Shown in pieces: positions 1 to 64,000 of a stretch of DNA of 64,000 nt. Source of the DNA: Heteroscytonema crispum UTEX LB 1556 (GTDB taxonomy: Bacteria; Cyanobacteriota; Cyanobacteriia; Cyanobacteriales; Nostocaceae); assembly GCA_044006015.1 (NCBI GenBank), contig JBIPDF010000002.1, forward strand, positions 24,666 to 88,665, written 5' to 3'. The stretch's first letter is position 1, and each line of letters starts with the position of its first letter. The notes below the pieces were generated by a model. It made no database searches. It was not told where the DNA came from and saw only the letters and a list, made by a program, of their open reading frames with translations. The position numbers and the translations under genes were made by a program.

Positions 1-731
1 GCTAAATGAGGGCTCACTTCATCCCGTTCCCAAATATTCTCTCCTGTATATGAGTCTGTCGCCAATTGTTGCGGCAATTTTCCTACTAATAAATAAATAG
101 CTGTTAGCCCCAAACTATACAAGTCACTGGCAAAAACTGGACGCCCTGCTGCTTGTTCGTTGGGCATAAATCCCGGTGTGCCAACAACTATTGAACTGCT
201 GACGTTTCCTTCTGAATTTAACACTGTTGCCATCGTTTCTCGCACGGCTCCAAAGTCAATTAAAACTGGTTCGTCATCAGATGAACGCAAAATAATATTG
301 TCTGGCTTAATATCACGGTGGATGATGCCTTTACTATGTATAAAATCCAGTATTTTTAACAACCTGATTAAAATTGAGCGCACCTGACTTTCACTCAAGC
401 AGCCGCTTTCTTCTACTTTTTGGATGAGGGTTTGTCCGGAAATAAATTCTTGTACTAAATAAAATTGACCATTTGTTTGAAAGTAAGCATATAAGCTGGG
501 AATTTGATTGCTGAGTCCTCCCAATTCTTCTAATATTGCAGCTTCTCTTTGAAAGCGCTTTTGGATCAGATTGTGTACCTGAGAACTCTCGGTAAAAGGT
601 TTTAGTTGTTTAATTACGCAACGACGCCCAGAAGGCATTTGGGTGTCTTCTGCTAGGAATGTTTCGCAAAATCCACCAGTTCCAAGTATACTGATAATGC
701 GATAGCGATCGCTCAAAAATTTTGGTATCAT
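1..731 (-). CDS. Ser/Thr protein kinase, N-terminal catalytic part; the gene's 3' end lies beyond the window start
   Basis: Minus-strand translation starting at ATG (complement of 729-731) reads MIPKFLSDRYRIISILGTGGFCETFLAED...HRDIKPDNIIL...DFGAVRE...GTPGFMPNEQ. Gly-rich loop, HRDxKPxN catalytic loop, DFG motif and an APE-like block are present. The ORF runs off the window edge, so it is absent from the ORF track. Confidence 0.8.
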   Translation of the reverse strand, partial: MIPKFLSDRYRIISILGTGGFCETFLAEDTQMPSGRRCVIKQLKPFTESSQVHNLIQKRFQREAAILEELGGLSNQIPSLYAYFQTNGQFYLVQEFISGQTLIQKVEESGCLSESQVRSILIRLLKILDFIHSKGIIHRDIKPDNIILRSSDDEPVLIDFGAVRETMATVLNSEGNVSSSIVVGTPGFMPNEQAAGRPVFASDLYSLGLTAIYLLVGKLPQQLATDSYTGENIWERDEVSPHL

Positions 732-1151
732 CACCCTTTATTGACTCAGGTTTTTCTGGAATCACTCTCGATTGTTAACAGGCTGCAACTACCAATTTTT
801 ACAACTCTTAATTTTATTTATGTATAAAAAATACTTGCTCACCCCCCGGAAGAAATCAAGTGGTAGCCCTTTAAATTTATTAAATTCTTATATTATACCA
901 GTAAAGAATATTAAAAATTGCTGTTTTGATAACTGTAAGTATATATAAACAATAAAGAAACAACAATTATTTACTTATTTACTAAAAAGTAGGATAAGTA
1001 AGATAAGTAGGATAAATTGTAAGTTTTTAATTTTTTTTAAAGATTTTTATTGACAAATGCGGAAAAATCAAGACAAACAATCAAAAACACAAATCAATTT
1101 CAGAAATAGTAAATATATTATTCCCAGATATTCTGTGTGGTTAAACCATAC

Positions 1152-1228
1152 ATATAGCAGTCCGCGCAATTTAGAAACCGGGTTTCTGGACACCGTGAAC
1201 TTTGACGCTCTGATATAGAATTGCTATA
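1152..1228. mobile_element. MITE-like element, family A copy (TIR atatagca(a/g)tcc ... gaattgctata)
   Basis: Shares its core gaaaccgggtttctggacaccgtgaactttcac and terminal inverted repeats with copies at 38019-38125 and 56538-56640, and with an inverted partial copy near 30845-30950. Confidence 0.5.
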
Positions 1229-1508
1229 ACAACATAACAGTCATCGGAACGCGCCAATTTTCTGTTGCGACGAACAGTTAGAAAATCCTTGGCTTGTCAA
1301 GAATTGGTCTGCCCAAAAAATCGAGATTGTTTTTGTCAGTCTATCTCTATTAACTTAATAAGTTTATTGATTTTTAAATCAATTATAAAATTAAATGATA
1401 ATTTATGGAATATCTAATTTCTGCATTAATAAAAAATTATCAAAGTCGAAGAAAAAAAAGTCAAACTTTATAAAATATCCAGCTTGATATCAGCTTGAGG
1501 TTAACCCG

Positions 1509-4202
1509 ATGCTTGCTTCAGATGTGGCTATGAGTAGTACCTACGACTTACGTCTTGTAGGGCTTTCAATATTGATTGCAGTCCTTGCTTCATATACCGC
1601 ACTTGATTTAGCAGGGCGGGTAACGGCATCTAAGGGATGGGCTAGACTTGCTTGGTTGTTTGGCGGCGCGATCGTGATGGGAATCGGTATCTGGGCGATG
1701 TATTTTGTGGCGATGCTGGCTTTCAGTCTGCCGATACCGATCGCCTATGATATGTTGACCGTGTTGCTGTCAATGCTGCCTGCGATTATCGCCTCTGGCA
1801 GCGCACTTCTTCTCGCCAGTCGCCGATTTTTGAGCATGGGGCAATTGCTAATTGGCGGTATTTTAATGGGTATTGGTATCGCGTCGATGCATTACATTGG
1901 CATGAACGCGATTCAAATTGAAGCCACCATTGAATATAATCCGTTACTGTTTGGGCTTTCTGTGGCGATCGCTATTTGCGCGTCGATTGCAGCGCTGTGG
2001 ATTGCTTTCCAACTCGGTACCCAAAGCAGCGCCACTGTGGAGTGGTCTAAAATTGTCAGCGCGATTGTCATGGGAGGCGCGATCGCTGGGATGCATTACA
2101 CGGGAATGGCGGCGGTTCGCTTCACGCCCACTAACCCAAAAGCAATATCTGCATCAGAGACAGTAAACGATTCCTTAAACTGGCTGGCTGTTTCTATCGG
2201 TATTGCAACCTTTGTAATTTTAGGTTTCGCGCTGATTACAGCGTTTATCGATCGCCGTTTAACCGACCAAGCAAAGCTTTTAGAATTGCAAGAAGCCGAA
2301 GCCAAACGTTCGCAACTATTTACAGATATTACCTTACGAATTCGGCGATCGCTCAAATTGGAGGATGTTTTAAATACAACCGTCCACGAAGTTCGCCAAG
2401 CATTGAAAGCAGACCGTGTAGTTATCTATCGCTTCAATCCTGACTGGACTGGTACTATCATCGCCGAGTCAGTAGCACCAAATTGGATGCAAACCAAAGG
2501 GAGAACAATTAATGACCCTTTTCGAGAAGATTACATCCAAATATACGCTCAAGGGCGAGTCAAAGCTACCAACAATATTTATAAAGCCGGTTTTACAACT
2601 TGCCATAGAGAGATTTTAGAAGGCTTGCAAATTAAGGCAAATTTGGTTGCCCCAATTGTCAATAACAATCAACTTGTCAGCTTATTATGTGCCCATCAAT
2701 GCTCTAAACCTCGATATTGGCAGAAAACTGAAATTGAATTAGTCAAACAGTTAGCAATTCAAGTTGGTATTGCCTTAGAACAAGCAAGTTTGCTGAGAGA
2801 ATTTCAGGAAGCACAGAAAGTTTTGCGGCTTCGCGATCGCGCGATCGCAGCAGCGAGTAATGCCATCATCATTACCGATCCGCGTTTACCAGACAACCCG
2901 ATCATTTTTTGCAATCCTGCTTTTGAAACAATTACAGGCTATTTACCAGAAGAAGCCATTGGGCGTAACTGTCGATTTCTGCAAGGGAAAGATACAGATC
3001 CAGCCACCCTGCATAAATTACGCAGTGCAATTCGCGATGGACATGAATGTCAAGTTGTAATTAAGAATTACCGCAAAGATGGCAATTTTTTCTGGACAGA
3101 ATTAACGATTTCTCCAGTGCGAGACGCCTTTGGACAAGTAATAAATTATATTGGCGTGCAATCTGATATTACCTTACGCAAGCAGGCGGAAGAAGAATTA
3201 AAGCGCAGTCAAGAAGCCCTGCAAAGCCAGTTGCTAAAGCTGCTGACAGACGTGAAAGAAGCATCCGGCAATTTAGCTGCGGGTGAAATTTCAACCAGTG
3301 AAATTGGGGTAGTAGCTGATGTTTTTAATACCATCATCCAGAACTTGCGGCAAATAGCTACTCAAGTCAAAACAACTGCTTATCAAGTGAATGTTTCCCT
3401 TGAGGAAAACTCGAGTGCGATCGCGCAATTGGCGGATGAAGCACTCAAACATGGCGAAGAGATTAGCCACGCCCTTGAGGAAATGGATAAAATGAATCTC
3501 TCAATTCAAATTGTGGCAGATAGCGCCCGCCAAGCCGCAGAAGTCGCCAATACTACCTCAAACACAGCACAGGCGGCTGGATTTGCTATTGATAACACTG
3601 TCAGCAGTATCTTGAATTTGCAACGGACAATTACAGAAAAAGCGAACAAAGTCAAGCGTTTGGGCGAATCTTCTCAAAAAATTTCCTATGTTGTGTCATT
3701 GATTGGGCAAATTGCCTTGCAAACCAACTTATTAGCCATCAACGCCAAGATAGAGGCTGTGGGAGTGGGTAAAGAAGGTAGAGGTTTGGCGATCGTAGCG
3801 GAACAAATTGCTAAATTAGCAGAACAATCTATCGAAGCAACCAAAGAAATTCAAGAAATGTTGGAAAACATCGAATTAGAAACTAGCGAAGTGGTGAAAG
3901 CCATACAGCTAGGAACAATCGAATTAGTGGAAGGAGTAAATTTTGTCCAAGATGCCAAGTATAACTTAGAGCAAATTTTAGAAGTATCTTGTCAAATTGA
4001 CAATTTAGTGCATTCAATTTCGACAGCAACAGCATGTCAAACACAAACTTATCACGCGATCGCACTACAGATGAAAGAGATAGCGTCTGCTTCTCAAAGC
4101 ACAGCAGATTCGTCGCGCATGGTGTCTAACTCCCTGCAGCAAACCCAACAAGTAGCACAACAATTGCAAGCCTCTGTAGGTATATTTAATACTGGCAGTT
4201 AG
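1509..4202 (+). CDS. Multi-sensor methyl-accepting chemotaxis protein: MHYT membrane domain + phytochrome-class GAF + LOV + HAMP-like + MCP signalling domain
   Basis: 897-aa ORF. The N-terminus has six predicted TM segments carrying MYFVAM, MHYIGM and MHYTGM (MHYT repeats). The GAF has [18 protein letters not shown] and [21 protein letters not shown], the Cys-His plus LVxPI signature of bilin-binding GAFs. The LOV core reads [13 protein letters not shown]...[18 protein letters not shown]...IGVQSDIT. The C-terminus has [34 protein letters not shown], the highly conserved MCP signalling block. Confidence 0.85.
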
Positions 4203-4205
4203 AGA

Positions 4206-4488
4206 GGGCAATGGGCAATGGGCAATGGGCAATGGGCAATGGGCAATGGGCAATGGGCAAGGTAAATAAATTAGTTTTTATAATTCCCAATGTTTAATTC
4301 CCAATGTTTAATTTCCAATGTTTAATTTCCAATGTTTAATTCCCAATGCCCAATTCCCATTGCCCAATTCCCATTGCCCAATGCCCAATTCCCAATTCCC
4401 ATTGCCCAATTCCCATTGCCCAATGCCCAATCCCCAATTCCCAATTCCCAATGCCCGATGCCCAATGCCCAATGCCCAATACCCAATG
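4206..4488. repeat. STRR array: 8 direct GGGCAAT heptamers followed by a ~220 bp block of complementary-type heptamers (CCCAATG/CCCAATT/CCCATTG); potential long imperfect hairpin
   Basis: Read directly from the sequence. It lies exactly between the stop of the + strand receptor gene (4202) and the stop of recN on the - strand (4490). ORFs 4065..4253 and 4318..4626 are translations of the repeat. Confidence 0.9.
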
Positions 4489-4489
4489 A

Positions 4490-6238
4490 CTATTCAACTT
4501 GTTGTCGGTGATTCGCGGCTTGATTTAACAACGATTCGGCAAATGCGATCGCTTCTTGGGCTGACTTTCCACCTGCTAATTGCGCTAGTTCGTCCCGCCG
4601 TGTGGTTAAATTCTCTAATGCCGTAACTCGCACTACGGTTCGCTCTTCGCTGTTACCATTGTTCTCTTTTTTACCTTTGAATTGATTGATTGTTTGCTTA
4701 TCTACCCTAAAATGGCGGTCTGCCATTGCTGCTACTAAGGGTTGGTGTGTAACACACAATACCTGTTGCTGTTGGCTGAGTTGGTGTAATTTTTCGGCGA
4801 TCGCTTGGGCGACTCTCCCGGAAACGCCAACGTCAATTTCATCAAATACCATTGTCCCCGCTGCGTCTGCTTGGTAAAAACAAGCTTTCAACGCTAGCAA
4901 AAAGCGACTCATTTCTCCACCCGAAGCAATTTCTGTTAAAGGTTGCATTGGTTCCCCTGGATTGGGGCTAAACATAAAAGTAATTTTGTCTGCACCTGCA
5001 GCGGTTGGCAATGTCGGTACAATTTCCACTTGAAATTGGACTTTTTCCATCGCTAGGGGCTTGAGTTCTGCAATCAATCGTGCTTCTAAATTTGCAGCAG
5101 TTTTTTGACGCAATTTTGTTAACTGGTTGCAAGCTTGGGTAAGTTTTTCCAAAGACGCTTTTTCTTGCTGTTCCAGACTTTCAATAGATAGTTCGCTGTC
5201 GTTAAGTTCGGTTAATTCCCCTTGGATGCGCTGGTAATAAGCGATCGCTTCTTGTAATGTCGGACCATATTTGCGACAAATTTGCTTTAATTCCCGAATC
5301 CGTTCTTCTACCTCTTCCAAACGCTGCGGATCGGCTTCTAAAGCTTCCCCATAAGCATTAATTTGCCTCGCCACTTCCACGATTGTGGCTTGGGCATCCC
5401 GCACCAAGTCCAACATCGGCTGCAACTGGGTATCATATTCTACCATATCAGTTAATGTCGCCTCGCTGTCTCCCAGCAAGTCAGCAGCGGCTGCGGCTTC
5501 ATTATCATTTTGATACAAAGCCTGATAGATTTTGTAACTCATCTGTTGCAATTCAACCACATGATTGAGACGCTGGCGTTCTTGTTCTAGCAATTCCAAT
5601 TCATTCGGTTCGTTGAGATTTGCGCCTCCCAACTCCTGCACTTGATAAGTTAATAAATCAAATTGTTGCAAACGTTCCCGTTCCGAAGTCCGGCGTTTTT
5701 CTAAAACCAGATGTGCTTGTTGATAAGCACTAAAAGCAGTAGCGATGAATTGACGCTTTTGCAGCTGCGAATCACCGCCGTAAACATCCAACCAATCGCG
5801 GACTTGTGCAGACTGTCCCACCAATACAGTTTGACCTTGGGCGGTAATTTCCACCAAGCGATCGCGCAAACCGTTCATCAACTGTCGATTTACCAACACG
5901 CCATTTACACGCGAACGGCTGCGGATATTACTGACAGTAGCGGTAATTTCGCGACTGATGACTGCGGAATTATCATCAATTAAATCAATTTCCTGTTCGG
6001 TCAACCAAGCAGCTAAGGAACGGTTAATAGTGAACGTAGCTTCCACCATAGCGCGACTCGTCCCCGTGCGAATCACGCGACTAGAGACTTTACCACCCAA
6101 AGCCGCATCAATCGCATCCAGGATAATCGACTTACCCGCACCGGTTTCCCCTGTCAAGACATTCAGTCCAGCACCAAATTCTAATTCTAGCTGGTCAATG
6201 AGGGCAAAATTTTCAATTCGCAGGCAGAGCAACATCAA
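4490..6238 (-). CDS. recN: DNA repair protein RecN
   Basis: [49 protein letters not shown] at the N-terminus (Walker A), a long coiled-coil middle, and a C-terminal [13 protein letters not shown] signature typical of RecN/SMC-like proteins. Confidence 0.9.
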
Positions 6239-6429
6239 ACAAAATTCTCCGTTAAGGCAGACGCCGGATAGTTACAACTTCAAAGACACTAGAGATAACG
6301 AATGAGCAAAGTTCAATACCAACTACCATTGAAAAAACTGAGGAGTCGAAATTGAGTGTAACAAACCTAGTTTAGTTTGGCTGCGATAACCATTGGTAAA
6401 GGCGATAGCTTTCTTAATTTAGAACAAAG

Positions 6430-6600
6430 TTAGTGGTTGGTGGTGAAGCGCGTACTGCGGTCGGGTTTCCCTCCTAGTACTGGTTCTCCCGAAGGGTCGT
6501 TGGTTGGTGGTTGGTGGTGAAGCGCGTACTGCGGTCGGGTTTCCCTCCTAGTACTGGTTCTCCCGAAGGGTCGTTGGTTGGTGGTTGGTGGTGAAGCGCG
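6430..6600. repeat. Tandem repeat, unit ~68 bp, about 2.4 copies (ggttggtggtgaagcgcgtactgcggtcgggtttccctcctagtactggttctcccgaagggtcgtt)
   Basis: Direct repetition is visible at 6430-6499, 6500-6569 and 6570-6600. The reverse complement of the unit recurs in degenerate form at 51110-51410. Confidence 0.8.
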
Positions 6601-6604
6601 AAAA

Positions 6605-6660
6605 TCTCCCACACCCGTCGCCCCTTCCCTTCCCCCCTTCCCCCCTTCCCCCCTTCCTTA
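6605..6660. repeat. STRR array, CCCCTTC heptamers
   Basis: ccccttcccttccccccttccccccttccccccttcc read directly; it adjoins the 68-bp repeat. Confidence 0.7.
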
Positions 6661-6780
6661 AAAATCTATCCAAAGATTGATTATCTCTCACACAACATAT
6701 ATTTATAAGGATTATGCTGGTTTTCAGACTTCTCGCCTCTGAGATATTGTTACAATACTTAATGTGAACGTTCCGACGCG

Positions 6781-8817
6781 GTGGCAATCTTCATGAATGT
6801 TAAGACAGTTCCTCCTACTTCCCAGCTGATTCAGACTGAAGTAGTGCCAGCAAACGGTGCGCTACTTAAGGATGTCAAATTACCAGAACTTGTGGACAAC
6901 CACAGACCCAAAGTCTTGGTGACTGTAGCCGAACCAGAAATAGGCTACGATCCACAAGCGATCGCAGCGCAATACAAAAGGACACCGTTGCAGGTTTTGC
7001 GGCGCATTTTCGCAGTTTTGGCACCTACCCTAAACTTTGCTTTTGGGGTGTGGTGGGATAGCAAGCGGGGAGTTGTCGTTAAAAATGACCGCCGCCGTGC
7101 AATTCACCTGCGAGAGTTGCTGACAAAGTTGGGACCAGCCTACATTAAAATTGGACAGGCTTTGTCTACCAGACCTGATTTAGTTCCTCCGATGTATTTA
7201 GAGGAATTAACTCAACTGCAAGATAAATTACCGCCCTTTGCCAACGAACTCGCTTACCAGTTTATCGAAGAAGAACTCGGTCAGCGTCCGGAAGAAGTTT
7301 ACGCCGAACTTTCGCCCCAGCCAATTGCTGCAGCATCTTTGGGACAAGTATACAAAGGCAAGTTGAAAACTGGTGAAGAAGTCGCCGTGAAAGTGCAACG
7401 TCCCGACTTGCGAGAAAAAATCACTATCGACTTGTATATATTACGCAAGTTGGCAGCATGGGCGCAGAAAAACTTCAAACGGGTGCGCAGTGACTTAGTA
7501 GGTATTTTAGATGAATTAGGCGATCGCATCTTTGAAGAGATGGACTACATCCACGAAGGGCAGAACGCTGAAAGATTTTTCCAACTTTACGGTCATATAA
7601 AAGACATATATGTACCGAAAATTTACTGGGAATATACCAACCGTCGCGTATTGACGATGGAGTGGATAAACGGCAAAAAGTTAACCCAGATAGAAGAACT
7701 GAGCGCCGAAGGGATAAACGCCCGTTATTTAGTAGAAGTAGGCGTCCAGTGTTCATTGCGACAGTTATTAGAACATGGATTTTTCCATGCAGACCCCCAT
7801 CCAGGGAACTTGTTAGCCACAACCGATGGCAAATTAGCCTATCTCGACTTTGGGATGATGAGCGAAATTCAACCGCCCCAGAGATATGGTTTAATAGAAG
7901 CGATCGTTCATGTCGTCAACCGCGATTTTGAAGGTTTAGCAAAAGATTACGTCAAGTTAGATTTCTTATCACCAGAGACAGATTTAACACCAATAATTCC
8001 GGCTTTCGCGAGAGTATTTGCCGACGCTCAAGGAGCCAGCGTTGCCGACTTGAACATTAAAACCATCACCGATGAACTATCGGCATTAATGTATGAATAT
8101 CCCTTCCGCGTACCACCTTATTACGCATTAATTATACGTTCTTTGGTGACATTAGAAGGCATAGCCATCTATATAGATCCTAAATTCAAAGTTCTCAGCG
8201 AAGCATATCCTTACGTAGCCAAACGCTTATTAACCGACCCAGCCCCAGAATTAAGAACATCCTTGCGCGACTTGCTATTTAAAGATGGTACATTCCGCTG
8301 GAATCGTCTGGAAAACTTGTTAAAAAATGCGCGTAACAATCAAGAATACGACCTCAATTTAGTAGTAAATCAAACCGTTGAATTTCTCTCTTCAGAAAGA
8401 GGCGCATTAATTCGCAATAACCTAGTTGATGAAATAGTCAGAGGACTTGATGCATTAACTAAAAATGCCTTGCATAGCTTTACATACCTGCTGCGAGAAA
8501 GAGTGGGTATGACAGCAGTCAACGAAACTCCCGCCGCCACAGTCGAACAACAACAAACCCTAGAACATATTAAACGTATCGTAGGAATTCTTCGAGAAAC
8601 TCGTGGCTTTGATGCATCACAACTTGCGCCCCAAATTGCCCAGTTATTCTTCAACCCAGGCGTACAGCGTTTGGGACAGCAAATTGCCAGTCAGTTAGCC
8701 CAAAAAGCAGTAGCAAGGCTAATTCGGGAATTATTGGTATCAGAAGAAGAGCAGAATTTGAGTCAACCTACACCACCAAACCAGCCCGTAAGATTATCTT
8801 TACCAGCAAGAGTGTAG
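6781..8817 (+). CDS. ABC1/AarF/UbiB-family atypical protein kinase
   Basis: LGPAYIKIGQALSTRPDLVPPMYLEELTQLQDKLPPF is the ABC1-family signature. Also seen are VAVKVQRP and HADPHPGN blocks. The ~680-aa length fits cyanobacterial ABC1 kinases. Confidence 0.85.
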   Translation: MAIFMNVKTVPPTSQLIQTEVVPANGALLKDVKLPELVDNHRPKVLVTVAEPEIGYDPQAIAAQYKRTPLQVLRRIFAVLAPTLNFAFGVWWDSKRGVVVKNDRRRAIHLRELLTKLGPAYIKIGQALSTRPDLVPPMYLEELTQLQDKLPPFANELAYQFIEEELGQRPEEVYAELSPQPIAAASLGQVYKGKLKTGEEVAVKVQRPDLREKITIDLYILRKLAAWAQKNFKRVRSDLVGILDELGDRIFEEMDYIHEGQNAERFFQLYGHIKDIYVPKIYWEYTNRRVLTMEWINGKKLTQIEELSAEGINARYLVEVGVQCSLRQLLEHGFFHADPHPGNLLATTDGKLAYLDFGMMSEIQPPQRYGLIEAIVHVVNRDFEGLAKDYVKLDFLSPETDLTPIIPAFARVFADAQGASVADLNIKTITDELSALMYEYPFRVPPYYALIIRSLVTLEGIAIYIDPKFKVLSEAYPYVAKRLLTDPAPELRTSLRDLLFKDGTFRWNRLENLLKNARNNQEYDLNLVVNQTVEFLSSERGALIRNNLVDEIVRGLDALTKNALHSFTYLLRERVGMTAVNETPAATVEQQQTLEHIKRIVGILRETRGFDASQLAPQIAQLFFNPGVQRLGQQIASQLAQKAVARLIRELLVSEEEQNLSQPTPPNQPVRLSLPARV

Positions 8818-8878
8818 TTAGTTAGTTCCTAATTATTTAATAACGCATTTCAATTTAACTCTCTCGTCTCTCGTCACA

Positions 8879-8918
8879 GGGCTTCTGCCTTGTGACGCGA
8901 GTCGAAAGGCAGAAGCCC
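8879..8918. terminator. Intergenic hairpin between convergent genes (13-bp stem gggcttctgcctt / aaggcagaagccc, 14-nt loop)
   Basis: Perfect inverted repeat read in sequence. It lies between the stop at 8817 (+) and the stop at 8994 (-). There is no clear U-tract on either side. Confidence 0.4.
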
Positions 8919-8993
8919 TCCACAATGCGTTCCCCAGAGCCTAGGAACGAGTCATTGAAAAGATTATTCCTTCCCCCTTTCCCCTCTTCCCTA

Positions 8994-9350
8994 TTAACAT
9001 TCATCAATAATGTTCTGAATGTGATAAACATCCCACTCTTGAATACCCATTCGCTTCAAAATTGCTTGGGCATCGTCTATCTCATCTTCTGCATTTTCTA
9101 ACATTAACAAATAATTTCCTTGGAGCAATCTAGATTTATAAAATCTGGCGCGGTCTTCAGGAATACCCCTTTTTAATAAAGCACTATTAATACAATCTTC
9201 TTCACCCCTCGCAATTTTTATCCAGGCGTTAGTGAACAGCGATACTTTATCTAAACAAAAACCTGCATCTTTGAGTTTGCTAAGAGCAGCTTCTACATCT
9301 TGGCGAATTGAAAATAATCCAACCGCGTATTTGCTGATTGTGAAAACCAT
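8994..9350 (-). CDS. Small general-stress-type protein (YflT/GSP17M-like domain, tentative)
   Basis: 118 aa, soluble, AxxALxxLKDAGF...V block. The call rests on a recalled domain pattern, not a search. Confidence 0.35.
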   Translation of the reverse strand: MVFTISKYAVGLFSIRQDVEAALSKLKDAGFCLDKVSLFTNAWIKIARGEEDCINSALLKRGIPEDRARFYKSRLLQGNYLLMLENAEDEIDDAQAILKRMGIQEWDVYHIQNIIDEC

Positions 9351-10790
9351 CGTCTTTTATACTCCATTCAAAGTTTTTATTAAAAAAGCACGCACATTCG
9401 AGCCTCCCACGCCAGTCTCCTCAACAGAAGAAAGCTACGTGGTAAGCGTAAACTGCAGAAAAGTTCCCCGACTCAGACGGCTGGCGCCGGGTTAAGCGCG
9501 TCATAGTACCTGCCGTTGGGTTAAAGCAAGTGGTGTAAAACTGACATTGTTGAATCTTGGGTAGAAAAACTGAAATTAAGCGTATTCTCCTTAGCAGCAG
9601 TCTACATAACTCATGATGAAAACTTAGATGATAAATTCTTGAAATCAAGGTGTATTTAAACAATTCGCTGCCCCTTAAACTTGTCAGCGTCAACTTCTAG
9701 CAATTAAAAATGTATTCTATTTGTCTTATATAATTAGTAATTATAATATTATAAATAGAAATCGATATACTTCTTTAACACCTTAGTTATAGAAAATATT
9801 AAAGTCTTGAAAACATGACAAATAAATTAAGTGATGAGATATCAAAATTGCCTAATTTTGGCGATTTTGAGCTAAATTAGCAATTTTCAGGCATATATGG
9901 CCGTTGCAGCTTGGATAAAACGCTCCAAAAACAACCGAAGATAGTTGTAAGGTAAGCATCGCCAATTTCGTCAAAGTATTTTTTTAGCAGAGAAAATTAA
10001 AAATCTTGATGATTTCTTAGGGTCCGGCTGAAAGCGGTAAAAGCGGTGAAATTCTGTATCCGCCGAACTTCCATTGTCTGATGACAAGTAACTTCAGGGA
10101 AATTGCTGCCGCGTCGGCGGAGTTCTTGTTTTATTGTCGTTGCGCGATATAGCCCACGGTGCGTCTACGACAAATAATACACCTTTCAGGTATTGGATAA
10201 ACTGGAGCGATAAATCAGCTAACGGTATAGCGATCGCAAGTTATTCTAAGGCATGATTTGCCCAGCTTACCAATAATAAAAAATATTAATCTATCTGAGG
10301 TAGTGTTAATATCCTTGTTTCAAATTCTTCTGACAACTTCTCTGGAGAATTTATTTATGGGGTTTGGGCGTCTTGTCCTCTGCCTTTTTTCTTCTGCCAA
10401 CAACTTCAGCTTTGAACTATAACAAATAGTACAACCGACACTGAAAAAGTTCGGTTAATACACCATATTAGTTAGTATTGACAAGTTACATTAGAAAAGT
10501 ATTAAGAAAAGCAAAACTCATACACAAATCACAGATAAAACAATAGCTTGAAAGTCTAATCATTCCGGAAATTTTTCGGACATTAAGGCAGAAAATAAAA
10601 TAAATAATTTTAATTAGTTCCTACAATCAACTTATAAAATTAAATATTCAATTATTAATGAGCCAAATGTGCAAATTAATGATTTGGCAGTGCTTTCATT
10701 GTCATGTTCCTAATTAATAATTATATATATTTGACTAATTATAAATTATTTTATCAGCCCACTTGCTGATTGGCTATGGAGGATTTGTGA

Positions 10791-11687
10791 TTGTTAATTA
10801 TATCAACTAAAAAAATCCCAATATTAATTTTTGTTGCACTACTTGTTTTTTGTCTAAAATTTATGTTTGTACCCAAAACTTCAATTTCAAGTGTTGATAA
10901 AATCAACCAATTTTATATCTTTGGTGACAGCTTATCAGATGTTGGCAACATATTCCAAGCCACTAATAGAGTTTATCCCCCTAACCCTCCTTACTTTAAA
11001 GGGCGTTATTCCAATGGTTTAGTGTGGGTAGAATATTTTGCTTCAAAGCTGGCATTAACTCCTAAACAAATCATTAACTTTGCCTATGGTGGCGCAACTA
11101 CAGCAACAGTTAGCAGTAATGGAATACCAGGTTTATTGGGGCAGGTTTATAATTTTACCAAAGCATATCCAGATGTAGATCCGAATGCACTCTATATAAT
11201 TTGGGCTGGTGCTAACGACTATCTTTATGATGTGACAAATCCGGCAATACCAGTTGAAAATTTATCAAGGGCAATCCAATCTTTATCTCAAGCAGGGGCT
11301 AAGAAAATTTTGGTTGGTAATTTACCAGATTTGGGAAATATTCCAGCCACGCGTAACAGTTCAAAATCTAGCGCTTTGAGTGCAGTTAGTGACGCCCATA
11401 ATCGTGGTTTAGCAGAGTCGTTAGATGTGCTTCAAAACAAGTTTGGTTCTCATACAAAAATTATTCAATTTGATGCACATTCCCTTTATCAAGAAGCTAT
11501 CTCCAACCCCCAAAAATTTGGTTTCACAAATGTAACTAATGCTTGTCTATCCAATTTTGCTAGCTGCGATAATTCAAACAAGTTTTTGTTTTGGGATGGT
11601 ATTCACCCCACAACTGCAGCTCATGAAATTTTGGCTGAAACAGCTTTAAAAAACCTCAATTTGCAGCTTTCATTGCAACATAATTAA
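10791..11687 (+). CDS. Secreted SGNH/GDSL-family lipase/acylhydrolase
   Basis: N-terminal hydrophobic signal/TM segment, then FGDSLSDVGN (GDSL block I with catalytic Ser). A C-terminal WDGIHPT (DxxH block V) is also present. Confidence 0.8.
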   Translation: MLIISTKKIPILIFVALLVFCLKFMFVPKTSISSVDKINQFYIFGDSLSDVGNIFQATNRVYPPNPPYFKGRYSNGLVWVEYFASKLALTPKQIINFAYGGATTATVSSNGIPGLLGQVYNFTKAYPDVDPNALYIIWAGANDYLYDVTNPAIPVENLSRAIQSLSQAGAKKILVGNLPDLGNIPATRNSSKSSALSAVSDAHNRGLAESLDVLQNKFGSHTKIIQFDAHSLYQEAISNPQKFGFTNVTNACLSNFASCDNSNKFLFWDGIHPTTAAHEILAETALKNLNLQLSLQHN

Positions 11688-11845
11688 AGCTGATTATATC
11701 TCAATACGGTTGAGTTAAGCATTTTTGGTGAGATTTGGAGATTTGTAGAGACGCGTTCATGAACGAGTTTTTCTTAAATCCAGAGAATTTTTGAGTTAAA
11801 CGTTCTCTTAATGCCGCAGCATGAGCATTAAATGGTGAAATTACA

Positions 11846-12000
11846 CCTATATCTTATCGGGATAAGCACAGAGTTCTGGGTCAATTAAAGCAGCATAAAT
11901 TGCTTGAGTATCTTTTACTGTTACTGGTAGAGACAAGTCACGATAAGCTGACTCGCCAACCCCAATTAATAATGCATAGCCGTTAATAAATTTATCGCTC
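11846..12000 (-). pseudogene. 51-codon ORF resembling the N-terminus of a caspase/CHAT-type peptidase domain; probably a truncated remnant
   Basis: MSDKFINGYALLIGVGESAYRDLSLPVTVKDTQAIYAALIDPELCAYPDKI then stop. The YALLIGV..Y...L......D block is typical of the first strand/helix of caspase-fold proteins, but the rest of the domain is absent. Confidence 0.3.
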
Positions 12001-12026
12001 ATTTTCTTCTCACCCCATCAAATTTG

Positions 12027-13085
12027 TTATTCTTCGTAGCGACTGACGCGGAAAATTACATAATTGTAAGGAAGCGTATAACTATTATCTCTATTGACAA
12101 TCGCGCCCATCTCTGGTTTGTAAACCCATTGTTTCCAATCAATTGCGATTTCATTAGAAACCTGTACCGCAATATAATTTCCCTCGGCTAGGCGACACCC
12201 CATAGCCGAATTTTCAAAGTCCAATCCCAGAAAAAATTTCTGTACAGCAACATTTTTATTGCGTTGCGCCAGTAATTTTACTACTCCCAAAGTAATTTCT
12301 GTAAAAGGCGCGATCGCTGGTTGGGCTGTTGTTAAAAGTTTGAGTCCACTTTGAAAAGGTGAAGATTCTAATGCTGCTAATATTGTCTGGTCTTCCTCAT
12401 TTTTAACGTTCACCGTCGAGCATTCAAAGGCTACTCCCTGAGAACCCACATTTAAACCAATAAACACAGGGTAGCCAGAAATACCAGCAGACTGTCCCTC
12501 TTGTACGCGGTAAGTTTGGCTGAAGCTGACTGACTCTTGCGTGTCGGCTACTTGATTGCGGACAGCAAAAGTAACCATAACATTGTGCGTACCTTCCCCA
12601 GGATACTTTTCAATATGCAAGCGATCGAGACGAATGTTGATGCGGCTGTTTTTGAGAGTATTATCGGGTTCAATTGCGCTGGGATGTTCGATGGGTTGAG
12701 ACTTCATTAAACCTGATTTACGAGGTGCAATGTAGCCAAATTTATGCGTTGTATACATCCAGGGTTGGTCATGGACTAAGTTTAAAAACTTTAAAATCCC
12801 TTTGTCATACAAAGTTGCGGTCAAAAGTAACCCTTTGGGCGATGGGTGGTGGGGTGGTGGGGTGATATTGTTCTCCCTATCTCCCCATCTCCCTATCTCC
12901 CCATCTCCCGATGCCTCAGTTACTATTTTTGAATGCAACTTAGTATCACCCTGTTCTAGATTAGTATCTCCCACAACATCGCTCTTGACATCGGGGTCTT
13001 TCATCTGTTGCAGCTTTGCAGCTATCCATTTAGGGTCTTCGGATTCGCCAATAACCTTGATGTCATCGAATACACTACTGAACAC
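12027..13085 (-). CDS. Hypothetical protein, no recognisable domain; disordered N-terminus (~90 aa) partly encoded by an STRR array
   Basis: Long ORF with plausible cyanobacterial codon usage. Positions 12840-12900 (ggtggtggggtgg...ccccatctccctatctcc) encode PPPHHPSPKG...GDGEIGRWGD. It lies 27 nt upstream of the caspase-like fragment on the same strand. Confidence 0.6.
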   Translation of the reverse strand: MFSSVFDDIKVIGESEDPKWIAAKLQQMKDPDVKSDVVGDTNLEQGDTKLHSKIVTEASGDGEIGRWGDRENNITPPPHHPSPKGLLLTATLYDKGILKFLNLVHDQPWMYTTHKFGYIAPRKSGLMKSQPIEHPSAIEPDNTLKNSRINIRLDRLHIEKYPGEGTHNVMVTFAVRNQVADTQESVSFSQTYRVQEGQSAGISGYPVFIGLNVGSQGVAFECSTVNVKNEEDQTILAALESSPFQSGLKLLTTAQPAIAPFTEITLGVVKLLAQRNKNVAVQKFFLGLDFENSAMGCRLAEGNYIAVQVSNEIAIDWKQWVYKPEMGAIVNRDNSYTLPYNYVIFRVSRYEE

Positions 13086-13350
13086 TTTGCTCTCCTATTG
13101 GGAAATATAAATTTTTACGCTTCACATATTATTTTTATCTAAGTGTTTATACGGTTATCTAACTGTTAAATTGTAATGTGTGTAATAATCAAGACTAATT
13201 GTCAAGTGTATTTTCTTTAGATTTATATAGAAACCGTTCTTCTCTTCGTTTGTGCCCTTTGTGGTTCGTTACATCAACATTACTTTTACAAATTATTTAG
13301 GAATCCCATAGCATCCACTTGTATTCAGCAATAACCATAACCATGGTAGA

Positions 13351-14190
13351 CGCAAATGAGTTTCGATGATCGCTTAAATGCTATTTTCGACCGTTTTATT
13401 AATCATCAAGCAACCGAGGCTGATAAGCAAACCCTGCGGCAATTAATACGTGCAGGCGACGGGAAAAATGCAATACAGTTAGGTAAGAATATTGTCAATA
13501 AGTAGGAAGGCACAAAAAAACCGAAGTATGTAACAAAAAGTAAAGTTACCTGAAAACCCCTTCCCTTCTGCCTTCTGCCCCCTACCCTCTGCCTTGTCTT
13601 AACGATAAATATTCATGCCCACCTACTTATCGCTGAAGGTAGAGATATTCAAATAGGCGATCGCACTTACTACGGCACAGACGCCGAAGCCATTAAGGAA
13701 GCACTGCGTTCGATTCTACAAGAGAACCAAACTCAAAAGCCCATAAATTGCCCAAAATACATCCCTTATAGCGGCGTTCGCCAATTTGTGGGACGCGAAA
13801 AAGAACTTACCAACCCTCCACCAACAATTACAACAACCCCGCACCGTGGCGATTTCCGCCGTCGCGGGAATGGGTGGTGTGGGAAAAACCGAGTTGGCGA
13901 TTAAATACGCTCTTGAACACCAAGCTAATTACCCTGGTGGTATTTGCTGGTTAAATGCAATAACAGAAAATTTAGAAGCGGAGATTGTGCAATTTGCCTC
14001 ACTGAACATGAATTTGAAAGTTCCCCAAAAGTTGAACGAAAAACCACTCTCCCAAGGACGGTACAGCGAAGCCGAACCTTTGTATATCCAAGCTTTAAAT
14101 ATTTGTTCGCAGGTTCTCGGCGAAAATCATCCCAATGCCCAAGTTATCGCCCAAAATTATATCATTTGCTCATTTGCTGTGCCGAGATGA
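13351..14190 (+). pseudogene. Decayed NB-ARC (STAND NTPase)/TPR-type signalling protein remnant, interrupted by an STRR and frameshifts
   Basis: Frame A (13351-13505): MSFDDRLNAIF...GKNIVNK then stop, followed by the STRR ccccttcccttctgccttctgccc. Another frame reads IAEGRDIQIGDRTYYG...FVGREKELT. Frame C (ORF 13786..14190) reads LQQPRTVAISAVAGMGGVGKTELAIKYA (P-loop of NB-ARC) and jumps directly to a TPR-like ...SEAEPLYIQAL...LGENHPN. Confidence 0.55.
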
Positions 14191-14337
14191 AAAAGCGTAA
14201 TTCCTGCTGGGGGAGGCTTTTGGGTTTTATATTTAGATTTTAGATTTTCGAGCCAATCGCGTGCGCGGGTTAAGAGGATGTCGCCAATTCGCTAGAATTT
14301 GCCGCACTATACTGACAATAATTATTTAATGTACAAA

Positions 14338-14410
14338 TGGAGCTAAGCGGATTCGAACCGCTGACCCCCTCAATGCCATTGAGGTGCTCTACCAACTGAG
14401 CTATAACCCC
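14338..14410 (-). tRNA. tRNA-Ala (anticodon GGC)
   Basis: The reverse complement GGGGTTATAGCTCAGTTGGTAGAGCACCTCAATGGCATTGAGGGGGTCAGCGGTTCGAATCCGCTTAGCTCCA folds as a cloverleaf. It has a 7-bp acceptor stem with the G3:U70 Ala identity pair, discriminator A73, anticodon loop AT-GGC-AT, and a T-loop GGTTCGAATCC. CCA is not encoded. Confidence 0.9.
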
Positions 14411-14622
14411 TTGCCGTGCATTATTAATGCTACCTTAATATTCTTAAAAAGTCAAGTAGTCTCTATAAAACGTAAACCACACCCAAAAAGAAAATTTTTC
14501 TTTTCTGCTCTATAACGCTGACTTATACTCGTGTTTGCCGTAGTTGTTGGCAACGTTAATAAGCCAGAAAATGCTCTTTACAGAGAAAGCAACTCCTCAG
14601 GATTTAGGAATAAAAAGATTTT

Positions 14623-14814
14623 CTAAGAAAGTTGCAATAAATAGGTCATGCAGTGCCCCATTAAAAAGTACACCACTAACATGGCAGCAGCTGCAATAGC
14701 AACTAATGTTCCAGCCAACATAAAGGAAAACTCTCGATACTGGAAGGCTTTCTCCATTAGGTGCAGCGACCAAGCTACTAGCGCTACATCAAAAACTAAA
14801 ATAGGTATCAACAT
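14623..14814 (-). CDS. Possible small two-TM membrane protein (63 aa)
   Basis: Two hydrophobic stretches in the ORF translation. It lies downstream of hisF on the same strand. No recognisable family. Confidence 0.25.
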   Translation of the reverse strand: MLIPILVFDVALVAWSLHLMEKAFQYREFSFMLAGTLVAIAAAAMLVVYFLMGHCMTYLLQLS

Positions 14815-14914
14815 ATTTCTTAATATTTATTAATATCTGTAAATTGATATTAACATCGTTTTGGGAATCTGTGTGTAAGAAGCATTATGGATGTGGTTAG
14901 ATGATGACTTAAAG

Positions 14915-15688
14915 TTAGGAGACTATTCGGACTGGTACAGAACGATCGCGCAAATGATTTTTAATTTCTGCGACGCTTAATTGTCCGTAATGTAAAAGCG
15001 ATGCGAGTAAAGCGGCTTCGGCTTTACCTTCTGTGAGTGCGGCGTGGATATGTTCGCATGTTCCGGCGCCACCGGATGCAACAACTGGAATGTTAACAGC
15101 AAGAGCGATCGCTCGCGTTAACTCTATGTCATAACCTGCTTGAGTGCCATCGGCGTCCATACTAGTTACTAGCAGTTCACCTGCTCCTCGTTGTTCAACT
15201 TCTTTCGCCCAAAGTAAGGCGTCTAAGCCTGTATTTTCTCGTCCGCCCCGGACATATACATCCCAACCTGGGTTATTGGCATCCGATCGTTTTCTGGCAT
15301 CAATCGCGACGACGATGCATTGATTGCCAAAGCGATCGCTTGCTCGATTAATTAAATCTGGTTGACGCACCGCCGCAGAATTAATACTAACCTTATCAGC
15401 TCCACATCGTAATAAAGCTTTAACATTTTCTAAGGTTTGTATTCCACCGCCCACAGTCAATGGAATGAAGACCTGCTCTGCAGTTCGGTAAACTACGTCC
15501 AAAATAGTATCCCGGTCTTCATGAGTGGCTGTAATATCCAGAAACACTAATTCATCTGCACCAGCCTCGTTGTAAACCTTAGCCAGTTCTACCGGATCGC
15601 CTGCATCCTTAAGGTCAACAAAGTTAACTCCTTTTACAACCCTGCCCGCCTTGACATCCAAGCACGGTAAGATTCTTTTAGCTAGCAT
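14915..15688 (-). CDS. hisF: Imidazole glycerol phosphate synthase, cyclase subunit HisF
   Basis: [23 protein letters not shown]...[13 protein letters not shown]...LTVGGGI...VVASGGAG. Classic HisF (beta/alpha)8 motifs; 257 aa. Confidence 0.9.
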
Positions 15689-15847
15689 AACAACTCCTGC
15701 ACTCCTGAGTAATTACCCGGAATTTAAATTTTAAAGCCCGCGAGCGTATTTCAAAACGAAAATATTCGCACCAGTATTTTGGCTTAAAAAACCGAGAAAT
15801 GCTGTTTTTACGCGGTAATCGCTCTCATAAAAGTCCTAAAGTCAAAG

Positions 15848-16966
15848 TTGATAGCAGCAATTATGGCGATAATTTCCTCAAAAAAACAGCCTCAAGAACC
15901 CAGCAAAGAACCCAAGCAGCGCCGGGAGTCTCCCCCAAAACCACCTTCTGGGGAAAACCTTTTACAAGCTGAAGCTGCTGTTGATGAACAAGATAAGCAG
16001 GAAGAAAGTATTCGACCGCAGCGATTTGAGGATTATATTGGGCAAAAAGATTTAAAGGATGTACTCTCAATCGCCATCTCTGCAGCCAAGTCTCGCGGTG
16101 AAGTCCTGGATCACTTGCTGCTGTACGGTCCTCCCGGTTTGGGCAAGACCACAATGGCAATGATTTTAGCATCTGAAATGGGCGTTAACTTCAAAATTAC
16201 CAGTGCGCCAGCCCTAGAACGTCCGCGTGATATTGTCGGGTTGCTGGTGAATTTGAAGCCGGGAGATATTTTATTTATTGATGAGATTCATCGCTTATCA
16301 CGAATGACAGAAGAAATCCTCTATCCGGCGATGGAAGATTATCGTTTAGATATTACAGTTGGCAAAGGTTCCAGCGCTCGCATTCGGAGTTTGCCGCTGT
16401 CTAAGTATACTTTGGTGGGAGCTACAACCCGCGCCGGTGCTTTGACTTCACCATTACGCGATCGCTTTGGTTTAATTCAAAAACTGCGATTTTACGAAGT
16501 TAACGAACTCAGCCAAATTGTATTGCGAACCGCCCAGTTACTCCAAACTCCCATTGCCGAAGATGGTGCTGCAGAAATTGCCCGTCGGGCGCGAGGAACG
16601 CCACGCATAGCAAACAGGCTACTTAAAAGAGTGCGTGATTATGCGGAGGTAAAAAAGTCGGGGGAGATTACTGAAGTTGCTGCATCTGAAGCATTGCAGC
16701 TATTTCAAGTAGACCCTTGTGGCTTGGATTGGACAGACCGCAAAATGTTGAGTGTAATAATTGAACATTTTAATGGCGGTCCCGTGGGATTGGAAACCAT
16801 AGCGGCGGCGACGGGAGAAGATACGCAAACGATAGAAGAAGTGTATGAACCATATCTCATGCAAATAGGCTATTTAAGTCGGACTCCGCGCGGTCGGGTA
16901 GCGACACCTGCAGCTTACAAGCATATGGGTTTTAAGCCGCCTAACGAGCAGTTGTCATTGTTGTAA
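15848..16966 (+). CDS. ruvB: Holliday junction branch-migration ATPase RuvB
   Basis: [24 protein letters not shown] (Walker A), [10 protein letters not shown] (Walker B), and a C-terminal winged-helix region. The N-terminal extension may begin at a later Met. Confidence 0.9.
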
Positions 16967-16983
16967 TCAGGAAGAGGAGAGGG

Positions 16984-17180
16984 GGCAATGGGCAATGGGC
17001 AATGGGCAATGGGCAATGGGCAATGGGCAATGGGCAATGGGCAATGGGCAATGGGGCAGAAGGAATGAACTGCCTACCTCACTTCACTACCCATGAAAAT
17101 CCGTCTTTCCCATCCCTAATACCCAATGCCCCATGCCCGATGCCCAATGCCCAATGCCCGATGCCCAATGCCCAATGCCT
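16984..17180. repeat. Inverted pair of STRR arrays: GGGCAAT x~10, then CCCAATG/CCCGATG heptamers after a ~65 bp spacer
   Basis: Read directly. It lies between the ruvB stop (16966) and the start of the TPR gene (17228). ORF 17002..17184 is a repeat translation. Confidence 0.9.
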
Positions 17181-17227
17181 ATGATAAATTGTGGATTTCA
17201 ACCACAGATGGACACAGGTAAACTCAG

Positions 17228-18034
17228 ATGATGAAGTTAATTGCGATTGTTTTAAGTCTGTTGCTTGTGTTTGGCTGGGGTAAGCCAGTCATGGCACAAT
17301 CTCAACAGCCCCAATTTACTGAAGAACAGTTACAATTCGGGGATAAATTGGCGAAACAGGCTTTTGAAGCTACTAATAGGGGTGATTTCGCCACAGCTGA
17401 ACAGTACTGGACTGAGATTATTGAAAAATTTCCTCAAAATCCAGCAATTTGGAGTAATCGGGGAAATTCTCGGGTAAGTCAAAATAAGTTGCAAGAGGCG
17501 CTAGCGGATTATAACAAAGCTGTCGAACTTGCGCCAAATGTGACCGACCCTTATTTAAATCGCGGTACGGCGTTAGAGGGTTTGGGAAAATGGGACGAGG
17601 CGATCGCTGATTACAATCGTGTTTTAGAATTAGATCCTAAGGATGCGATGGCATATAACAATCGCGGGAACGCTAAAGCCGGTTCGGGAAAATGGGATTT
17701 GGCGATCGCTGATTACAAAAAAGCGAATGAAATTGCCCCAAATTTTGCTTTCGCCCGTGCTAACTACGCCCTCGCCCTTTATGAAACCGGTCAAAAAGAC
17801 CAAGCCATTCGCGAGATGAGAAATATAGTCCGCAAATATCCCAAATTTGCAGATATGCGGGCGGCGCTAACTGCTGCATACTGGGTAAGCGGACAACCAG
17901 GCGAAGCTGAAAGTAACTGGGTCGCAGCTTATGGACTTGATAGCCGTTACAAAGATATTAATTGGGTAAAAAATGTGCGTCGTTGGCCCTCAAGTATGGT
18001 AGCGGCTTTGGATAAGTTTTTGAAACTGAAGTAG
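17228..18034 (+). CDS. Secreted/periplasmic TPR-repeat protein
   Basis: Signal peptide MMKLIAIVLSLLLVFGWGKPVMA, then several 34-aa TPR units (AxxYNNRGNA..G.WDxAIADYNKALELDP pattern). Confidence 0.8.
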   Translation: MMKLIAIVLSLLLVFGWGKPVMAQSQQPQFTEEQLQFGDKLAKQAFEATNRGDFATAEQYWTEIIEKFPQNPAIWSNRGNSRVSQNKLQEALADYNKAVELAPNVTDPYLNRGTALEGLGKWDEAIADYNRVLELDPKDAMAYNNRGNAKAGSGKWDLAIADYKKANEIAPNFAFARANYALALYETGQKDQAIREMRNIVRKYPKFADMRAALTAAYWVSGQPGEAESNWVAAYGLDSRYKDINWVKNVRRWPSSMVAALDKFLKLK

Positions 18035-18045
18035 AGGCATTTACC

Positions 18046-19431
18046 ATGAAATTACCTGATGGACCGAAAACTCCCTCTTGGTTGCAGTTATTACAGTGGG
18101 TTGCTGACCCTTTAAATTATATGGAAACTGCTTTCCAACGCTATGGAGATGTTTTTACCGTTCGCTGGGGTAGTATTTACCCAGAAGCGGTGTTCATCAG
18201 TAACCCGCAAGCAATTCAAGAAATTTTTACCGCTGACCCGAAGCTATTTGACTCCGGTCGAGGAAATGGACTGGGCAAAGTTTTTGTGGGAGAACACTCC
18301 ATGCTGTTGTTGGATGGATCTAGCCACCAGCGTCGGCGACGGCTGTTGACTCCCCCTTTTCATGGCGAACGGATGCAAGCTTATGGTGATTTGATTTGCA
18401 CCCTCGCCAAACAAATCAGCAATAAGTGGACAATTAACAAGCCCTTCTCTGTAAGAGAATCAATGCAAGAAATTAGTTTGCGCGTCATTTTGCAAGCAGT
18501 GTTTGGTCTTAATGAAGGACCGCGTTATGAAAAACTCAGACAACTGCTAGCAGCAATGATGGATTTGACAGCCTCTCCCTTAAGAGCATCTATGCTGTTT
18601 TTTAAGTTCTTGCAAAAGGATTTCGGGGCTTGGAGTCCGTGGGGATATTTTCGGCGTCAGCAGCAGCAAATTGATAGTCTACTCTACGCCGAAATTGACC
18701 AGAGACGTAGAGAAAACGACCCCAACCGCACTGATATTCTCTCCTTGATTATCTCAGCTCGCGATGAGCAAGGTGAAGGAATGACAGATGAAGAGTTGCG
18801 CGATGAATTGATAACTCTGCTGTTGGCTGGTCATGAAACTACAGCAACTTCCTTATGTTGGGCTTTATACTGGATTCACTACCAGCCCCAGGTAAGAGAA
18901 AAGTTACTCCAAGAACTCAATAGCCTAAGTGAAAATCCACAGCCTACAGATATTTTTCGCTTACCCTATCTAACTGCTGTCTGCCAAGAGATAATTCGGA
19001 TTTATCCGCCATTATTCCTTACCTGGCCCCGGATTTTAAAAGCTCCCTTAAAAGTGGGGGATTATGAATTTGATACTGATACCGTCCTACTGCCTTGTAT
19101 TTATCTTACCCATCACCGTGAGGATATTTACCCAGAAGCGAATCAGTTTAAACCGGAACGTTTTTTAGAACGGCAATATTCTCCTGGGGAATTTTTACCC
19201 TTTGGTGGGGGAAATCGTCGGTGTCTTGGTGCGGCATTGGCGATGTTTGAAATGAAGCTGGTATTGGCAACAATCCTATCAAATTATCAACTGGCGCTGG
19301 TTGATAACCGACCGGTGAAACCACGGCGGCGAGCCTTTTTTCTCGCCCCTGCTGCTGGGTTCAAGATGGTGATGACAGGTAGGCGCGTGGGTCAAGGGCA
19401 GCTCAATGAGCCTGTTGGTAGCTCAGTTTAA
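18046..19431 (+). CDS. Cytochrome P450 (CYP110-like, tentative family)
   Basis: Heme-binding loop FGGGNRRCLGAALAMFEMK (FxxGxRxCxG), ETLR-type ExxR motif (EIIRIYP), and I-helix AGHETTA. 461 aa. Confidence 0.9.
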   Translation: MKLPDGPKTPSWLQLLQWVADPLNYMETAFQRYGDVFTVRWGSIYPEAVFISNPQAIQEIFTADPKLFDSGRGNGLGKVFVGEHSMLLLDGSSHQRRRRLLTPPFHGERMQAYGDLICTLAKQISNKWTINKPFSVRESMQEISLRVILQAVFGLNEGPRYEKLRQLLAAMMDLTASPLRASMLFFKFLQKDFGAWSPWGYFRRQQQQIDSLLYAEIDQRRRENDPNRTDILSLIISARDEQGEGMTDEELRDELITLLLAGHETTATSLCWALYWIHYQPQVREKLLQELNSLSENPQPTDIFRLPYLTAVCQEIIRIYPPLFLTWPRILKAPLKVGDYEFDTDTVLLPCIYLTHHREDIYPEANQFKPERFLERQYSPGEFLPFGGGNRRCLGAALAMFEMKLVLATILSNYQLALVDNRPVKPRRRAFFLAPAAGFKMVMTGRRVGQGQLNEPVGSSV

Positions 19432-19915
19432 GGACTTGCAAAAAATAAATTATCCGTTCTTGTGCTTTGGTGGGCAATGCCCACCCTACTACTTGATACT
19501 AAATTCACTAGTATCCGTAGGTTGGGGAGCCACTGCGCCCTTAGGAGTTAAGAGCGTTGTAGCATGTGGCGTTAGAACGAAGACAAAGGAGGCGACTTCG
19601 CTCAAGAGTAGTGGAACCCAACATTTATATAGCTATAGCGGGTTCTCATTTGACTGGAATACACTCTTGTGGGGCGGGCGTCTCGCCCGCCCAGGACAGG
19701 CGAGACGCCTGTCCCACAAAAAAATATTGAGTGTATTGGACTCAACCCTTGAGGCGCTATATGTATTGGGTTAAGCTGCCGAAGTTCTGAGCGGAGGAAA
19801 CCGACCAAGAGACTTCTGTTTGCTTCACCCAACCTACAACTACTTCTATTTTCGGATGAAAGCAAGCTGAACGAATCTGGAGACAATACGGTAGTATCAG
19901 GATAATCCGAAATTT

Positions 19916-21490
19916 TTGTTGGGCGAAGGTAGATTCATGTTCCAAGAGATTGCGGCTCAGATTGCTTTGTCCTCATCATTTCCATATCTAGCCACAGTTT
20001 TAGGCGTTACTAGCATCGGGGGAATACTTGGCTGGCGTTGGTGGAAACAAAACAACATTTATAAATCTCTACAGTCACTTCCCTCTCCTCCCAGACACTG
20101 GCTATTAGGGAATATTCCTCAAGTATTAGCAGCAGTCAAAGAGAAAAAATACTTCCAATTATTATTCGATTGGTCACAACAGCTAGGCCCGATGTATGTT
20201 TACTGGAATGGCTATCCAATTGTCGTTTTAAGTAAGCCAAAAGCGATCGAAGACACCATTATAAATGGTATGCGAGATGGAAGCCTGGTTAGGTCTCAGC
20301 GATCGCGTAAAGCTTGGAACGACATAAGTGGTCCTATTCTTTTAGGTCAAACCGGGACTGAATGGCAGTGGCGACGCAAGGCTTGGAACCCCGAATTTAG
20401 TTCTAGCGGTCTCTCCAAATATGTTGAAATTATTGGTCAAGCCTGCGAACAGGTAATTGAGAGAATAAAGGAAACTACGCCGCAAAAAGAGGTTCAGGTA
20501 GATCCTCTATTTGTAGAACTGACAATGAGGGTGATTTCCTGTCTAGTACTGGGCATTCCTGTGGATAGAAACACCAATAGTCCTGAAGGACCACCCCTCC
20601 AAGTTCTCAAGGTGTACGAGGCTATGTCTATTGTCGGCTATCGGTTCTTACGGGTAGCTACTGGTGAGAAGAGATGGATGAAATATCTACCAACTAAGGC
20701 TTCACGAGATTACTGGGCAGCAAGGCGATATTTAGAGGAGTTTATTACTCCCCGAGTAGACTTAGCTTTACAGATGAGAGAACAAAACAAGATGCATTTA
20801 GGGCAGGTAAGTCCTTTGTTTCAGGAATCTATGCTAGTTAAAATAGCGACCAAAGAACCAAAATACAATCGGGAATCACTGATAGCAGAATCTATTGAAA
20901 TCTTACTAGCTGGCACTGACACAACGGCTCATACTTTATCCTTTGCAGTAGGGGAATTGAAGCTAAATCAACGGGTTTTTCAGCAGGCACAGTCCATTGT
21001 TGACCAAGTTTGGGAAAGTCAAGGCAGCATTAATACAGAAAGCCTGAAGGAATTGACTTACATTCGTGCCATTATCAAGGAGACTTTGCGCCTTTATTCA
21101 GTAGCATCAGGCTCGACTTCATTGGAGGCTCAACGTGATACCGTTATTGAGGGACAGGTTATTCCTCGTGGCACGAAAGTGTTCTGGTCAATGTTTGCTG
21201 CTGGGCGAGACCGAGAAGTTTATCCTCATCCCGAAGAATTTCTACCAGAGCGATGGTTAGAGAAAGGTAAGGAAAGTAGTCCACTGCCAATGATAGACTT
21301 TGGCTCAGGTTCTCATCGTTGCTTGGGAGAGCATCTGTCAATGCTAGAAGCAACGGTGATGCTGGCACTGCTGCTCCGCTACTTCGACTGGGAATTGGTC
21401 AACGGTCGTTCATCTCTGGAACAGTTACAGCAGAACCTTTTGATTTATCCTTCCGATGGAATGCCGGTGCGCTTTTGGTTGAGAAAGTAG
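19916..21490 (+). CDS. Cytochrome P450 with N-terminal membrane anchor
   Basis: FGSGSHRCLGEHLSMLEA heme-binding loop, ETLRLYS ExxR motif, I-helix AGTDTTA, and an N-terminal hydrophobic segment. A likely start lies at an internal Met (MFQEIAAQ...). Confidence 0.85.
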   Translation: MLGEGRFMFQEIAAQIALSSSFPYLATVLGVTSIGGILGWRWWKQNNIYKSLQSLPSPPRHWLLGNIPQVLAAVKEKKYFQLLFDWSQQLGPMYVYWNGYPIVVLSKPKAIEDTIINGMRDGSLVRSQRSRKAWNDISGPILLGQTGTEWQWRRKAWNPEFSSSGLSKYVEIIGQACEQVIERIKETTPQKEVQVDPLFVELTMRVISCLVLGIPVDRNTNSPEGPPLQVLKVYEAMSIVGYRFLRVATGEKRWMKYLPTKASRDYWAARRYLEEFITPRVDLALQMREQNKMHLGQVSPLFQESMLVKIATKEPKYNRESLIAESIEILLAGTDTTAHTLSFAVGELKLNQRVFQQAQSIVDQVWESQGSINTESLKELTYIRAIIKETLRLYSVASGSTSLEAQRDTVIEGQVIPRGTKVFWSMFAAGRDREVYPHPEEFLPERWLEKGKESSPLPMIDFGSGSHRCLGEHLSMLEATVMLALLLRYFDWELVNGRSSLEQLQQNLLIYPSDGMPVRFWLRK

Positions 21491-21696
21491 GGTTGTATTG
21501 CAAAAACTTCGTGAGGTATTAAAAAAACTGTAAAGAGGTCAATTTTTTTATTAAGTTCTGCTTTTCATAAATTCGTAGCGTTAAGGTTCGTAGTTGCGCT
21601 GTCTTCGCTTTGGTCTTAGATATCGTTACGAAACGAACTTATGCAATCGTGTAGTAAGTTAAGTTAACCAAAAAAACATAAAATATCTGTAGGGTA

Positions 21697-23802
21697 TTAC
21701 CTCGGTTCTCCTAACAAGACAATTGAACATTTCAATTCTTTAAGCACCTGAGTTGTAACTTCACTTACAGCTAATCCCCCTGTAGTGCGATAGCGAACGG
21801 ATCGCAAAACTACTAAATCAAATGTTTTCGCTTCTTGGATAATAACTTTGGCGACATTTTCATTCACAAGAGTTTTGATATCTGTATTCACTTTTAACTT
21901 ACTTTTAGAAGCAATATCAGACCATTGACAGACAAAATTTGCCACTTGGATTGGGGGAATTCTACGATCGCATACGTGTAGAAGTACCACTTCGGCGTTA
22001 TTTGCTGCAGCCAAAATTTGAGCAAACCGCACAGCACCAATGGTTTCCCGCGTTAAATCCCCAATTGGGACGAGAATTCTCTGAAAGTTGGCGGGGTTGC
22101 TTAAAAGGCGCGTTACCGCTACCGGACAGTGAGAAGACCAGAAAACGCTATCAATGAGATTACCAAATAAGCGATCGCGCAAAGCTGAGGTCCGCCCCCA
22201 ACCCATCACTATCAAACTAGCGTTTTGTTCCCGACTGGTGCGGCTAATCCCTAAAGCTACATCATCATCAATGCGAATTGCTGGTACTAACTCTACGTCA
22301 AATTCTAGACTAAATGTTAAAGCATCGTTTAATCGTTGCTGGCTTTGGCTGAGGGCGGTTTGCAATTGCGGATCGTCCATTTGAACGTGAGATTTAGCGA
22401 TCGCTAATGGTACAATTCTTCCAGATTCATGACTAGCCAGCAGTGCAGCCATTTCTATTAGATAGCGCTGGGTTTGAGGATTGTAAATTGGAACTACTAC
22501 AGTAAATGGATGGTGTCTTTCTTGCTTTGGGGTGTGGGAAGCAAAGGTGACTCCTTGCATTTCACCCCCAGAATTTTCCCACCAAGTTGATAGTTTATCT
22601 GTTGCAGGTTCGGTTTGGGATAATGATAGGGAACTAGCAAATCGGGCTGTAAGTACCGGACCAAGGATAGAAGTTACTACCATCAGCACAATTACACTAT
22701 TTAAAACACCTTCATTAATCAGCCTTGCACCAGCAGGATTTAGAGTTTGATAAGCGACTAGTGTTGCTGCTAAGGTAGCTGCTACTTGCGGTAGTGATAA
22801 TGACCACATTGTCAGCATTTCTGGAGTGTTGTAGCGGTATAATAATTTAGCTAAAAATGCTGCTACAAATTTACTGCCAATCAATGCTATGACAATCGCC
22901 GCAGTCAAGCCAATTGAACTCAGAGTTTTGATAAATGCAGGGATATTAATCAACAATCCCATGTCTACAAAGAAACAGGGAATAAATAAAACACTACCAA
23001 CAAACTCAACTTTTTCTCTAACTGGGCTGCGTCCCAAAACATCGTTGACAGCTAAACCTGCGAGGAATGCACCAACAATTTTTTCAACTCCAATTAACTC
23101 CGCCCCTAGTGATGCTAAAAATAATGCTAATAAAATAAATAAAAACTGGTTACTTTCTTCATTTCCAGTCCGCCGAAAGTACTCTTTACCTGCCCAGTCA
23201 AAGCCAAACAAAACAACAGCAGAGTAAATTGCCAATCCACTTAACAGAGTAATTAAACTAATGGGTGTAAATTCTCCGCCGTGAATTCCCACACAAATTG
23301 CCAGCACTAATAAAGCGCCCGTATCTGTGAAAATTGTGGCACCAATTGTCACTGTTACCGCTTCATTTGTCACAACTCCCAAACGGCTGACAATCGGATA
23401 TGCTAAAAGTGTATGGGAAGCAAGTAAAGACCCAATTAAAAAAGAAGAGTTCCAACCAAAATTAAATAAACGCCCGACAATAATACCCGCAATCATTGGC
23501 ATTAAAAACGTCAATGTCCCAAAGCCAATTGAGCGATTTTTTGTCCGGCGAAACTGCTCTAAATCAATTTCTAAACCTGCTACGAACATCAGATATACCT
23601 TACCAATATCCGATAGCAACTTCATCGTTTCCGAGTCAGAATTAAGCAGCTTTAAACCGCTTTGCCCGAGTACCACACCTGCTAGCAGCAAACCGACTAA
23701 TCCAGGCAATTTCAACCGCTCAAAGATAGGCGGTACAGTAAAGATAGCGGTTAAAAGAATTGTAAATGGAACGATAGGATTTTCTGTTAGCAAGTCCAAC
23801 AT
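21697..23802 (-). CDS. Cation:proton (Na+/H+) antiporter fused to C-terminal tandem universal-stress-protein (Usp) domains
   Basis: The N-terminal ~400 aa are polytopic membrane protein with CPA-type motifs. The C-terminal ~290 aa have two Usp-like alpha/beta modules (VVVPIYNPQT..., ILVPIGDLTRE...VLLHV). Confidence 0.8.
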   Translation of the reverse strand: MLDLLTENPIVPFTILLTAIFTVPPIFERLKLPGLVGLLLAGVVLGQSGLKLLNSDSETMKLLSDIGKVYLMFVAGLEIDLEQFRRTKNRSIGFGTLTFLMPMIAGIIVGRLFNFGWNSSFLIGSLLASHTLLAYPIVSRLGVVTNEAVTVTIGATIFTDTGALLVLAICVGIHGGEFTPISLITLLSGLAIYSAVVLFGFDWAGKEYFRRTGNEESNQFLFILLALFLASLGAELIGVEKIVGAFLAGLAVNDVLGRSPVREKVEFVGSVLFIPCFFVDMGLLINIPAFIKTLSSIGLTAAIVIALIGSKFVAAFLAKLLYRYNTPEMLTMWSLSLPQVAATLAATLVAYQTLNPAGARLINEGVLNSVIVLMVVTSILGPVLTARFASSLSLSQTEPATDKLSTWWENSGGEMQGVTFASHTPKQERHHPFTVVVPIYNPQTQRYLIEMAALLASHESGRIVPLAIAKSHVQMDDPQLQTALSQSQQRLNDALTFSLEFDVELVPAIRIDDDVALGISRTSREQNASLIVMGWGRTSALRDRLFGNLIDSVFWSSHCPVAVTRLLSNPANFQRILVPIGDLTRETIGAVRFAQILAAANNAEVVLLHVCDRRIPPIQVANFVCQWSDIASKSKLKVNTDIKTLVNENVAKVIIQEAKTFDLVVLRSVRYRTTGGLAVSEVTTQVLKELKCSIVLLGEPR

Positions 23803-24289
23803 AATTTTTATTTCATTCCAAATTGTCAGTCCAAATTAAATTTTGATTTTTGATAATTCCAAGTCCTCAGAAACCCGGTTTCTTTAAGAAACCGGGTTTC
23901 TTTGTTCTCGCTTTGTTTTGACTCTGTTCTGAAAAATTATTTAGTAGTGTTATATATGCTCAAATATTAATTGCTAACCTAACAAGAGTCATTAACAGCA
24001 TAAATGTTGCGATCGCCTAACGTCTCCATCTGCAGAGGTGAGTTTTTTCTCCATCTACAGAGAGAAAATCTCCACAAGGATTTGAGATTTGAGATTTGAG
24101 ATTTTGAGGACAGTTGCACAGTTCGGGTTTCCCGACAGTAGCAAACTGTCCGGGATTTTGGATTGTGAAACCGTCAAAGCGCGGTACTGGGTATTGGAAA
24201 TTCCCACGGTTGATACCGGGGGCTTGAAACAAGGGCGGGAACTGGATTTTCCCAGTACCCAGTCCCCTTTTCGCTAAATCCTGACTTTA

Positions 24290-25747
24290 TTACTTTTGCA
24301 ACCAAACGGACACTGAACCACCCGGACAAGGGAAATTACCCCATCCATCATTGTTGGTATAGATAATATCTTTGAAATGTCCGGTGCAGTCATAGAAAGC
24401 CGCATTGGGGCGGAACATATTCATCCACTTGTTCCCCGGTTCGCTGTTCGTCATCACTACAGCCATTGCACCTGGATGTTCGCTATTTCCCAAACGCGTC
24501 CAACCGATGGTATTTGCATGGTCAAAGTAATCGTGTTGGTCGCCAAAACCGTATTCATGACGCGCTTTCAAAAACTTGTCAATCAAGAAACGGTGAGAAT
24601 ACAGGGTAACATCACGCCCTTTATCGCTATATTGCGCCCCGTAATAATCTGCATAAAAAACGCAAGGATAGCCTTCGCGACGCAGCAATATCAGTGCATA
24701 CGCCAAAGGCTTAAACCAAGGTTCCACCGGAGACTCTAGTGCTTGACAGGGTTGAGTGTCATGGTTATCAACAAAAGTCACCGCTAGAGAAGGTTGTTCT
24801 TTGGCTAGGGTTCTGTCAAAAATCGTCCGCATATCGAAATTATTGCCCATGCGGCTGGCTTGGTGAAACTTAAAGTGCAGGGGCACATCAAACAATGACA
24901 ATCGCCCTTCGCTAGCAGAGATGTAGCCGTGTATTGTATCGATATCCTGAGACCAATATTCACCAACGCTAAATAATTCCCGTCCGCCAAAATGCACTCG
25001 CAAATGGTTTAGCCAGTCGCGGAAAAAGCTGGAACGGATATGTTTGACAGCATCGACGCGAAACCCGTCTACGCCAGTTGTGTCAACAAACCAACGCCCC
25101 CAATACATCAATTCGCCGCGTACGAACTCGTTACCCATATCCAAGTCGTTTGCTAGCAAATAGTCATAGTTACCGTGTTCGTGGCTAACTTCTGTCTCAA
25201 AGTGCTTGCTTTTGATGCGGTAGAGTTTATCAGCCCGTTTGGTATCTGCGTTGTAGGAAAGGGCATCAAAGCACCACCAATACCACTTCATGCTGGAGTA
25301 TTTATCTCCGCGACCGGCAAAATTGAACTTGGTATAAGCGCCAATTTCATACCAGTCGCTGACTGGATTGTTGCGGTTATTCCAATCCATTTCCTGCGCC
25401 CAAATGCGTTCTATCTCATCTCCACCATCTTTATGGTTGAAGACGACATCAGCGTAAATTTGAATACCAGCACCTTGGGCAGTTTTAATCGCTGCCAGGT
25501 AGCGATCGCGCGTTCCATATTTTGTTCGGACGCTACCTTTTTGGTCAAATTCGCCTAAATCAAACAAATCGTAGACTGTGTATCCCACATCTCTTCCACC
25601 GCCACTGCCTTTGTAAGCTGGTGGTAGCCATAAAGCTGTAAAGCCTGCATTCGCTAGCTCCCTGGCTGTTTGAGCGAGGTTGTCCCATAAAGTACCATCA
25701 TCAGGAATGTACCAGTGAAAATACTGCATTATGACGCCGTTAGTCAT
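24290..25747 (-). CDS. Alpha-amylase, GH13 (Bacillus liquefying-amylase-like)
   Basis: N-terminus GVIMQYFHWYIPDDGTLWDNLAQTARELANAGFTALWLPPAYKG; catalytic blocks DVVFNHK, GFRVDAVKH, EYW, FVDNHD. Confidence 0.9.
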   Translation of the reverse strand: MTNGVIMQYFHWYIPDDGTLWDNLAQTARELANAGFTALWLPPAYKGSGGGRDVGYTVYDLFDLGEFDQKGSVRTKYGTRDRYLAAIKTAQGAGIQIYADVVFNHKDGGDEIERIWAQEMDWNNRNNPVSDWYEIGAYTKFNFAGRGDKYSSMKWYWWCFDALSYNADTKRADKLYRIKSKHFETEVSHEHGNYDYLLANDLDMGNEFVRGELMYWGRWFVDTTGVDGFRVDAVKHIRSSFFRDWLNHLRVHFGGRELFSVGEYWSQDIDTIHGYISASEGRLSLFDVPLHFKFHQASRMGNNFDMRTIFDRTLAKEQPSLAVTFVDNHDTQPCQALESPVEPWFKPLAYALILLRREGYPCVFYADYYGAQYSDKGRDVTLYSHRFLIDKFLKARHEYGFGDQHDYFDHANTIGWTRLGNSEHPGAMAVVMTNSEPGNKWMNMFRPNAAFYDCTGHFKDIIYTNNDGWGNFPCPGGSVSVWLQK

Positions 25748-25910
25748 GCGATCGCTTTCCTAAAATATTTGGTTTGCAGATTTCTTAGAGAAATGGGTGC
25801 TAGAGCAGATGTTTTTTATAGCGCTTCTATCTAAGGATAACCAGTATTCAGTATTACTGAAGAAAAATTTTTCTGCATCTATTGTGTGATTTAAATTTGC
25901 TGATGTACTT

Positions 25911-26030
25911 GGGAATTGGGCATTAGACATAGGCGTGGAAAAGATGTAGAGACGAGAAATTTCGCGTCTCTACAAAGAATTTCGGGCAACGCAGAATTAA
26001 TTTCCACTCCTATGTCTATTGGGCATTGGA
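25911..26030. repeat. Nested palindromic element: outer inverted arms (gacataggcgtggaaa / tttccactcctatgtc) enclosing the hairpin gtagagacgagaaatttcgcgtctctac
   Basis: Read directly. The inner gtagagacg...cgtctctac hairpin motif recurs at 11744, 56165 and 59801. Confidence 0.5.
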
Positions 26031-26108
26031 AAGACTGATTTTCACGGCAAAGTTGTGTCAAGTTGCAAGCTGCAGTCGTGCTGGTGGAGTGAGTCACGCA
26101 GATGATAC

Positions 26109-26198
26109 AGGACTTACGCAAAACATAACGAGAGTAGCGATAATTCATGAATTATCAAAGGCTGTATTGAGGCTTTCAAGTTTTTGTTGCGTAAGTCC
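26109..26198. mobile_element. MITE-like element, family B (TIR ggacttacgcaa / ttgcgtaagtcc; palindromic core gtagcgataattcatgaattatc)
   Basis: A complete second copy lies at 56949-57039, a partial at 56624-56677, and a solo TIR at 36279-36290. Confidence 0.5.
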
Positions 26199-26510
26199 TA
26201 AGTAAGTCGGCACGATAAAACCAATGTATGTTTAGTTTTGTAAAAACCTTAGAACGATGCATTCATAAGCTCTTTGCTGATTTTACATTTCGTTACATAG
26301 GTTGATTTTTTAACGCCGACTTACTTATGATATTATTCATGGAAAAAAAAAGAAAAATTCTCTTCGAGAGTGCTTGCACGGATATTTAAGGCGTCCCGAT
26401 CAGAAAAAAGTGCTTTTAAGTATGGGGTTTCCCTTTCCCCTTTCCCCCTTCCTCTTTCATAGGGAAACCTGTTTTTTCTAACCAACCACTAACCCCTAAC
26501 TGAATTACTG

Positions 26511-27350
26511 ATGACAGGGAAAATAGATCTACCATATTTTGACGATTTATTAGAAAGTTTCCGCCAAGGGAACACCGAAGTGATTAAAAGCTTTGGTCTT
26601 CACGTACATTGGGGCTACTGGGAAAATCCCGCAAAGGCTGACGGTTCCATAGATGACTTTGTGGCTTCAGCAGAAAATTTAGCGCAACGAGTATGCAATG
26701 CAGGTGGCGCAGGGAATGGACTCTCGATTCTTGATTGTGGTTGTGGTTTTGGTGGGACGATCGCCCTTTTAAGCGATCGCTTTTCTGATATGCAGTTAGT
26801 AGGCTTAAATATTGACCCCCGTCAACTAGCTAGGGCTAGAGAACAAGTTAAACCTCGCAATAATAATTCCATTGAATTTGTTGAAGCAGATGCTTGTCAG
26901 CTACCATTTGCCGATAATTCTTTTGACGTTGTTATGGCTGTTGAGTGCATTTTCCATTTTCCCAGCCGCCAGCGCTTTTTCCAAGAAGCATGGCGAGTGC
27001 TGAAGCCAGGTGGAAAACTTGCCATCTGCGACTTTGTACCCTTAGAAATTTTGAGTCCTTTCTTAAAACTTGCGGCTACTTTACTGCAACCCTTTGTTGG
27101 TAACACTTACGGTTCTGTTGATAGTAGTTTTACCCTAGCTTCTTATCGCCATCTGGCACAAACTACAGGATTTAAATCAATCTTAGAAGAAGATATCACT
27201 GTCAACACTCTACCAACTTATCCGGTGTTGCGGCGACTTCAGCGTCAGGGGGGAAACCCACAATCAGAAACCTCAACAGCTGTTACTGAATGGATTAGTC
27301 GTTTGGGGTTAATGCGTTATTTGATTTTGTCCTACAGCAAGAATAATTAA
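26511..27350 (+). CDS. Class I SAM-dependent methyltransferase
   Basis: LDCGCGFGGTIALL (motif I, GxGxG), then acidic motif II and motif III regions. 279 aa. Confidence 0.75.
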   Translation: MTGKIDLPYFDDLLESFRQGNTEVIKSFGLHVHWGYWENPAKADGSIDDFVASAENLAQRVCNAGGAGNGLSILDCGCGFGGTIALLSDRFSDMQLVGLNIDPRQLARAREQVKPRNNNSIEFVEADACQLPFADNSFDVVMAVECIFHFPSRQRFFQEAWRVLKPGGKLAICDFVPLEILSPFLKLAATLLQPFVGNTYGSVDSSFTLASYRHLAQTTGFKSILEEDITVNTLPTYPVLRRLQRQGGNPQSETSTAVTEWISRLGLMRYLILSYSKNN

Positions 27351-27354
27351 AAAA

Positions 27355-27478
27355 GGGGCAAGGGGCAATGGGCAATGGGCAATGGGCAATGGGCAAAGAG
27401 TGCTGTGAAATAACAAACAGGTTCTTCTCTATACCCAATGCCCAATGCCCGATGCCCGATGCCCAATGCCCGATGCCC
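27355..27478. repeat. Inverted pair of STRR arrays (GGGCAAT x5 ... CCCAATG/CCCGATG x6) between convergent genes
   Basis: Read directly. It is flanked by the stops at 27350 (+) and 27481 (-). Confidence 0.9.
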
Positions 27479-27480
27479 CG

Positions 27481-28272
27481 TTACTGCAGCAATTGTTGAA
27501 TTCTAGCTGAAGTGAGATGCTCTACATTAGTAAAAACTATATCTGCTCCTGCCGCTATTAATGCCTCTGCATAAGCATCGCGACGCGCTACTATTTCCTG
27601 TACGTGAGGCGGCAAAACTCCTACACCAATCCAAGTGCGAGAAGAATCTATTTCCCGCGCCTTCTTTACGGTATACATATCAGCTACTGTATCTCCTACA
27701 TACAATATTGGCGTTTTTTTGTCAAGCCCATTCTCTAACTGGCTAAGGGTGGTAAAAAGTCCGGTGGGGTCTGGTTTACCGGGAGCATCTTCCATCGCAA
27801 TTAAAACTGGCGATTTTAATCCAAGCCGTTTTTCTAAAACATAAGTCGCTGAAGCACGAGTCGCACCGCTAAAAAATCCCCAAAAAATCCCAGCTTTTGT
27901 TAGTTCCTCTAAGTAGCTAGGCTGTAATAATAAAGGCTCATTGCAGATATAGCCATTCCAATTTTCGGGGTCTGTTCCTCGGTAACGTGATTGAAAAAAA
28001 GCGACAATGTTTTTGTAATCTAATTGGAGTTGTTCGCGGGTTTGTCTTTTAGCTTCAAAGTAGCGATATATAAACTCTTGAGATGCTTCCCAATCATTAT
28101 TCCAGATGCCTTCAGACTTTAACTTGTCTATATCCAATGGTGTCGGACGATACGCTTTAGCGGTAAAATACTCGACAGTATCTGCGAGCGCGCGCCGATA
28201 AGAATTACTGACATCGCGGATAACGCCGTCAATATCGAAAACAACGATCGCATGTGGTAATTTTGAAATCAT
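27481..28272 (-). CDS. HAD-superfamily hydrolase
   Basis: N-terminal AIVVFDIDGVIRD (HAD motif I, DxDG) and a C-terminal YVGDTVADM (motif IV). Confidence 0.75.
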   Translation of the reverse strand: MISKLPHAIVVFDIDGVIRDVSNSYRRALADTVEYFTAKAYRPTPLDIDKLKSEGIWNNDWEASQEFIYRYFEAKRQTREQLQLDYKNIVAFFQSRYRGTDPENWNGYICNEPLLLQPSYLEELTKAGIFWGFFSGATRASATYVLEKRLGLKSPVLIAMEDAPGKPDPTGLFTTLSQLENGLDKKTPILYVGDTVADMYTVKKAREIDSSRTWIGVGVLPPHVQEIVARRDAYAEALIAAGADIVFTNVEHLTSARIQQLLQ

Positions 28273-28431
28273 AGAATTTGGATTTGAGATTTTGGGCTTT
28301 GGCTAATTGTGCGCCTGTGGTCTTCAATTAGCAATTAGCTGTCTGAAGTTTGGTCAGCAGGTAGTAATTGCGTTAAAATAAGCGATCGCATTCGTTAGTA
28401 AGTTATGCCCGGTTATTACCCGGAGGTGTGA

Positions 28432-28731
28432 TTGACCAAGTTTATTTTGAAGATTCTTTGGTTAGATGAGAACGTCGCCCTAGCGGTCGATCAAGTTGTA
28501 GGCAAAGGCACGAGTCCTTTGACTAAGTATTTTTTCTGGCCCAGAAACGATGCTTGGGAAGAGTTAAAGAAGGAACTCGAATCCAAACACTGGATTAGTG
28601 ACCTGGATCGGGTGGAGTTGCTTAATAAAGCCACTGAAGTGATTAACTACTGGCAAGAGGAAGGCAGAAACCGCCCAATGGTGGAAGCACAGTCTAAATT
28701 TCCTGAAGTTACTTTCACCGGTAGCGCCTGA
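28432..28731 (+). CDS. ycf65: Plastid-specific-ribosomal-protein-3-like protein (Ycf65/PSRP-3 family)
   Basis: [53 protein letters not shown] matches the recalled Ycf65 consensus; 99 aa. Confidence 0.6.
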
Positions 28732-28742
28732 TATCGCACCCA

Positions 28743-30548
28743 TTAGCTTCCCTGCTGTTCTACAAGCTGCCAAAGTTTGATAGTCTTGTCCCTGCTGCCA
28801 CTAGCAATCACTCGTGCAACAGGGCTAACAGCAACGGCTGACACACAGTCTATATGACCGCAAAGAGTAGCAATTTCTTCTAAATTACTTACCTTCCATA
28901 ATTTGACTGTCTTGTCCCAACTCCCACTAATCAGTGTTTCCCCATCCGCACTAAAAGCCACTGTCACCACCGACCAGGAATGGCATAAAAGTGTACGAAT
29001 CAACTGACCAGTGTTTAACTCCCACAATTTAATAGTGTTATCTTCGCTACCCGTAACCAACATTTTCCCATCGGGACTGAAAGCGACTGTTAAAACCGCC
29101 CATGCATGACCTAAAAAGGTATAATCTGGGCGGTTTTTAACTTTTTCAGCTAATTTCCACAAGCGAATTGTTCGATCAAAACTAGCGCTGGCTAAAAATT
29201 TTCCATCGGGACTAAATGCTACTGAACTTACTTGTAATTGATGTCCTGTTAGGGTGCAAATTTCTTTATTTGTATTTACATCCCAAAGTTTGATTGTTTT
29301 ATCCCAGCTACCACTGGCTAGCAGCTTTCCATCTGGACTGAAAGCCACTGATTTTACAGCGTGTGAATGTCCTTTGAGGGTGAAGATTTCCTCAAAGGTG
29401 TTGAGATTCCACAATTTGATAGTTTTATCATCGCTAGCGCTGGCGAGAATTTTACCATCCGGACTGAAAGCCACTGATTTTACAGCTTGGGAATGTCCCA
29501 TGAGAGTGCATAATATTTTTTTAGTGTTTAAATCCCATAATGCGATCGCTTTATTATCATGACCGCTAGCTAAAATCCCCCCAAACCCCCCTTCATCAGG
29601 CGGGCTAGGGGGGATCGGACCGATCGCGATTGAATTCACGCCACTCAACATGGCAGAATGTTCGTTGAGGGTGTGGGAACAACGCCATTGCGAGTTGGTA
29701 GTTGGTAGTTGGTAGTTGGTAGTTGACGGGTGATAACTGTAAAAATCAGGATTAATCGCTTGTATAACTTCCGAGGCTGATTGAAAGCGACGGTTAACAG
29801 CATTTTGCAGCAACTTGTCCAGGATTTTTGTTAGGCGATCGCTTACTTTAGTTGTGAGATAATCTTGCCAAGCCCAGCCATTATTCGCAACATCAAACAA
29901 ATCAAAGGGCGGAATGTGAGTAAGTAAATAAATGCAAGTTACACCCAAGCTATAAATATCACTTGCCAATACGGGTTTACCCTTAGTTAGTTCGGGCGCG
30001 GCATACTCCGGACTGCCGATAATGCTTGTGTTAGTTAGCGGTTCAATTTCTGAAGTTAATTGAGCAGTAGCAAAATTTACCAAAAACAAATCTATCCTGT
30101 CCCCCCTTTTTAAAAGGGGATTTAAAGGAGATTTCAAAATAATATTTTCGGGTTTAATATTGCAGTGAATAACATTGCAATCATGAATAAACTTGAGAAC
30201 AGGCAAAACATACTCTAAAAGTTGCCAAATTTGACTTTCACTAAAAGCACCCTCCTCCTCAATCAAACTTGCCAAACTGGAACCTTCAATAAACTCCTGC
30301 ACCAAATAGAAATACTCTTCCTCTGGAAAAAAATCTAAAAATGCCGGAATTTGTGGATGCTTTCCCAATTCTGCTAAAACCTGTGCCTTTCGTTGAAAAC
30401 TTTCAAAACTTTGCTTTTGCAGCGAAAATTGTTGAACCACACAAGAAACTCCCGGACATTTACCTTCATCCACAGCAAGAAAAGTTTTGTATAATCCCCC
30501 CTTACCAATTACTTCAACTAAACGATAACGTTCTTTTAAAACATTCAT
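28743..30548 (-). CDS. Ser/Thr protein kinase with C-terminal WD40 beta-propeller (7 repeats)
   Basis: N-terminal kinase (GKGGLYKTFLA..., HCNIKPENIIL, NFATAQ, GSPEYAAPE). The C-terminus has repeated GHSxAVxSVAFSPDGKxLASGSxDKTIKLW units. The linker contains an STRR-encoded QLPTTNYQLPTTNSQ. Confidence 0.9.
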   Translation of the reverse strand: MNVLKERYRLVEVIGKGGLYKTFLAVDEGKCPGVSCVVQQFSLQKQSFESFQRKAQVLAELGKHPQIPAFLDFFPEEEYFYLVQEFIEGSSLASLIEEEGAFSESQIWQLLEYVLPVLKFIHDCNVIHCNIKPENIILKSPLNPLLKRGDRIDLFLVNFATAQLTSEIEPLTNTSIIGSPEYAAPELTKGKPVLASDIYSLGVTCIYLLTHIPPFDLFDVANNGWAWQDYLTTKVSDRLTKILDKLLQNAVNRRFQSASEVIQAINPDFYSYHPSTTNYQLPTTNSQWRCSHTLNEHSAMLSGVNSIAIGPIPPSPPDEGGFGGILASGHDNKAIALWDLNTKKILCTLMGHSQAVKSVAFSPDGKILASASDDKTIKLWNLNTFEEIFTLKGHSHAVKSVAFSPDGKLLASGSWDKTIKLWDVNTNKEICTLTGHQLQVSSVAFSPDGKFLASASFDRTIRLWKLAEKVKNRPDYTFLGHAWAVLTVAFSPDGKMLVTGSEDNTIKLWELNTGQLIRTLLCHSWSVVTVAFSADGETLISGSWDKTVKLWKVSNLEEIATLCGHIDCVSAVAVSPVARVIASGSRDKTIKLWQLVEQQGS

Positions 30549-30844
30549 TCATACCCTTCCCTTTCTCTCCTTTCTCTTCCTCTGCGTTTTCTCTCTTGAA
30601 AAGGTCTGATGCCTTCTCTTCGCTCTTGCTTCGCCTTTCTTGTATGCCGCAAGGCTATACGGCAACCCCTTCTCTTAACGGAGGAAACCGACCCTCAGAC
30701 TTTTCGCTGCTTCCTAGTAAGGTTAATTAATTTTACAAATTTTATCTAATTGTTATAGCATTGACTTCAGCCCCGACTTAAAAGTCGGGCGCTTAAGCGT
30801 TCAAGGCGTTGAAATAGGTTAAAATCCTGTGAAAATTGCAACCT

Positions 30845-30950
30845 CTAGAAACTCGGTTTCGCAGAAGAAACCGGGTTTCTCAACTTTCACCTGGGATGCG
30901 CGGAATGCTATAGAAACGCGAGAAACATCACGTCTCTATATTTTGTAAAC
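30845..30950. mobile_element. Partial/inverted MITE family A-related copy
   Basis: Contains gaaactcggtttc ... gaaaccgggtttctcaactttcac and gcgcggaatgctataga (the reverse of the family A TIR), plus a gtctctata hairpin half. Confidence 0.35.
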
Positions 30951-30959
30951 TATTAATTG

Positions 30960-33062
30960 TTACTTATCCCCAGGAAAATCAACAACTACAGGCAAATTAC
31001 CATTTTGTTGAGCGACTTTTGGGATAGTAACCGATGGTTTTGCCTGCATAGGTGGCGTTGCATCACCTGACTTAGCAGTTTGATTCCATAAAATCATCGA
31101 AAGCAACCCATCCACCAAACCACCAGTACCGCCAGAACCCCCAACTAAAACATCTGGGATGAGACGGACATTGCGATCGCCGATAATTTGCATCATCTGC
31201 ATCGCTGTATATCCTTGTTCTCCCAAGGCTTCCACACCAGCGCGATAGGTTTCAGCTTTTGCATTACCAATCGCCCGGATACCTTCAGCTTCACCAACAG
31301 CTTGCAAGCGAGTCGCTTCAGCTTGACCGGTCGCCTGTTTAATTTGCGCCTGCGCTTTCAAATCAGCCATTTTCACACTTTGTTCCGAAGTCACCATTTC
31401 TCGCTGAATATCCGCCAGCGAAGTTTCCCGGACAAGTTGTTGTCTTTGGGTTTGCGCCAATTCTTGAACTTGATAAGTCTTGCGTTGTTCCTCAGCAATT
31501 TTCCGGTCTGTCTGGGTTTGCATCAACGTTGCAGGCGGTTGAATATCCCCAATTAACGTATCAATTGCCTGTACATCATAACTGCGTAAGGCTATCTTAA
31601 TATACTCAGCAGCCTCCGTTTGCCGTTCGCTGCGGGCAGTCAAAAAGTCAAGCACCGTATAGTCTTGAGCCGAGTTACGGAAGTAATTACCGATGGTAGG
31701 CTCTAATACATGGTCTACCAAATTCTGCATCGAACCAACGCGAGAAATCACCTTTGGTGCATCCAACGCGCCGACATGAATAATTTGCGCTACTTCCAAA
31801 TCAAAGGCAAACCCATCTTGAGAACGCACCGTCAAAGAGCCTAATTTTGCATCATAATTATGACGTTCGGTGCGAACCGACCAATTTAAAACTATGTTGG
31901 TCGTGGGCACCAACTCAATCTTCATAATGCGGCTGTTAATCGGGTGTTTACCGGGATACAACGGTTCCACCCACACGCCCTTATGTCCGGGATTAACTAA
32001 ATTACCGTGAGTGAAAGCTGCACCGCTAACATCTTGGTGCGCCTTACCCACATAAGAAATCACCACACCCACGTAACCGATAGGAATTTCCGTCATCGGT
32101 ACAGGTTCAACCTGAACAAGCCAAGGATTGAGATTCCAAGAACCAGATAACAAAGTTTGTTCTTGCAAACCCCGGCGTCCACCACCATCAATGAATTTCT
32201 GACCGCTTTGGAAATTGTCGTGTCCGCCAATTACCGGACCTGCCATTTCACCTGCAGGAATTGGCAAACCATCCAAGGTGGTGACAATACCAACTTTATC
32301 AGCCGCAAGACTATACACCCGCAACTGTTCCGGACTCATGCCATGTTGGTTGGCATTTGACGACATAATTACTTTAAACAGGGCGGTGTTGATGCGGTAA
32401 GTACCTGCTGTCAGAAAACCTATTTGCCGACCTTTTTCGCCACCGTTGGTGAGGAATTTTCGCGCATCTTGGAAATTGTCGCATTCTACAACTTTACCCA
32501 AAATGCGTTCTGGCGGGTTGGATGCACCATCTGCGGCGACAATCAGGGCGATTTCATTTTGGGGTACAACAATTACCGGCTCTTTTTTCACCGAATATTG
32601 CCAAGCCCAATAACCCCAGTGCCAACCAGGTACTAGAGTATCAGCTTGCAAGCCAGCTTCGCCGTTCATCGCAATCAACCGTCCGGGAGGAAGTCCGCGT
32701 CCGGAAATGGCAAATTTTTTCACCACAATGCCGACTTCTCGTTCCCCAATAACCACCAGTCCGCCTAAGAACAGGGGTACAAATATCACTAACCCGCCAA
32801 CAATAACGATGGGGATAAGTCCCCACGGTTCCACCTGTGTTGGTATTTGGGCAATTGTTGTCTTTGTCTGATTTAATTGAACTGATACTGGCGCGATTTG
32901 TTTTACAGTCGCTGTTTTCACCGGAGTCGCACTAGCAGAATGAATGCTACCAGCCAGTGCCAAAGTTGCTATAAAAGATGTTGCAAAACGAAGTATTTTA
33001 TTTGACTTACTTTTACTGAAAAAGTCTTGACCGCTTTTCATAACCTGTGCCGCTTTGGGCAA
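30960..33062 (-). CDS. Flotillin-like SPFH/band-7 family membrane protein
   Basis: N-terminal TM, then an SPFH region (GLPPGRLIAMNGEAGLQADTLVPGWH...VPQNEIALIVAADG). The C-terminus has a long Ala/Glu/Gln-rich coiled coil typical of flotillins. Confidence 0.8.
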   Translation of the reverse strand: MPKAAQVMKSGQDFFSKSKSNKILRFATSFIATLALAGSIHSASATPVKTATVKQIAPVSVQLNQTKTTIAQIPTQVEPWGLIPIVIVGGLVIFVPLFLGGLVVIGEREVGIVVKKFAISGRGLPPGRLIAMNGEAGLQADTLVPGWHWGYWAWQYSVKKEPVIVVPQNEIALIVAADGASNPPERILGKVVECDNFQDARKFLTNGGEKGRQIGFLTAGTYRINTALFKVIMSSNANQHGMSPEQLRVYSLAADKVGIVTTLDGLPIPAGEMAGPVIGGHDNFQSGQKFIDGGGRRGLQEQTLLSGSWNLNPWLVQVEPVPMTEIPIGYVGVVISYVGKAHQDVSGAAFTHGNLVNPGHKGVWVEPLYPGKHPINSRIMKIELVPTTNIVLNWSVRTERHNYDAKLGSLTVRSQDGFAFDLEVAQIIHVGALDAPKVISRVGSMQNLVDHVLEPTIGNYFRNSAQDYTVLDFLTARSERQTEAAEYIKIALRSYDVQAIDTLIGDIQPPATLMQTQTDRKIAEEQRKTYQVQELAQTQRQQLVRETSLADIQREMVTSEQSVKMADLKAQAQIKQATGQAEATRLQAVGEAEGIRAIGNAKAETYRAGVEALGEQGYTAMQMMQIIGDRNVRLIPDVLVGGSGGTGGLVDGLLSMILWNQTAKSGDATPPMQAKPSVTIPKVAQQNGNLPVVVDFPGDK

Positions 33063-33313
33063 CTAATTATCCAACTTATTACTTCACTAAGAGTTCCCAG
33101 GATTTCTTAAACTTGCTATAATTTTTTTAGGAATTACGCAACTAACACATAATGCACAAAATCTTCACCTTTGTGCGTGATATCATGTCCGTTTAATTGA
33201 CATTAATAAGAAATTTCTAAATCCCTGTAGAGACTTTTCTGTGTGGAGTCTCGACATCACATGTAATTTACCGGACATGATATGACACTTGCTCCCGTCC
33301 TGACTCAATTAAG

Positions 33314-33343
33314 CACAAAGGTGGGCAAATGCCCACCTTTGTG
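33314..33343 (-). terminator. Terminator-like hairpin downstream of atpC (cacaaaggtgggca aa tgcccacctttgtg)
   Basis: Perfect 14-bp inverted repeat 40 nt beyond the atpC stop, followed on the minus strand by CUUAAUU. Confidence 0.55.
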
Positions 33344-33382
33344 ATGTTCTGAAGAAAGCAAGAGCAATTTGGCTGAGTTCTA

Positions 33383-33796
33383 TTAAACCATGCCGCCAGC
33401 GGCTTGAAAGCGAGCGCGGGCACGTTTGTAGGCTTGGTTTGCCTGGATTTGTGCTTGGCGATCGCCTGCTGGCACTTGATTCAATCGAGTTTCGGCTTGG
33501 TTAAAATCTGCACGGGCTTCTTCAAGGTTAATTGAGTCGCCACGTTCCGCACCGTTAACCAAAATGGTGACTTCATTTTCATCAACTTCGGCAAAGCCAC
33601 CCATAAGGGCAATGGGTACCCAAGGCTCATTTTTGGCACCACGTACTCGCATGACGCCTGTATCTAAAGCGCTCAATAAAGGTGCGTGTCCGCTGAGGAT
33701 ACCTAGCTGACCGGTGGTGCTGGGCAAAATCACTTCTTCAGCTTTGGCATCCCAGATTGTTTTATCTGGGGAAATTACACGAACGGTTAATGTCAT
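33383..33796 (-). CDS. atpC: ATP synthase F1 epsilon subunit
   Basis: [44 protein letters not shown]...; 137 aa, immediately downstream of atpD. Confidence 0.9.
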
Positions 33797-33804
33797 AAGA
33801 AAAG

Positions 33805-33880
33805 TATGAAGTGTGAAGTATGAAGTATGAAGTAGGAAGGATGAAGTTTCAATTTCAACCTTTATCCTTCATACTTCAGC
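33805..33880. repeat. STRR (GAAGTAT heptamers) with inverted partner ccttcatacttc, in the atpD-atpC intergenic region
   Basis: Read directly. Confidence 0.8.
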
Positions 33881-33886
33881 CAAAGT

Positions 33887-35356
<1,470 letters not shown>

Positions 35357-35809
35357 CTATATTTCAGATAGGGTCTATGAGGCTTAAAGATTAAGCAATG
35401 TCATCTTTTAGGTTAGCACCGAACGACCCCTTCGCTTCGGCTTAATTCGGCATAAATTGATTCTTAAGAGTGATGCCTTCAATTGGTAAGCCGGTTAATA
35501 TGCGATCGCCCTTAAGAACAATACAAATCAACGTCTGCCATATTTAACTATAACTGAGATATAAATTTTTTCCGATATGCCGCCAGTTTTAGCAATTTTA
35601 TGATATAATCCCGCCCATACCTTATTACTTTCAAAGGCTAGGTGTTGGCAGGCATAGTTTCTGACATCATCTAGCCTTTTCTTGCGAGATTGAGAATTCT
35701 AGATTTAGTTTCGATGCAAAAGCGCGATCGCGATCGCCGCTCAAATCTTGAACTGTTATAGCGTTGCTGTGGCGGAGACACTCATCAAAGCTTTATCGGG
35801 TTAAAGAAA

Positions 35810-36001
35810 ATGGAAGATTCTACGTTTGTTATTTTCATTGTCTTCGGGTGCATCTGGATATTGATGGGAACAGTTGGCGTGATTGCGCTTCTAAAATCCG
35901 ATGGTCAAGAAATCCGGTTTGGCAAATGGGGACTTATAGTTGCTCTGCCGATCGTTATCCCCATAATCGTTACCCTGATTATTGGCGCATTTTACCATTA
36001 G
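35810..36001 (+). CDS. Possible small two-TM membrane protein (63 aa)
   Basis: Two strongly hydrophobic segments separated by KSDGQEIRFGKWG; no recognisable family. Confidence 0.3.
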   Translation: MEDSTFVIFIVFGCIWILMGTVGVIALLKSDGQEIRFGKWGLIVALPIVIPIIVTLIIGAFYH

Positions 36002-36384
36002 TAGTTTGGCAAGTCAAAATTGCCGAGTGAGGACTGGGAAAGGGGCAGGTGGGGCCCCCAGGGAGTGGGGATAAGGGGCAAGGGGGAAGGGGAAAGGGGA
36101 AAATATTAAACCGCAAAGTTTGCTTGTCAGACCGTTAGTAGTGCGTCAAGGTAATGCATGAGAATTTCTTCACAAGTTTCTCAAATTATTTGCGTATAAC
36201 TAAAAGTGTAGGGCGGGAAATCGCCAGCTACGCCAGATAGCACCTGCTACATCACCCAGTCAGATATTGTCTTTATTAGGACTTACGCAAAGCTCACGGC
36301 AATAAAGCGAGGAGTGAAAATCCACGCCGCTGTCTTGAATGCTGCGCTTGCGAGGTTTCCTCACAACACTTTTTGAGCTTTAAG

Positions 36385-36500
36385 CCAGACCCTTAAAAAA
36401 GGAGCCAGTGCCTTGGACGTCCAAGCCGACCGTGGTTTGGTAATTGATGGTGTAATTGGTAGCGAAACTTGGCAATGTTTGGTTGAAGCTATACCAGTCC
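36385..36500 (+). pseudogene. Orphan fragment of a peptidoglycan-binding (PG_binding_1-type) domain
   Basis: Reads LDVQADRGLVIDGVIGSETWQCLVEAIPVPC then stop; no start codon or upstream body. It resembles the C-terminal half of the intact gene at 36793..37068 (RIDGIVGEETWQKLAEVAAEP). Confidence 0.3.
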
Positions 36501-36792
36501 CATGTTAATTATTTTCAGGCAATAAAAAATTGCTAACTAAAATGTCCAGCTAAGTACTCCGAATCGTCGTCAGCGATTCATAAATTATATCTGAAAAAAT
36601 TCCGATGGACATTAATATATTTCCGCATTAAATATTGCACATTTAGTGCTTGTATTAAATTGTTTCAATTTCACACATTTTCCGATATATTGGATATATT
36701 AAGAGTAAGATTTTTCAAACCACTTCATGTAAAGTTTCTTTCGCTATACAGTTCAATAATCAACTTTTGTAACAATTGTGTGAGGTTGAATT

Positions 36793-37068
36793 ATGCAAGC
36801 GAAATTTCCAGCTAACATCAATGAAAATATAACAGTTGAAATGCCAGTTTTGCAGATTGGCGCTAATGGAAAAGCTGTACGATTTCTGCAGAGGCTTTTA
36901 ATAGCTTATGGCTTTTTTAGTCGTGATTTGTTGACTGATGAATTTAATGGCAGAACTGAACTGTCGGTGAAAAATTTTCAGACAGTTTATCGTTTAAGAA
37001 TCGATGGTATTGTCGGTGAAGAAACATGGCAAAAATTAGCAGAGGTTGCTGCTGAACCACGCGACTAA
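36793..37068 (+). CDS. Small peptidoglycan-binding-domain protein
   Basis: GKAVRFLQRLLIAYGFF...DGIVGEETWQKL matches the PG-binding-domain pattern (three-helix, DGxxGxxT). Confidence 0.6.
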   Translation: MQAKFPANINENITVEMPVLQIGANGKAVRFLQRLLIAYGFFSRDLLTDEFNGRTELSVKNFQTVYRLRIDGIVGEETWQKLAEVAAEPRD

Positions 37069-37165
37069 ATCAACTAGAACAAATGCGAAGGAATTGTGAA
37101 TTAATAATTTATTCGTGAATTCTTGATAGGTTGATTTTGCCATTTAATATTTGGGATAAAAAATT

Positions 37166-37702
37166 ATGACAACTAACAAAATTTTGGTTGCCCTTGACCG
37201 TTCATCGCAAGCATTAGTGGTATTTGAGCAAGCACTAGATATAGCTCAAAAACAAGGAAGTGAGTTGATATTATTTCATAGCATTCACTCGCAGTTAGAG
37301 GGCGAGGCTATCCAGTATGTTGGTACTATTGCAGATGTAGATATGTACGGTACTTTGCATAAACTATATCGCGATCGCCTGCAAAAAGAAATTGATAGCG
37401 TTCAAAGTTGGTTGCAGGAATACGTCCAAAAAGCAAATGCACGGATGATTCCTGTAGAAGTTATCCACGAATTTGGCGAACCAGGTAAAAAAATTTGTAA
37501 TTTAGCAAAATCATGGGGTGCAGATTTAATAGTTATCGGTCGCAGAGGTCACAAAGGAATTTCAGAAGTTTTGTTGGGTAGTGTTAGCAATTACGTACTG
37601 CATCATGCGCCTTGTTCGGTGTTGGTAATTCAAGGTCAACATACCGCCAATACTGGGATGCGAGTTGAAGAAGCGATGAGTACAACACATACAACACAAT
37701 AG
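37166..37702 (+). CDS. Universal stress protein (UspA family)
   Basis: KILVALDRS...LILFHS...ADLIVIGRRGHKGISEVLLGSVSNYVLHHAPCSVLVI, the canonical Usp ATP-binding C-terminal motif. Confidence 0.85.
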   Translation: MTTNKILVALDRSSQALVVFEQALDIAQKQGSELILFHSIHSQLEGEAIQYVGTIADVDMYGTLHKLYRDRLQKEIDSVQSWLQEYVQKANARMIPVEVIHEFGEPGKKICNLAKSWGADLIVIGRRGHKGISEVLLGSVSNYVLHHAPCSVLVIQGQHTANTGMRVEEAMSTTHTTQ

Positions 37703-38018
37703 ACTTGCCACTTATAAATCAAAACGTGGCGATTTGTCGGTGGGGAGGATTTATGTTTAACCGTGTTCCTCCTCACAAGTTCCTCAAATTCTTGCAATAT
37801 GTATAAAAGTGAGAGTAAGAAAGAAGAAAAGCAACAATTCTTAAATTCTCCATTTGGTGTAGGCGATGTGACATTTTGCGGTTAGCCAGACCAGACCGTA
37901 AAGATTCCTAATTCTTTGATTTTGCCTTACCCTCCTATTGCTCTCAAAACTTAAAAATTTTACATTTGGCATAGCTATCCATACATAGTATGTACTTATT
38001 TTGAAGTAGAAGTACATA

Positions 38019-38125
38019 CTATAGCAATCCGCGCATCATTCATGAAAATTTAGAAACCCGGTTCTCCGAGAAACCGGGTTTCTGGACACCGTAAACTTTC
38101 ACAAATCATATAGGATTGCTATAGC
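38019..38125. mobile_element. MITE-like element, family A, best-preserved copy (TIR ctatagcaatcc / ggattgctatag)
   Basis: Terminal inverted repeats of 12 bp flank tagaaacccggttctccgagaaaccgggtttctggacaccgtaaactttcac. It is preceded by a separate hairpin atagtatgtact...agtacatactat (37987-38022). Confidence 0.6.
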
Positions 38126-38245
38126 TTGCTTCGCTGTAGAGGTGAGAAGGAGAGAAAATCAAAGTTTTTCTTTTACGAAGAAAAATTTACCTCCAGAGGT
38201 CTGCGTGTGGTCTATTTATTTGAAAATCTGTAACACTAAAACAAC

Positions 38246-38572
38246 CTAAAGAAGCTTTTGAACAGCGCTACTAAATTGCTCGTAAGGAGAAACTCCCACA
38301 ATAGTTTCTAGTAACTCAGTATTCTTGAAAATTAAAACCGCCGGAATGCTGCGAAGACCAAATTTTTTGAAAATTGGTTTGTTGTTGTCGATGTCTACCT
38401 TAACGACTTTAACGCGACCTTTGTATTCTTCAGCGAGTTGATCCATTAGCGGACTGATAAGGCGGCACGGACCACACCAAGTAGCAGTAAAATCTACAAC
38501 AACAACTTCTTCTGCACTTAAAAGAGTATCAAATTCACTTTCTTGGACGTAAGCAACGGTTTCAGGGGACAT
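38246..38572 (-). CDS. trxA: Thioredoxin
   Basis: WCGPCR active site; 108 aa; typical thioredoxin fold sequence (VVVDFTATWCGPCRLISP...KVDIDNN). Confidence 0.9.
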   Translation of the reverse strand: MSPETVAYVQESEFDTLLSAEEVVVVDFTATWCGPCRLISPLMDQLAEEYKGRVKVVKVDIDNNKPIFKKFGLRSIPAVLIFKNTELLETIVGVSPYEQFSSAVQKLL

Positions 38573-38596
38573 TATTTTTTATTTCCTAGCGTCAAA

Positions 38597-39589
38597 CTAA
38601 AATTTCAGTTCCAAACTAAGAATACAGGCAATTAACCACACTAAACCGACAGCATAGCCCGCTAACACATCAGTAGGCCAGTGTACGCCTAAATAAAGCC
38701 TACTCAAACCTATTGCAACAATTAAGACAGCAGTCAAAGCAAAAATCTGTCCCCGCCATTCCGGAAATTCCTTTGCCAGAATATAGCCTAGAAAGCCATA
38801 AATTACCATTGAAACCATTGCGTGACCGCTAGGAAAGCTGTAGTGACCTACATCAATAATCCGGTCCCACAGTGCTGGACGTGCCCTAGCAAACAGTACT
38901 TTCAACCAATAATTTAAGCCGATCGCACCAATTACGGCTATACCCAAGGTATTAGCTTCCAAGGGACGGTTATAATGCACCAAGGCGCTTCTCAATGCCA
39001 AACAACTTATCAGTATTGCTACTGAGCCAACCATAAAAGTAATACCAAGCATGAACCGATCCAAAAATGGCGCATGCAGTTTTTGAATTGCCAGTAAAAT
39101 ACTTTCGTCAAGAGCATATCTGTGTAACAATCCGGTGCCAAAGGCAAGAAGGCAAACAGCACCTGATGCCAAAACAATTTGACTGTTCGTTTGAGAAAGT
39201 ATGGCTGAGGTAACTATATTTTGGTTTTGGGTCTTCTCCCTCGTTGTAACTTTTTCTTCAGTACCCAGGAAACGCAAGTTACGATCTTCAACGGCTGAAG
39301 CAGGTAATTTTCTCAACTGTGTTCTGTACTCTAAGACAATATTTTGGATGAGTAGCGCGATCGCGTTTGGGCTAAAATTCGGATGGAAAAGTACAAGAAC
39401 ATTGCCCGTGTAATGATTGGCACTAACTTCCGCGATTCCTTTCTCCCCTAACAATCTCAATTCAAGATATCTTTTGATTGCTTCTGAGCGATAAAGTCCA
39501 TTTACTTTATATCTAGCTCTTCCTTTAACTGTAGTATGTATTGCTCTAACCAAAGGATTATGAGGGAGTTTGTCGAAATTAGTAGCCAT
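38597..39589 (-). CDS. Two-domain protein: N-terminal soluble domain (HxxxxGRxRY(F) motif, HMA2-like?) + C-terminal PAP2 phosphatase
   Basis: The C-terminus has PAP2 motifs (KVLFARARP, SFPSGH, SRLYLGVHWPTDV) in a 5-6 TM domain. The N-terminal ~110 aa (LVRAIHTTVKGRARYKVNGLYRSEAIKRYLELRL...) resemble the N-terminal region of the adjacent gene 39673..40311. Confidence 0.7.
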   Translation of the reverse strand: MATNFDKLPHNPLVRAIHTTVKGRARYKVNGLYRSEAIKRYLELRLLGEKGIAEVSANHYTGNVLVLFHPNFSPNAIALLIQNIVLEYRTQLRKLPASAVEDRNLRFLGTEEKVTTREKTQNQNIVTSAILSQTNSQIVLASGAVCLLAFGTGLLHRYALDESILLAIQKLHAPFLDRFMLGITFMVGSVAILISCLALRSALVHYNRPLEANTLGIAVIGAIGLNYWLKVLFARARPALWDRIIDVGHYSFPSGHAMVSMVIYGFLGYILAKEFPEWRGQIFALTAVLIVAIGLSRLYLGVHWPTDVLAGYAVGLVWLIACILSLELKF

Positions 39590-39672
39590 TTTTTTAACTT
39601 AGCTGTCTGAACCTGCCAATGTGAACTTTATTTTAATGCTTGACATCCTCCTGTGGGAGGATGTTAGGAATG

Positions 39673-40311
39673 TCAAACAGCTTCGGTTTTTTCGACAGCT
39701 GGCATTTTGAACGATTGCAAACCCGATAAGCGATCGCTGTTTTGCGATCGCTTGTTGGGCAATATGAACATAATGGCAGATTTTAGCCCGTTAATTGTGG
39801 TTTTCGCACCAGAGAGTAACCTCTCCCAAGTGTCTTTCCTAAAACGTTTATGCATAATGGCGTTACGCGCTTGGTTGATGTTACGCGTACTGTCAATTAG
39901 GTTGATTAAAGCATCAAAGATGACTTGTGCAATTGATTTTGCCGATGGTTTGGTTGGTACAACTATATTTGGGGCATTTTGAATGAGATTAACCAAATGC
40001 GATCGCATTTTGTCATCTGATGCGCCTCTTTGATAATTGATGACAATAGATGCAGCTTGGGGATTAACACGGACACTCGTAGTTTTAGAGTCAGATTGCA
40101 TCACCAACTTGAGTTTGTTGGCATAATCAGAATCTACGGCTAACCGAGGAATACGAAAACGAATACGTCCGGGAATTGCATGGGCAACGCTATAAAATAT
40201 CTTTTCAGGTGGTGCTGTTTTGTCAGCTACGCTCTGATTTATCTGTTTAGGTTGTCGATGCCGATTGAGAATAGCACTTTTGTCAGAATTCGACCGTTTT
40301 CTAGAAATCAT
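39673..40311 (-). CDS. Hypothetical protein sharing an N-terminal domain type with the adjacent PAP2 fusion
   Basis: IFYSVAHAIPGRIRFRIPRLAVDSDYANKLKLVMQSDSKTTSVRVNPQAASIVINY parallels LVRAIHTTVKGRARYKVNGLYRSEAIKRYLELRLLGEKGIAEVSANHYTGNVLVLF of 38597..39589. Confidence 0.55.
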   Translation of the reverse strand: MISRKRSNSDKSAILNRHRQPKQINQSVADKTAPPEKIFYSVAHAIPGRIRFRIPRLAVDSDYANKLKLVMQSDSKTTSVRVNPQAASIVINYQRGASDDKMRSHLVNLIQNAPNIVVPTKPSAKSIAQVIFDALINLIDSTRNINQARNAIMHKRFRKDTWERLLSGAKTTINGLKSAIMFILPNKRSQNSDRLSGLQSFKMPAVEKTEAV

Positions 40312-41134
40312 ATTAAAAAATTAAAGGTTTCAGCTTTAAAAAAATAAAAAGAGAGCCGATATTTATAATGCGATCGCTCTTGTCTGTACCAGCAGCAAAA
40401 TAAGAATGCCAGTTTTACTCTTCCTACGCGATCCGAACTGTCCCAATTAAATTCGCCAATAGTGTCTGTTACTCTATAAAAAATTAACAAGATGTAGCAT
40501 CACACTAAAGACTGGGAATAAAAAATTCTTTTGTAATCACCGCAGATAGAGGAGCAGTTTTTAGCGTGTAAGGGGAAAATCGCAATTGTTATATATAGCA
40601 TTGACACTCCCCAGCCATAAATGGCGGGGATTCTAGCATCGCTGAGGCAATGATGCTTTTGCACGACCGAGGTCTAACATAAGTAGGGAGAGCATCTCCG
40701 AAGCGCGTTAGTTTGGGACTGCCCGTCCCTACCGTTTGCGCGACTGAGAATTACTTTGGCTGCGTTCAAGGGAGTTTTTTTCTTGTTCCAATCGACGCCG
40801 TTGGCCTTTTGATGGCATAGTAAGTACCTATAAGCTTGAAACGAAGTGGAACCCAACACATGCGTAGCGCGTTAATGTTGGGTTTCGCTCCGCTACAACG
40901 CCACATGCTTCAAGCATCTTAACCCGAAGGGCGCAGTCGCTCTCCAACCTACGTTTATTATAAGTATTTATCCCAACTTGATATTAGATGTGTTTCAGCT
41001 TACTTCAAATCAGCAACGCCAAAAAATAACCTCTGGAAGCGATCGCATATCCACTTACTGCAACCGTACTTCTTCAGAGGTTATTGTTGAACCGAATCAT
41101 TCGCCCACATCTGGAGCTTTTTAAGTATTTTTAC

Positions 41135-43036
41135 TTATTCAACGGTAACACTTTTTGCTAAATTTCTCGGCTGATCGACATCTAAACCGCGACGGGCTGC
41201 AATATGATAAGCCAGTAATTGCAAGGGAATTACCGTCAATATCGGTGAAAGTAACTCATCCACATTTGATACAGTCAGCAAATCATTAAAAATTTCCGCC
41301 GCTTCACCATCTTTGCTGGGAGTAACGCCAATCAAGCGAGAATCGCGGGCTTTGGCTTCTTGGGCGTTAGAAATCACCTTTTCGTAAACACTACCAGGCA
41401 TTGCGATCGCTATTACCGGTACTTTCGCATCTAATAAAGCGATCGGTCCGTGTTTCATTTCCCCCGCAGGATAACCTTCGGCGTGAATGTAGCTGATTTC
41501 TTTTAATTTCAACGCGCCTTCCAAAGCGATGGGGAAGTTAATTCCTCTTCCCAAAAATATGAAATCTTGGGTTTCGGCAAAGTCATGTGCTAGATGTTCG
41601 GTGAGTTTTTCCTGACTTTCTAAAGTTGCTTCAATTTGCTTGGGGACGTGGCGCAAACCAGCAATAATCTCCTCGAATCTATCTGGGGAAACTGTTTGAC
41701 GGCGATAAGCTAAATCCAAGGCCAAAGCATAAAACGCCATTAATTGAGCTATAAAAGTTTTTGTCGCCGCTACCCCAATTTCAATTCCTGCGAGGGTATT
41801 GATAATATGCGGTACCATCAAACCCAAGCTGCTTTCCGGACGATTCGTAATGCCTAAAAGTCGCGCTTGATACTTAGGTTCTTTTGCCAAACGGCGTTCT
41901 TTTTCCATCGCCAAAGCTGCTAGGGTATCAGCAGTTTCCCCGGATTGAGTAACGCCAATGGTCAATGTATTGGGCGTCATGGGTGATGGTGCATAGCGAA
42001 ATTCCGAGGCATAGTGTACCTGAGTCGGAATTCCTGCCAGTTGCTCAAGTAAGTATTTACCCACTAATGCTGCGTGCCAACTAGTACCGCAAGCGACGAT
42101 TTGAATTTGTTCTAAATCTGCGTAAAATTCTCCAGGCAAGCCAAGGTTAATTGGTGACTGGGCAGATTCAGTTGAATTGCCATCAGAGTTAAAATAAGCT
42201 TCTAAAGAATCTCTTACCACTCCTGGTTGCTCGTAAATTTCTTTGAGCATGAAGTGTTTGAATCCCTGTTTTTCTACCATCGTGGGACTCAAATTGAGCA
42301 TTCGCGGTTGTTTTTTCAACCTGTCGCCAGCAAAGTTGTAAACTTCTACTCCCAAAGGTGTTAGACGTGCCATTTCACCATTTTCCAGTGCTAGTACCGC
42401 ACCGGTATGAGAAACGATCGCCGGCGTATCAGAAGCGCAGAAAAATTCCCCTTGACCAAAACCAATCACCAAAGGAGCTTGTTGGCGTACGACAATAATC
42501 TCATCAGGGTAGTCTGCAGAAATAACAGCGATCGCAAATGCCCCCTCGAGTTTGTTCACAGTTTGGCGAATTGCGTCCAAAAGGGGAGAGGGGGAGAAGG
42601 GGAGAGGGGGAGAGGGGGGGTTCTTAAGAAATTCGGCGATTAGGTGGGGGATTACTTCAGTATCGGTTTGGGAACGAAACTGATGTCCTTTTTGTTTCAA
42701 TTCCTCGCGTAACTCGCGATAGTTTTCAATAATACCATTTTGCACCACCGCCACCCGCATTGCCGTATCCATATGAGGATGGGCGTTGTATTCTTCTGGT
42801 TTACCATGAGTTGCCCAGCGAGTGTGACCAATACCAATTTGGGCTGGGGTTTCTAATTGTTCGAGTTTGGAACGCAAGTTATGCAGCTTGCCCTTTGCCC
42901 GCACGCAATTAACCTCACCTTCCCAAACGGTAGCGATTCCCGCAGAATCGTAGCCGCGATACTCGAGTTTTTCCAATCCAGTCAGTAAAATTTCTGTCGC
43001 AGCTTGAGTGCCAATATAACCAACGATTCCGCACAT
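41135..43036 (-). CDS. glmS: Glutamine--fructose-6-phosphate aminotransferase (isomerising)
   Basis: MCGIVGYIG N-terminal nucleophile Cys; two SIS domains (GTSWHAALVGKY, SQSGETADTLAAL); C-terminal DQPRNLAKSVTVE. Contains an STRR-encoded in-frame insertion NPPSPPLPFSPSPL (42580-42625). Confidence 0.95.
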   Translation of the reverse strand: MCGIVGYIGTQAATEILLTGLEKLEYRGYDSAGIATVWEGEVNCVRAKGKLHNLRSKLEQLETPAQIGIGHTRWATHGKPEEYNAHPHMDTAMRVAVVQNGIIENYRELREELKQKGHQFRSQTDTEVIPHLIAEFLKNPPSPPLPFSPSPLLDAIRQTVNKLEGAFAIAVISADYPDEIIVVRQQAPLVIGFGQGEFFCASDTPAIVSHTGAVLALENGEMARLTPLGVEVYNFAGDRLKKQPRMLNLSPTMVEKQGFKHFMLKEIYEQPGVVRDSLEAYFNSDGNSTESAQSPINLGLPGEFYADLEQIQIVACGTSWHAALVGKYLLEQLAGIPTQVHYASEFRYAPSPMTPNTLTIGVTQSGETADTLAALAMEKERRLAKEPKYQARLLGITNRPESSLGLMVPHIINTLAGIEIGVAATKTFIAQLMAFYALALDLAYRRQTVSPDRFEEIIAGLRHVPKQIEATLESQEKLTEHLAHDFAETQDFIFLGRGINFPIALEGALKLKEISYIHAEGYPAGEMKHGPIALLDAKVPVIAIAMPGSVYEKVISNAQEAKARDSRLIGVTPSKDGEAAEIFNDLLTVSNVDELLSPILTVIPLQLLAYHIAARRGLDVDQPRNLAKSVTVE

Positions 43037-43445
43037 ATACCAACACCAGTTTATTTTCCAGGACGATTAAAACCTACAATGCTGTAGCCAAGCGGTCAAG
43101 CTGAATGCGCTCAGTATGAATGCAAGTCAATGTCTTTGATTTTTATACACCCAACTCGCTTTTTTATGCCACTTTCGCATTTTATTTTACTTACCCTCGA
43201 AGTTTGGGTTTAACTATCGGTGATACTTTATAGACAAAAAAAGGAGCAAATTGCTCCCAATATTACTAGATAGTGTTATGGAATTTTGGCTTTCACACTA
43301 AAAAAATAACTTTGCAGGGCAAGCACTGCCCACCAATTTTCGTTCATGATGGATAATGCCCACCCTACAATACTAAAGGTGTTTGCTATCGAGACAGTTA
43401 ATCGCGAGGCAAATGAGAAATTAATGAGAAATTAAAATTAATTCC

Positions 43446-43760
<315 letters not shown>

Positions 43761-43929
43761 TCAGCGCCTGAGCGTCCGTAATCAAAAGGCTACAGAACTT
43801 TAAACAATGTAATAAGTTGGGCATTGGGAATTGAGAATTGTTGCGCCAGCGCCCTTCGCGACCGCGACAGTAGGCGACTGGCGTCATTGAGCATCGGGCA
43901 TCGGGCATCAAGAGATAATTCTTTCTTCC

Positions 43930-43980
43930 TTGTCCCCCACACCCGTCCCCCCCTCTCCCCCTCTCCCCCTCTCCCTTGCC
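43930..43980. repeat. STRR (CCCCCTCT-type C-rich heptamers)
   Basis: ccccacacccgtcccccctctccccctctccccctctccc read directly in the intergenic region. It is the same motif as the G-rich STRR inside glmS on the other strand. Confidence 0.7.
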
Positions 43981-43997
43981 CAGCATGTATACAATTT

Positions 43998-44822
43998 TTA
44001 AGTAGTAATATTAGCTACAATTTTTGGCTGGTTGAGAAATTGTGCGATCGCATTCCCGATTTTCTCAGTATTTTCCCGGTTGCAGCAGTAGTTTGTGTAA
44101 GAAATATCCATCGGTAGTGTTTGATTGGGAGCGATGAATAACTTTACTCGATAGGTTTTCCAGACTTTGTTTGATTTTTCTTCTAATTGGACATTTATAA
44201 TATCTTGCAGTGGATGCTGGATGTCGGTGCTGAAAAATAACCAGCTGCGTTTTTGAATTCTCAAACCATTACTGCGATCGAGTTCCCAGGTGATAAATTC
44301 GCTACAGTAAAGCAACCATAGAAGATTTAAAGCGATCGCACTGCCAAAAGCCCAGTTAATCCAGGATGTACCCTGTTGAATGGTCAAATAGGACTGTTTG
44401 GTGTTTTTCAGAAAATTATTGATTTGCAATGCGATCGCATTCAATTTTTTGGCTGTCATGTCTGGTTGTTCGGTGCGGGTAAACCCAAGAGGTATCCCAC
44501 CCTCTTTTGTCAGCAAGACAATTTGTTGATATTGAGTTTTACCATCACCTCTAGGGACTATAACAACCTTAGCTTGCCGTAATTGTTCCAGGGCAATAGT
44601 TTTGATTCGTGTTTTCACACGCTTTGATGAACTGGCTAGCTGACAAATCCCTTGGTTTGCCTGGGAGCGTTCGCAAGTCAGAATGTTATTAGGTGATAGG
44701 GGTGACAAAATTTTCAACAGGTAAAGCAGTAATAATAGGGTGCTGAACCCTCCTGCAAGGTAAATAAACTTTGGTAAAAACCAAAGTTTTAGTTTTGTGG
44801 ATGTTTGTTGCAGATTTGCCAT
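43998..44822 (-). CDS. Hypothetical protein with one N-terminal TM segment
   Basis: 274-aa ORF; TM FIYLAGGFSTLLLLLYLLKIL; no recognisable motifs. Confidence 0.5.
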   Translation of the reverse strand: MANLQQTSTKLKLWFLPKFIYLAGGFSTLLLLLYLLKILSPLSPNNILTCERSQANQGICQLASSSKRVKTRIKTIALEQLRQAKVVIVPRGDGKTQYQQIVLLTKEGGIPLGFTRTEQPDMTAKKLNAIALQINNFLKNTKQSYLTIQQGTSWINWAFGSAIALNLLWLLYCSEFITWELDRSNGLRIQKRSWLFFSTDIQHPLQDIINVQLEEKSNKVWKTYRVKLFIAPNQTLPMDISYTNYCCNRENTEKIGNAIAQFLNQPKIVANITT

Positions 44823-44967
44823 AAACCGAGTGCTAATACTGTCCCTGATATCAAGTTATTTGATGGCTATAGAAAAATATCTCTCCTTAAACAAGGTATA
44901 TCGAGAATCGACTCAATTACTGGATTTTAAGAAAAGCGATCGCATGAAGGTGCGCTGGTTTAGTTCG

Positions 44968-44995
44968 TAGGGACACAGCAATGCTGTGCCCCTAC
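44968..44995. terminator. Near-perfect hairpin gtagggacacagca/tgctgtgcccctac, followed by TTTTT on the + strand; it abuts the stop of the - strand gene 45000..45251
   Basis: Read directly; 13-14 bp stem. Confidence 0.4.
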
Positions 44996-44999
44996 TTTT

Positions 45000-45251
45000 T
45001 CACAGGTTTTCTAGCCCATCCATTTCAGTAACGGCAAATTCATCGTTGATTGCAGCGATTTCTGCTTGAATATCTCGATTGCTAGCCATTGCAGCTAGTT
45101 GTTCTTCCATATATTTGGCATCAGCGAATTTATCTGCTGTATGTTTTCTCTCTCGTAATTGTCGCGCAATACGTTCTAACAACCAAAGTTGTTCTTCTAC
45201 AGGTAAGGCAAGGATAGAGCGCTCGATTTCTAGTAAATGCGGTGATATCAT
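45000..45251 (-). CDS. Small protein resembling a putative addiction-module (antitoxin-like) component; no partner toxin seen
   Basis: LLEIERSILALPVEEQLWLLERIARQL matches the recalled N-terminal pattern of cyanobacterial 'putative addiction module component' proteins. 83 aa, acidic C-terminus. Confidence 0.35.
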   Translation of the reverse strand: MISPHLLEIERSILALPVEEQLWLLERIARQLRERKHTADKFADAKYMEEQLAAMASNRDIQAEIAAINDEFAVTEMDGLENL

Positions 45252-45299
45252 TTCGCTTGTTCTTGCAACCGAGGCGTATTTTTTACAGGTATTATATTA

Positions 45300-46650
45300 A
45301 CTTTATCTGATTGGATTCGCGATCGCAAAGGGGCGGAAATTAAACCATGAAGACGCGTACTGCTTTGCAGAACCCGAAGAGTAGGGCGTAAACTACCCAC
45401 ACTGACCTTGCGGTACAGTGTGGGCTTTCAGTAGCCCGCGTAGAGTCCGTACTGAGATTACAGCACAAACCGTTCGAGCCTCCAGGCAGGTTTACAGACT
45501 GCCCCAATAACGCAATCATCTTTGCTCCATTCAAATCAGCATCACAGGACAACCCACAATTGCCACATTTGAATTTTTTCTCAGAGCGCAAGCCGATATA
45601 CAAGCATTGATTACAAGTCTGACTCGTGTAGGCAGGGGAGACAGCTATCACCTCAACGCCGTCTCTCAATCCTTTGTATTCCAGAAACATTCGCAATTGA
45701 TAAAACGCCCACGAGTTGCTTCTACGACGTTCCGTTTTGTTGCGTGGTTTTTGGTTTGTCCTCTCACGGATACCAGTTAAATCTTCAATTACGACAAGTG
45801 CTTGTTCACTCTTGGCTTGCTGAATGATTGTTTTGCTTATGTTGTGGTTCACCCACGCTTGAAATCGTCTCTCACGCCCCGATAGCCGTGCCAAGACTTG
45901 CCGACATCTACGCCGACTAGTTCTTGTGCGTGTGGAAGCTTTTTTCTGGAGAGACGCTCTTGTTTTACTGTATCTATCCCTCGTCTTGGTTAACTGTTTA
46001 CCACTCCATGAATCACCGTTGCTGGTTGCGGCAATATCACGGCGTCCAAAATCAACACCGATTACTTTTTTGGTCGGCTGTGGATCTCGGACTTCGTCTT
46101 TGAGTTGAATATGGATGTAGTATTGTCCATCGCGATGCTTGCACAACTGGGCGCTTGTTGGTTTGCGCCCTGCAAGTTTACCGCGTTGATAATTGCCAGC
46201 ATTAATCTTGATATGTTCTCGACCAGATAATGTGGTCAAACTAACAGTCCAATCCTTCTCCCTAAAAGCAAAAATTCTTGCATCGTAATCAGCAGATGTA
46301 GGCTTAAATGCTTTTACGGGTTTGTCTTTCTTTTTGGCTGTCAGTCGATTAGCTCCGACCCTGGCACAAGCTCTGACTGCTAAGTTAGCTGGCAACCCAA
46401 ATTTGGCTCTCAAATCTTCGTAAACAATACCCTGAATTGTCAGTTTACTGGTTATTTCTGGCTTAATTACTTGATTAGTGTAATTACAGGCTTCCGCAAA
46501 AGCATGAAGAACCACCTCCAGTTTTTCCAACTGTAACGGCGTGGGGTTGAGTTTGCAAACTAGTGTCAGTACTTGTTCGATGAGTTCGACCTACTCACTA
46601 TCTGATTATAATTATCGGCTACAATTCTTCGTATTGAGTTCCCGGAGATT
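45300..46650 (-). mobile_element. IS605-family (tnpB-only) insertion sequence; ends not precisely defined
   Basis: Contains the TnpB ORF. Boundaries are estimated from the ORF plus ~100 bp on each side; no TnpA (Y1 HUH) ORF is present. Confidence 0.5.
45340..46530 (-). CDS. tnpB: TnpB (IS200/IS605-family OrfB, RuvC-like RNA-guided nuclease family) of an IS1341-type element lacking tnpA
   Basis: RuvC-I GVDFGRRDIAA, RuvC-II VVIEDLTG, Zn finger CNQCLYIG...KFKCGNCGLSCDADLNGAKMIALLG with RuvC-III D. The frame stays open 5' of the first ATG through VELIEQVLTLVCKLNPTPLQLEK (the usual TnpB start region) back to a stop with no in-frame ATG. The 3' ORF tail (after LGQSVNLPGG) probably reads into the omega-RNA region. 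Confidence 0.8.
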   Translation of the reverse strand: MEKLEVVLHAFAEACNYTNQVIKPEITSKLTIQGIVYEDLRAKFGLPANLAVRACARVGANRLTAKKKDKPVKAFKPTSADYDARIFAFREKDWTVSLTTLSGREHIKINAGNYQRGKLAGRKPTSAQLCKHRDGQYYIHIQLKDEVRDPQPTKKVIGVDFGRRDIAATSNGDSWSGKQLTKTRDRYSKTRASLQKKASTRTRTSRRRCRQVLARLSGRERRFQAWVNHNISKTIIQQAKSEQALVVIEDLTGIRERTNQKPRNKTERRRSNSWAFYQLRMFLEYKGLRDGVEVIAVSPAYTSQTCNQCLYIGLRSEKKFKCGNCGLSCDADLNGAKMIALLGQSVNLPGGSNGLCCNLSTDSTRATESPHCTARSVWVVYALLFGFCKAVRVFMV

Positions 46651-47021
46651 GTTAAAAACTTAACTATCCCCACTCCTTTAACAACCTACGGTTGTCATCA
46701 GTCGGGGGATGTTGCGTTTTTAACCCGCAATTCCTCTCAACACCGAATCAAAGATTACGGTGTGAGCCTCCTTGCGGGAACAGGTGAAGAAAAGAGCGAT
46801 CGCATACTTGCTACAAGCAGTATTATGTATTACCAGCGGTGACGTTGGAGCCAGGTTTTATGGTTTTTTCAGATAATATTAGGTATAAATATTTACTAAA
46901 ACGCCAGAGTATCAAATTTATGCATAATTTTAGCAATTCGTTAACTCTAACACAAACTCTGCATGTTAAGGCAAGCGAGTGCGTTACCATCCTAATAATG
47001 TAAATCACATTACAAAAGTTT

Positions 47022-47387
47022 ATGGAGCCAGACTCTCTACCAACCGAGGTGATTCTGACCCACCCGCGTCAGTCCCTCGGCAGCGTTAAACTTGATTGGA
47101 CACCGCAGCCCGGAAACTATCTCGATTTAGAAGGCGAAACCTACGCGGTTTTAGAGCGCCGTCACCGGTATCAATTGAAAGCAGGGCGCTACCGCTTGCA
47201 AAATATAGCCATTTACGTACAATCGGCAAAACGGCCATCAGAAAGAAGTTTGGTTGACGGACGTTGGGTAGTCGGCGATGCAACCTGTCGCTACAATGCT
47301 CATTCAGAAATCATTCGCTGTGCAGTCAACCCAGAAGGACTGTGCAATTCTTGTCGATTCTACGAAAAGTTAGGAGTCTTGAGTTAG
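47022..47387 (+). CDS. Hypothetical protein with C-terminal Cys cluster (CxxNPEGLCNSC)
   Basis: 121-aa ORF with good coding look. It resembles conserved cyanobacterial hypotheticals, but no family was assigned. Confidence 0.5.
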   Translation: MEPDSLPTEVILTHPRQSLGSVKLDWTPQPGNYLDLEGETYAVLERRHRYQLKAGRYRLQNIAIYVQSAKRPSERSLVDGRWVVGDATCRYNAHSEIIRCAVNPEGLCNSCRFYEKLGVLS

Positions 47388-47580
47388 GAGTTATGAGGCG
47401 CCCAGTTATGAGTTATGAGTGATGAGTTTTGAATGCGTGAATTAGGAGTGACCAAGGATGGCTAACTCTATAAACTTCAACTTTTAACTTTGCGCCTCCT
47501 CACTCCTAATTCCTCACTGGGCGCCTCAAGACTCCTAACTGGGCGGCTGGGCGGCTGGGCGGCTCCCAAACACTTCTCCT
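47380..47580. repeat. Palindromic STRR block (GTTAGGAGT/ACTCCTAAC heptamers plus GGGCGGCT x3) spanning the 3' ends of two convergent genes
   Basis: gttaggagttatgag... and ...cctcactcctaattcctcactgggcgcctcaagactcctaactgggcggctgggcggctgggcggct. The last repeats encode the fmt C-terminus RPAAQPPS. Confidence 0.8.
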
Positions 47581-48557
47581 GTAGATAAACGCGTACCGTT
47601 GACAAAATCCCATCCCGACTGGGGACGTTTACCACTTAGCTGCACTTCTCGCAACAATAATAAACCGAATCCAGTTTGAGCGATCGCTCCAATTCCCTTG
47701 GCAATGCTTACCACTTCTCCTGGACTGCCCGATGTTGTTGACAAATTAGGTAATTTATGATTCAGTTCTTGTAATTCTGGTGGTAGCTCCTGACTGTAAG
47801 CAGAACCAAGGGGTGCGGTGGCGGTAATTTTGAAAGGTTCGTTGCGAAAGGTTGTGATGCAGTTGGGGTAAAAGCCTCGAATTTGATTGTGTAATTGTAT
47901 GGCACTCTTTGACCAATCCAGTTCGTAATCTTGCTTTTTAATCAAAGGTGCGTAAGTCGCCTGGGAATTATCTTGGGGAATTAATTCGATTTCCTGGCGT
48001 TCTAGCTTGAAGACGGTTTCCACTAACAAATCTGCACCTATTGTTGCTAGCCTCTCAGCTACATTTTGGGCATTATCCAGCAATGCGATGGGTGTAGTAG
48101 CTTTTAACAGCATCGCCCCAGTATCCATCCCTGCATCCATCAACATTGTGACAATCCCCGTTTCTTTCTCACCGTTATAAATACACCATTGAATGGGAGC
48201 CGCACCTCGGTATTTAGGCAAGATTGAGCCATGTACGTTAATACAACCTAACTTGGGCATATCTAAAATTTCTTGGGACAAAATCTGTCCGTAGGCGACA
48301 ACGACAAATACATCTGCACCCAATTGTTTGAGTTGGCTTAAAGTTTCAGTGTCTTTTTTTATGCGTTGGGGTTGCCATACTGAGAGGTTGTGATTTGTCG
48401 CGATGATTTTTACTGGTGAAGGTATAAGTTGATTGCCGCGTCCTCGGCGTTTATCTGGCTGAGTTACAACTGCCAACACTTCAAATCCGGGATTATTAAG
48501 CAATTTTTCTAAAGTAGGAACCGCAAATTGGGGAGTGCCAAAAAATACTACTTTCAT
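47535..48557 (-). CDS. fmt: Methionyl-tRNA formyltransferase
   Basis: [20 protein letters not shown]...[12 protein letters not shown]...[18 protein letters not shown]. Formyltransferase N-domain motifs and an Fmt C-terminal domain are present. Confidence 0.9.
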
Positions 48558-48589
48558 TAGTTTTTAATCTTAGTCATTAGTTAATAATC

Positions 48590-48750
48590 AATCTTAAGTA
48601 TGAAGTATGAAGTATGAAATTACCTCACTTATCAAGGGATAGGACATGAATATCGCAATGAACAGCAGATTTTTTTACCTGCTAAGGGTACGCCCGTTTG
48701 TCCCCATTTCATGCTTTATCCTTTATCCTTTATACTTCAGACTTCTATGG
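48590..48750. repeat. STRR (GTATGAA/GAAGTAT) with inverted partner ctttatcctttatcctttatacttc
   Basis: Read directly upstream of fmt. Confidence 0.8.
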
Positions 48751-49608
48751 ATGCCTTGTTCCTATACATGATAAAATGCCTTTGCACAAGATTGCTCTCC
48801 CCCCCCATCCGTAATTTTGTAGTTTAGAAAAACCGCTTTGCATGCAAATTTCTTGCACTTTTAGTGGTAGAATTCATTTGTGTTTATGAAACGAAAGGTT
48901 GCTTGATAGAGTTATAAGAAGTTGGCTGGGAAATCAGTCAGTATCAATAGCATCTGCTTCTAGCAAACTCGATTATTTGGCGAAGTCTGACAAGGTGCTG
49001 AGCATCCTCGTCACGGTTCAACTTAGTTTCTAACATTTACCGGAACTCCGCAGCAAAAGCAGAGCTTCCAAATCAGTGGTGTGTTCCCCCCTCAAGTTGA
49101 AATTTTCTAACTTGTAGCGCGATTATTGCGGGTAAGCTTGCAATTTTTGTTTTTGGCTAGATGTTAAGTCATAGTTTATATTTGGCTGGTTTGTCCGATC
49201 GCTTTGCTGGCTTTTAAAAATAAAGCCACGGAAATACCTCGATCGGTATTTGCCTTGTTGTAGATAACTACAAACAGGCGATCGCTAATCCCAACCACTA
49301 AGCTAACTGACCACTAAGTGCCAGTAACTGCAGTTTGTGAGTGATATACTTAATAGGCTTCCATCGCTACCTATAATTTGGTGTGATTTAGGCAACAGGG
49401 GTGCAGAAGTCTCTGTTACACGGCAATTAGTAAGCGAATCTGCATGAACATTATTATGCTGGCATATTCTAGCAATAACTTCAGAATTCTCAGTACTTTG
49501 TCAGGTGTAAAAAAATGATACACGCATGTCAATCTGTGCAAAATTTGAGTAAACTATTTCGTTGAAGCCAATAGTTTCTTGTTATACATGTAATCGTAGC
49601 CTGCCCCA

Positions 49609-51006
49609 TTGCTGTCTAAGCATTGCTCCTCGCACTGCAACCGCCCTCTAGAGAGTCAACACATGCTTAAACCCCTTTTGCTGTCAGGATGGTTCCGCGT
49701 ACAACCGTTTTTAAAGTATGTTGTACTTGTAATCTTAATCGCGCCTTTCGTGGCTGCCTCTGGTCACTCGAGTTCGGCGACACAATCAGAAATAGCTAGA
49801 AGCAACTCCGCGGCCAGGGAATCTGACTCTGTGTCAGGGGAAATAGCTGCCGCAAGCAAATCTGATTTCTCTGATTACAATGTCATAAATGAAAATCAAA
49901 TCGGTTCATTGACAGAAGAATCTGTGACTGTGCCAAATGAAATGACTGCTGTTGTGGAACCGCAAGTATTACCAGCAGATCAAACAGATCAAACAGAATC
50001 TTTAATAGCAGAAAATGGTTCCTCCTCTAGGGAGGCGTTGACGACTGATAAATTGGCAGTGGTTCAACTTGCGCCATTCCCAACAGAATTTGACTCTGTT
50101 TCTCAGCAAATAAGCAAAAGCCAAATGGATTTAGCGCAAAAATTAAAAGTCGCTAAAATTCAATCTTTGAAAAAGATGAATGGCGCTGATTCGTCGATAG
50201 TAGCTAAAAATTCTGCTTCATTGAGGCAATTGCAACCAATCCAACCACAAGAAGTACCGGCTGTAGCACAACCCCAACAATCTGAAGAAGTACCTCAAGA
50301 CCCGTTGGGAAGTCCTCATCCGATTCCGTGGAAATGGATAGTGTCTACCCATCAGGCTGTTAGTGCTAACGGTGGTTCTGGAGTGCGCTATTATCGCAGC
50401 GTGCCAGTGATGTCACCGGATGGTAGGTATGCAGTTTACAGCCGCGTGCAATTAGAAGTCAAGCCGGAAATGTACAACAGCCGCGTCACCAGCGTCTTGT
50501 TTGTAGAAGATACCCAAACCAAGAAATTGCGAGTTGTAACTTCAACGACTCGCATCAGCGATCCCTTGTTGGCGACAAAAGCAAAAGTATCAGTAACGTC
50601 ACCACAACCCGAGGAAAATGGGACAATTGGGGTATTGGTTCCCGTTAGCTGGTCGCAAAAAGGCGATCGCTTTTTAGCACGTCGCTTTGAAGCAATATTC
50701 AATACTGCCGACCTTACAGACAGCGCAGTTATTTGGGATCGGCAAAAAAATAACACCAATACAGTTTCTCCCACAGTCGGTCATGGAGAAGATGAGCATG
50801 AGAAGATTGCGATATTGTTAGGTTGGAGTAAAAACCAGCCAGACAACGTACTGTTCCGTGTTGGTGAAATGGGCGAGGAAAATTGGCCTTTGGTGCAAGT
50901 AGCTAGTGATGGTAAGACTGTAACTACAACAGATGTAGATCAGCCTGTTACCTATAGTGACAACGTTTCGGACATTTGGGCTGGTCCTCAAGTCGCCTAC
51001 AGATAA
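49609..51006 (+). CDS. Hypothetical secreted protein (signal peptide, Ser/Glu-rich disordered region, ~230-aa C-terminal globular domain)
   Basis: A likely true start lies at an internal Met (MLKPLLLSGW..., near 49663), followed by a hydrophobic stretch VVLVILIAPFVAASG. No recognisable family. Confidence 0.5.
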   Translation: MLSKHCSSHCNRPLESQHMLKPLLLSGWFRVQPFLKYVVLVILIAPFVAASGHSSSATQSEIARSNSAARESDSVSGEIAAASKSDFSDYNVINENQIGSLTEESVTVPNEMTAVVEPQVLPADQTDQTESLIAENGSSSREALTTDKLAVVQLAPFPTEFDSVSQQISKSQMDLAQKLKVAKIQSLKKMNGADSSIVAKNSASLRQLQPIQPQEVPAVAQPQQSEEVPQDPLGSPHPIPWKWIVSTHQAVSANGGSGVRYYRSVPVMSPDGRYAVYSRVQLEVKPEMYNSRVTSVLFVEDTQTKKLRVVTSTTRISDPLLATKAKVSVTSPQPEENGTIGVLVPVSWSQKGDRFLARRFEAIFNTADLTDSAVIWDRQKNNTNTVSPTVGHGEDEHEKIAILLGWSKNQPDNVLFRVGEMGEENWPLVQVASDGKTVTTTDVDQPVTYSDNVSDIWAGPQVAYR

Positions 51007-51109
51007 TTTCTCGAAAGATAATAATCTTGATAATATCTCCCGTTTTAGTTGTTGGCTAGAACGGGAAATTTTTTTGTTATTAGTTATTAGTTATGAGTCA
51101 TTGGTAACT

Positions 51110-51410
51110 AACCACCAACGCGATCGCGCTTCACCAGTTACCTGCGCGAGTGTTACCAAAAGCGCAGTACGCGCTTCACCACCAACCACCAACAACCCTT
51201 CGGGTTCGCAGTTGCAACAAGCGGGGGAACCCGTCCACCGCACTGCTCACCAACCACCAACCACCAACAACGCGATCGCGCTTCACCAGTCGCCTGGGTC
51301 GGGAAACCCTACCAAGGGCGCGAAGCTCGCCGGAGGGAATCTTCCCTCCGGCAGACTTCGCGCCCCAACACCCACCAACCAACAACCAACCACCAACAAA
51401 TTTATTGTGA
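51110..51410. repeat. Degenerate inverted copies of the 68-bp repeat family seen at 6430-6600
   Basis: cgcgcttcaccaccaaccaccaacaacccttcggg and gcgcagtacgcgcttcacc are reverse complements of unit segments ggtgaagcgcgtactgcg / cccgaagggtcgttggttggtggttggtggtgaagcgcg. ORFs 50957..51439, 51150..51410 and 51176..51415 are repeat translations. Confidence 0.6.
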
Positions 51411-51704
51411 AGCATCGCTGCTTTCCAATTCAGGTGTAGTTGTTTTCACGCGACGAATGGGCAAATTGGCAATTAAGGCTGTTGTCCTATCGTTGCTTTC
51501 TAGGGAAAATTCCAAGCCGTCTGTCTCGACTTCCACGTAGCGACAGACGATTTCGAGGATTTCTTGCCGCATTTTTTCTACCATTTGAGGGCTTAAATCG
51601 GCGCGATCGTGTGCAATTACCAATTGCAGGCGACGTTTAACTTGAGTGCGACTGGTGTCACTACTACGAAAAAAAAGTCGTTCTAGAAGTTCGAGAATCA
51701 TTGC
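51402..51704 (-). CDS. minE: Cell division topological specificity factor MinE
   Basis: [52 protein letters not shown] is the classic MinE N-terminal helix plus QLVxxHDR. The start is chosen at the internal Met, 33 nt after the minD stop; the ORF track's longer version starts at 51737. Confidence 0.85.
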
Positions 51705-51737
51705 AACCCGGCGTGCGTGCGGAGACTGGAAAATCAC

Positions 51738-52544
51738 TTAAACAATCTTTGTCCAAAACAATCTTCGGAGACGGGAGAAGATGTTGTCATTAGGTGAATC
51801 AAGCTCAAGGAATTCGACCGTTTCTCCTTCCAATCTACGAGCAATGTTATCAAAAGCTGTGGCAGCCAAAGATGGATTTTCCGATAATACCAGTGGTTCG
51901 CCGCGATTGGTAGAGACAATAACGCGCTCATCGTCAGGTATGACTCCAATCAGGGGGATTGCGAGAAGTTCCTGAACATCTTGTACTGACATCATATCAT
52001 TTGCCCGTACCATTGCGGGTCTGATGCGGTTAATTATTAAATAAATCCGCTTGATACCTTGTGCTTCTAGTAACCCAACTACGCGATCGGCGTCACGAAC
52101 TGAGGCAATTTCTGGTGTGGTTACGATTAAGGCTTCTTTGGCTGGGGCGATCGCGTTTTTAAACCCCATTTCTATTCCCGCTGGGCTATCAAGAAGCACG
52201 TATTGATACTTCTGTGCCAGTGCATTCACCAATAACTTCATTTGGTCGGGGGTGACTGCATCTTTGGTGCGATTTTGTGCTGCGGGCAAAAGTACCAAAT
52301 TGGGTTGGCGCTTATCTTTGACTAAGGCTTGTTCTAAGCGACACTCCCTAGCTAAGACTTCCACCGCCGTGTAAACGATGCGATTTTCCAGTCCTAGTAA
52401 CAAATCTAAATTTCTCAGACCAAAATCCGCATCAACTAAAGCTACTTGACGCCCCATTTTGGCTAAAGCCATGCCCAGATTTGCAGAAATTGTGGTTTTA
52501 CCCACCCCTCCTTTGCCGGAGGTAATTACAATAATGCGAGTCAT
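51738..52544 (-). CDS. minD: Septum site-determining ATPase MinD
   Basis: MTRIIVITSGKGGVGKTTISANLGMALA (deviant Walker A), DADFGLRNLD, C-terminal amphipathic helix. Confidence 0.95.
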   Translation of the reverse strand: MTRIIVITSGKGGVGKTTISANLGMALAKMGRQVALVDADFGLRNLDLLLGLENRIVYTAVEVLARECRLEQALVKDKRQPNLVLLPAAQNRTKDAVTPDQMKLLVNALAQKYQYVLLDSPAGIEMGFKNAIAPAKEALIVTTPEIASVRDADRVVGLLEAQGIKRIYLIINRIRPAMVRANDMMSVQDVQELLAIPLIGVIPDDERVIVSTNRGEPLVLSENPSLAATAFDNIARRLEGETVEFLELDSPNDNIFSRLRRLFWTKIV

Positions 52545-52564
52545 GATCGAAACGCGCTCAATTT

Positions 52565-52780
52565 AGGGATCGGGAACTATAAGAAGTATGAAGTATGAAG
52601 TATAAAGTGTGAAGTGTGAAGTATGAAGTATTAAGTTAGGAAGTTATGAAGTATTAGGCATTTTAGACCTTGAATATCCCCCCAACCCCCTTTTTAAGGG
52701 GGGCTTTGAGTAAGTACTGTTTCATTTTGCTTTTATCCTTCATCCTTCATCCTTCATCCTTCATCCTTCATACTTTAATT
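52565..52780. repeat. Inverted pair of STRR arrays (GAAGTAT/GAAGTGT ... CTTCATC) in the minC-minD intergenic region
   Basis: gaagtatgaagtatgaagtataaagtgtgaagtgtgaagtatgaag ... cttcatccttcatccttcatccttcatccttcatac read directly. Confidence 0.85.
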
Positions 52781-52781
52781 T

Positions 52782-53915
52782 TTATGCCTCTTGATTATTT
52801 ATCCTACTTATTTGGGTTCGGGAAAAATCAGTAGCCTTGGTGATGCGAATTCCTGTTGGGATAATGTATGCCACTTCCGGATAAAATTGCATCGGTGATT
52901 TTTCTGGTGCCCTAGCTACGGCGTCTGCTATCCGTAACTGGGTTGGTTCCATTTGCAATGCCATTATTAGACAATCAGTTTTGCCCCCTGCACCGGCGTG
53001 AGCAATTCCACGCAAACGACCCCAAACTAGAATATCTCCATCTGCGATTACGATACCACCTGGGTTTACATCTCCCAAGATAATTACAGTACCGGGATGG
53101 CGAATTTCTAATCCCGAACGTACTGTCATTTCGAGATAGAGGGCGTCTGCTAGGGGTGTGGGGGCGGTGGTAGATGCGGAACTCAAACTGGGTTCTTGCT
53201 GTAGTTGTTCTACAGAATACCCGGCTGAGACGGCTGCGATCGCGGTTTGGCGACGGCTGGTAGAAACTGATTTTAACTGGAGTTGGATTTCTCTCAAAGT
53301 TTCGGCAATTTCTTGTAACTGTCTGCCATCCAACAGGCGATCGCGTGCGATTAAATGTACCGTTGTGTTGGGTACAAAAAAGCGATCGCCTGCCAATAAT
53401 CGCAGTTTCATTTGTTGCCAAATCTCAGATAAACCGTATTCTGAGGCTGGTACTTGCGATTCTGTTGGTAATATTAATAACAGCTTTCCATCTTCACTTT
53501 TAATCTGAACTTGGATATTCGGATTCACCGCTTTTTCTGGTGGCGGCGTCTCGGTATCATCTCCACCCCATAGTATATAATTCGACTCTATATTATCCAG
53601 TGTTTCCGGATTTGAAGATGTAGAATTTGACTCTATATTATCCAGTGATTCCGAATTTGAATATGTAGAATGTGACTCGACATTCTGAAATGATTCAGGA
53701 TTTGAATGTAAAAATTGCAGGACAGAATCGACCTCTGTGTCGGGGAGAATAGAATTTGACTCGACATCATAAACAACAGAATTTGATTCTGCTACCTCAG
53801 AAACAGCAGAATTTGATTCTGCTGCATCAGAACCAGCAGAATTTGACTTCTTATCGGGGATAGCAGAATCGTAAGTCATGCAACACCAGCCAAAAGAACC
53901 GAAAACAGCAAGCAA
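52782..53915 (-). CDS. minC: Septum formation inhibitor MinC with a long repetitive N-terminal extension
   Basis: C-terminal beta-helix domain GTVIILGDVNPGGIVIADGDILVWGRLRGIAHAGAGG. The N-terminal ~110 aa are an ESNS/DNIESN-rich low-complexity stretch encoded by nucleotide tandem repeats (53560-53880). The true start is uncertain. Confidence 0.8.
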   Translation of the reverse strand: MLAVFGSFGWCCMTYDSAIPDKKSNSAGSDAAESNSAVSEVAESNSVVYDVESNSILPDTEVDSVLQFLHSNPESFQNVESHSTYSNSESLDNIESNSTSSNPETLDNIESNYILWGGDDTETPPPEKAVNPNIQVQIKSEDGKLLLILPTESQVPASEYGLSEIWQQMKLRLLAGDRFFVPNTTVHLIARDRLLDGRQLQEIAETLREIQLQLKSVSTSRRQTAIAAVSAGYSVEQLQQEPSLSSASTTAPTPLADALYLEMTVRSGLEIRHPGTVIILGDVNPGGIVIADGDILVWGRLRGIAHAGAGGKTDCLIMALQMEPTQLRIADAVARAPEKSPMQFYPEVAYIIPTGIRITKATDFSRTQISRINNQEA

Positions 53916-53955
53916 TTACCAATATTTAGATTAGTAGTATTTGGCGATAAAATCC

Positions 53956-55296
53956 TCACACAGTATTTTGAGTCAATCTTTTAGTCAATCTTGTGTAAAC
54001 TGTTGCCAAAGCATCCGCATCGCCTACATTACCAGGAAACAGCACCACTGGCATGTTGGGAAACTGGGGATGGTCAGATCTAGTAATAATCATTGAGCAA
54101 CCAGCTAAAATTTGACCGAGTAAACGGGCAGAAGTTAATGCCAGTCCAGTACTCAAGACATCGTTTGAGGTAATGCCACCTTTACTAATTAAGAATCCTA
54201 TATCTGATGGTAAACCCCGCACAATATCCATTAATAAACCTGAAACCTTTACTCCAAAATCTAACCTTGTCTTGACATCCGGAAAGTTAAGTTCTTGGCG
54301 GCTGGTATAAACTACTGGTGTTTTGCCAGCGTCGTGTGCAGCCCGGGCACTTTCAAGAATGTTCGTTAGCAGTGTAGCAGATTGGTTTGTCGTATTATCT
54401 AATAACTGCGCTACATTTACTTCAATCGGGATCGTACCGTCTGCTTGTAACAATTTTGCTAACTGCTCGGTAGTCTTTTTGACATGGGAACCAACGATGA
54501 CTGCACCGGGTTTACCTCCGCGTACGTAGTGTGCCATATTTTCCGGGGCGATCGCTTGGGGAGGTAATGCCGCCAATGCGGTTAAAATACTGGCTGCACT
54601 GCGAAATAGAAAGCGTTTCCCTTGACTTGCAGCTTCTAAAACATCTTGTGCAAAGCGGTTGAAATCAACTTGAGTTTCTCCATCCACCACAGCGCATTGA
54701 TTACCGCTGAGTTTCATCAGGCGTTGGAGACTACCAGCACGGATATCAGCTAGTAAAAATCTTTCTACTGTCTGGGCTGGAATACGCCCCTGTGTTTTTT
54801 CTTCTGCGTATTTGGGCAAGTAACTGTGATGGTAAGCGAAAACAGAATCGCGGGCAAATTCAGTTTCATGTACTGGTGTGGGTACGCCATCAATAATTAA
54901 ATAATGTACGCTGTCGCGGGTGATACGTCCGCCCTCAAAGAATGCCGGTACGAGAAAATGAGCATCAAATGGACCGAGTTCTGCGGCGATGACATCGGTT
55001 TCAATTGGATAATGTCCCCGCAAAGTCGAATCAGAACGACTTACAATCAGAAAATCCTCAATTCCTTCTGCTTGTAAAGCCAGTTTGAGGTTGTGACAAA
55101 CTTCTTTAGTAACAGCAGCCGCTGACTCTGGGGTGAGAGACCTGGTATTAGTCAGCACAAAGAAAATCGGTGAATCATCGTGCAAACCAGTGCGTAACGT
55201 ATCCACATCCCAGCGCATTAGCAGCAAGCAACTGTGGACTGTTTGAGAACCCGTGGGATCGTCATCCAGGACGATTATTTTCGGTTTGTTGCTCAT
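53956..55296 (-). CDS. Four-carbon acid sugar kinase family protein (YgbK/OtnK-like), tentative
   Basis: N-terminal KIIVLDDDPTGSQTV resembles the DDxTGS nucleotide/sugar-binding start of this family. Size is 446 aa, and a C-terminal Gly-rich VVLFPGNVGD block is present. The call rests on a recalled pattern only. Confidence 0.55.
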   Translation of the reverse strand: MSNKPKIIVLDDDPTGSQTVHSCLLLMRWDVDTLRTGLHDDSPIFFVLTNTRSLTPESAAAVTKEVCHNLKLALQAEGIEDFLIVSRSDSTLRGHYPIETDVIAAELGPFDAHFLVPAFFEGGRITRDSVHYLIIDGVPTPVHETEFARDSVFAYHHSYLPKYAEEKTQGRIPAQTVERFLLADIRAGSLQRLMKLSGNQCAVVDGETQVDFNRFAQDVLEAASQGKRFLFRSAASILTALAALPPQAIAPENMAHYVRGGKPGAVIVGSHVKKTTEQLAKLLQADGTIPIEVNVAQLLDNTTNQSATLLTNILESARAAHDAGKTPVVYTSRQELNFPDVKTRLDFGVKVSGLLMDIVRGLPSDIGFLISKGGITSNDVLSTGLALTSARLLGQILAGCSMIITRSDHPQFPNMPVVLFPGNVGDADALATVYTRLTKRLTQNTV

Positions 55297-55316
55297 TTAT
55301 TTGTTACTGATTTAAA

Positions 55317-55979
55317 TCAACGGGGCGAATGTAGTTTTCTGATTTCTGCTTGGACATCGATCGCAATCTGCAATGATTGATTTAGGAGTTGGGCATATTC
55401 GCCTGCCTGACTGCTAAGTTGCAAGGCTTGCAGATTGGCTAAATTATTGTCAAATAACTCTTGATTTGAACTAAGCAGTTTTTTATTATCTCGCAAAATT
55501 CGTTCCGTTTTCAAAGCGCGAACTAAATCTTCTCTAATAAGTTGTAGGGCGGAAATTATTTTTTCTCTATCATTGATGCTGCTTTCATTCCCGGATGTTG
55601 ACAATTGGTCATTAATATCTATAGCGTTGATAACTGAATGATATCGCTCGACTTCATCTAAAAGTATTGTCAGTGCTTTGGGACAGGTAAAACGCCGCCA
55701 AAGCACGCGCCCAATTATTACGGCGATCGGTACTATAATTAGTAAAATAATTCCCAGCATAATTGACGAACCGATTGTTGGCAGAATTATAAAGGCATAA
55801 ATAAAGCCAACAATTATTGGGGTTAGCGCCAGCGCTACAACCATTTCATTAATAAAAAAGCCCAATCGCTTTTGTTTATCTCGCATAATTGATGGGCGGA
55901 ACACTTCATCAGCATCCATCCCAGTTAAGCGTCTCAGTTCCCCTTTCGTAATTTCTAAGCCTAGTAAGTCCGGCTGCAC
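55317..55979 (-). CDS. Hypothetical membrane protein (2 TM + C-terminal coiled coil)
   Basis: Hydrophobic segments VVALALTPIIVGFIYAFIILPTIG and IMLGIILLIIVPIAVIIG; no family recognised. Confidence 0.5.
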   Translation of the reverse strand: MQPDLLGLEITKGELRRLTGMDADEVFRPSIMRDKQKRLGFFINEMVVALALTPIIVGFIYAFIILPTIGSSIMLGIILLIIVPIAVIIGRVLWRRFTCPKALTILLDEVERYHSVINAIDINDQLSTSGNESSINDREKIISALQLIREDLVRALKTERILRDNKKLLSSNQELFDNNLANLQALQLSSQAGEYAQLLNQSLQIAIDVQAEIRKLHSPR

Positions 55980-56537
55980 AAATTGATACTCCTTACATTA
56001 ATAGTGCCTAACTCTAGGTGCGGCTATACGAACATGCGTCCGCGATTAGGCGGACTAGAAAATTTCAGGTTCTTAGCCTAGGTCGGCTTGTGGCTTTATT
56101 TGTGTAGCACCAGAATTATAGTCTGGGGGCTGGTTGATCAGCGTGGAAATAAATTTCCGGCTTTGTAGAGACGCACTAAGCGCGTCTCTGCATAGGTTGA
56201 AACTGACTCAAGACGCACTATTCTCATGGTTGGTAGGGTGGGCATCGCCCACCAACACAAATATGAGCGTTTCAGGCAACGGTGGGCATTGCCCACCCTA
56301 CAAAAAATGCGTTATTGTGACTCTTTGAAATCTATTATCCAGTAAGCTAATCGCATACTGAGCGCTATTTCCAAAATTTATTTGGTGGGTGGGCGTGGAG
56401 TTTGTCCTTGAATCGTGCAATAAAAGTGAATTCCAACTCCTTTCCAGATACAACACGAAAAGGAACATACTTTATTTTCCGCTTGATAGACCGCAATTAT
56501 CAAGGCAAAGGATATGGACGTGCAGCTTTATAACAAC

Positions 56538-56640
56538 ATATAGCAATCCGCGCATCATTCGCTTCGCTCACGAGAAGTCGGGTTCATCAAAGAAGTTACC
56601 CGACTTGTGAGACTTTCTATTTCCGGACTTACGCAACAAA
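56538..56640. mobile_element. MITE family A variant copy, abutting a family B partial copy (56624-56677)
   Basis: atatagcaatccgcgcatcatt 5' end identical to the 38019 copy. An internal hairpin ctcacgagaagtcgggt...acccgacttgtgag then runs into ggacttacgcaa + gtagcggtaattcatgaattaccgctac. Confidence 0.45.
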
Positions 56641-56948
56641 ACTCTGTTCGTAGCGGTAATTCATGAATTACCGCTACGACAAATCAGGCTTTTGAGACAA
56701 TGAAAGTCTAAGTCCGATATTTTTCACAAATCTTCCTTTGGATTGCTATGGTAGCCGCTCAACTCTATCTTCAGCTAGATTTTATATTAACTGGCGAAGT
56801 GGAAGATGACAAAATTGTTGGCGATTTAAAATTTAATCTGGAAAGTGGAATCGCCGTTGTGTAGGAAATATTGCTCCAATTAATCTCGTGGGGTGTGGGG
56901 AGGGGCGTCTCGCCTAACCCCACTTTCTTCAATACTCTAACAGGATTA

Positions 56949-57039
56949 GGACTTACGCAACTTCGACTACAAGCGCGTCAATTCAGCCTTTGATAATTCA
57001 TGAATTATCGCTACGGTAGTTATGTTTTGCGTAAGTCCT
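56949..57039. mobile_element. MITE family B complete copy
   Basis: ggacttacgcaa ... gataattcatgaattatcgctac ... ttgcgtaagtcc, the same architecture as 26109-26198. Confidence 0.5.
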
Positions 57040-57469
57040 GAGGATTTTGGATGAAAGGATTTTGGATTGTAGAGATGTTGCAGATCCCCCCCAACCCACG
57101 CGGCTTGGGCTACTGTCGCGGTCGCTACGGCGGCTGGCGACCCTTGACAAGGGGAGGCAAAGGCGCTAAGTGGATTTTCCTCCCGCTTTATTGCCGTGGG
57201 CACGGCGATTCTGTGATGTTGCAACGTTAAAAACAATTGATATTAAAAAAAGGCTTGGCTTCTCCACCCCCTTGGTTTGGGGGTCAACCCAGGCGGGGCG
57301 ATCGCAAACGAGATGACCATCTCACAAATTCTCAATTCTTTTTTGTATTACAATGTAGTGTGTTATTACCTCGGTCAACTAAGGCAATTTAAGGAGATCA
57401 ATTCCGTGAAGAATATCAACGCAGTTAATCAATTCATGACGAAAACTATGTATTTACCTCATTTCCGGT

Positions 57470-59074
57470 TTGAGTATGCAGAAAAAATCGATTTTGCTCG
57501 CAGAAAATTTAAGTTATGAACTCGCTTCCACTAAGACGTTATTTAAAGAAGTCAATATTAGTATTGAGGAAGCCGATCGCATTGCTTTAGTTGGCAATAA
57601 TGGTGTCGGCAAATCTACTCTTCTACGTATTATTGCAGGAAAAGAACGCCCCAAAACGGGTTCGGTGATAAATTATGGTGCTGTTTATTACTTACCGCAG
57701 ATTAGCACCATCAGGCAGGAAATCAAAGCAGATACGGTATTTGATTTTTTGAATTGCGTTTCTGATGAATGGTGGAAAATTGAAGAAATTTTAGATGTCA
57801 AATTTCATACAACACTTGATTTATCGCTAGCGATCGCCAACCTCAGTGGTGGGGAACTGACAAAATTATTTTTAGCGATCGGTTTATCGCAAGAACCTAA
57901 TATTCTGCTGTTGGATGAACCGACGAATCACATGGATTATTTGGCGTTGGAGAGTTTGAGCCAGTTTCTCAATGATTTTGATGGAGCGTTTGTAATTGTC
58001 TCCCACAAACCGTTTTTCTTGGATTCAGTTGTAAATACTACTTGGGAACTTACGCAAGAAGGAGTGAGGGTGTATGGGGGCAATTTTTCATTCTATCGCG
58101 AACAGAAGCAGATAGAGCGTTCTGCAAAAATGCGATCGCACGAAGTTGCAAGAAAGGAACTCAAACGCACTCAAGAAGCAGCATTGCAGGAACAACAACG
58201 AGCTGCGAAATCTCGCAAAAAAGGTCGCGAACTCGCGCCTAGCATTCCTAAAATTGTCGCTGGGGCGATGAAACGAAAAGCAGAGGTGACCGCAGGAATT
58301 GCCAAACAAAAACATGAAGCCGCTGTAGAGAAAGCGACACAAAAATTTACAGAAACAAAGCTTAAAACGACTAAGGCGACAAGTATTCAACTAGAGGAGA
58401 AGAGTCAAAAACGGAGAAATCTAATTGATATTCAGAATGCAAATTTAAGGGTAGGAGAACGGCTGCTAATTGAGAAGATGCAACTGCATATATCTTCGGG
58501 AGATAGAGTTGCGATTTCTGGTGCTAACGGTTCCGGTAAATCGAGTTTAGCTAAAGCAATTTTGGGGATGGATAATAGCCCTGCATTTCTCGAATCGGGT
58601 GAAGTTTTGCTTGCACCAGGAATGAAAGTTGTGTATCTCGACCAAAATTATGAATTGGTAAAGCGAGATAAAACGATTTTGGAGAATATGCAACTTGCCA
58701 ATCCCCATCTGCAATACCAACTAATTAGACAGCAGTTGGGACATTTTTTATTTTTTAACGATGATGTCTTCAAAAGAACATCAGTACTGAGTGGGGGAGA
58801 ATTAGCAAGATTAGCGATCGCTCTTATTAGTATTTCAGAAATAGACCTGCTAATTCTCGATGAACCAAGCAATAATTTAGACATTGAAACCGTTGAACAA
58901 ATAATCGAAGCAGTTAATGAATATCAGGGTGCGCTGTGGGTAATTTCTCACGATTTAGATTTTCTTTGCCGAATTAATATTACCCAATCCTTCAAATTGA
59001 AGAATCAAGCCTTGGAAACAACCAAGTATCTACCAAATGAACAGGAGGAATACTATCAAGAATTACTTATGTAA
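57470..59074 (+). CDS. ABC-F family ATPase (tandem ABC domains, no TMD)
   Basis: Two Walker A motifs (LVGNNGVGKST, ISGANGSGKSS) and two ABC signatures (LSGGELTKL, LSGGELARL). A charged linker RKELKRTQEAALQEQQRAAKSRKKGRE separates the halves. 534 aa. Confidence 0.85.
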   Translation: MSMQKKSILLAENLSYELASTKTLFKEVNISIEEADRIALVGNNGVGKSTLLRIIAGKERPKTGSVINYGAVYYLPQISTIRQEIKADTVFDFLNCVSDEWWKIEEILDVKFHTTLDLSLAIANLSGGELTKLFLAIGLSQEPNILLLDEPTNHMDYLALESLSQFLNDFDGAFVIVSHKPFFLDSVVNTTWELTQEGVRVYGGNFSFYREQKQIERSAKMRSHEVARKELKRTQEAALQEQQRAAKSRKKGRELAPSIPKIVAGAMKRKAEVTAGIAKQKHEAAVEKATQKFTETKLKTTKATSIQLEEKSQKRRNLIDIQNANLRVGERLLIEKMQLHISSGDRVAISGANGSGKSSLAKAILGMDNSPAFLESGEVLLAPGMKVVYLDQNYELVKRDKTILENMQLANPHLQYQLIRQQLGHFLFFNDDVFKRTSVLSGGELARLAIALISISEIDLLILDEPSNNLDIETVEQIIEAVNEYQGALWVISHDLDFLCRINITQSFKLKNQALETTKYLPNEQEEYYQELLM

Positions 59075-59181
59075 CTAAGGATGATGATTCGCTTTCAGAA
59101 CAGAATAAAATAGAGATAAAGTTAGCGATCGCTGTTCTGTAAAAGAATGTACGTAAAACCCACTTAACCTTACTTAACGTT

Positions 59182-59778
59182 ATGAATACTCCAAATCTCA
59201 AGCCTTTAATTAGCAACAATTGGTTCAAGAGATTGGCTTGTGTTGTGGGAATTGCTGGTGCTACTACCCTCATCAGTGTTCCAGTCTTAGCCAAATTCTA
59301 TCCACGCTACGCTCTGTTTCAACCTTCGGCTTACAGCAGCTACCCCTATCGCAACTCCCAAAGCACCATTGCTGAAACCCTTGCACAGGATAAGGATGCT
59401 AAATATGTCAATCTGGTTTATGAATTGAAACAAGCCGGTCTTCTAGACACTTTGAATAAAGCGGGTACTAAATTCACAATTTTTGCCCCAACCGATAAAG
59501 CCTTTAATGCTTTACCAAAAGAAAGCTTCAAGAAGTACAGCGAGGGACAAAATCGGCAAAGAGTGTTGAAATATCATTTAGTTCCCGGTGTACTTAGTAA
59601 AGAAACCATAGATGCTGGGGCAGTAAAAACCCTTGAAGGTAGCGACATTAAAATCGCTATTAACGACGCTGAAGACACGGTTAAGCTGAATGATGCTCAT
59701 GGTAAGCATCCCTCTACTGTGACGAGCAATGGCGTGATTATTGAAGTTGACAAGGTACTTTTACCTCCTGACTTCTAA
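59182..59778 (+). CDS. Fasciclin (FAS1) domain protein, secreted
   Basis: Signal/TM segment at the N-terminus; FTIFAPTDKAFNALP (H1 box) ... VLKYHLVPG ... NGVIIEVDKVLLP (H2 box). Confidence 0.85.
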   Translation: MNTPNLKPLISNNWFKRLACVVGIAGATTLISVPVLAKFYPRYALFQPSAYSSYPYRNSQSTIAETLAQDKDAKYVNLVYELKQAGLLDTLNKAGTKFTIFAPTDKAFNALPKESFKKYSEGQNRQRVLKYHLVPGVLSKETIDAGAVKTLEGSDIKIAINDAEDTVKLNDAHGKHPSTVTSNGVIIEVDKVLLPPDF

Positions 59779-59800
59779 CTTTGAACCTGTAAAGATGACC

Positions 59801-59830
59801 TGTAGAGACGCAATATATCGCGTCTCTACA
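59801..59830 (+). terminator. Hairpin tgtagagacgc aatatat cgcgtctctaca, 23 nt after the fasciclin gene stop
   Basis: Perfect 10-bp stem; no strong U-tract follows. It belongs to the gtagagacg/cgtctctac hairpin family. Confidence 0.35.
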
Positions 59831-59970
59831 ATGAAAAAGGAAAAAGTAAGAAGAAATTTTTTTCCCCTTCGCACTTCGCAGTCGCCAATCTTCGGGAAAC
59901 CCTCCCGCAGCGCTGACTCACCTTTCCCCTTGCCCCTTATCCCCACGAAAGTGGGGGCCCCCCCTTTTCC

Positions 59971-62778
59971 TTATTGCCAATTTCCTACAAGAACAAACGG
60001 TGCCCAAAAATGGGGATGATTGTATTCCTTATCTTTCAAAAGGCTCAATTGTGCTTTTTGGAGTACTTGGGCTTTATTTAACTTCTCTTTTTTAGCTTGC
60101 TCTAACTGACGATATAATTCACCCATAATTTGGGCAGTACTTTTATCTTCCACAGCCCAAAGTGTCGCCAAAGTACTGCGAGTTCCAGCCCGCACCGCTA
60201 CTCCAGCCAGTCCTAAAGCAGCCCGGTTGTCTCCACTCGCTGTCTCGCAAGCGCTAAGAACCAATAATTCAATTGGTCTACCCTGATTTAGAGTATTATT
60301 TCGCAGTAAGTTGCCAAAATCTATCACATTAATTCGCTTATCCCAAGAAAGGATAAAAGTCTTTTCAGCTATAGAGCTAAACTGACCGTGGGTAGCTAAG
60401 TGAACTATCGGAAAACCAGAAGCATTAATCTCTTTTTTGAGTTCGCCGCTACTAAATTGGTCGTTGAGAATCTGTCGATAGGAAATTCCAGATTTCTCAA
60501 TTTGTTGAAGTTCTTCTTTGACAAACTTTAATGGCTTAAATTGCCCTTCAAATTCTTTAGGAACTTCGCTGAGTCCTGCTGTTAGCGCTCTTAAATTAAT
60601 ATCAGCGAGGGGTTTGGGATCGACTAGCTGCAAGCCGGAAGTTATGGCAAGTGCATACTTTTCTACGAGATATTTATTGCCATCATGAAGGATAGACATC
60701 GGGATATTTCGTAAGTCGCCATCCAGTACAAAAACCAAGTTTTTGACTTTACTTTTCTCCAATTCTGTTTCCAGCGGTTGAATCAGCCAGCTATATAACT
60801 TTTGGTATTGAGGCAAAAATCCCTCTACTAAACTGTCACGAGTTTTAAGAGAAGCTTGCACTTTTTGTACAGTACTCTCAAAATCTTGGCGCTTAATTCT
60901 TCGTGCTGGATAAAGGCTTAAAGGTTGATTGGGGAGGCTAAGAATAACCTCTAATCGGTCTGGTAGAAGAATTGGATAAATTACCGCCGCTGTTGGGTCT
61001 ATTTTATCAATTTGTTTGGGATTTGCTTCTACACAAGCTTGTCGAAAAAAGTTATTAAGTTCAGCTAATTGTAGAGATTCAATGACTGTACGAGCTTGGG
61101 TTAGTAGTTTTTGGGTTTTGTCGTTGTTTGCAGCTTTATTTTGATTTAAAGAAGCGACATATTGCAAGTCTAAATCAACTAACTCTCGGTAAATTGGTTC
61201 GACACTATCCCGAAAAGAAAACTGAAATTCTGGGTTATTCGCTACTAAATCGCCGCGTAATGATTGCAGGGCATTATAGGCTTTAGTGTAAGCAGCGATC
61301 GCATTCTCAATTTCTCCTTTATTTTTACCTATTCGTCCCAACTGCCAAAAGAATTGGTAAGCTACATCTGGGACTGCAAAATTAGAAGCTATAGCCAGAG
61401 ATTGTTTTGTAAATTCTTCTGCTTTAGACAAATCTTGCATCAGTCCAGATAGTTCGTACAGTCCGCCAAGATTTCCTAAAGCATAAGCTTCGGCTCGTTT
61501 ATCTCCCAAAGATTTAGCCTGTGCGGCTGCTTTATTTAAGATACCAGCGATATCGTTAAAAGTTGGTAATTGAGAATTAGCTTTGAGTTGAAAATTATCG
61601 GTTTTAGCTAATTTGACTAAACTTTGAGCAAAGTTGATTTGCTGGTATATCCCTGTACGACTGGGGGGCAAATTACTCAATTGAGAATTAAGCGATCGCC
61701 ATAATTCTGTAGCTTCTGATAATTTCTCTAATTTTAGCAATTGGCTGAGTTGATTTAGTTGTGCTTGCTGTCGCGTGGTTGGCGATGCAGACAGCTTTAC
61801 CACTTCGCTATAAGCGTCTAATGCTTGTTGTCCGTAATTCTCGCGCACGCGACGAATTCTTTCTTTTTCAGGTTCAGCTAAGACTTGCGCGGTGTTACCT
61901 AAACTTAAATAGATAGCAGCTAGTTCTTGAGGATAATTTAATTTTTTTGCCTGATTTAAACTGGCTGTCAAAATTATTTCTGATTGTCTTGGCTGACCTA
62001 CAAGTAATAGCAATTCTCCAAGACTTTTTAATTGCAATACTAAGGGTAAATCAGCAGGTTTATTTTCAACTTTCTGAAGTTTTTCTGTTAATTCTTCTGG
62101 AGTAAGTTTACTTAAATCTTGACAAGTTTTCACTCCCAGAATTTCTTGATTTAAATCTTCTAATAAAGTCTTGCAAGCACGGGGATAAAGACCCAAATCT
62201 TGCATTGCTTGGGCTTGGTTAATCTTGCTTTGGGTTAATTTTGCTCTTTCGCCAATTTGACTGTAGATTTTAGTAGATTGTTGCCAATTATCCAAAGCAT
62301 CAGCCGATTGTCCGATTTCACGCAGCAAATAACCTTGAATATCCAAACTTTGAGCTTGGATTTTGAGTTTTTCCTTGCTTTCTGGCTGAGTTTTGAGAAC
62401 TTCTAAACTGTCGGCGATCGCTTTTCTGGCTGGTTCCCACTCTCCCAACTTTTGATAAGTCAAACAGAGGTTGCTTAATGCCATTGCTTGGTTTAATTTA
62501 TCTCCTTGAGCGAAAAAAACCGTCGCTGCTAATTGCCAAGCTTTCGCCGCTTCTGCAAACTGTCCGGCGCGATATAGTTTGACAGCCTTGTCAATTGGCG
62601 GTTCGGAATTTTGTTGAACTTGGAGAATTGGGGTTGCGGAAGGAACCTTGGCGATCGCAGGCGAGATTGCAGAGACGATGAATAATAAAGCTGCGAGAAA
62701 AAACGGCGATCGCTTTCTATATATTCTCTTGAAAAGATTATTGAATCTCTGCCCAATTTCCTGCTGATTCTTTACCAT
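59971..62778 (-). CDS. TPR-repeat protein with C-terminal CHAT (caspase-like) domain
   Basis: N-terminal signal peptide. The ~600 aa of TPR-like helical repeats carry the yYxxALxxYqqAL pattern. The C-terminal CHAT has the His block PIVHLATHGQF and the Cys block LLVLSACETASGD. Confidence 0.85.
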   Translation of the reverse strand: MVKNQQEIGQRFNNLFKRIYRKRSPFFLAALLFIVSAISPAIAKVPSATPILQVQQNSEPPIDKAVKLYRAGQFAEAAKAWQLAATVFFAQGDKLNQAMALSNLCLTYQKLGEWEPARKAIADSLEVLKTQPESKEKLKIQAQSLDIQGYLLREIGQSADALDNWQQSTKIYSQIGERAKLTQSKINQAQAMQDLGLYPRACKTLLEDLNQEILGVKTCQDLSKLTPEELTEKLQKVENKPADLPLVLQLKSLGELLLLVGQPRQSEIILTASLNQAKKLNYPQELAAIYLSLGNTAQVLAEPEKERIRRVRENYGQQALDAYSEVVKLSASPTTRQQAQLNQLSQLLKLEKLSEATELWRSLNSQLSNLPPSRTGIYQQINFAQSLVKLAKTDNFQLKANSQLPTFNDIAGILNKAAAQAKSLGDKRAEAYALGNLGGLYELSGLMQDLSKAEEFTKQSLAIASNFAVPDVAYQFFWQLGRIGKNKGEIENAIAAYTKAYNALQSLRGDLVANNPEFQFSFRDSVEPIYRELVDLDLQYVASLNQNKAANNDKTQKLLTQARTVIESLQLAELNNFFRQACVEANPKQIDKIDPTAAVIYPILLPDRLEVILSLPNQPLSLYPARRIKRQDFESTVQKVQASLKTRDSLVEGFLPQYQKLYSWLIQPLETELEKSKVKNLVFVLDGDLRNIPMSILHDGNKYLVEKYALAITSGLQLVDPKPLADINLRALTAGLSEVPKEFEGQFKPLKFVKEELQQIEKSGISYRQILNDQFSSGELKKEINASGFPIVHLATHGQFSSIAEKTFILSWDKRINVIDFGNLLRNNTLNQGRPIELLVLSACETASGDNRAALGLAGVAVRAGTRSTLATLWAVEDKSTAQIMGELYRQLEQAKKEKLNKAQVLQKAQLSLLKDKEYNHPHFWAPFVLVGNWQ

Positions 62779-62986
62779 TTTTTCTTACTCTTGTCAAGAT
62801 ACGCAATATCATATCTGCTAAATTATCCATAATTCCGGAAAACCCCACCCCGCTTTGGCTACGCCAAAGTTCCCCTCCCCGCAAGCGGGGAGGGGTTAGG
62901 GGTGGGGTGCTGTTAACGTGGGTATTATGGGTCATCATCGAGGCTTGATATAGACGGTGTTTTTTGAACTTGAAATTTTGAATTAT

Positions 62987-64000
62987 TTAACGTGCCCCAC
63001 AAGCAGCAGATGTCTGCCAATAACGCTGGGATTCGCTGCTGGTGGGATTATAAGCTGTAAGTACCACCTCACCTTTATCATTCAATACCCATCCTTGGGC
63101 AGGCACAATTGGCTTTGAAACAGAAGCATTTTTCTTTATTCCCCCACTCCCCCCTTCCCCCACTCCCCCACTCCTCATAGCGACAGGCGAAACTAAATCA
63201 ACACGAGTATTGTCACTGCTGAGGGTTTCATTGGGTGATGGTGGCAAACCGCCGCGTCCAGTCACCACGAATTCATTTTTTGCACCTTGTTGGCAGGGAT
63301 TTTGTGCCACCTGCTGTTTGGGATCGATGACAGTTTCTGGTAATTCAACTAATCCCCTACTGGGGTCGGTTTCTGGGGTTTGAATACTCACAGTACCGTC
63401 TAGAGATGGTTTTTGTGCTGAAAAGGCAGTGATATCATTAGTAGATAAATTTTTCGGGTCTAAATCTTTAACACCCAGTCTTTCAAGTTCAGCCCGAGTG
63501 CGTTGCACTAGTCCAAAAATGCCAGCAGAATTAATTGCAATCTTTCCTCCCTGACCGCCGGAAGCATCGGCTGTAATATCACTATTTTCTAAGGGAAAGG
63601 CAATAATTAAGCCATCAGGAGCATTAATTGTGATGTTACCGCCATTACCATTTGCTTTGGCGGATATTTGACTGTTGCGACGTAGCAGCAATAATTTAGC
63701 AACGTCTAGTCTCAGGTTGCCACCATTGCTAGATGTAGCAGTTGCAATTATCACACTTTGATTATCAAGTCGAATGGTATCTGCTACAACATTCAAAGTT
63801 CCAGCATTGCCAGAAGCATTAGCTTTACTTTCAACTCGCAATCTTCCATTGTTAAGATTTATAGTTTTTGCTGTCACATTCAGCGTTCCTGCATTGCCTT
63901 TGCCCTCGGTTGATGTTTCAATTCCACTATTGTTATTGATTGCTAAAGATTCGGCATTAATGTTGATTTCTCCCGCGCTACCTTTGCCAGAAGTTTTTGT
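62987..64000 (-). CDS. Filamentous-haemagglutinin-like beta-helix repeat protein, C-terminal part; the N-terminus lies beyond the window end
   Basis: Repeated GNAGTLNV..A.TI.L.N / GGNI.INA beta-helix rungs. The reading frame stays open from 63877 to the window end (TKTSGKGSAGEININAESLAI...). Confidence 0.7.
   Translation of the reverse strand, partial: TKTSGKGSAGEININAESLAINNNSGIETSTEGKGNAGTLNVTAKTINLNNGRLRVESKANASGNAGTLNVVADTIRLDNQSVIIATATSSNGGNLRLDVAKLLLLRRNSQISAKANGNGGNITINAPDGLIIAFPLENSDITADASGGQGGKIAINSAGIFGLVQRTRAELERLGVKDLDPKNLSTNDITAFSAQKPSLDGTVSIQTPETDPSRGLVELPETVIDPKQQVAQNPCQQGAKNEFVVTGRGGLPPSPNETLSSDNTRVDLVSPVAMRSGGVGEGGSGGIKKNASVSKPIVPAQGWVLNDKGEVVLTAYNPTSSESQRYWQTSAACGAR

Follow-up and report, generated by a model that had tools for sequence, protein, structure and literature searches.

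Type Vb (two-partner) secretion systems such as FhaB/FhaC, HMW1/HMW1B and ShlA/ShlB combine a TpsA exoprotein and a TpsB transporter. The prodomain of FhaB spans about 1200 residues, and the Bordetella proteases acting on it are serine proteases encoded outside the operon. The C-terminal disulfide loop of HMW1 is short. LapG, which acts on CdrA and whose gene lies elsewhere in the genome, has a transglutaminase-like fold (DUF920) and is under the control of LapD and c-di-GMP. Outside the type Vb systems, the scattered cargo of the T9SS shares a C-terminal signal, which is removed by the PorU sortase, a clan-CD cysteine peptidase that is part of the secretion machinery. In Bordetella, the C-terminal part of FhaB is kept in the periplasm and removed by proteolysis during maturation, and in HMW1 and HxuA a C-terminal disulfide loop locks the protein in its TpsB (PMC5422565). 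For CdrA/CdrB of Pseudomonas aeruginosa, LapG is described as a periplasmic cysteine protease that cuts the periplasmic TpsA tail, thereby freeing the adhesin from the surface (PMC5422565; see also PMC4694147).

Among TPR-CHAT proteins, DdvA is periplasmic and provides a structural precedent (PMC11506125). HetF, a cyanobacterial CHAT protease, is active and cleaves PatU3 after Arg117 (PMC9457339). No paper in the searchable literature connects the CHAT domain with two-partner secretion, TpsA or ShlB, and no description of a TpsB/TpsA/TPR-CHAT operon layout was found there. The original prediction for the locus analysed here held that cyanobacterial pairs of this kind "are thought to form" secreted or surface modules, a statement for which the searchable literature offers no backing.

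Results

A predicted two-partner secretion operon at the end of the window

We analysed 64,000 nucleotides (the window) of Heteroscytonema crispum UTEX LB 1556. Judged from its sequence, the end of the window contains the 3' part of a predicted type Vb secretion operon of three genes in the order tpsB, tpsA, TPR-CHAT, which runs past the window end at 64000. Accession and locus-tag numbers track the gene order along the window.

62987..64000, minus strand: 3' third of tpsA, the last 337 codons and the stop of a 1028-aa TpsA exoprotein
63371..64000, minus strand: beta-helix rungs and C-terminal cap (partial-ORF residues 1-210; AlphaFold2 pLDDT 93-98)
59971..62778, minus strand: TPR-CHAT gene (935 aa; MFH7024838.1)

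The tpsA frame is open from 64000 to its stop at 62987-62989 (ORF reading) and is followed, after a spacer of 208 nt, by the TPR-CHAT gene. The window covers the C-terminal third of TpsA alone (337 of 1028 residues), and the signal peptide, the TPS domain and the majority of the repeats lie beyond 64000. Residues 692-1028 of the full-length protein, MFH7024840.1 (P0241; 1028 aa), are 100% identical to the 337 residues in the window. This protein carries a signal peptide of the Sec type, and Pfam places a TPS secretion domain at residues 47-298 (PF05860, E 2e-60). On the same contig of 847,429 bp, the accession that follows, MFH7024841.1 (P0406), is a ShlB/FhaC/HecB transporter with POTRA_2, POTRA, ShlB and Omp85 domains; by these consecutive accessions, the predicted tpsB gene adjoins tpsA. 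Because the full-length TpsA has both a signal peptide and a TPS domain and TpsB comes next, the extension beyond 64000 bears out the TPS domain and the ShlB/FhaC-type transporter that had been predicted to lie past the window.

The original prediction had also placed a partial ORF of FHA-type rungs (GNAGTLNV, GGNITINA and GGKIAINS) upstream of the CHAT gene on the same strand, and these rungs are present. The 337-residue partial ORF has no Pfam match of its own, so that the label "FHA-type" stands on its homologues and its structural model. The homologues, up to E 4e-83, carry the source names filamentous hemagglutinin, S-layer family protein and large exoprotein, and AlphaFold2 builds residues 1-210 as a beta-helix with regular strand pairs. 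Foldseek searches with this beta-helix returned non-significant beta-helix matches only, for example to the secretion domains of HMW1 and EtpA and to pectate lyases.

A conserved tail at the C-terminus of TpsA

The TpsAs of related CHAT loci all end in a conserved tail of about 125 residues, which is newly recognised here and undescribed before.

62990..63364, minus strand: C-terminal tail of TpsA (partial-ORF residues 213-337; alignments A1 and A2)
63293..63295, minus strand: Cys236 codon, the first conserved tail Cys, invariant in 81 sequences
63248..63259, minus strand: GRGG motif (residues 248-251), its Arg a candidate P1 residue for CHAT cleavage
62999..63001, minus strand: Cys334 codon, the second conserved tail Cys, 3 residues before the C-terminus and invariant in 81 sequences

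Its motifs are, in order, DPSRGLVELPETV.DP, QNPC, F.VTGRGGLP.SPNE, a variable linker, VPAQGW.LN.KGEVVLTAY, and a Cys 3-4 residues from the end; nothing in Pfam or the PDB matched the tail. It was found on 4570 cluster representatives and is C-terminal in all 150 of the best 150 among these 4570. The tail is conserved across genera while the repeats diverge: between the TpsA in the window and that of the closest relative, L125, most tail residues are identical and the aligned repeats are far more divergent (identity over the full 315-residue alignment, 55%). Of 89 tails, 86 have exactly two Cys, 77 have their last Cys at a distance of 3-4 residues from the C-terminus, and 85 contain G[RK]GG. 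Among 81 sequences, G248 and G251 never vary, and R249 and G250 each reach at least 90% conservation. AlphaFold2 gave the tail a pLDDT of 36-69, extended or disordered save one small hairpin, and because of this low pLDDT the tail resembles an extended peptide of the kind that TPR domains bind.

A TPR-CHAT protein with a predicted export signal and an intact His-Cys dyad

62647..62778, minus strand: N-terminal residues 1-44 of the CHAT protein, an export signal or signal-anchor as read from the sequence
61048..62604, minus strand: TPR-like helical solenoid (residues 59-577), all-helical repeats in the model
59974..60987, minus strand: CHAT caspase-like domain (residues 598-935), with the His797 codon at 60388-60390 and the Cys844 codon at 60247-60249

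The CHAT domain was identified by Pfam with high significance (PF12770, residues 658-933, E 3e-55; 188 bits, with the cutoff at 24). TPR_12 (residues 68-129), TPR_2 and TPR_1 also matched. As had been predicted, the 935-aa protein contains the HLATHG and SACET blocks, which start at residues 793 and 842, and its His797/Cys844 dyad is intact. At least 97% of 46 orthologues retain H793, H797 and C844, none of which varies among 62 database homologues, and conservation along the protein is highest in residues 826-880, around Cys844. The AlphaFold2 model (pLDDT 82.5, pTM 0.81) found Csx29/TPR-CHAT (E 3e-14), DdvA (E 7e-13) and separase as its top Foldseek matches, the alpha/beta fold of the CHAT domain matching the CHAT domains of Craspase, DdvA and separase. 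The TPR solenoid, presumed to be the substrate-binding part, gave weak matches to LGN/Pins TPRs in the PDB.

Residues 1-44 comprise a basic n-region, the hydrophobic segment FFLAALLFIVSAISPAIA and an AxA-type site before K, and this n-region/hydrophobic/AxA-like layout recurs in all CHAT orthologues whose N-terminus is complete, suggesting export by a signal peptide or membrane anchor to the periplasm or thylakoid lumen. C202, C219 and C582 are additional conserved cysteines. On one metagenomic contig (L091), a truncated tail is fused in frame to the mature CHAT N-terminus.

Gene linkage across cyanobacteria

The TpsB/TpsA/TPR-CHAT layout is widespread in cyanobacteria. One to four tail-bearing TpsA genes lie directly upstream of CHAT on the same strand in 40 of 42 assessable CHAT-seeded loci, and TpsB, its identity verified by Pfam, lies upstream in 17 of 22 assessable loci. 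The 40 loci span Nostocales, Chroococcidiopsidales, Pleurocapsales and Chroococcales, with differing other flanks. The full order TpsB, TpsA, CHAT repeats in dozens of cyanobacterial loci. The median gap is about 155 nt, with 4-nt start/stop overlaps at two loci (L033 and L035). In L125, with an 85% identical CHAT protein, three TpsA genes precede CHAT and the flanks are as in the window. Among the metagenome loci seeded with the tail, those with TpsB all had CHAT as well, wherever downstream sequence was available, and about 24 of 41 assessable tail-seeded loci had neither CHAT nor TpsB nearby. In many genomes, this tail is also found on numerous "orphan" TpsA paralogues that have no adjacent TpsB or CHAT.

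The spacer and the downstream neighbour

62843..62908, minus strand: nested, GC-rich hairpin with UUUU after it, a lineage-specific insertion in the spacer between tpsA and CHAT
62738-62938: annotated 66-aa ORF MFH7024839.1, overlying the spacer hairpin
59800..59831, no strand assigned: palindromic hairpin (TGTAGAGACGCG..CGCGTCTCTACA) separating CHAT from the convergently oriented fasciclin gene
59182..59778, plus strand: Fasciclin (FAS1) domain protein MFH7024837.1, with a signal peptide (Pfam Fasciclin, E 4.5e-26)

The spacer RNA folds with -69.5 kcal/mol (z = -4.8), and none of 200 shuffled sequences was equally stable. Its palindrome occurs once in the window, has no match in Rfam and is missing from L125, where the spacer is 68 nt. 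The hairpin is possibly an attenuator or terminator; because such a strong hairpin with a U-run lies between tpsA and CHAT, their co-transcription in H. crispum may be attenuated. The ORF annotated over it is probably spurious. The hairpin at 59800..59831, with a 14-bp stem in the terminator scan and a second copy at 25945-25979, looks like a terminator.

The fasciclin gene lies directly downstream of CHAT in 18 CHAT-seeded loci, all closer relatives (at least 56% CHAT identity), and is kept even where other flanks change; the fasciclin protein may be functionally linked to CHAT. In a subfamily of 43-45% CHAT identity, the genes after CHAT are always DUF928 and one for a membrane protein (CHASE2 plus AAA_35 or CHAT). 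These two sets of partners are mutually exclusive, and TpsA and TpsB alone are common to both subfamilies. On Nostoc plasmids, sigma-70, DUF1822, CHASE2 and DUF928 genes stand alongside CHAT and FHA-N genes. CHAT genes are very numerous in Nostocales, in varied contexts.

Discussion

The locus shares with the type Vb systems the Sec signal, TPS domain and beta-helix repeats of TpsA and an adjacently encoded POTRA_2/ShlB-type TpsB. It differs from them by a third conserved gene, encoding a TPR-CHAT cysteine protease, by one to four tandem TpsA genes with many orphan paralogues, and by the tail. We somewhat favour the reading that in this type Vb operon the periplasmic TPR-CHAT protease matures or releases TpsA by acting on the tail. 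Sec would carry TpsA over the inner membrane, and TpsA would thread N-terminus first through TpsB and fold as a surface beta-helix. Its tail would stay on the periplasmic side, where the Cys pair could close a disulfide stopper comparable to those that anchor HMW1 and HxuA at their C-termini. The TPR groove of the periplasmic TPR-CHAT protein would hold the extended tail and the protease would cut it, possibly at GRGG after the near-invariant Arg, splitting TGR from GGLP. The conserved tail, the exported CHAT protein and the Arg-specific HetF provide circumstantial support for such processing. Not every CHAT protease is Arg-specific: Csx29 reportedly cuts Csx30 after Met or Leu. If Cys236 and Cys334 form a disulfide, GRGG is located inside the loop, and a cut there alone would therefore not free the passenger.

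The proposed logic is the same as in CdrA/LapG, with a putative cleavage here. The protease differs, being a clan-CD CHAT protein with a TPR solenoid encoded in the operon, and no LapD-like partner was seen within the window. As in FhaB processing by SphB1 and other proteases, a periplasmic TpsA C-terminus would be lost by proteolysis, although the tail, at about 125 residues, is far from the size of the FhaB prodomain. HMW1 and HxuA likewise have two conserved Cys at the far C-terminus of TpsA, with the disulfide of the cyanobacterial tail being putative; they show no sequence similarity to this tail, which adds the GRGGLP and PAQGW motifs, and its Cys spacing (about 98 residues in the window, varying with the linker) contrasts with the short HMW1 loop. 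The T9SS and PorU would offer a parallel, with one C-terminal signal on numerous dispersed cargo proteins and a clan-CD peptidase to remove it. The C-terminal domain of the T9SS is a folded beta-sandwich, whereas the tail is predicted to be unstructured, and the secretion system differs; a transpeptidase role for CHAT would be pure speculation. Csx29 (Craspase), separase, HetF and DdvA share the two-part architecture, the fold (Foldseek E 3e-14 to 1e-11) and the His-Cys dyad, but only 11-13% sequence identity. Set against the known TPR-CHATs, the cyanobacterial protein has TPS partners and lacks Cas7-11, an anti-sigma domain and a cytoplasmic location.

The CHAT protein might instead belong to the operon but act on TpsB, on itself or on a small secreted neighbour (fasciclin or DUF928), or serve an envelope-signal relay, which we consider unlikely. 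Fasciclin is a conserved convergent neighbour in the CHAT subfamily of the window, and because DUF928 and the CHASE2 protein always trail CHAT in the distant subfamily, the substrate there could be one of them; the gene company on the Nostoc plasmids points the same way. Since the tail is common on genes without CHAT nearby, it could equally be a TpsB- or envelope-interaction module. Against a substrate other than the tail, these neighbours exclude each other and only TpsA and TpsB are shared by both subfamilies. For DdvA, an anti-sigma factor with a periplasmic TPR-CHAT part, a sensor-protease relay has been proposed (PMC11506125), but the protein described here has no cytoplasmic signalling domain, just a short basic N-terminus.

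We regard it as improbable that the TPR-CHAT protein is mainly a non-proteolytic periplasmic chaperone or docking scaffold that passes unfolded TpsA to TpsB. TpsA must cross the periplasm unfolded in type Vb secretion, the solenoid spans about 520 residues, and a chaperone in common would fit a genome with several TpsA clients. However, neither the His-Cys dyad nor the blocks around it vary among 62 homologues, and this invariance, with the peak of conservation at residues 826-880, argues for retained catalysis.

There is little likelihood that the locus is a conflict or defence module, with TpsA sensing contact or phage, or serving as a decoy receptor, and CHAT as a death or abortive-infection effector, or with CDI-like competition. 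CHAT proteases are type III-E CRISPR effectors, DdvA controls a defence island, the TpsA repeats diverge fast in numerous paralogues, and a phage-resistant Nostoc 7120 substrain with reduced phage adsorption has a mutated protein with an FHA N-terminal domain (PMC10811720). However, PADLOC gave no significant family match, no cas, NTPase or toxin/immunity genes were seen at the locus, the C-terminus is conserved and not polymorphic, the opposite of CDI toxins, and the predicted export of the CHAT protein would therefore leave it without access to cytoplasmic targets. Adjacency of unrelated neighbours without functional meaning, conceivable given the abundance of CHAT genes in Nostocales, is very improbable against an order and strand kept over four orders while the flanks vary, and against gene pairs that overlap.

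Under the favoured reading of tail processing by the TPR-CHAT protease, cleavage of the tail would mature, release or turn over the TpsA surface protein. Because many tail-bearing TpsAs are orphans without a local TpsB or CHAT, one TpsB/CHAT pair would serve them in trans.

Gene content of the locus

The ORF map of the window showed two minus-strand ORFs arranged head to tail, with a partial ORF for the FHA-type beta-helix exoprotein TpsA upstream and the gene of the TPR-CHAT protein downstream. The window holds the last third of tpsA and the CHAT gene as its share of the operon.

Open reading frames at the tpsA-CHAT junction
59971-62778, minus strand: CHAT ORF, 935 aa
64000 (open) to the stop codon at 62987-62989, minus strand: partial TpsA ORF, 337 residues
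62738-62938, minus strand: 66-aa hypothetical protein MFH7024839.1 (ACHBN1_05420), a GenBank ORF over the spacer hairpin that overlaps the CHAT start

The original prediction had described caspase-like His and Cys blocks next to FHA-type beta-helix rungs, and both were found: HLATHG begins at residue 793 and SACET at residue 842 of the CHAT protein, and the rungs lie within the 337 residues of the upstream frame. The CHAT domain (Pfam PF12770) spans residues 658-933 (E 3e-55, 188 bits vs. a cutoff of 24), with TPR repeats detected by Pfam near the N-terminus. The partial TpsA ORF alone gave no match in Pfam or NCBIfam. Its hundreds of cyanobacterial homologues (best E 4e-83) are named filamentous hemagglutinin, S-layer family protein, or large exoprotein by their sources.

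The C-terminal 137 residues, used as the query of an exhaustive search, led to the full-length TpsA of 1028 aa (P0241), which matches the window ORF at 100% identity over all 337 residues and corresponds to NCBI MFH7024840.1 from the Heteroscytonema crispum UTEX LB 1556 MAG, encoded on an 847,429-bp contig. Outside the part covered by the window, TpsA has a Sec-type presequence ending in ...INTAQA, followed by QEVSSDGT, and a TPS domain (PF05860) at residues 47-298 (E 2e-60, 205 bits vs. a cutoff of 33.5). The next accession on the same contig, MFH7024841.1 (P0406), is a ShlB/FhaC/HecB protein of 591 aa with POTRA_2, POTRA, ShlB, and Omp85 domains. We took this adjacency from the accession order, which follows the gene order along the window according to exact look-ups of the window proteins.

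Accession endings (MFH7024...) in gene order
...831: MinD
...833: sugar kinase
...834: 220-aa protein (ACHBN1_05395)
...837: fasciclin
...838: CHAT
...839: 66-aa ORF across the spacer hairpin (ACHBN1_05420)
...840: TpsA

A TPS domain and a ShlB/FhaC-type transporter had been expected beyond the window, and the lack of either was to count against the prediction; both exist, as PF05860 in P0241 and as MFH7024841.1, which adjoins TpsA by accession. Because of this TPS domain and the ShlB-type protein next in accession order, the locus is, as judged from sequence, tpsB - tpsA - CHAT. It has the attributes of a type Vb system: a Sec presequence and a TPS domain in the full-length TpsA, a beta-helix passenger in the model, and, by accession order, a cognate POTRA and Omp85/ShlB protein beside tpsA. 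By analogy, TpsA would be exported to the surface or the medium in a TpsB-dependent manner.

Conservation of the arrangement

A CHAT-seeded scan with one genome per species yielded 48 loci from Nostocales, Chroococcidiopsis, Pleurocapsales, Chroococcus, and Aphanothece. In 40 of the 42 assessable loci, the ORF maps placed CHAT immediately after a co-directional tandem of one to four TpsA genes; in 17 of the 22 loci with enough sequence, this tandem is itself preceded on that strand by an ORF of ~570-660 aa. Pfam assigned POTRA_2 and ShlB domains to this ORF and TPS domains to the long ORFs. Between tpsA and CHAT, the shortest distance is a 4-nt overlap (loci L033 and L035), insertions exceed 2 kb at the other extreme, and the median gap is ~155 nt. 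In the closest relative, L125, whose CHAT protein is 85% identical, three TPS-domain genes are followed by CHAT, fasciclin, a 220-aa gene, a sugar kinase, and MinCDE; this flank is identical in layout to that of the window.

The secreted fasciclin protein (FAS1; 59182-59778, plus strand) is encoded convergently to CHAT and is kept across genera though other flanks vary; it may be a fourth functional partner. The window has a complete ABC-F ATPase gene (57470-59074, plus strand), and at its position in L125 (13672-14058) only a 128-aa product with a weak ABC_tran match is called; the exact ABC-F sequence of the window was absent from the protein collection searched. P0234, a 1548-aa protein in which a TPS and a CHAT domain are combined, could be taken for a fusion, a reading that we set aside. 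A read-through gene call seems likelier because its apparent match, L027, has separate TpsA and CHAT ORFs ~950 nt apart.

Loci with more distant CHAT proteins of 43-45% identity (L028-L035, L039, L057, L068, L103, L115, and L127; e.g. L029 12862-16468) also have genes, on either strand, for a DUF928 protein and for a membrane protein that joins CHASE2 to AAA_35 or to a further CHAT domain, and in most of them TpsB and TpsA precede CHAT. In L127, from a Nostoc flagelliforme plasmid, a DUF1822 gene is added, the FHA-N gene is oppositely oriented, and no TpsB is listed. A plasmid region of PCC 7120 pairs a sigma-70 factor with DUF1822. This larger CHAT/DUF928/CHASE2 cluster appears undescribed. 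On pCC7120alpha of Nostoc sp. PCC 7120 (L126, 342063-353678), a CHAT paralogue of 42% identity lies near a 688-aa protein with an FHA-N-terminal domain, accompanied by HlyD, a peptidase-domain ABC transporter, a PPIase, and a PPC-domain protein, with no ShlB; this locus is a possible route to genetics in a tractable organism.

The CHAT protein

H793, H797, and C844 are kept in at least 97% of the 46 CHAT orthologues from the fetched loci and are invariant in 62 database homologues. The AlphaFold2 model (pLDDT 82.5, pTM 0.81) consists of a helical solenoid (residues 59-577) and an alpha/beta domain (598-935). Foldseek against the PDB retrieved Csx29, the TPR-CHAT protein of the type III-E Craspase, as the best match (E 3e-14), then the periplasmic TPR-CHAT domain of DdvA, a Myxococcus anti-sigma factor (E 7e-13), and then separase, each with a probability of 1.00; a PDB sequence search gave weak TPR matches only. 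Sequence threshold, His-Cys dyad, and predicted fold together place the protein among the CHAT peptidases (clan CD, separase-like). HetF, the founding cyanobacterial CHAT protease, cuts PatU3 after Arg117 (PMC9457339). It is the only cyanobacterial precedent for proteolysis by a CHAT protein; that of the window is a putative protease.

All orthologues with a complete N-terminus start with a basic stretch, a hydrophobic segment of 15-20 residues, and an AxA-like site; in the window protein, the segment reads ...RKRSPFFLAALLFIVSAISPAIA, followed by K. Such an N-terminus has the makeup of a signal peptide or signal anchor, and the TPR-CHAT body should therefore face the periplasm, with the thylakoid lumen as the alternative compartment. 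A periplasmic TPR-CHAT protein has a precedent in DdvA (PMC11506125). Further cysteines conserved in the orthologues, C202, C219, and C582, fit an oxidising compartment.

The presequences of CHAT and TpsA are alike in this lineage (MV.NQ...Q.F..L.K.IY.KR, then the hydrophobic segment), as seen at 62700-62778 on the minus strand of the window, in residues 1-45 of P0241, and at 2686 and 10001 of L125. We rejected ..IYxKR.. as an extended signal shared by TpsA and CHAT, as it occurs in only 4 of 60 sequences elsewhere.

The C-terminal tail of TpsA

Residues 1-210 of the partial TpsA were modelled by AlphaFold2, from the window fragment, as a regular right-handed beta-helix (pLDDT 93-98). Foldseek of this C-terminal model against the PDB returned beta-helix matches, none significant. 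Residues 213-337 form a tail that, by alignment, is common to all TpsAs of the CHAT-linked loci. In order along the tail come ...DITA.S....G.V..NTP..DPSRGLVELPETV.DP..QIAQNPC and ..G..EF.(V/I)TGRGGLP..PNE.LSSD..RV.LV.P, then a variable Ser/Thr-rich linker, and after it (I/V)VPAQGW..N.KG.VVLTAY.PT and a last Cys 3-4 residues before the end. Across 81 sequences, C236, C334, G248, and G251 never vary, and conservation reaches at least 90% at R249 and G250. Since the tail was modelled with a pLDDT of 36-69 and a short hairpin only, it looks like an extended peptide with short conserved motifs. It has no family entry, with no matches in Pfam, NCBIfam, or the PDB.

Tail carriers number 4570 cluster representatives (50% identity) at E <= 1e-3 and 1821 at E <= 1e-10, and the match reaches the protein C-terminus in all top 150 representatives. 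Between the window and L125, the tail residues are mostly identical and the aligned repeats far more divergent, with 55% identity for the 315-residue alignment as a whole.

TpsAs whose genes have no CHAT neighbour carry the tail as well. We used a tail-seeded metagenome scan for the context of TpsA: TpsA was followed by CHAT in 17 loci, and neither CHAT nor TpsB was found in ~24 loci with enough flank. These orphans (among them L058, L061, L067, L071, L075, L084, L085, L088, L089, L093, L097, L098, L108, and L112) neighbour housekeeping genes such as GT4 glycosyltransferases, PGK, COX1, and NFACT. The assemblies JAESFI and JAESGJ contain eight to ten tail loci each, with CHAT beside TpsA only in L081 and L080, respectively. 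Orphan tails are indistinguishable from CHAT-linked ones; counting both, 86 of 89 tails have exactly two Cys and 85 have G[RK]GG. We therefore rejected a tail specific to CHAT-linked TpsAs, and the claim that it exists for CHAT alone is weakened. In the tail-seeded loci with downstream sequence available, TpsB was found only alongside CHAT. Our reading of these data is that each operon supplies a single TpsB/CHAT machine to numerous TpsA clients.

Spacer and repeats in the window

The 208-nt spacer between tpsA and CHAT contains a GC-rich nested hairpin (~62843-62908) followed by UUUU, with a predicted folding energy of -69.5 kcal/mol (z = -4.8). The hairpin is unique within the window, had no match in Rfam, and is absent from L125, where the gap is 68 nt. 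It is most simply a small insertion and may attenuate read-through; MFH7024839.1 is probably a spurious call on the inserted repeat. The palindrome TCTTGACAAGA upstream of the CHAT start was rejected as a conserved operator, being common only to the window and its closest relative.

Another palindromic element, TGTAGAGACG...CGTCTCTACA, has two copies (59801-59835 and 25945-25979), and the first, in the intergenic region where CHAT and fasciclin converge, resembles a bidirectional terminator. The heptamer GGGCAAT, or its complement, is arrayed at several intergenic sites (4187-4509, 16950-17177, 27323-27424, and 36059-36124), and these arrays look like typical Nostocales short tandem repeats. 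MinC (52782-53915, minus strand) carries a long N-terminal extension of tandem repeats ahead of its conserved C-terminal domain, with 45-nt and 30-nt units at 53576-53710 and 53764-53823 encoding the peptides ESNS.. and D(N/T)IESN... A near-perfect 74-nt tandem duplication (99% identity) lies at 6429-6576 and four 126-nt tandem repeats at 28854-29492.

Discussion

In established type Vb secretion, TpsA is exported by Sec, its TPS domain is recognised by the POTRA domains of TpsB, and the protein is threaded outward (PMC5422565). The TpsA described here would follow this route, and its tail might remain in the periplasm. C236 and C334 may close a stopper loop there, as in the C-terminal disulfide anchors of HMW1 and HxuA (PMC5422565), which show no sequence similarity to the tail. 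The exported CHAT protein could then bind the extended tail with its TPR solenoid and cut it with the dyad. Because HetF cuts after Arg, the near-invariant Arg that ends TGR, just ahead of GGLP, is the P1 candidate. Such a cut might mature, release, or turn over surface TpsA, as LapG does with CdrA in a releasing cut that sets a precedent for tail cleavage (PMC5422565). We consider this mechanism plausible by analogy. It has a geometric weakness: GRGG lies within the putative C236-C334 loop, and if that disulfide forms, freeing TpsA would take either cleavage N-terminal to C236 or a reduced disulfide. In a single 3.1-kb metagenome contig (JAAUXX010029722.1; L091, 2300-3139), a truncated tail is fused in frame to the mature CHAT N-terminus; the tail ends after ...GEVMLTSY without the terminal Cys, and the CHAT part lacks a signal peptide. 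A natural deletion or fusion, or else an assembly artefact, could account for it, and it is compatible with TpsA and CHAT in one compartment.

Instead of cutting the tail, the CHAT protein may target a different protein of the envelope or be a signalling protease. The conserved convergent fasciclin gene in this CHAT subfamily would suit such a role, as would the DUF928 and CHASE2 (with AAA_35 or CHAT) proteins added in the subfamily of 43-45% identity and the Nostoc plasmids on which sigma-70, DUF1822, CHASE2, and DUF928 genes stand together with CHAT and an FHA-N gene. Chance adjacency of CHAT and TpsA is disfavoured because the arrangement is conserved across loci, and a pure chaperone is unlikely because the His-Cys dyad is invariant. 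A defence or CDI-like module lacks support, with no significant PADLOC match and a conserved rather than polymorphic C-terminus, and the mutation in an FHA-N-terminal-domain protein of a phage-resistant Nostoc 7120 substrain with reduced phage adsorption (PMC10811720), which could be quoted in its favour, suggests that such proteins are surface exposed.

The locus also differs from known systems with related parts. Craspase (Csx29) works in a cytoplasmic setting with Cas7-11/gRAMP and Csx30/Csx31, whereas the neighbours here are tpsA and fasciclin and the CHAT protein carries an export signal. LapG is a DUF920, transglutaminase-like protease paired with the c-di-GMP receptor LapD; the protease here is CHAT by Pfam, with no match to another family apart from the TPR repeats, and no LapD-like partner was seen in the window. 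The system may work like LapG/LapD without belonging to that family. Unlike CdiA/CdiB/CdiI, with a polymorphic C-terminal toxin, a pretoxin motif, and an immunity gene, TpsA has a C-terminus conserved across paralogues and genera, and the downstream gene encodes CHAT instead of a small immunity protein.

TpsA, TpsB, and CHAT are ordinary members of known families, and public annotation already names each generically. In the literature searched, nothing relevant linked the CHAT domain with two-partner secretion, TpsA, ShlB, DUF928, or CHASE2, and DUF928 itself came up in one unrelated paper. No description was found there of the combination, a type Vb system whose operon encodes an exported clan-CD protease and whose TpsA family shares a C-terminal tail. 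Two-partner secretion is regarded as a minimal two-protein pathway. At these loci, from several cyanobacterial orders, the third gene is almost always that of a caspase-like protease, and a very large TpsA family bears a conserved, undescribed C-terminal tail.

More speculatively, and with less than even odds, the tail might be a family-wide C-terminal sorting or processing signal and the operon-encoded periplasmic TPR-CHAT protein its dedicated processing enzyme. The signal would then stand on thousands of cyanobacterial TpsAs, roughly a dozen orphan paralogues in each genome among them, with CHAT as a protease or even a sortase-like transpeptidase. If so, this would be a three-component type V secretion following the logic of a C-terminal signal plus a clan-CD peptidase, the same as in the T9SS with PorU, and the first function assigned to an exported CHAT protease.

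If CHAT does not process the tail, the locus is a correctly annotated, ordinary TPS operon. If it does, the two would make a compact, testable protease-substrate pair, and multicellular cyanobacteria, with their many orphan CHAT proteases, would have one with an assigned substrate and compartment. Tail processing would also explain the display, release, or turnover of many beta-helix surface proteins in filamentous cyanobacteria, proteins that matter for adhesion, biofilms, symbiosis, and phage adsorption.
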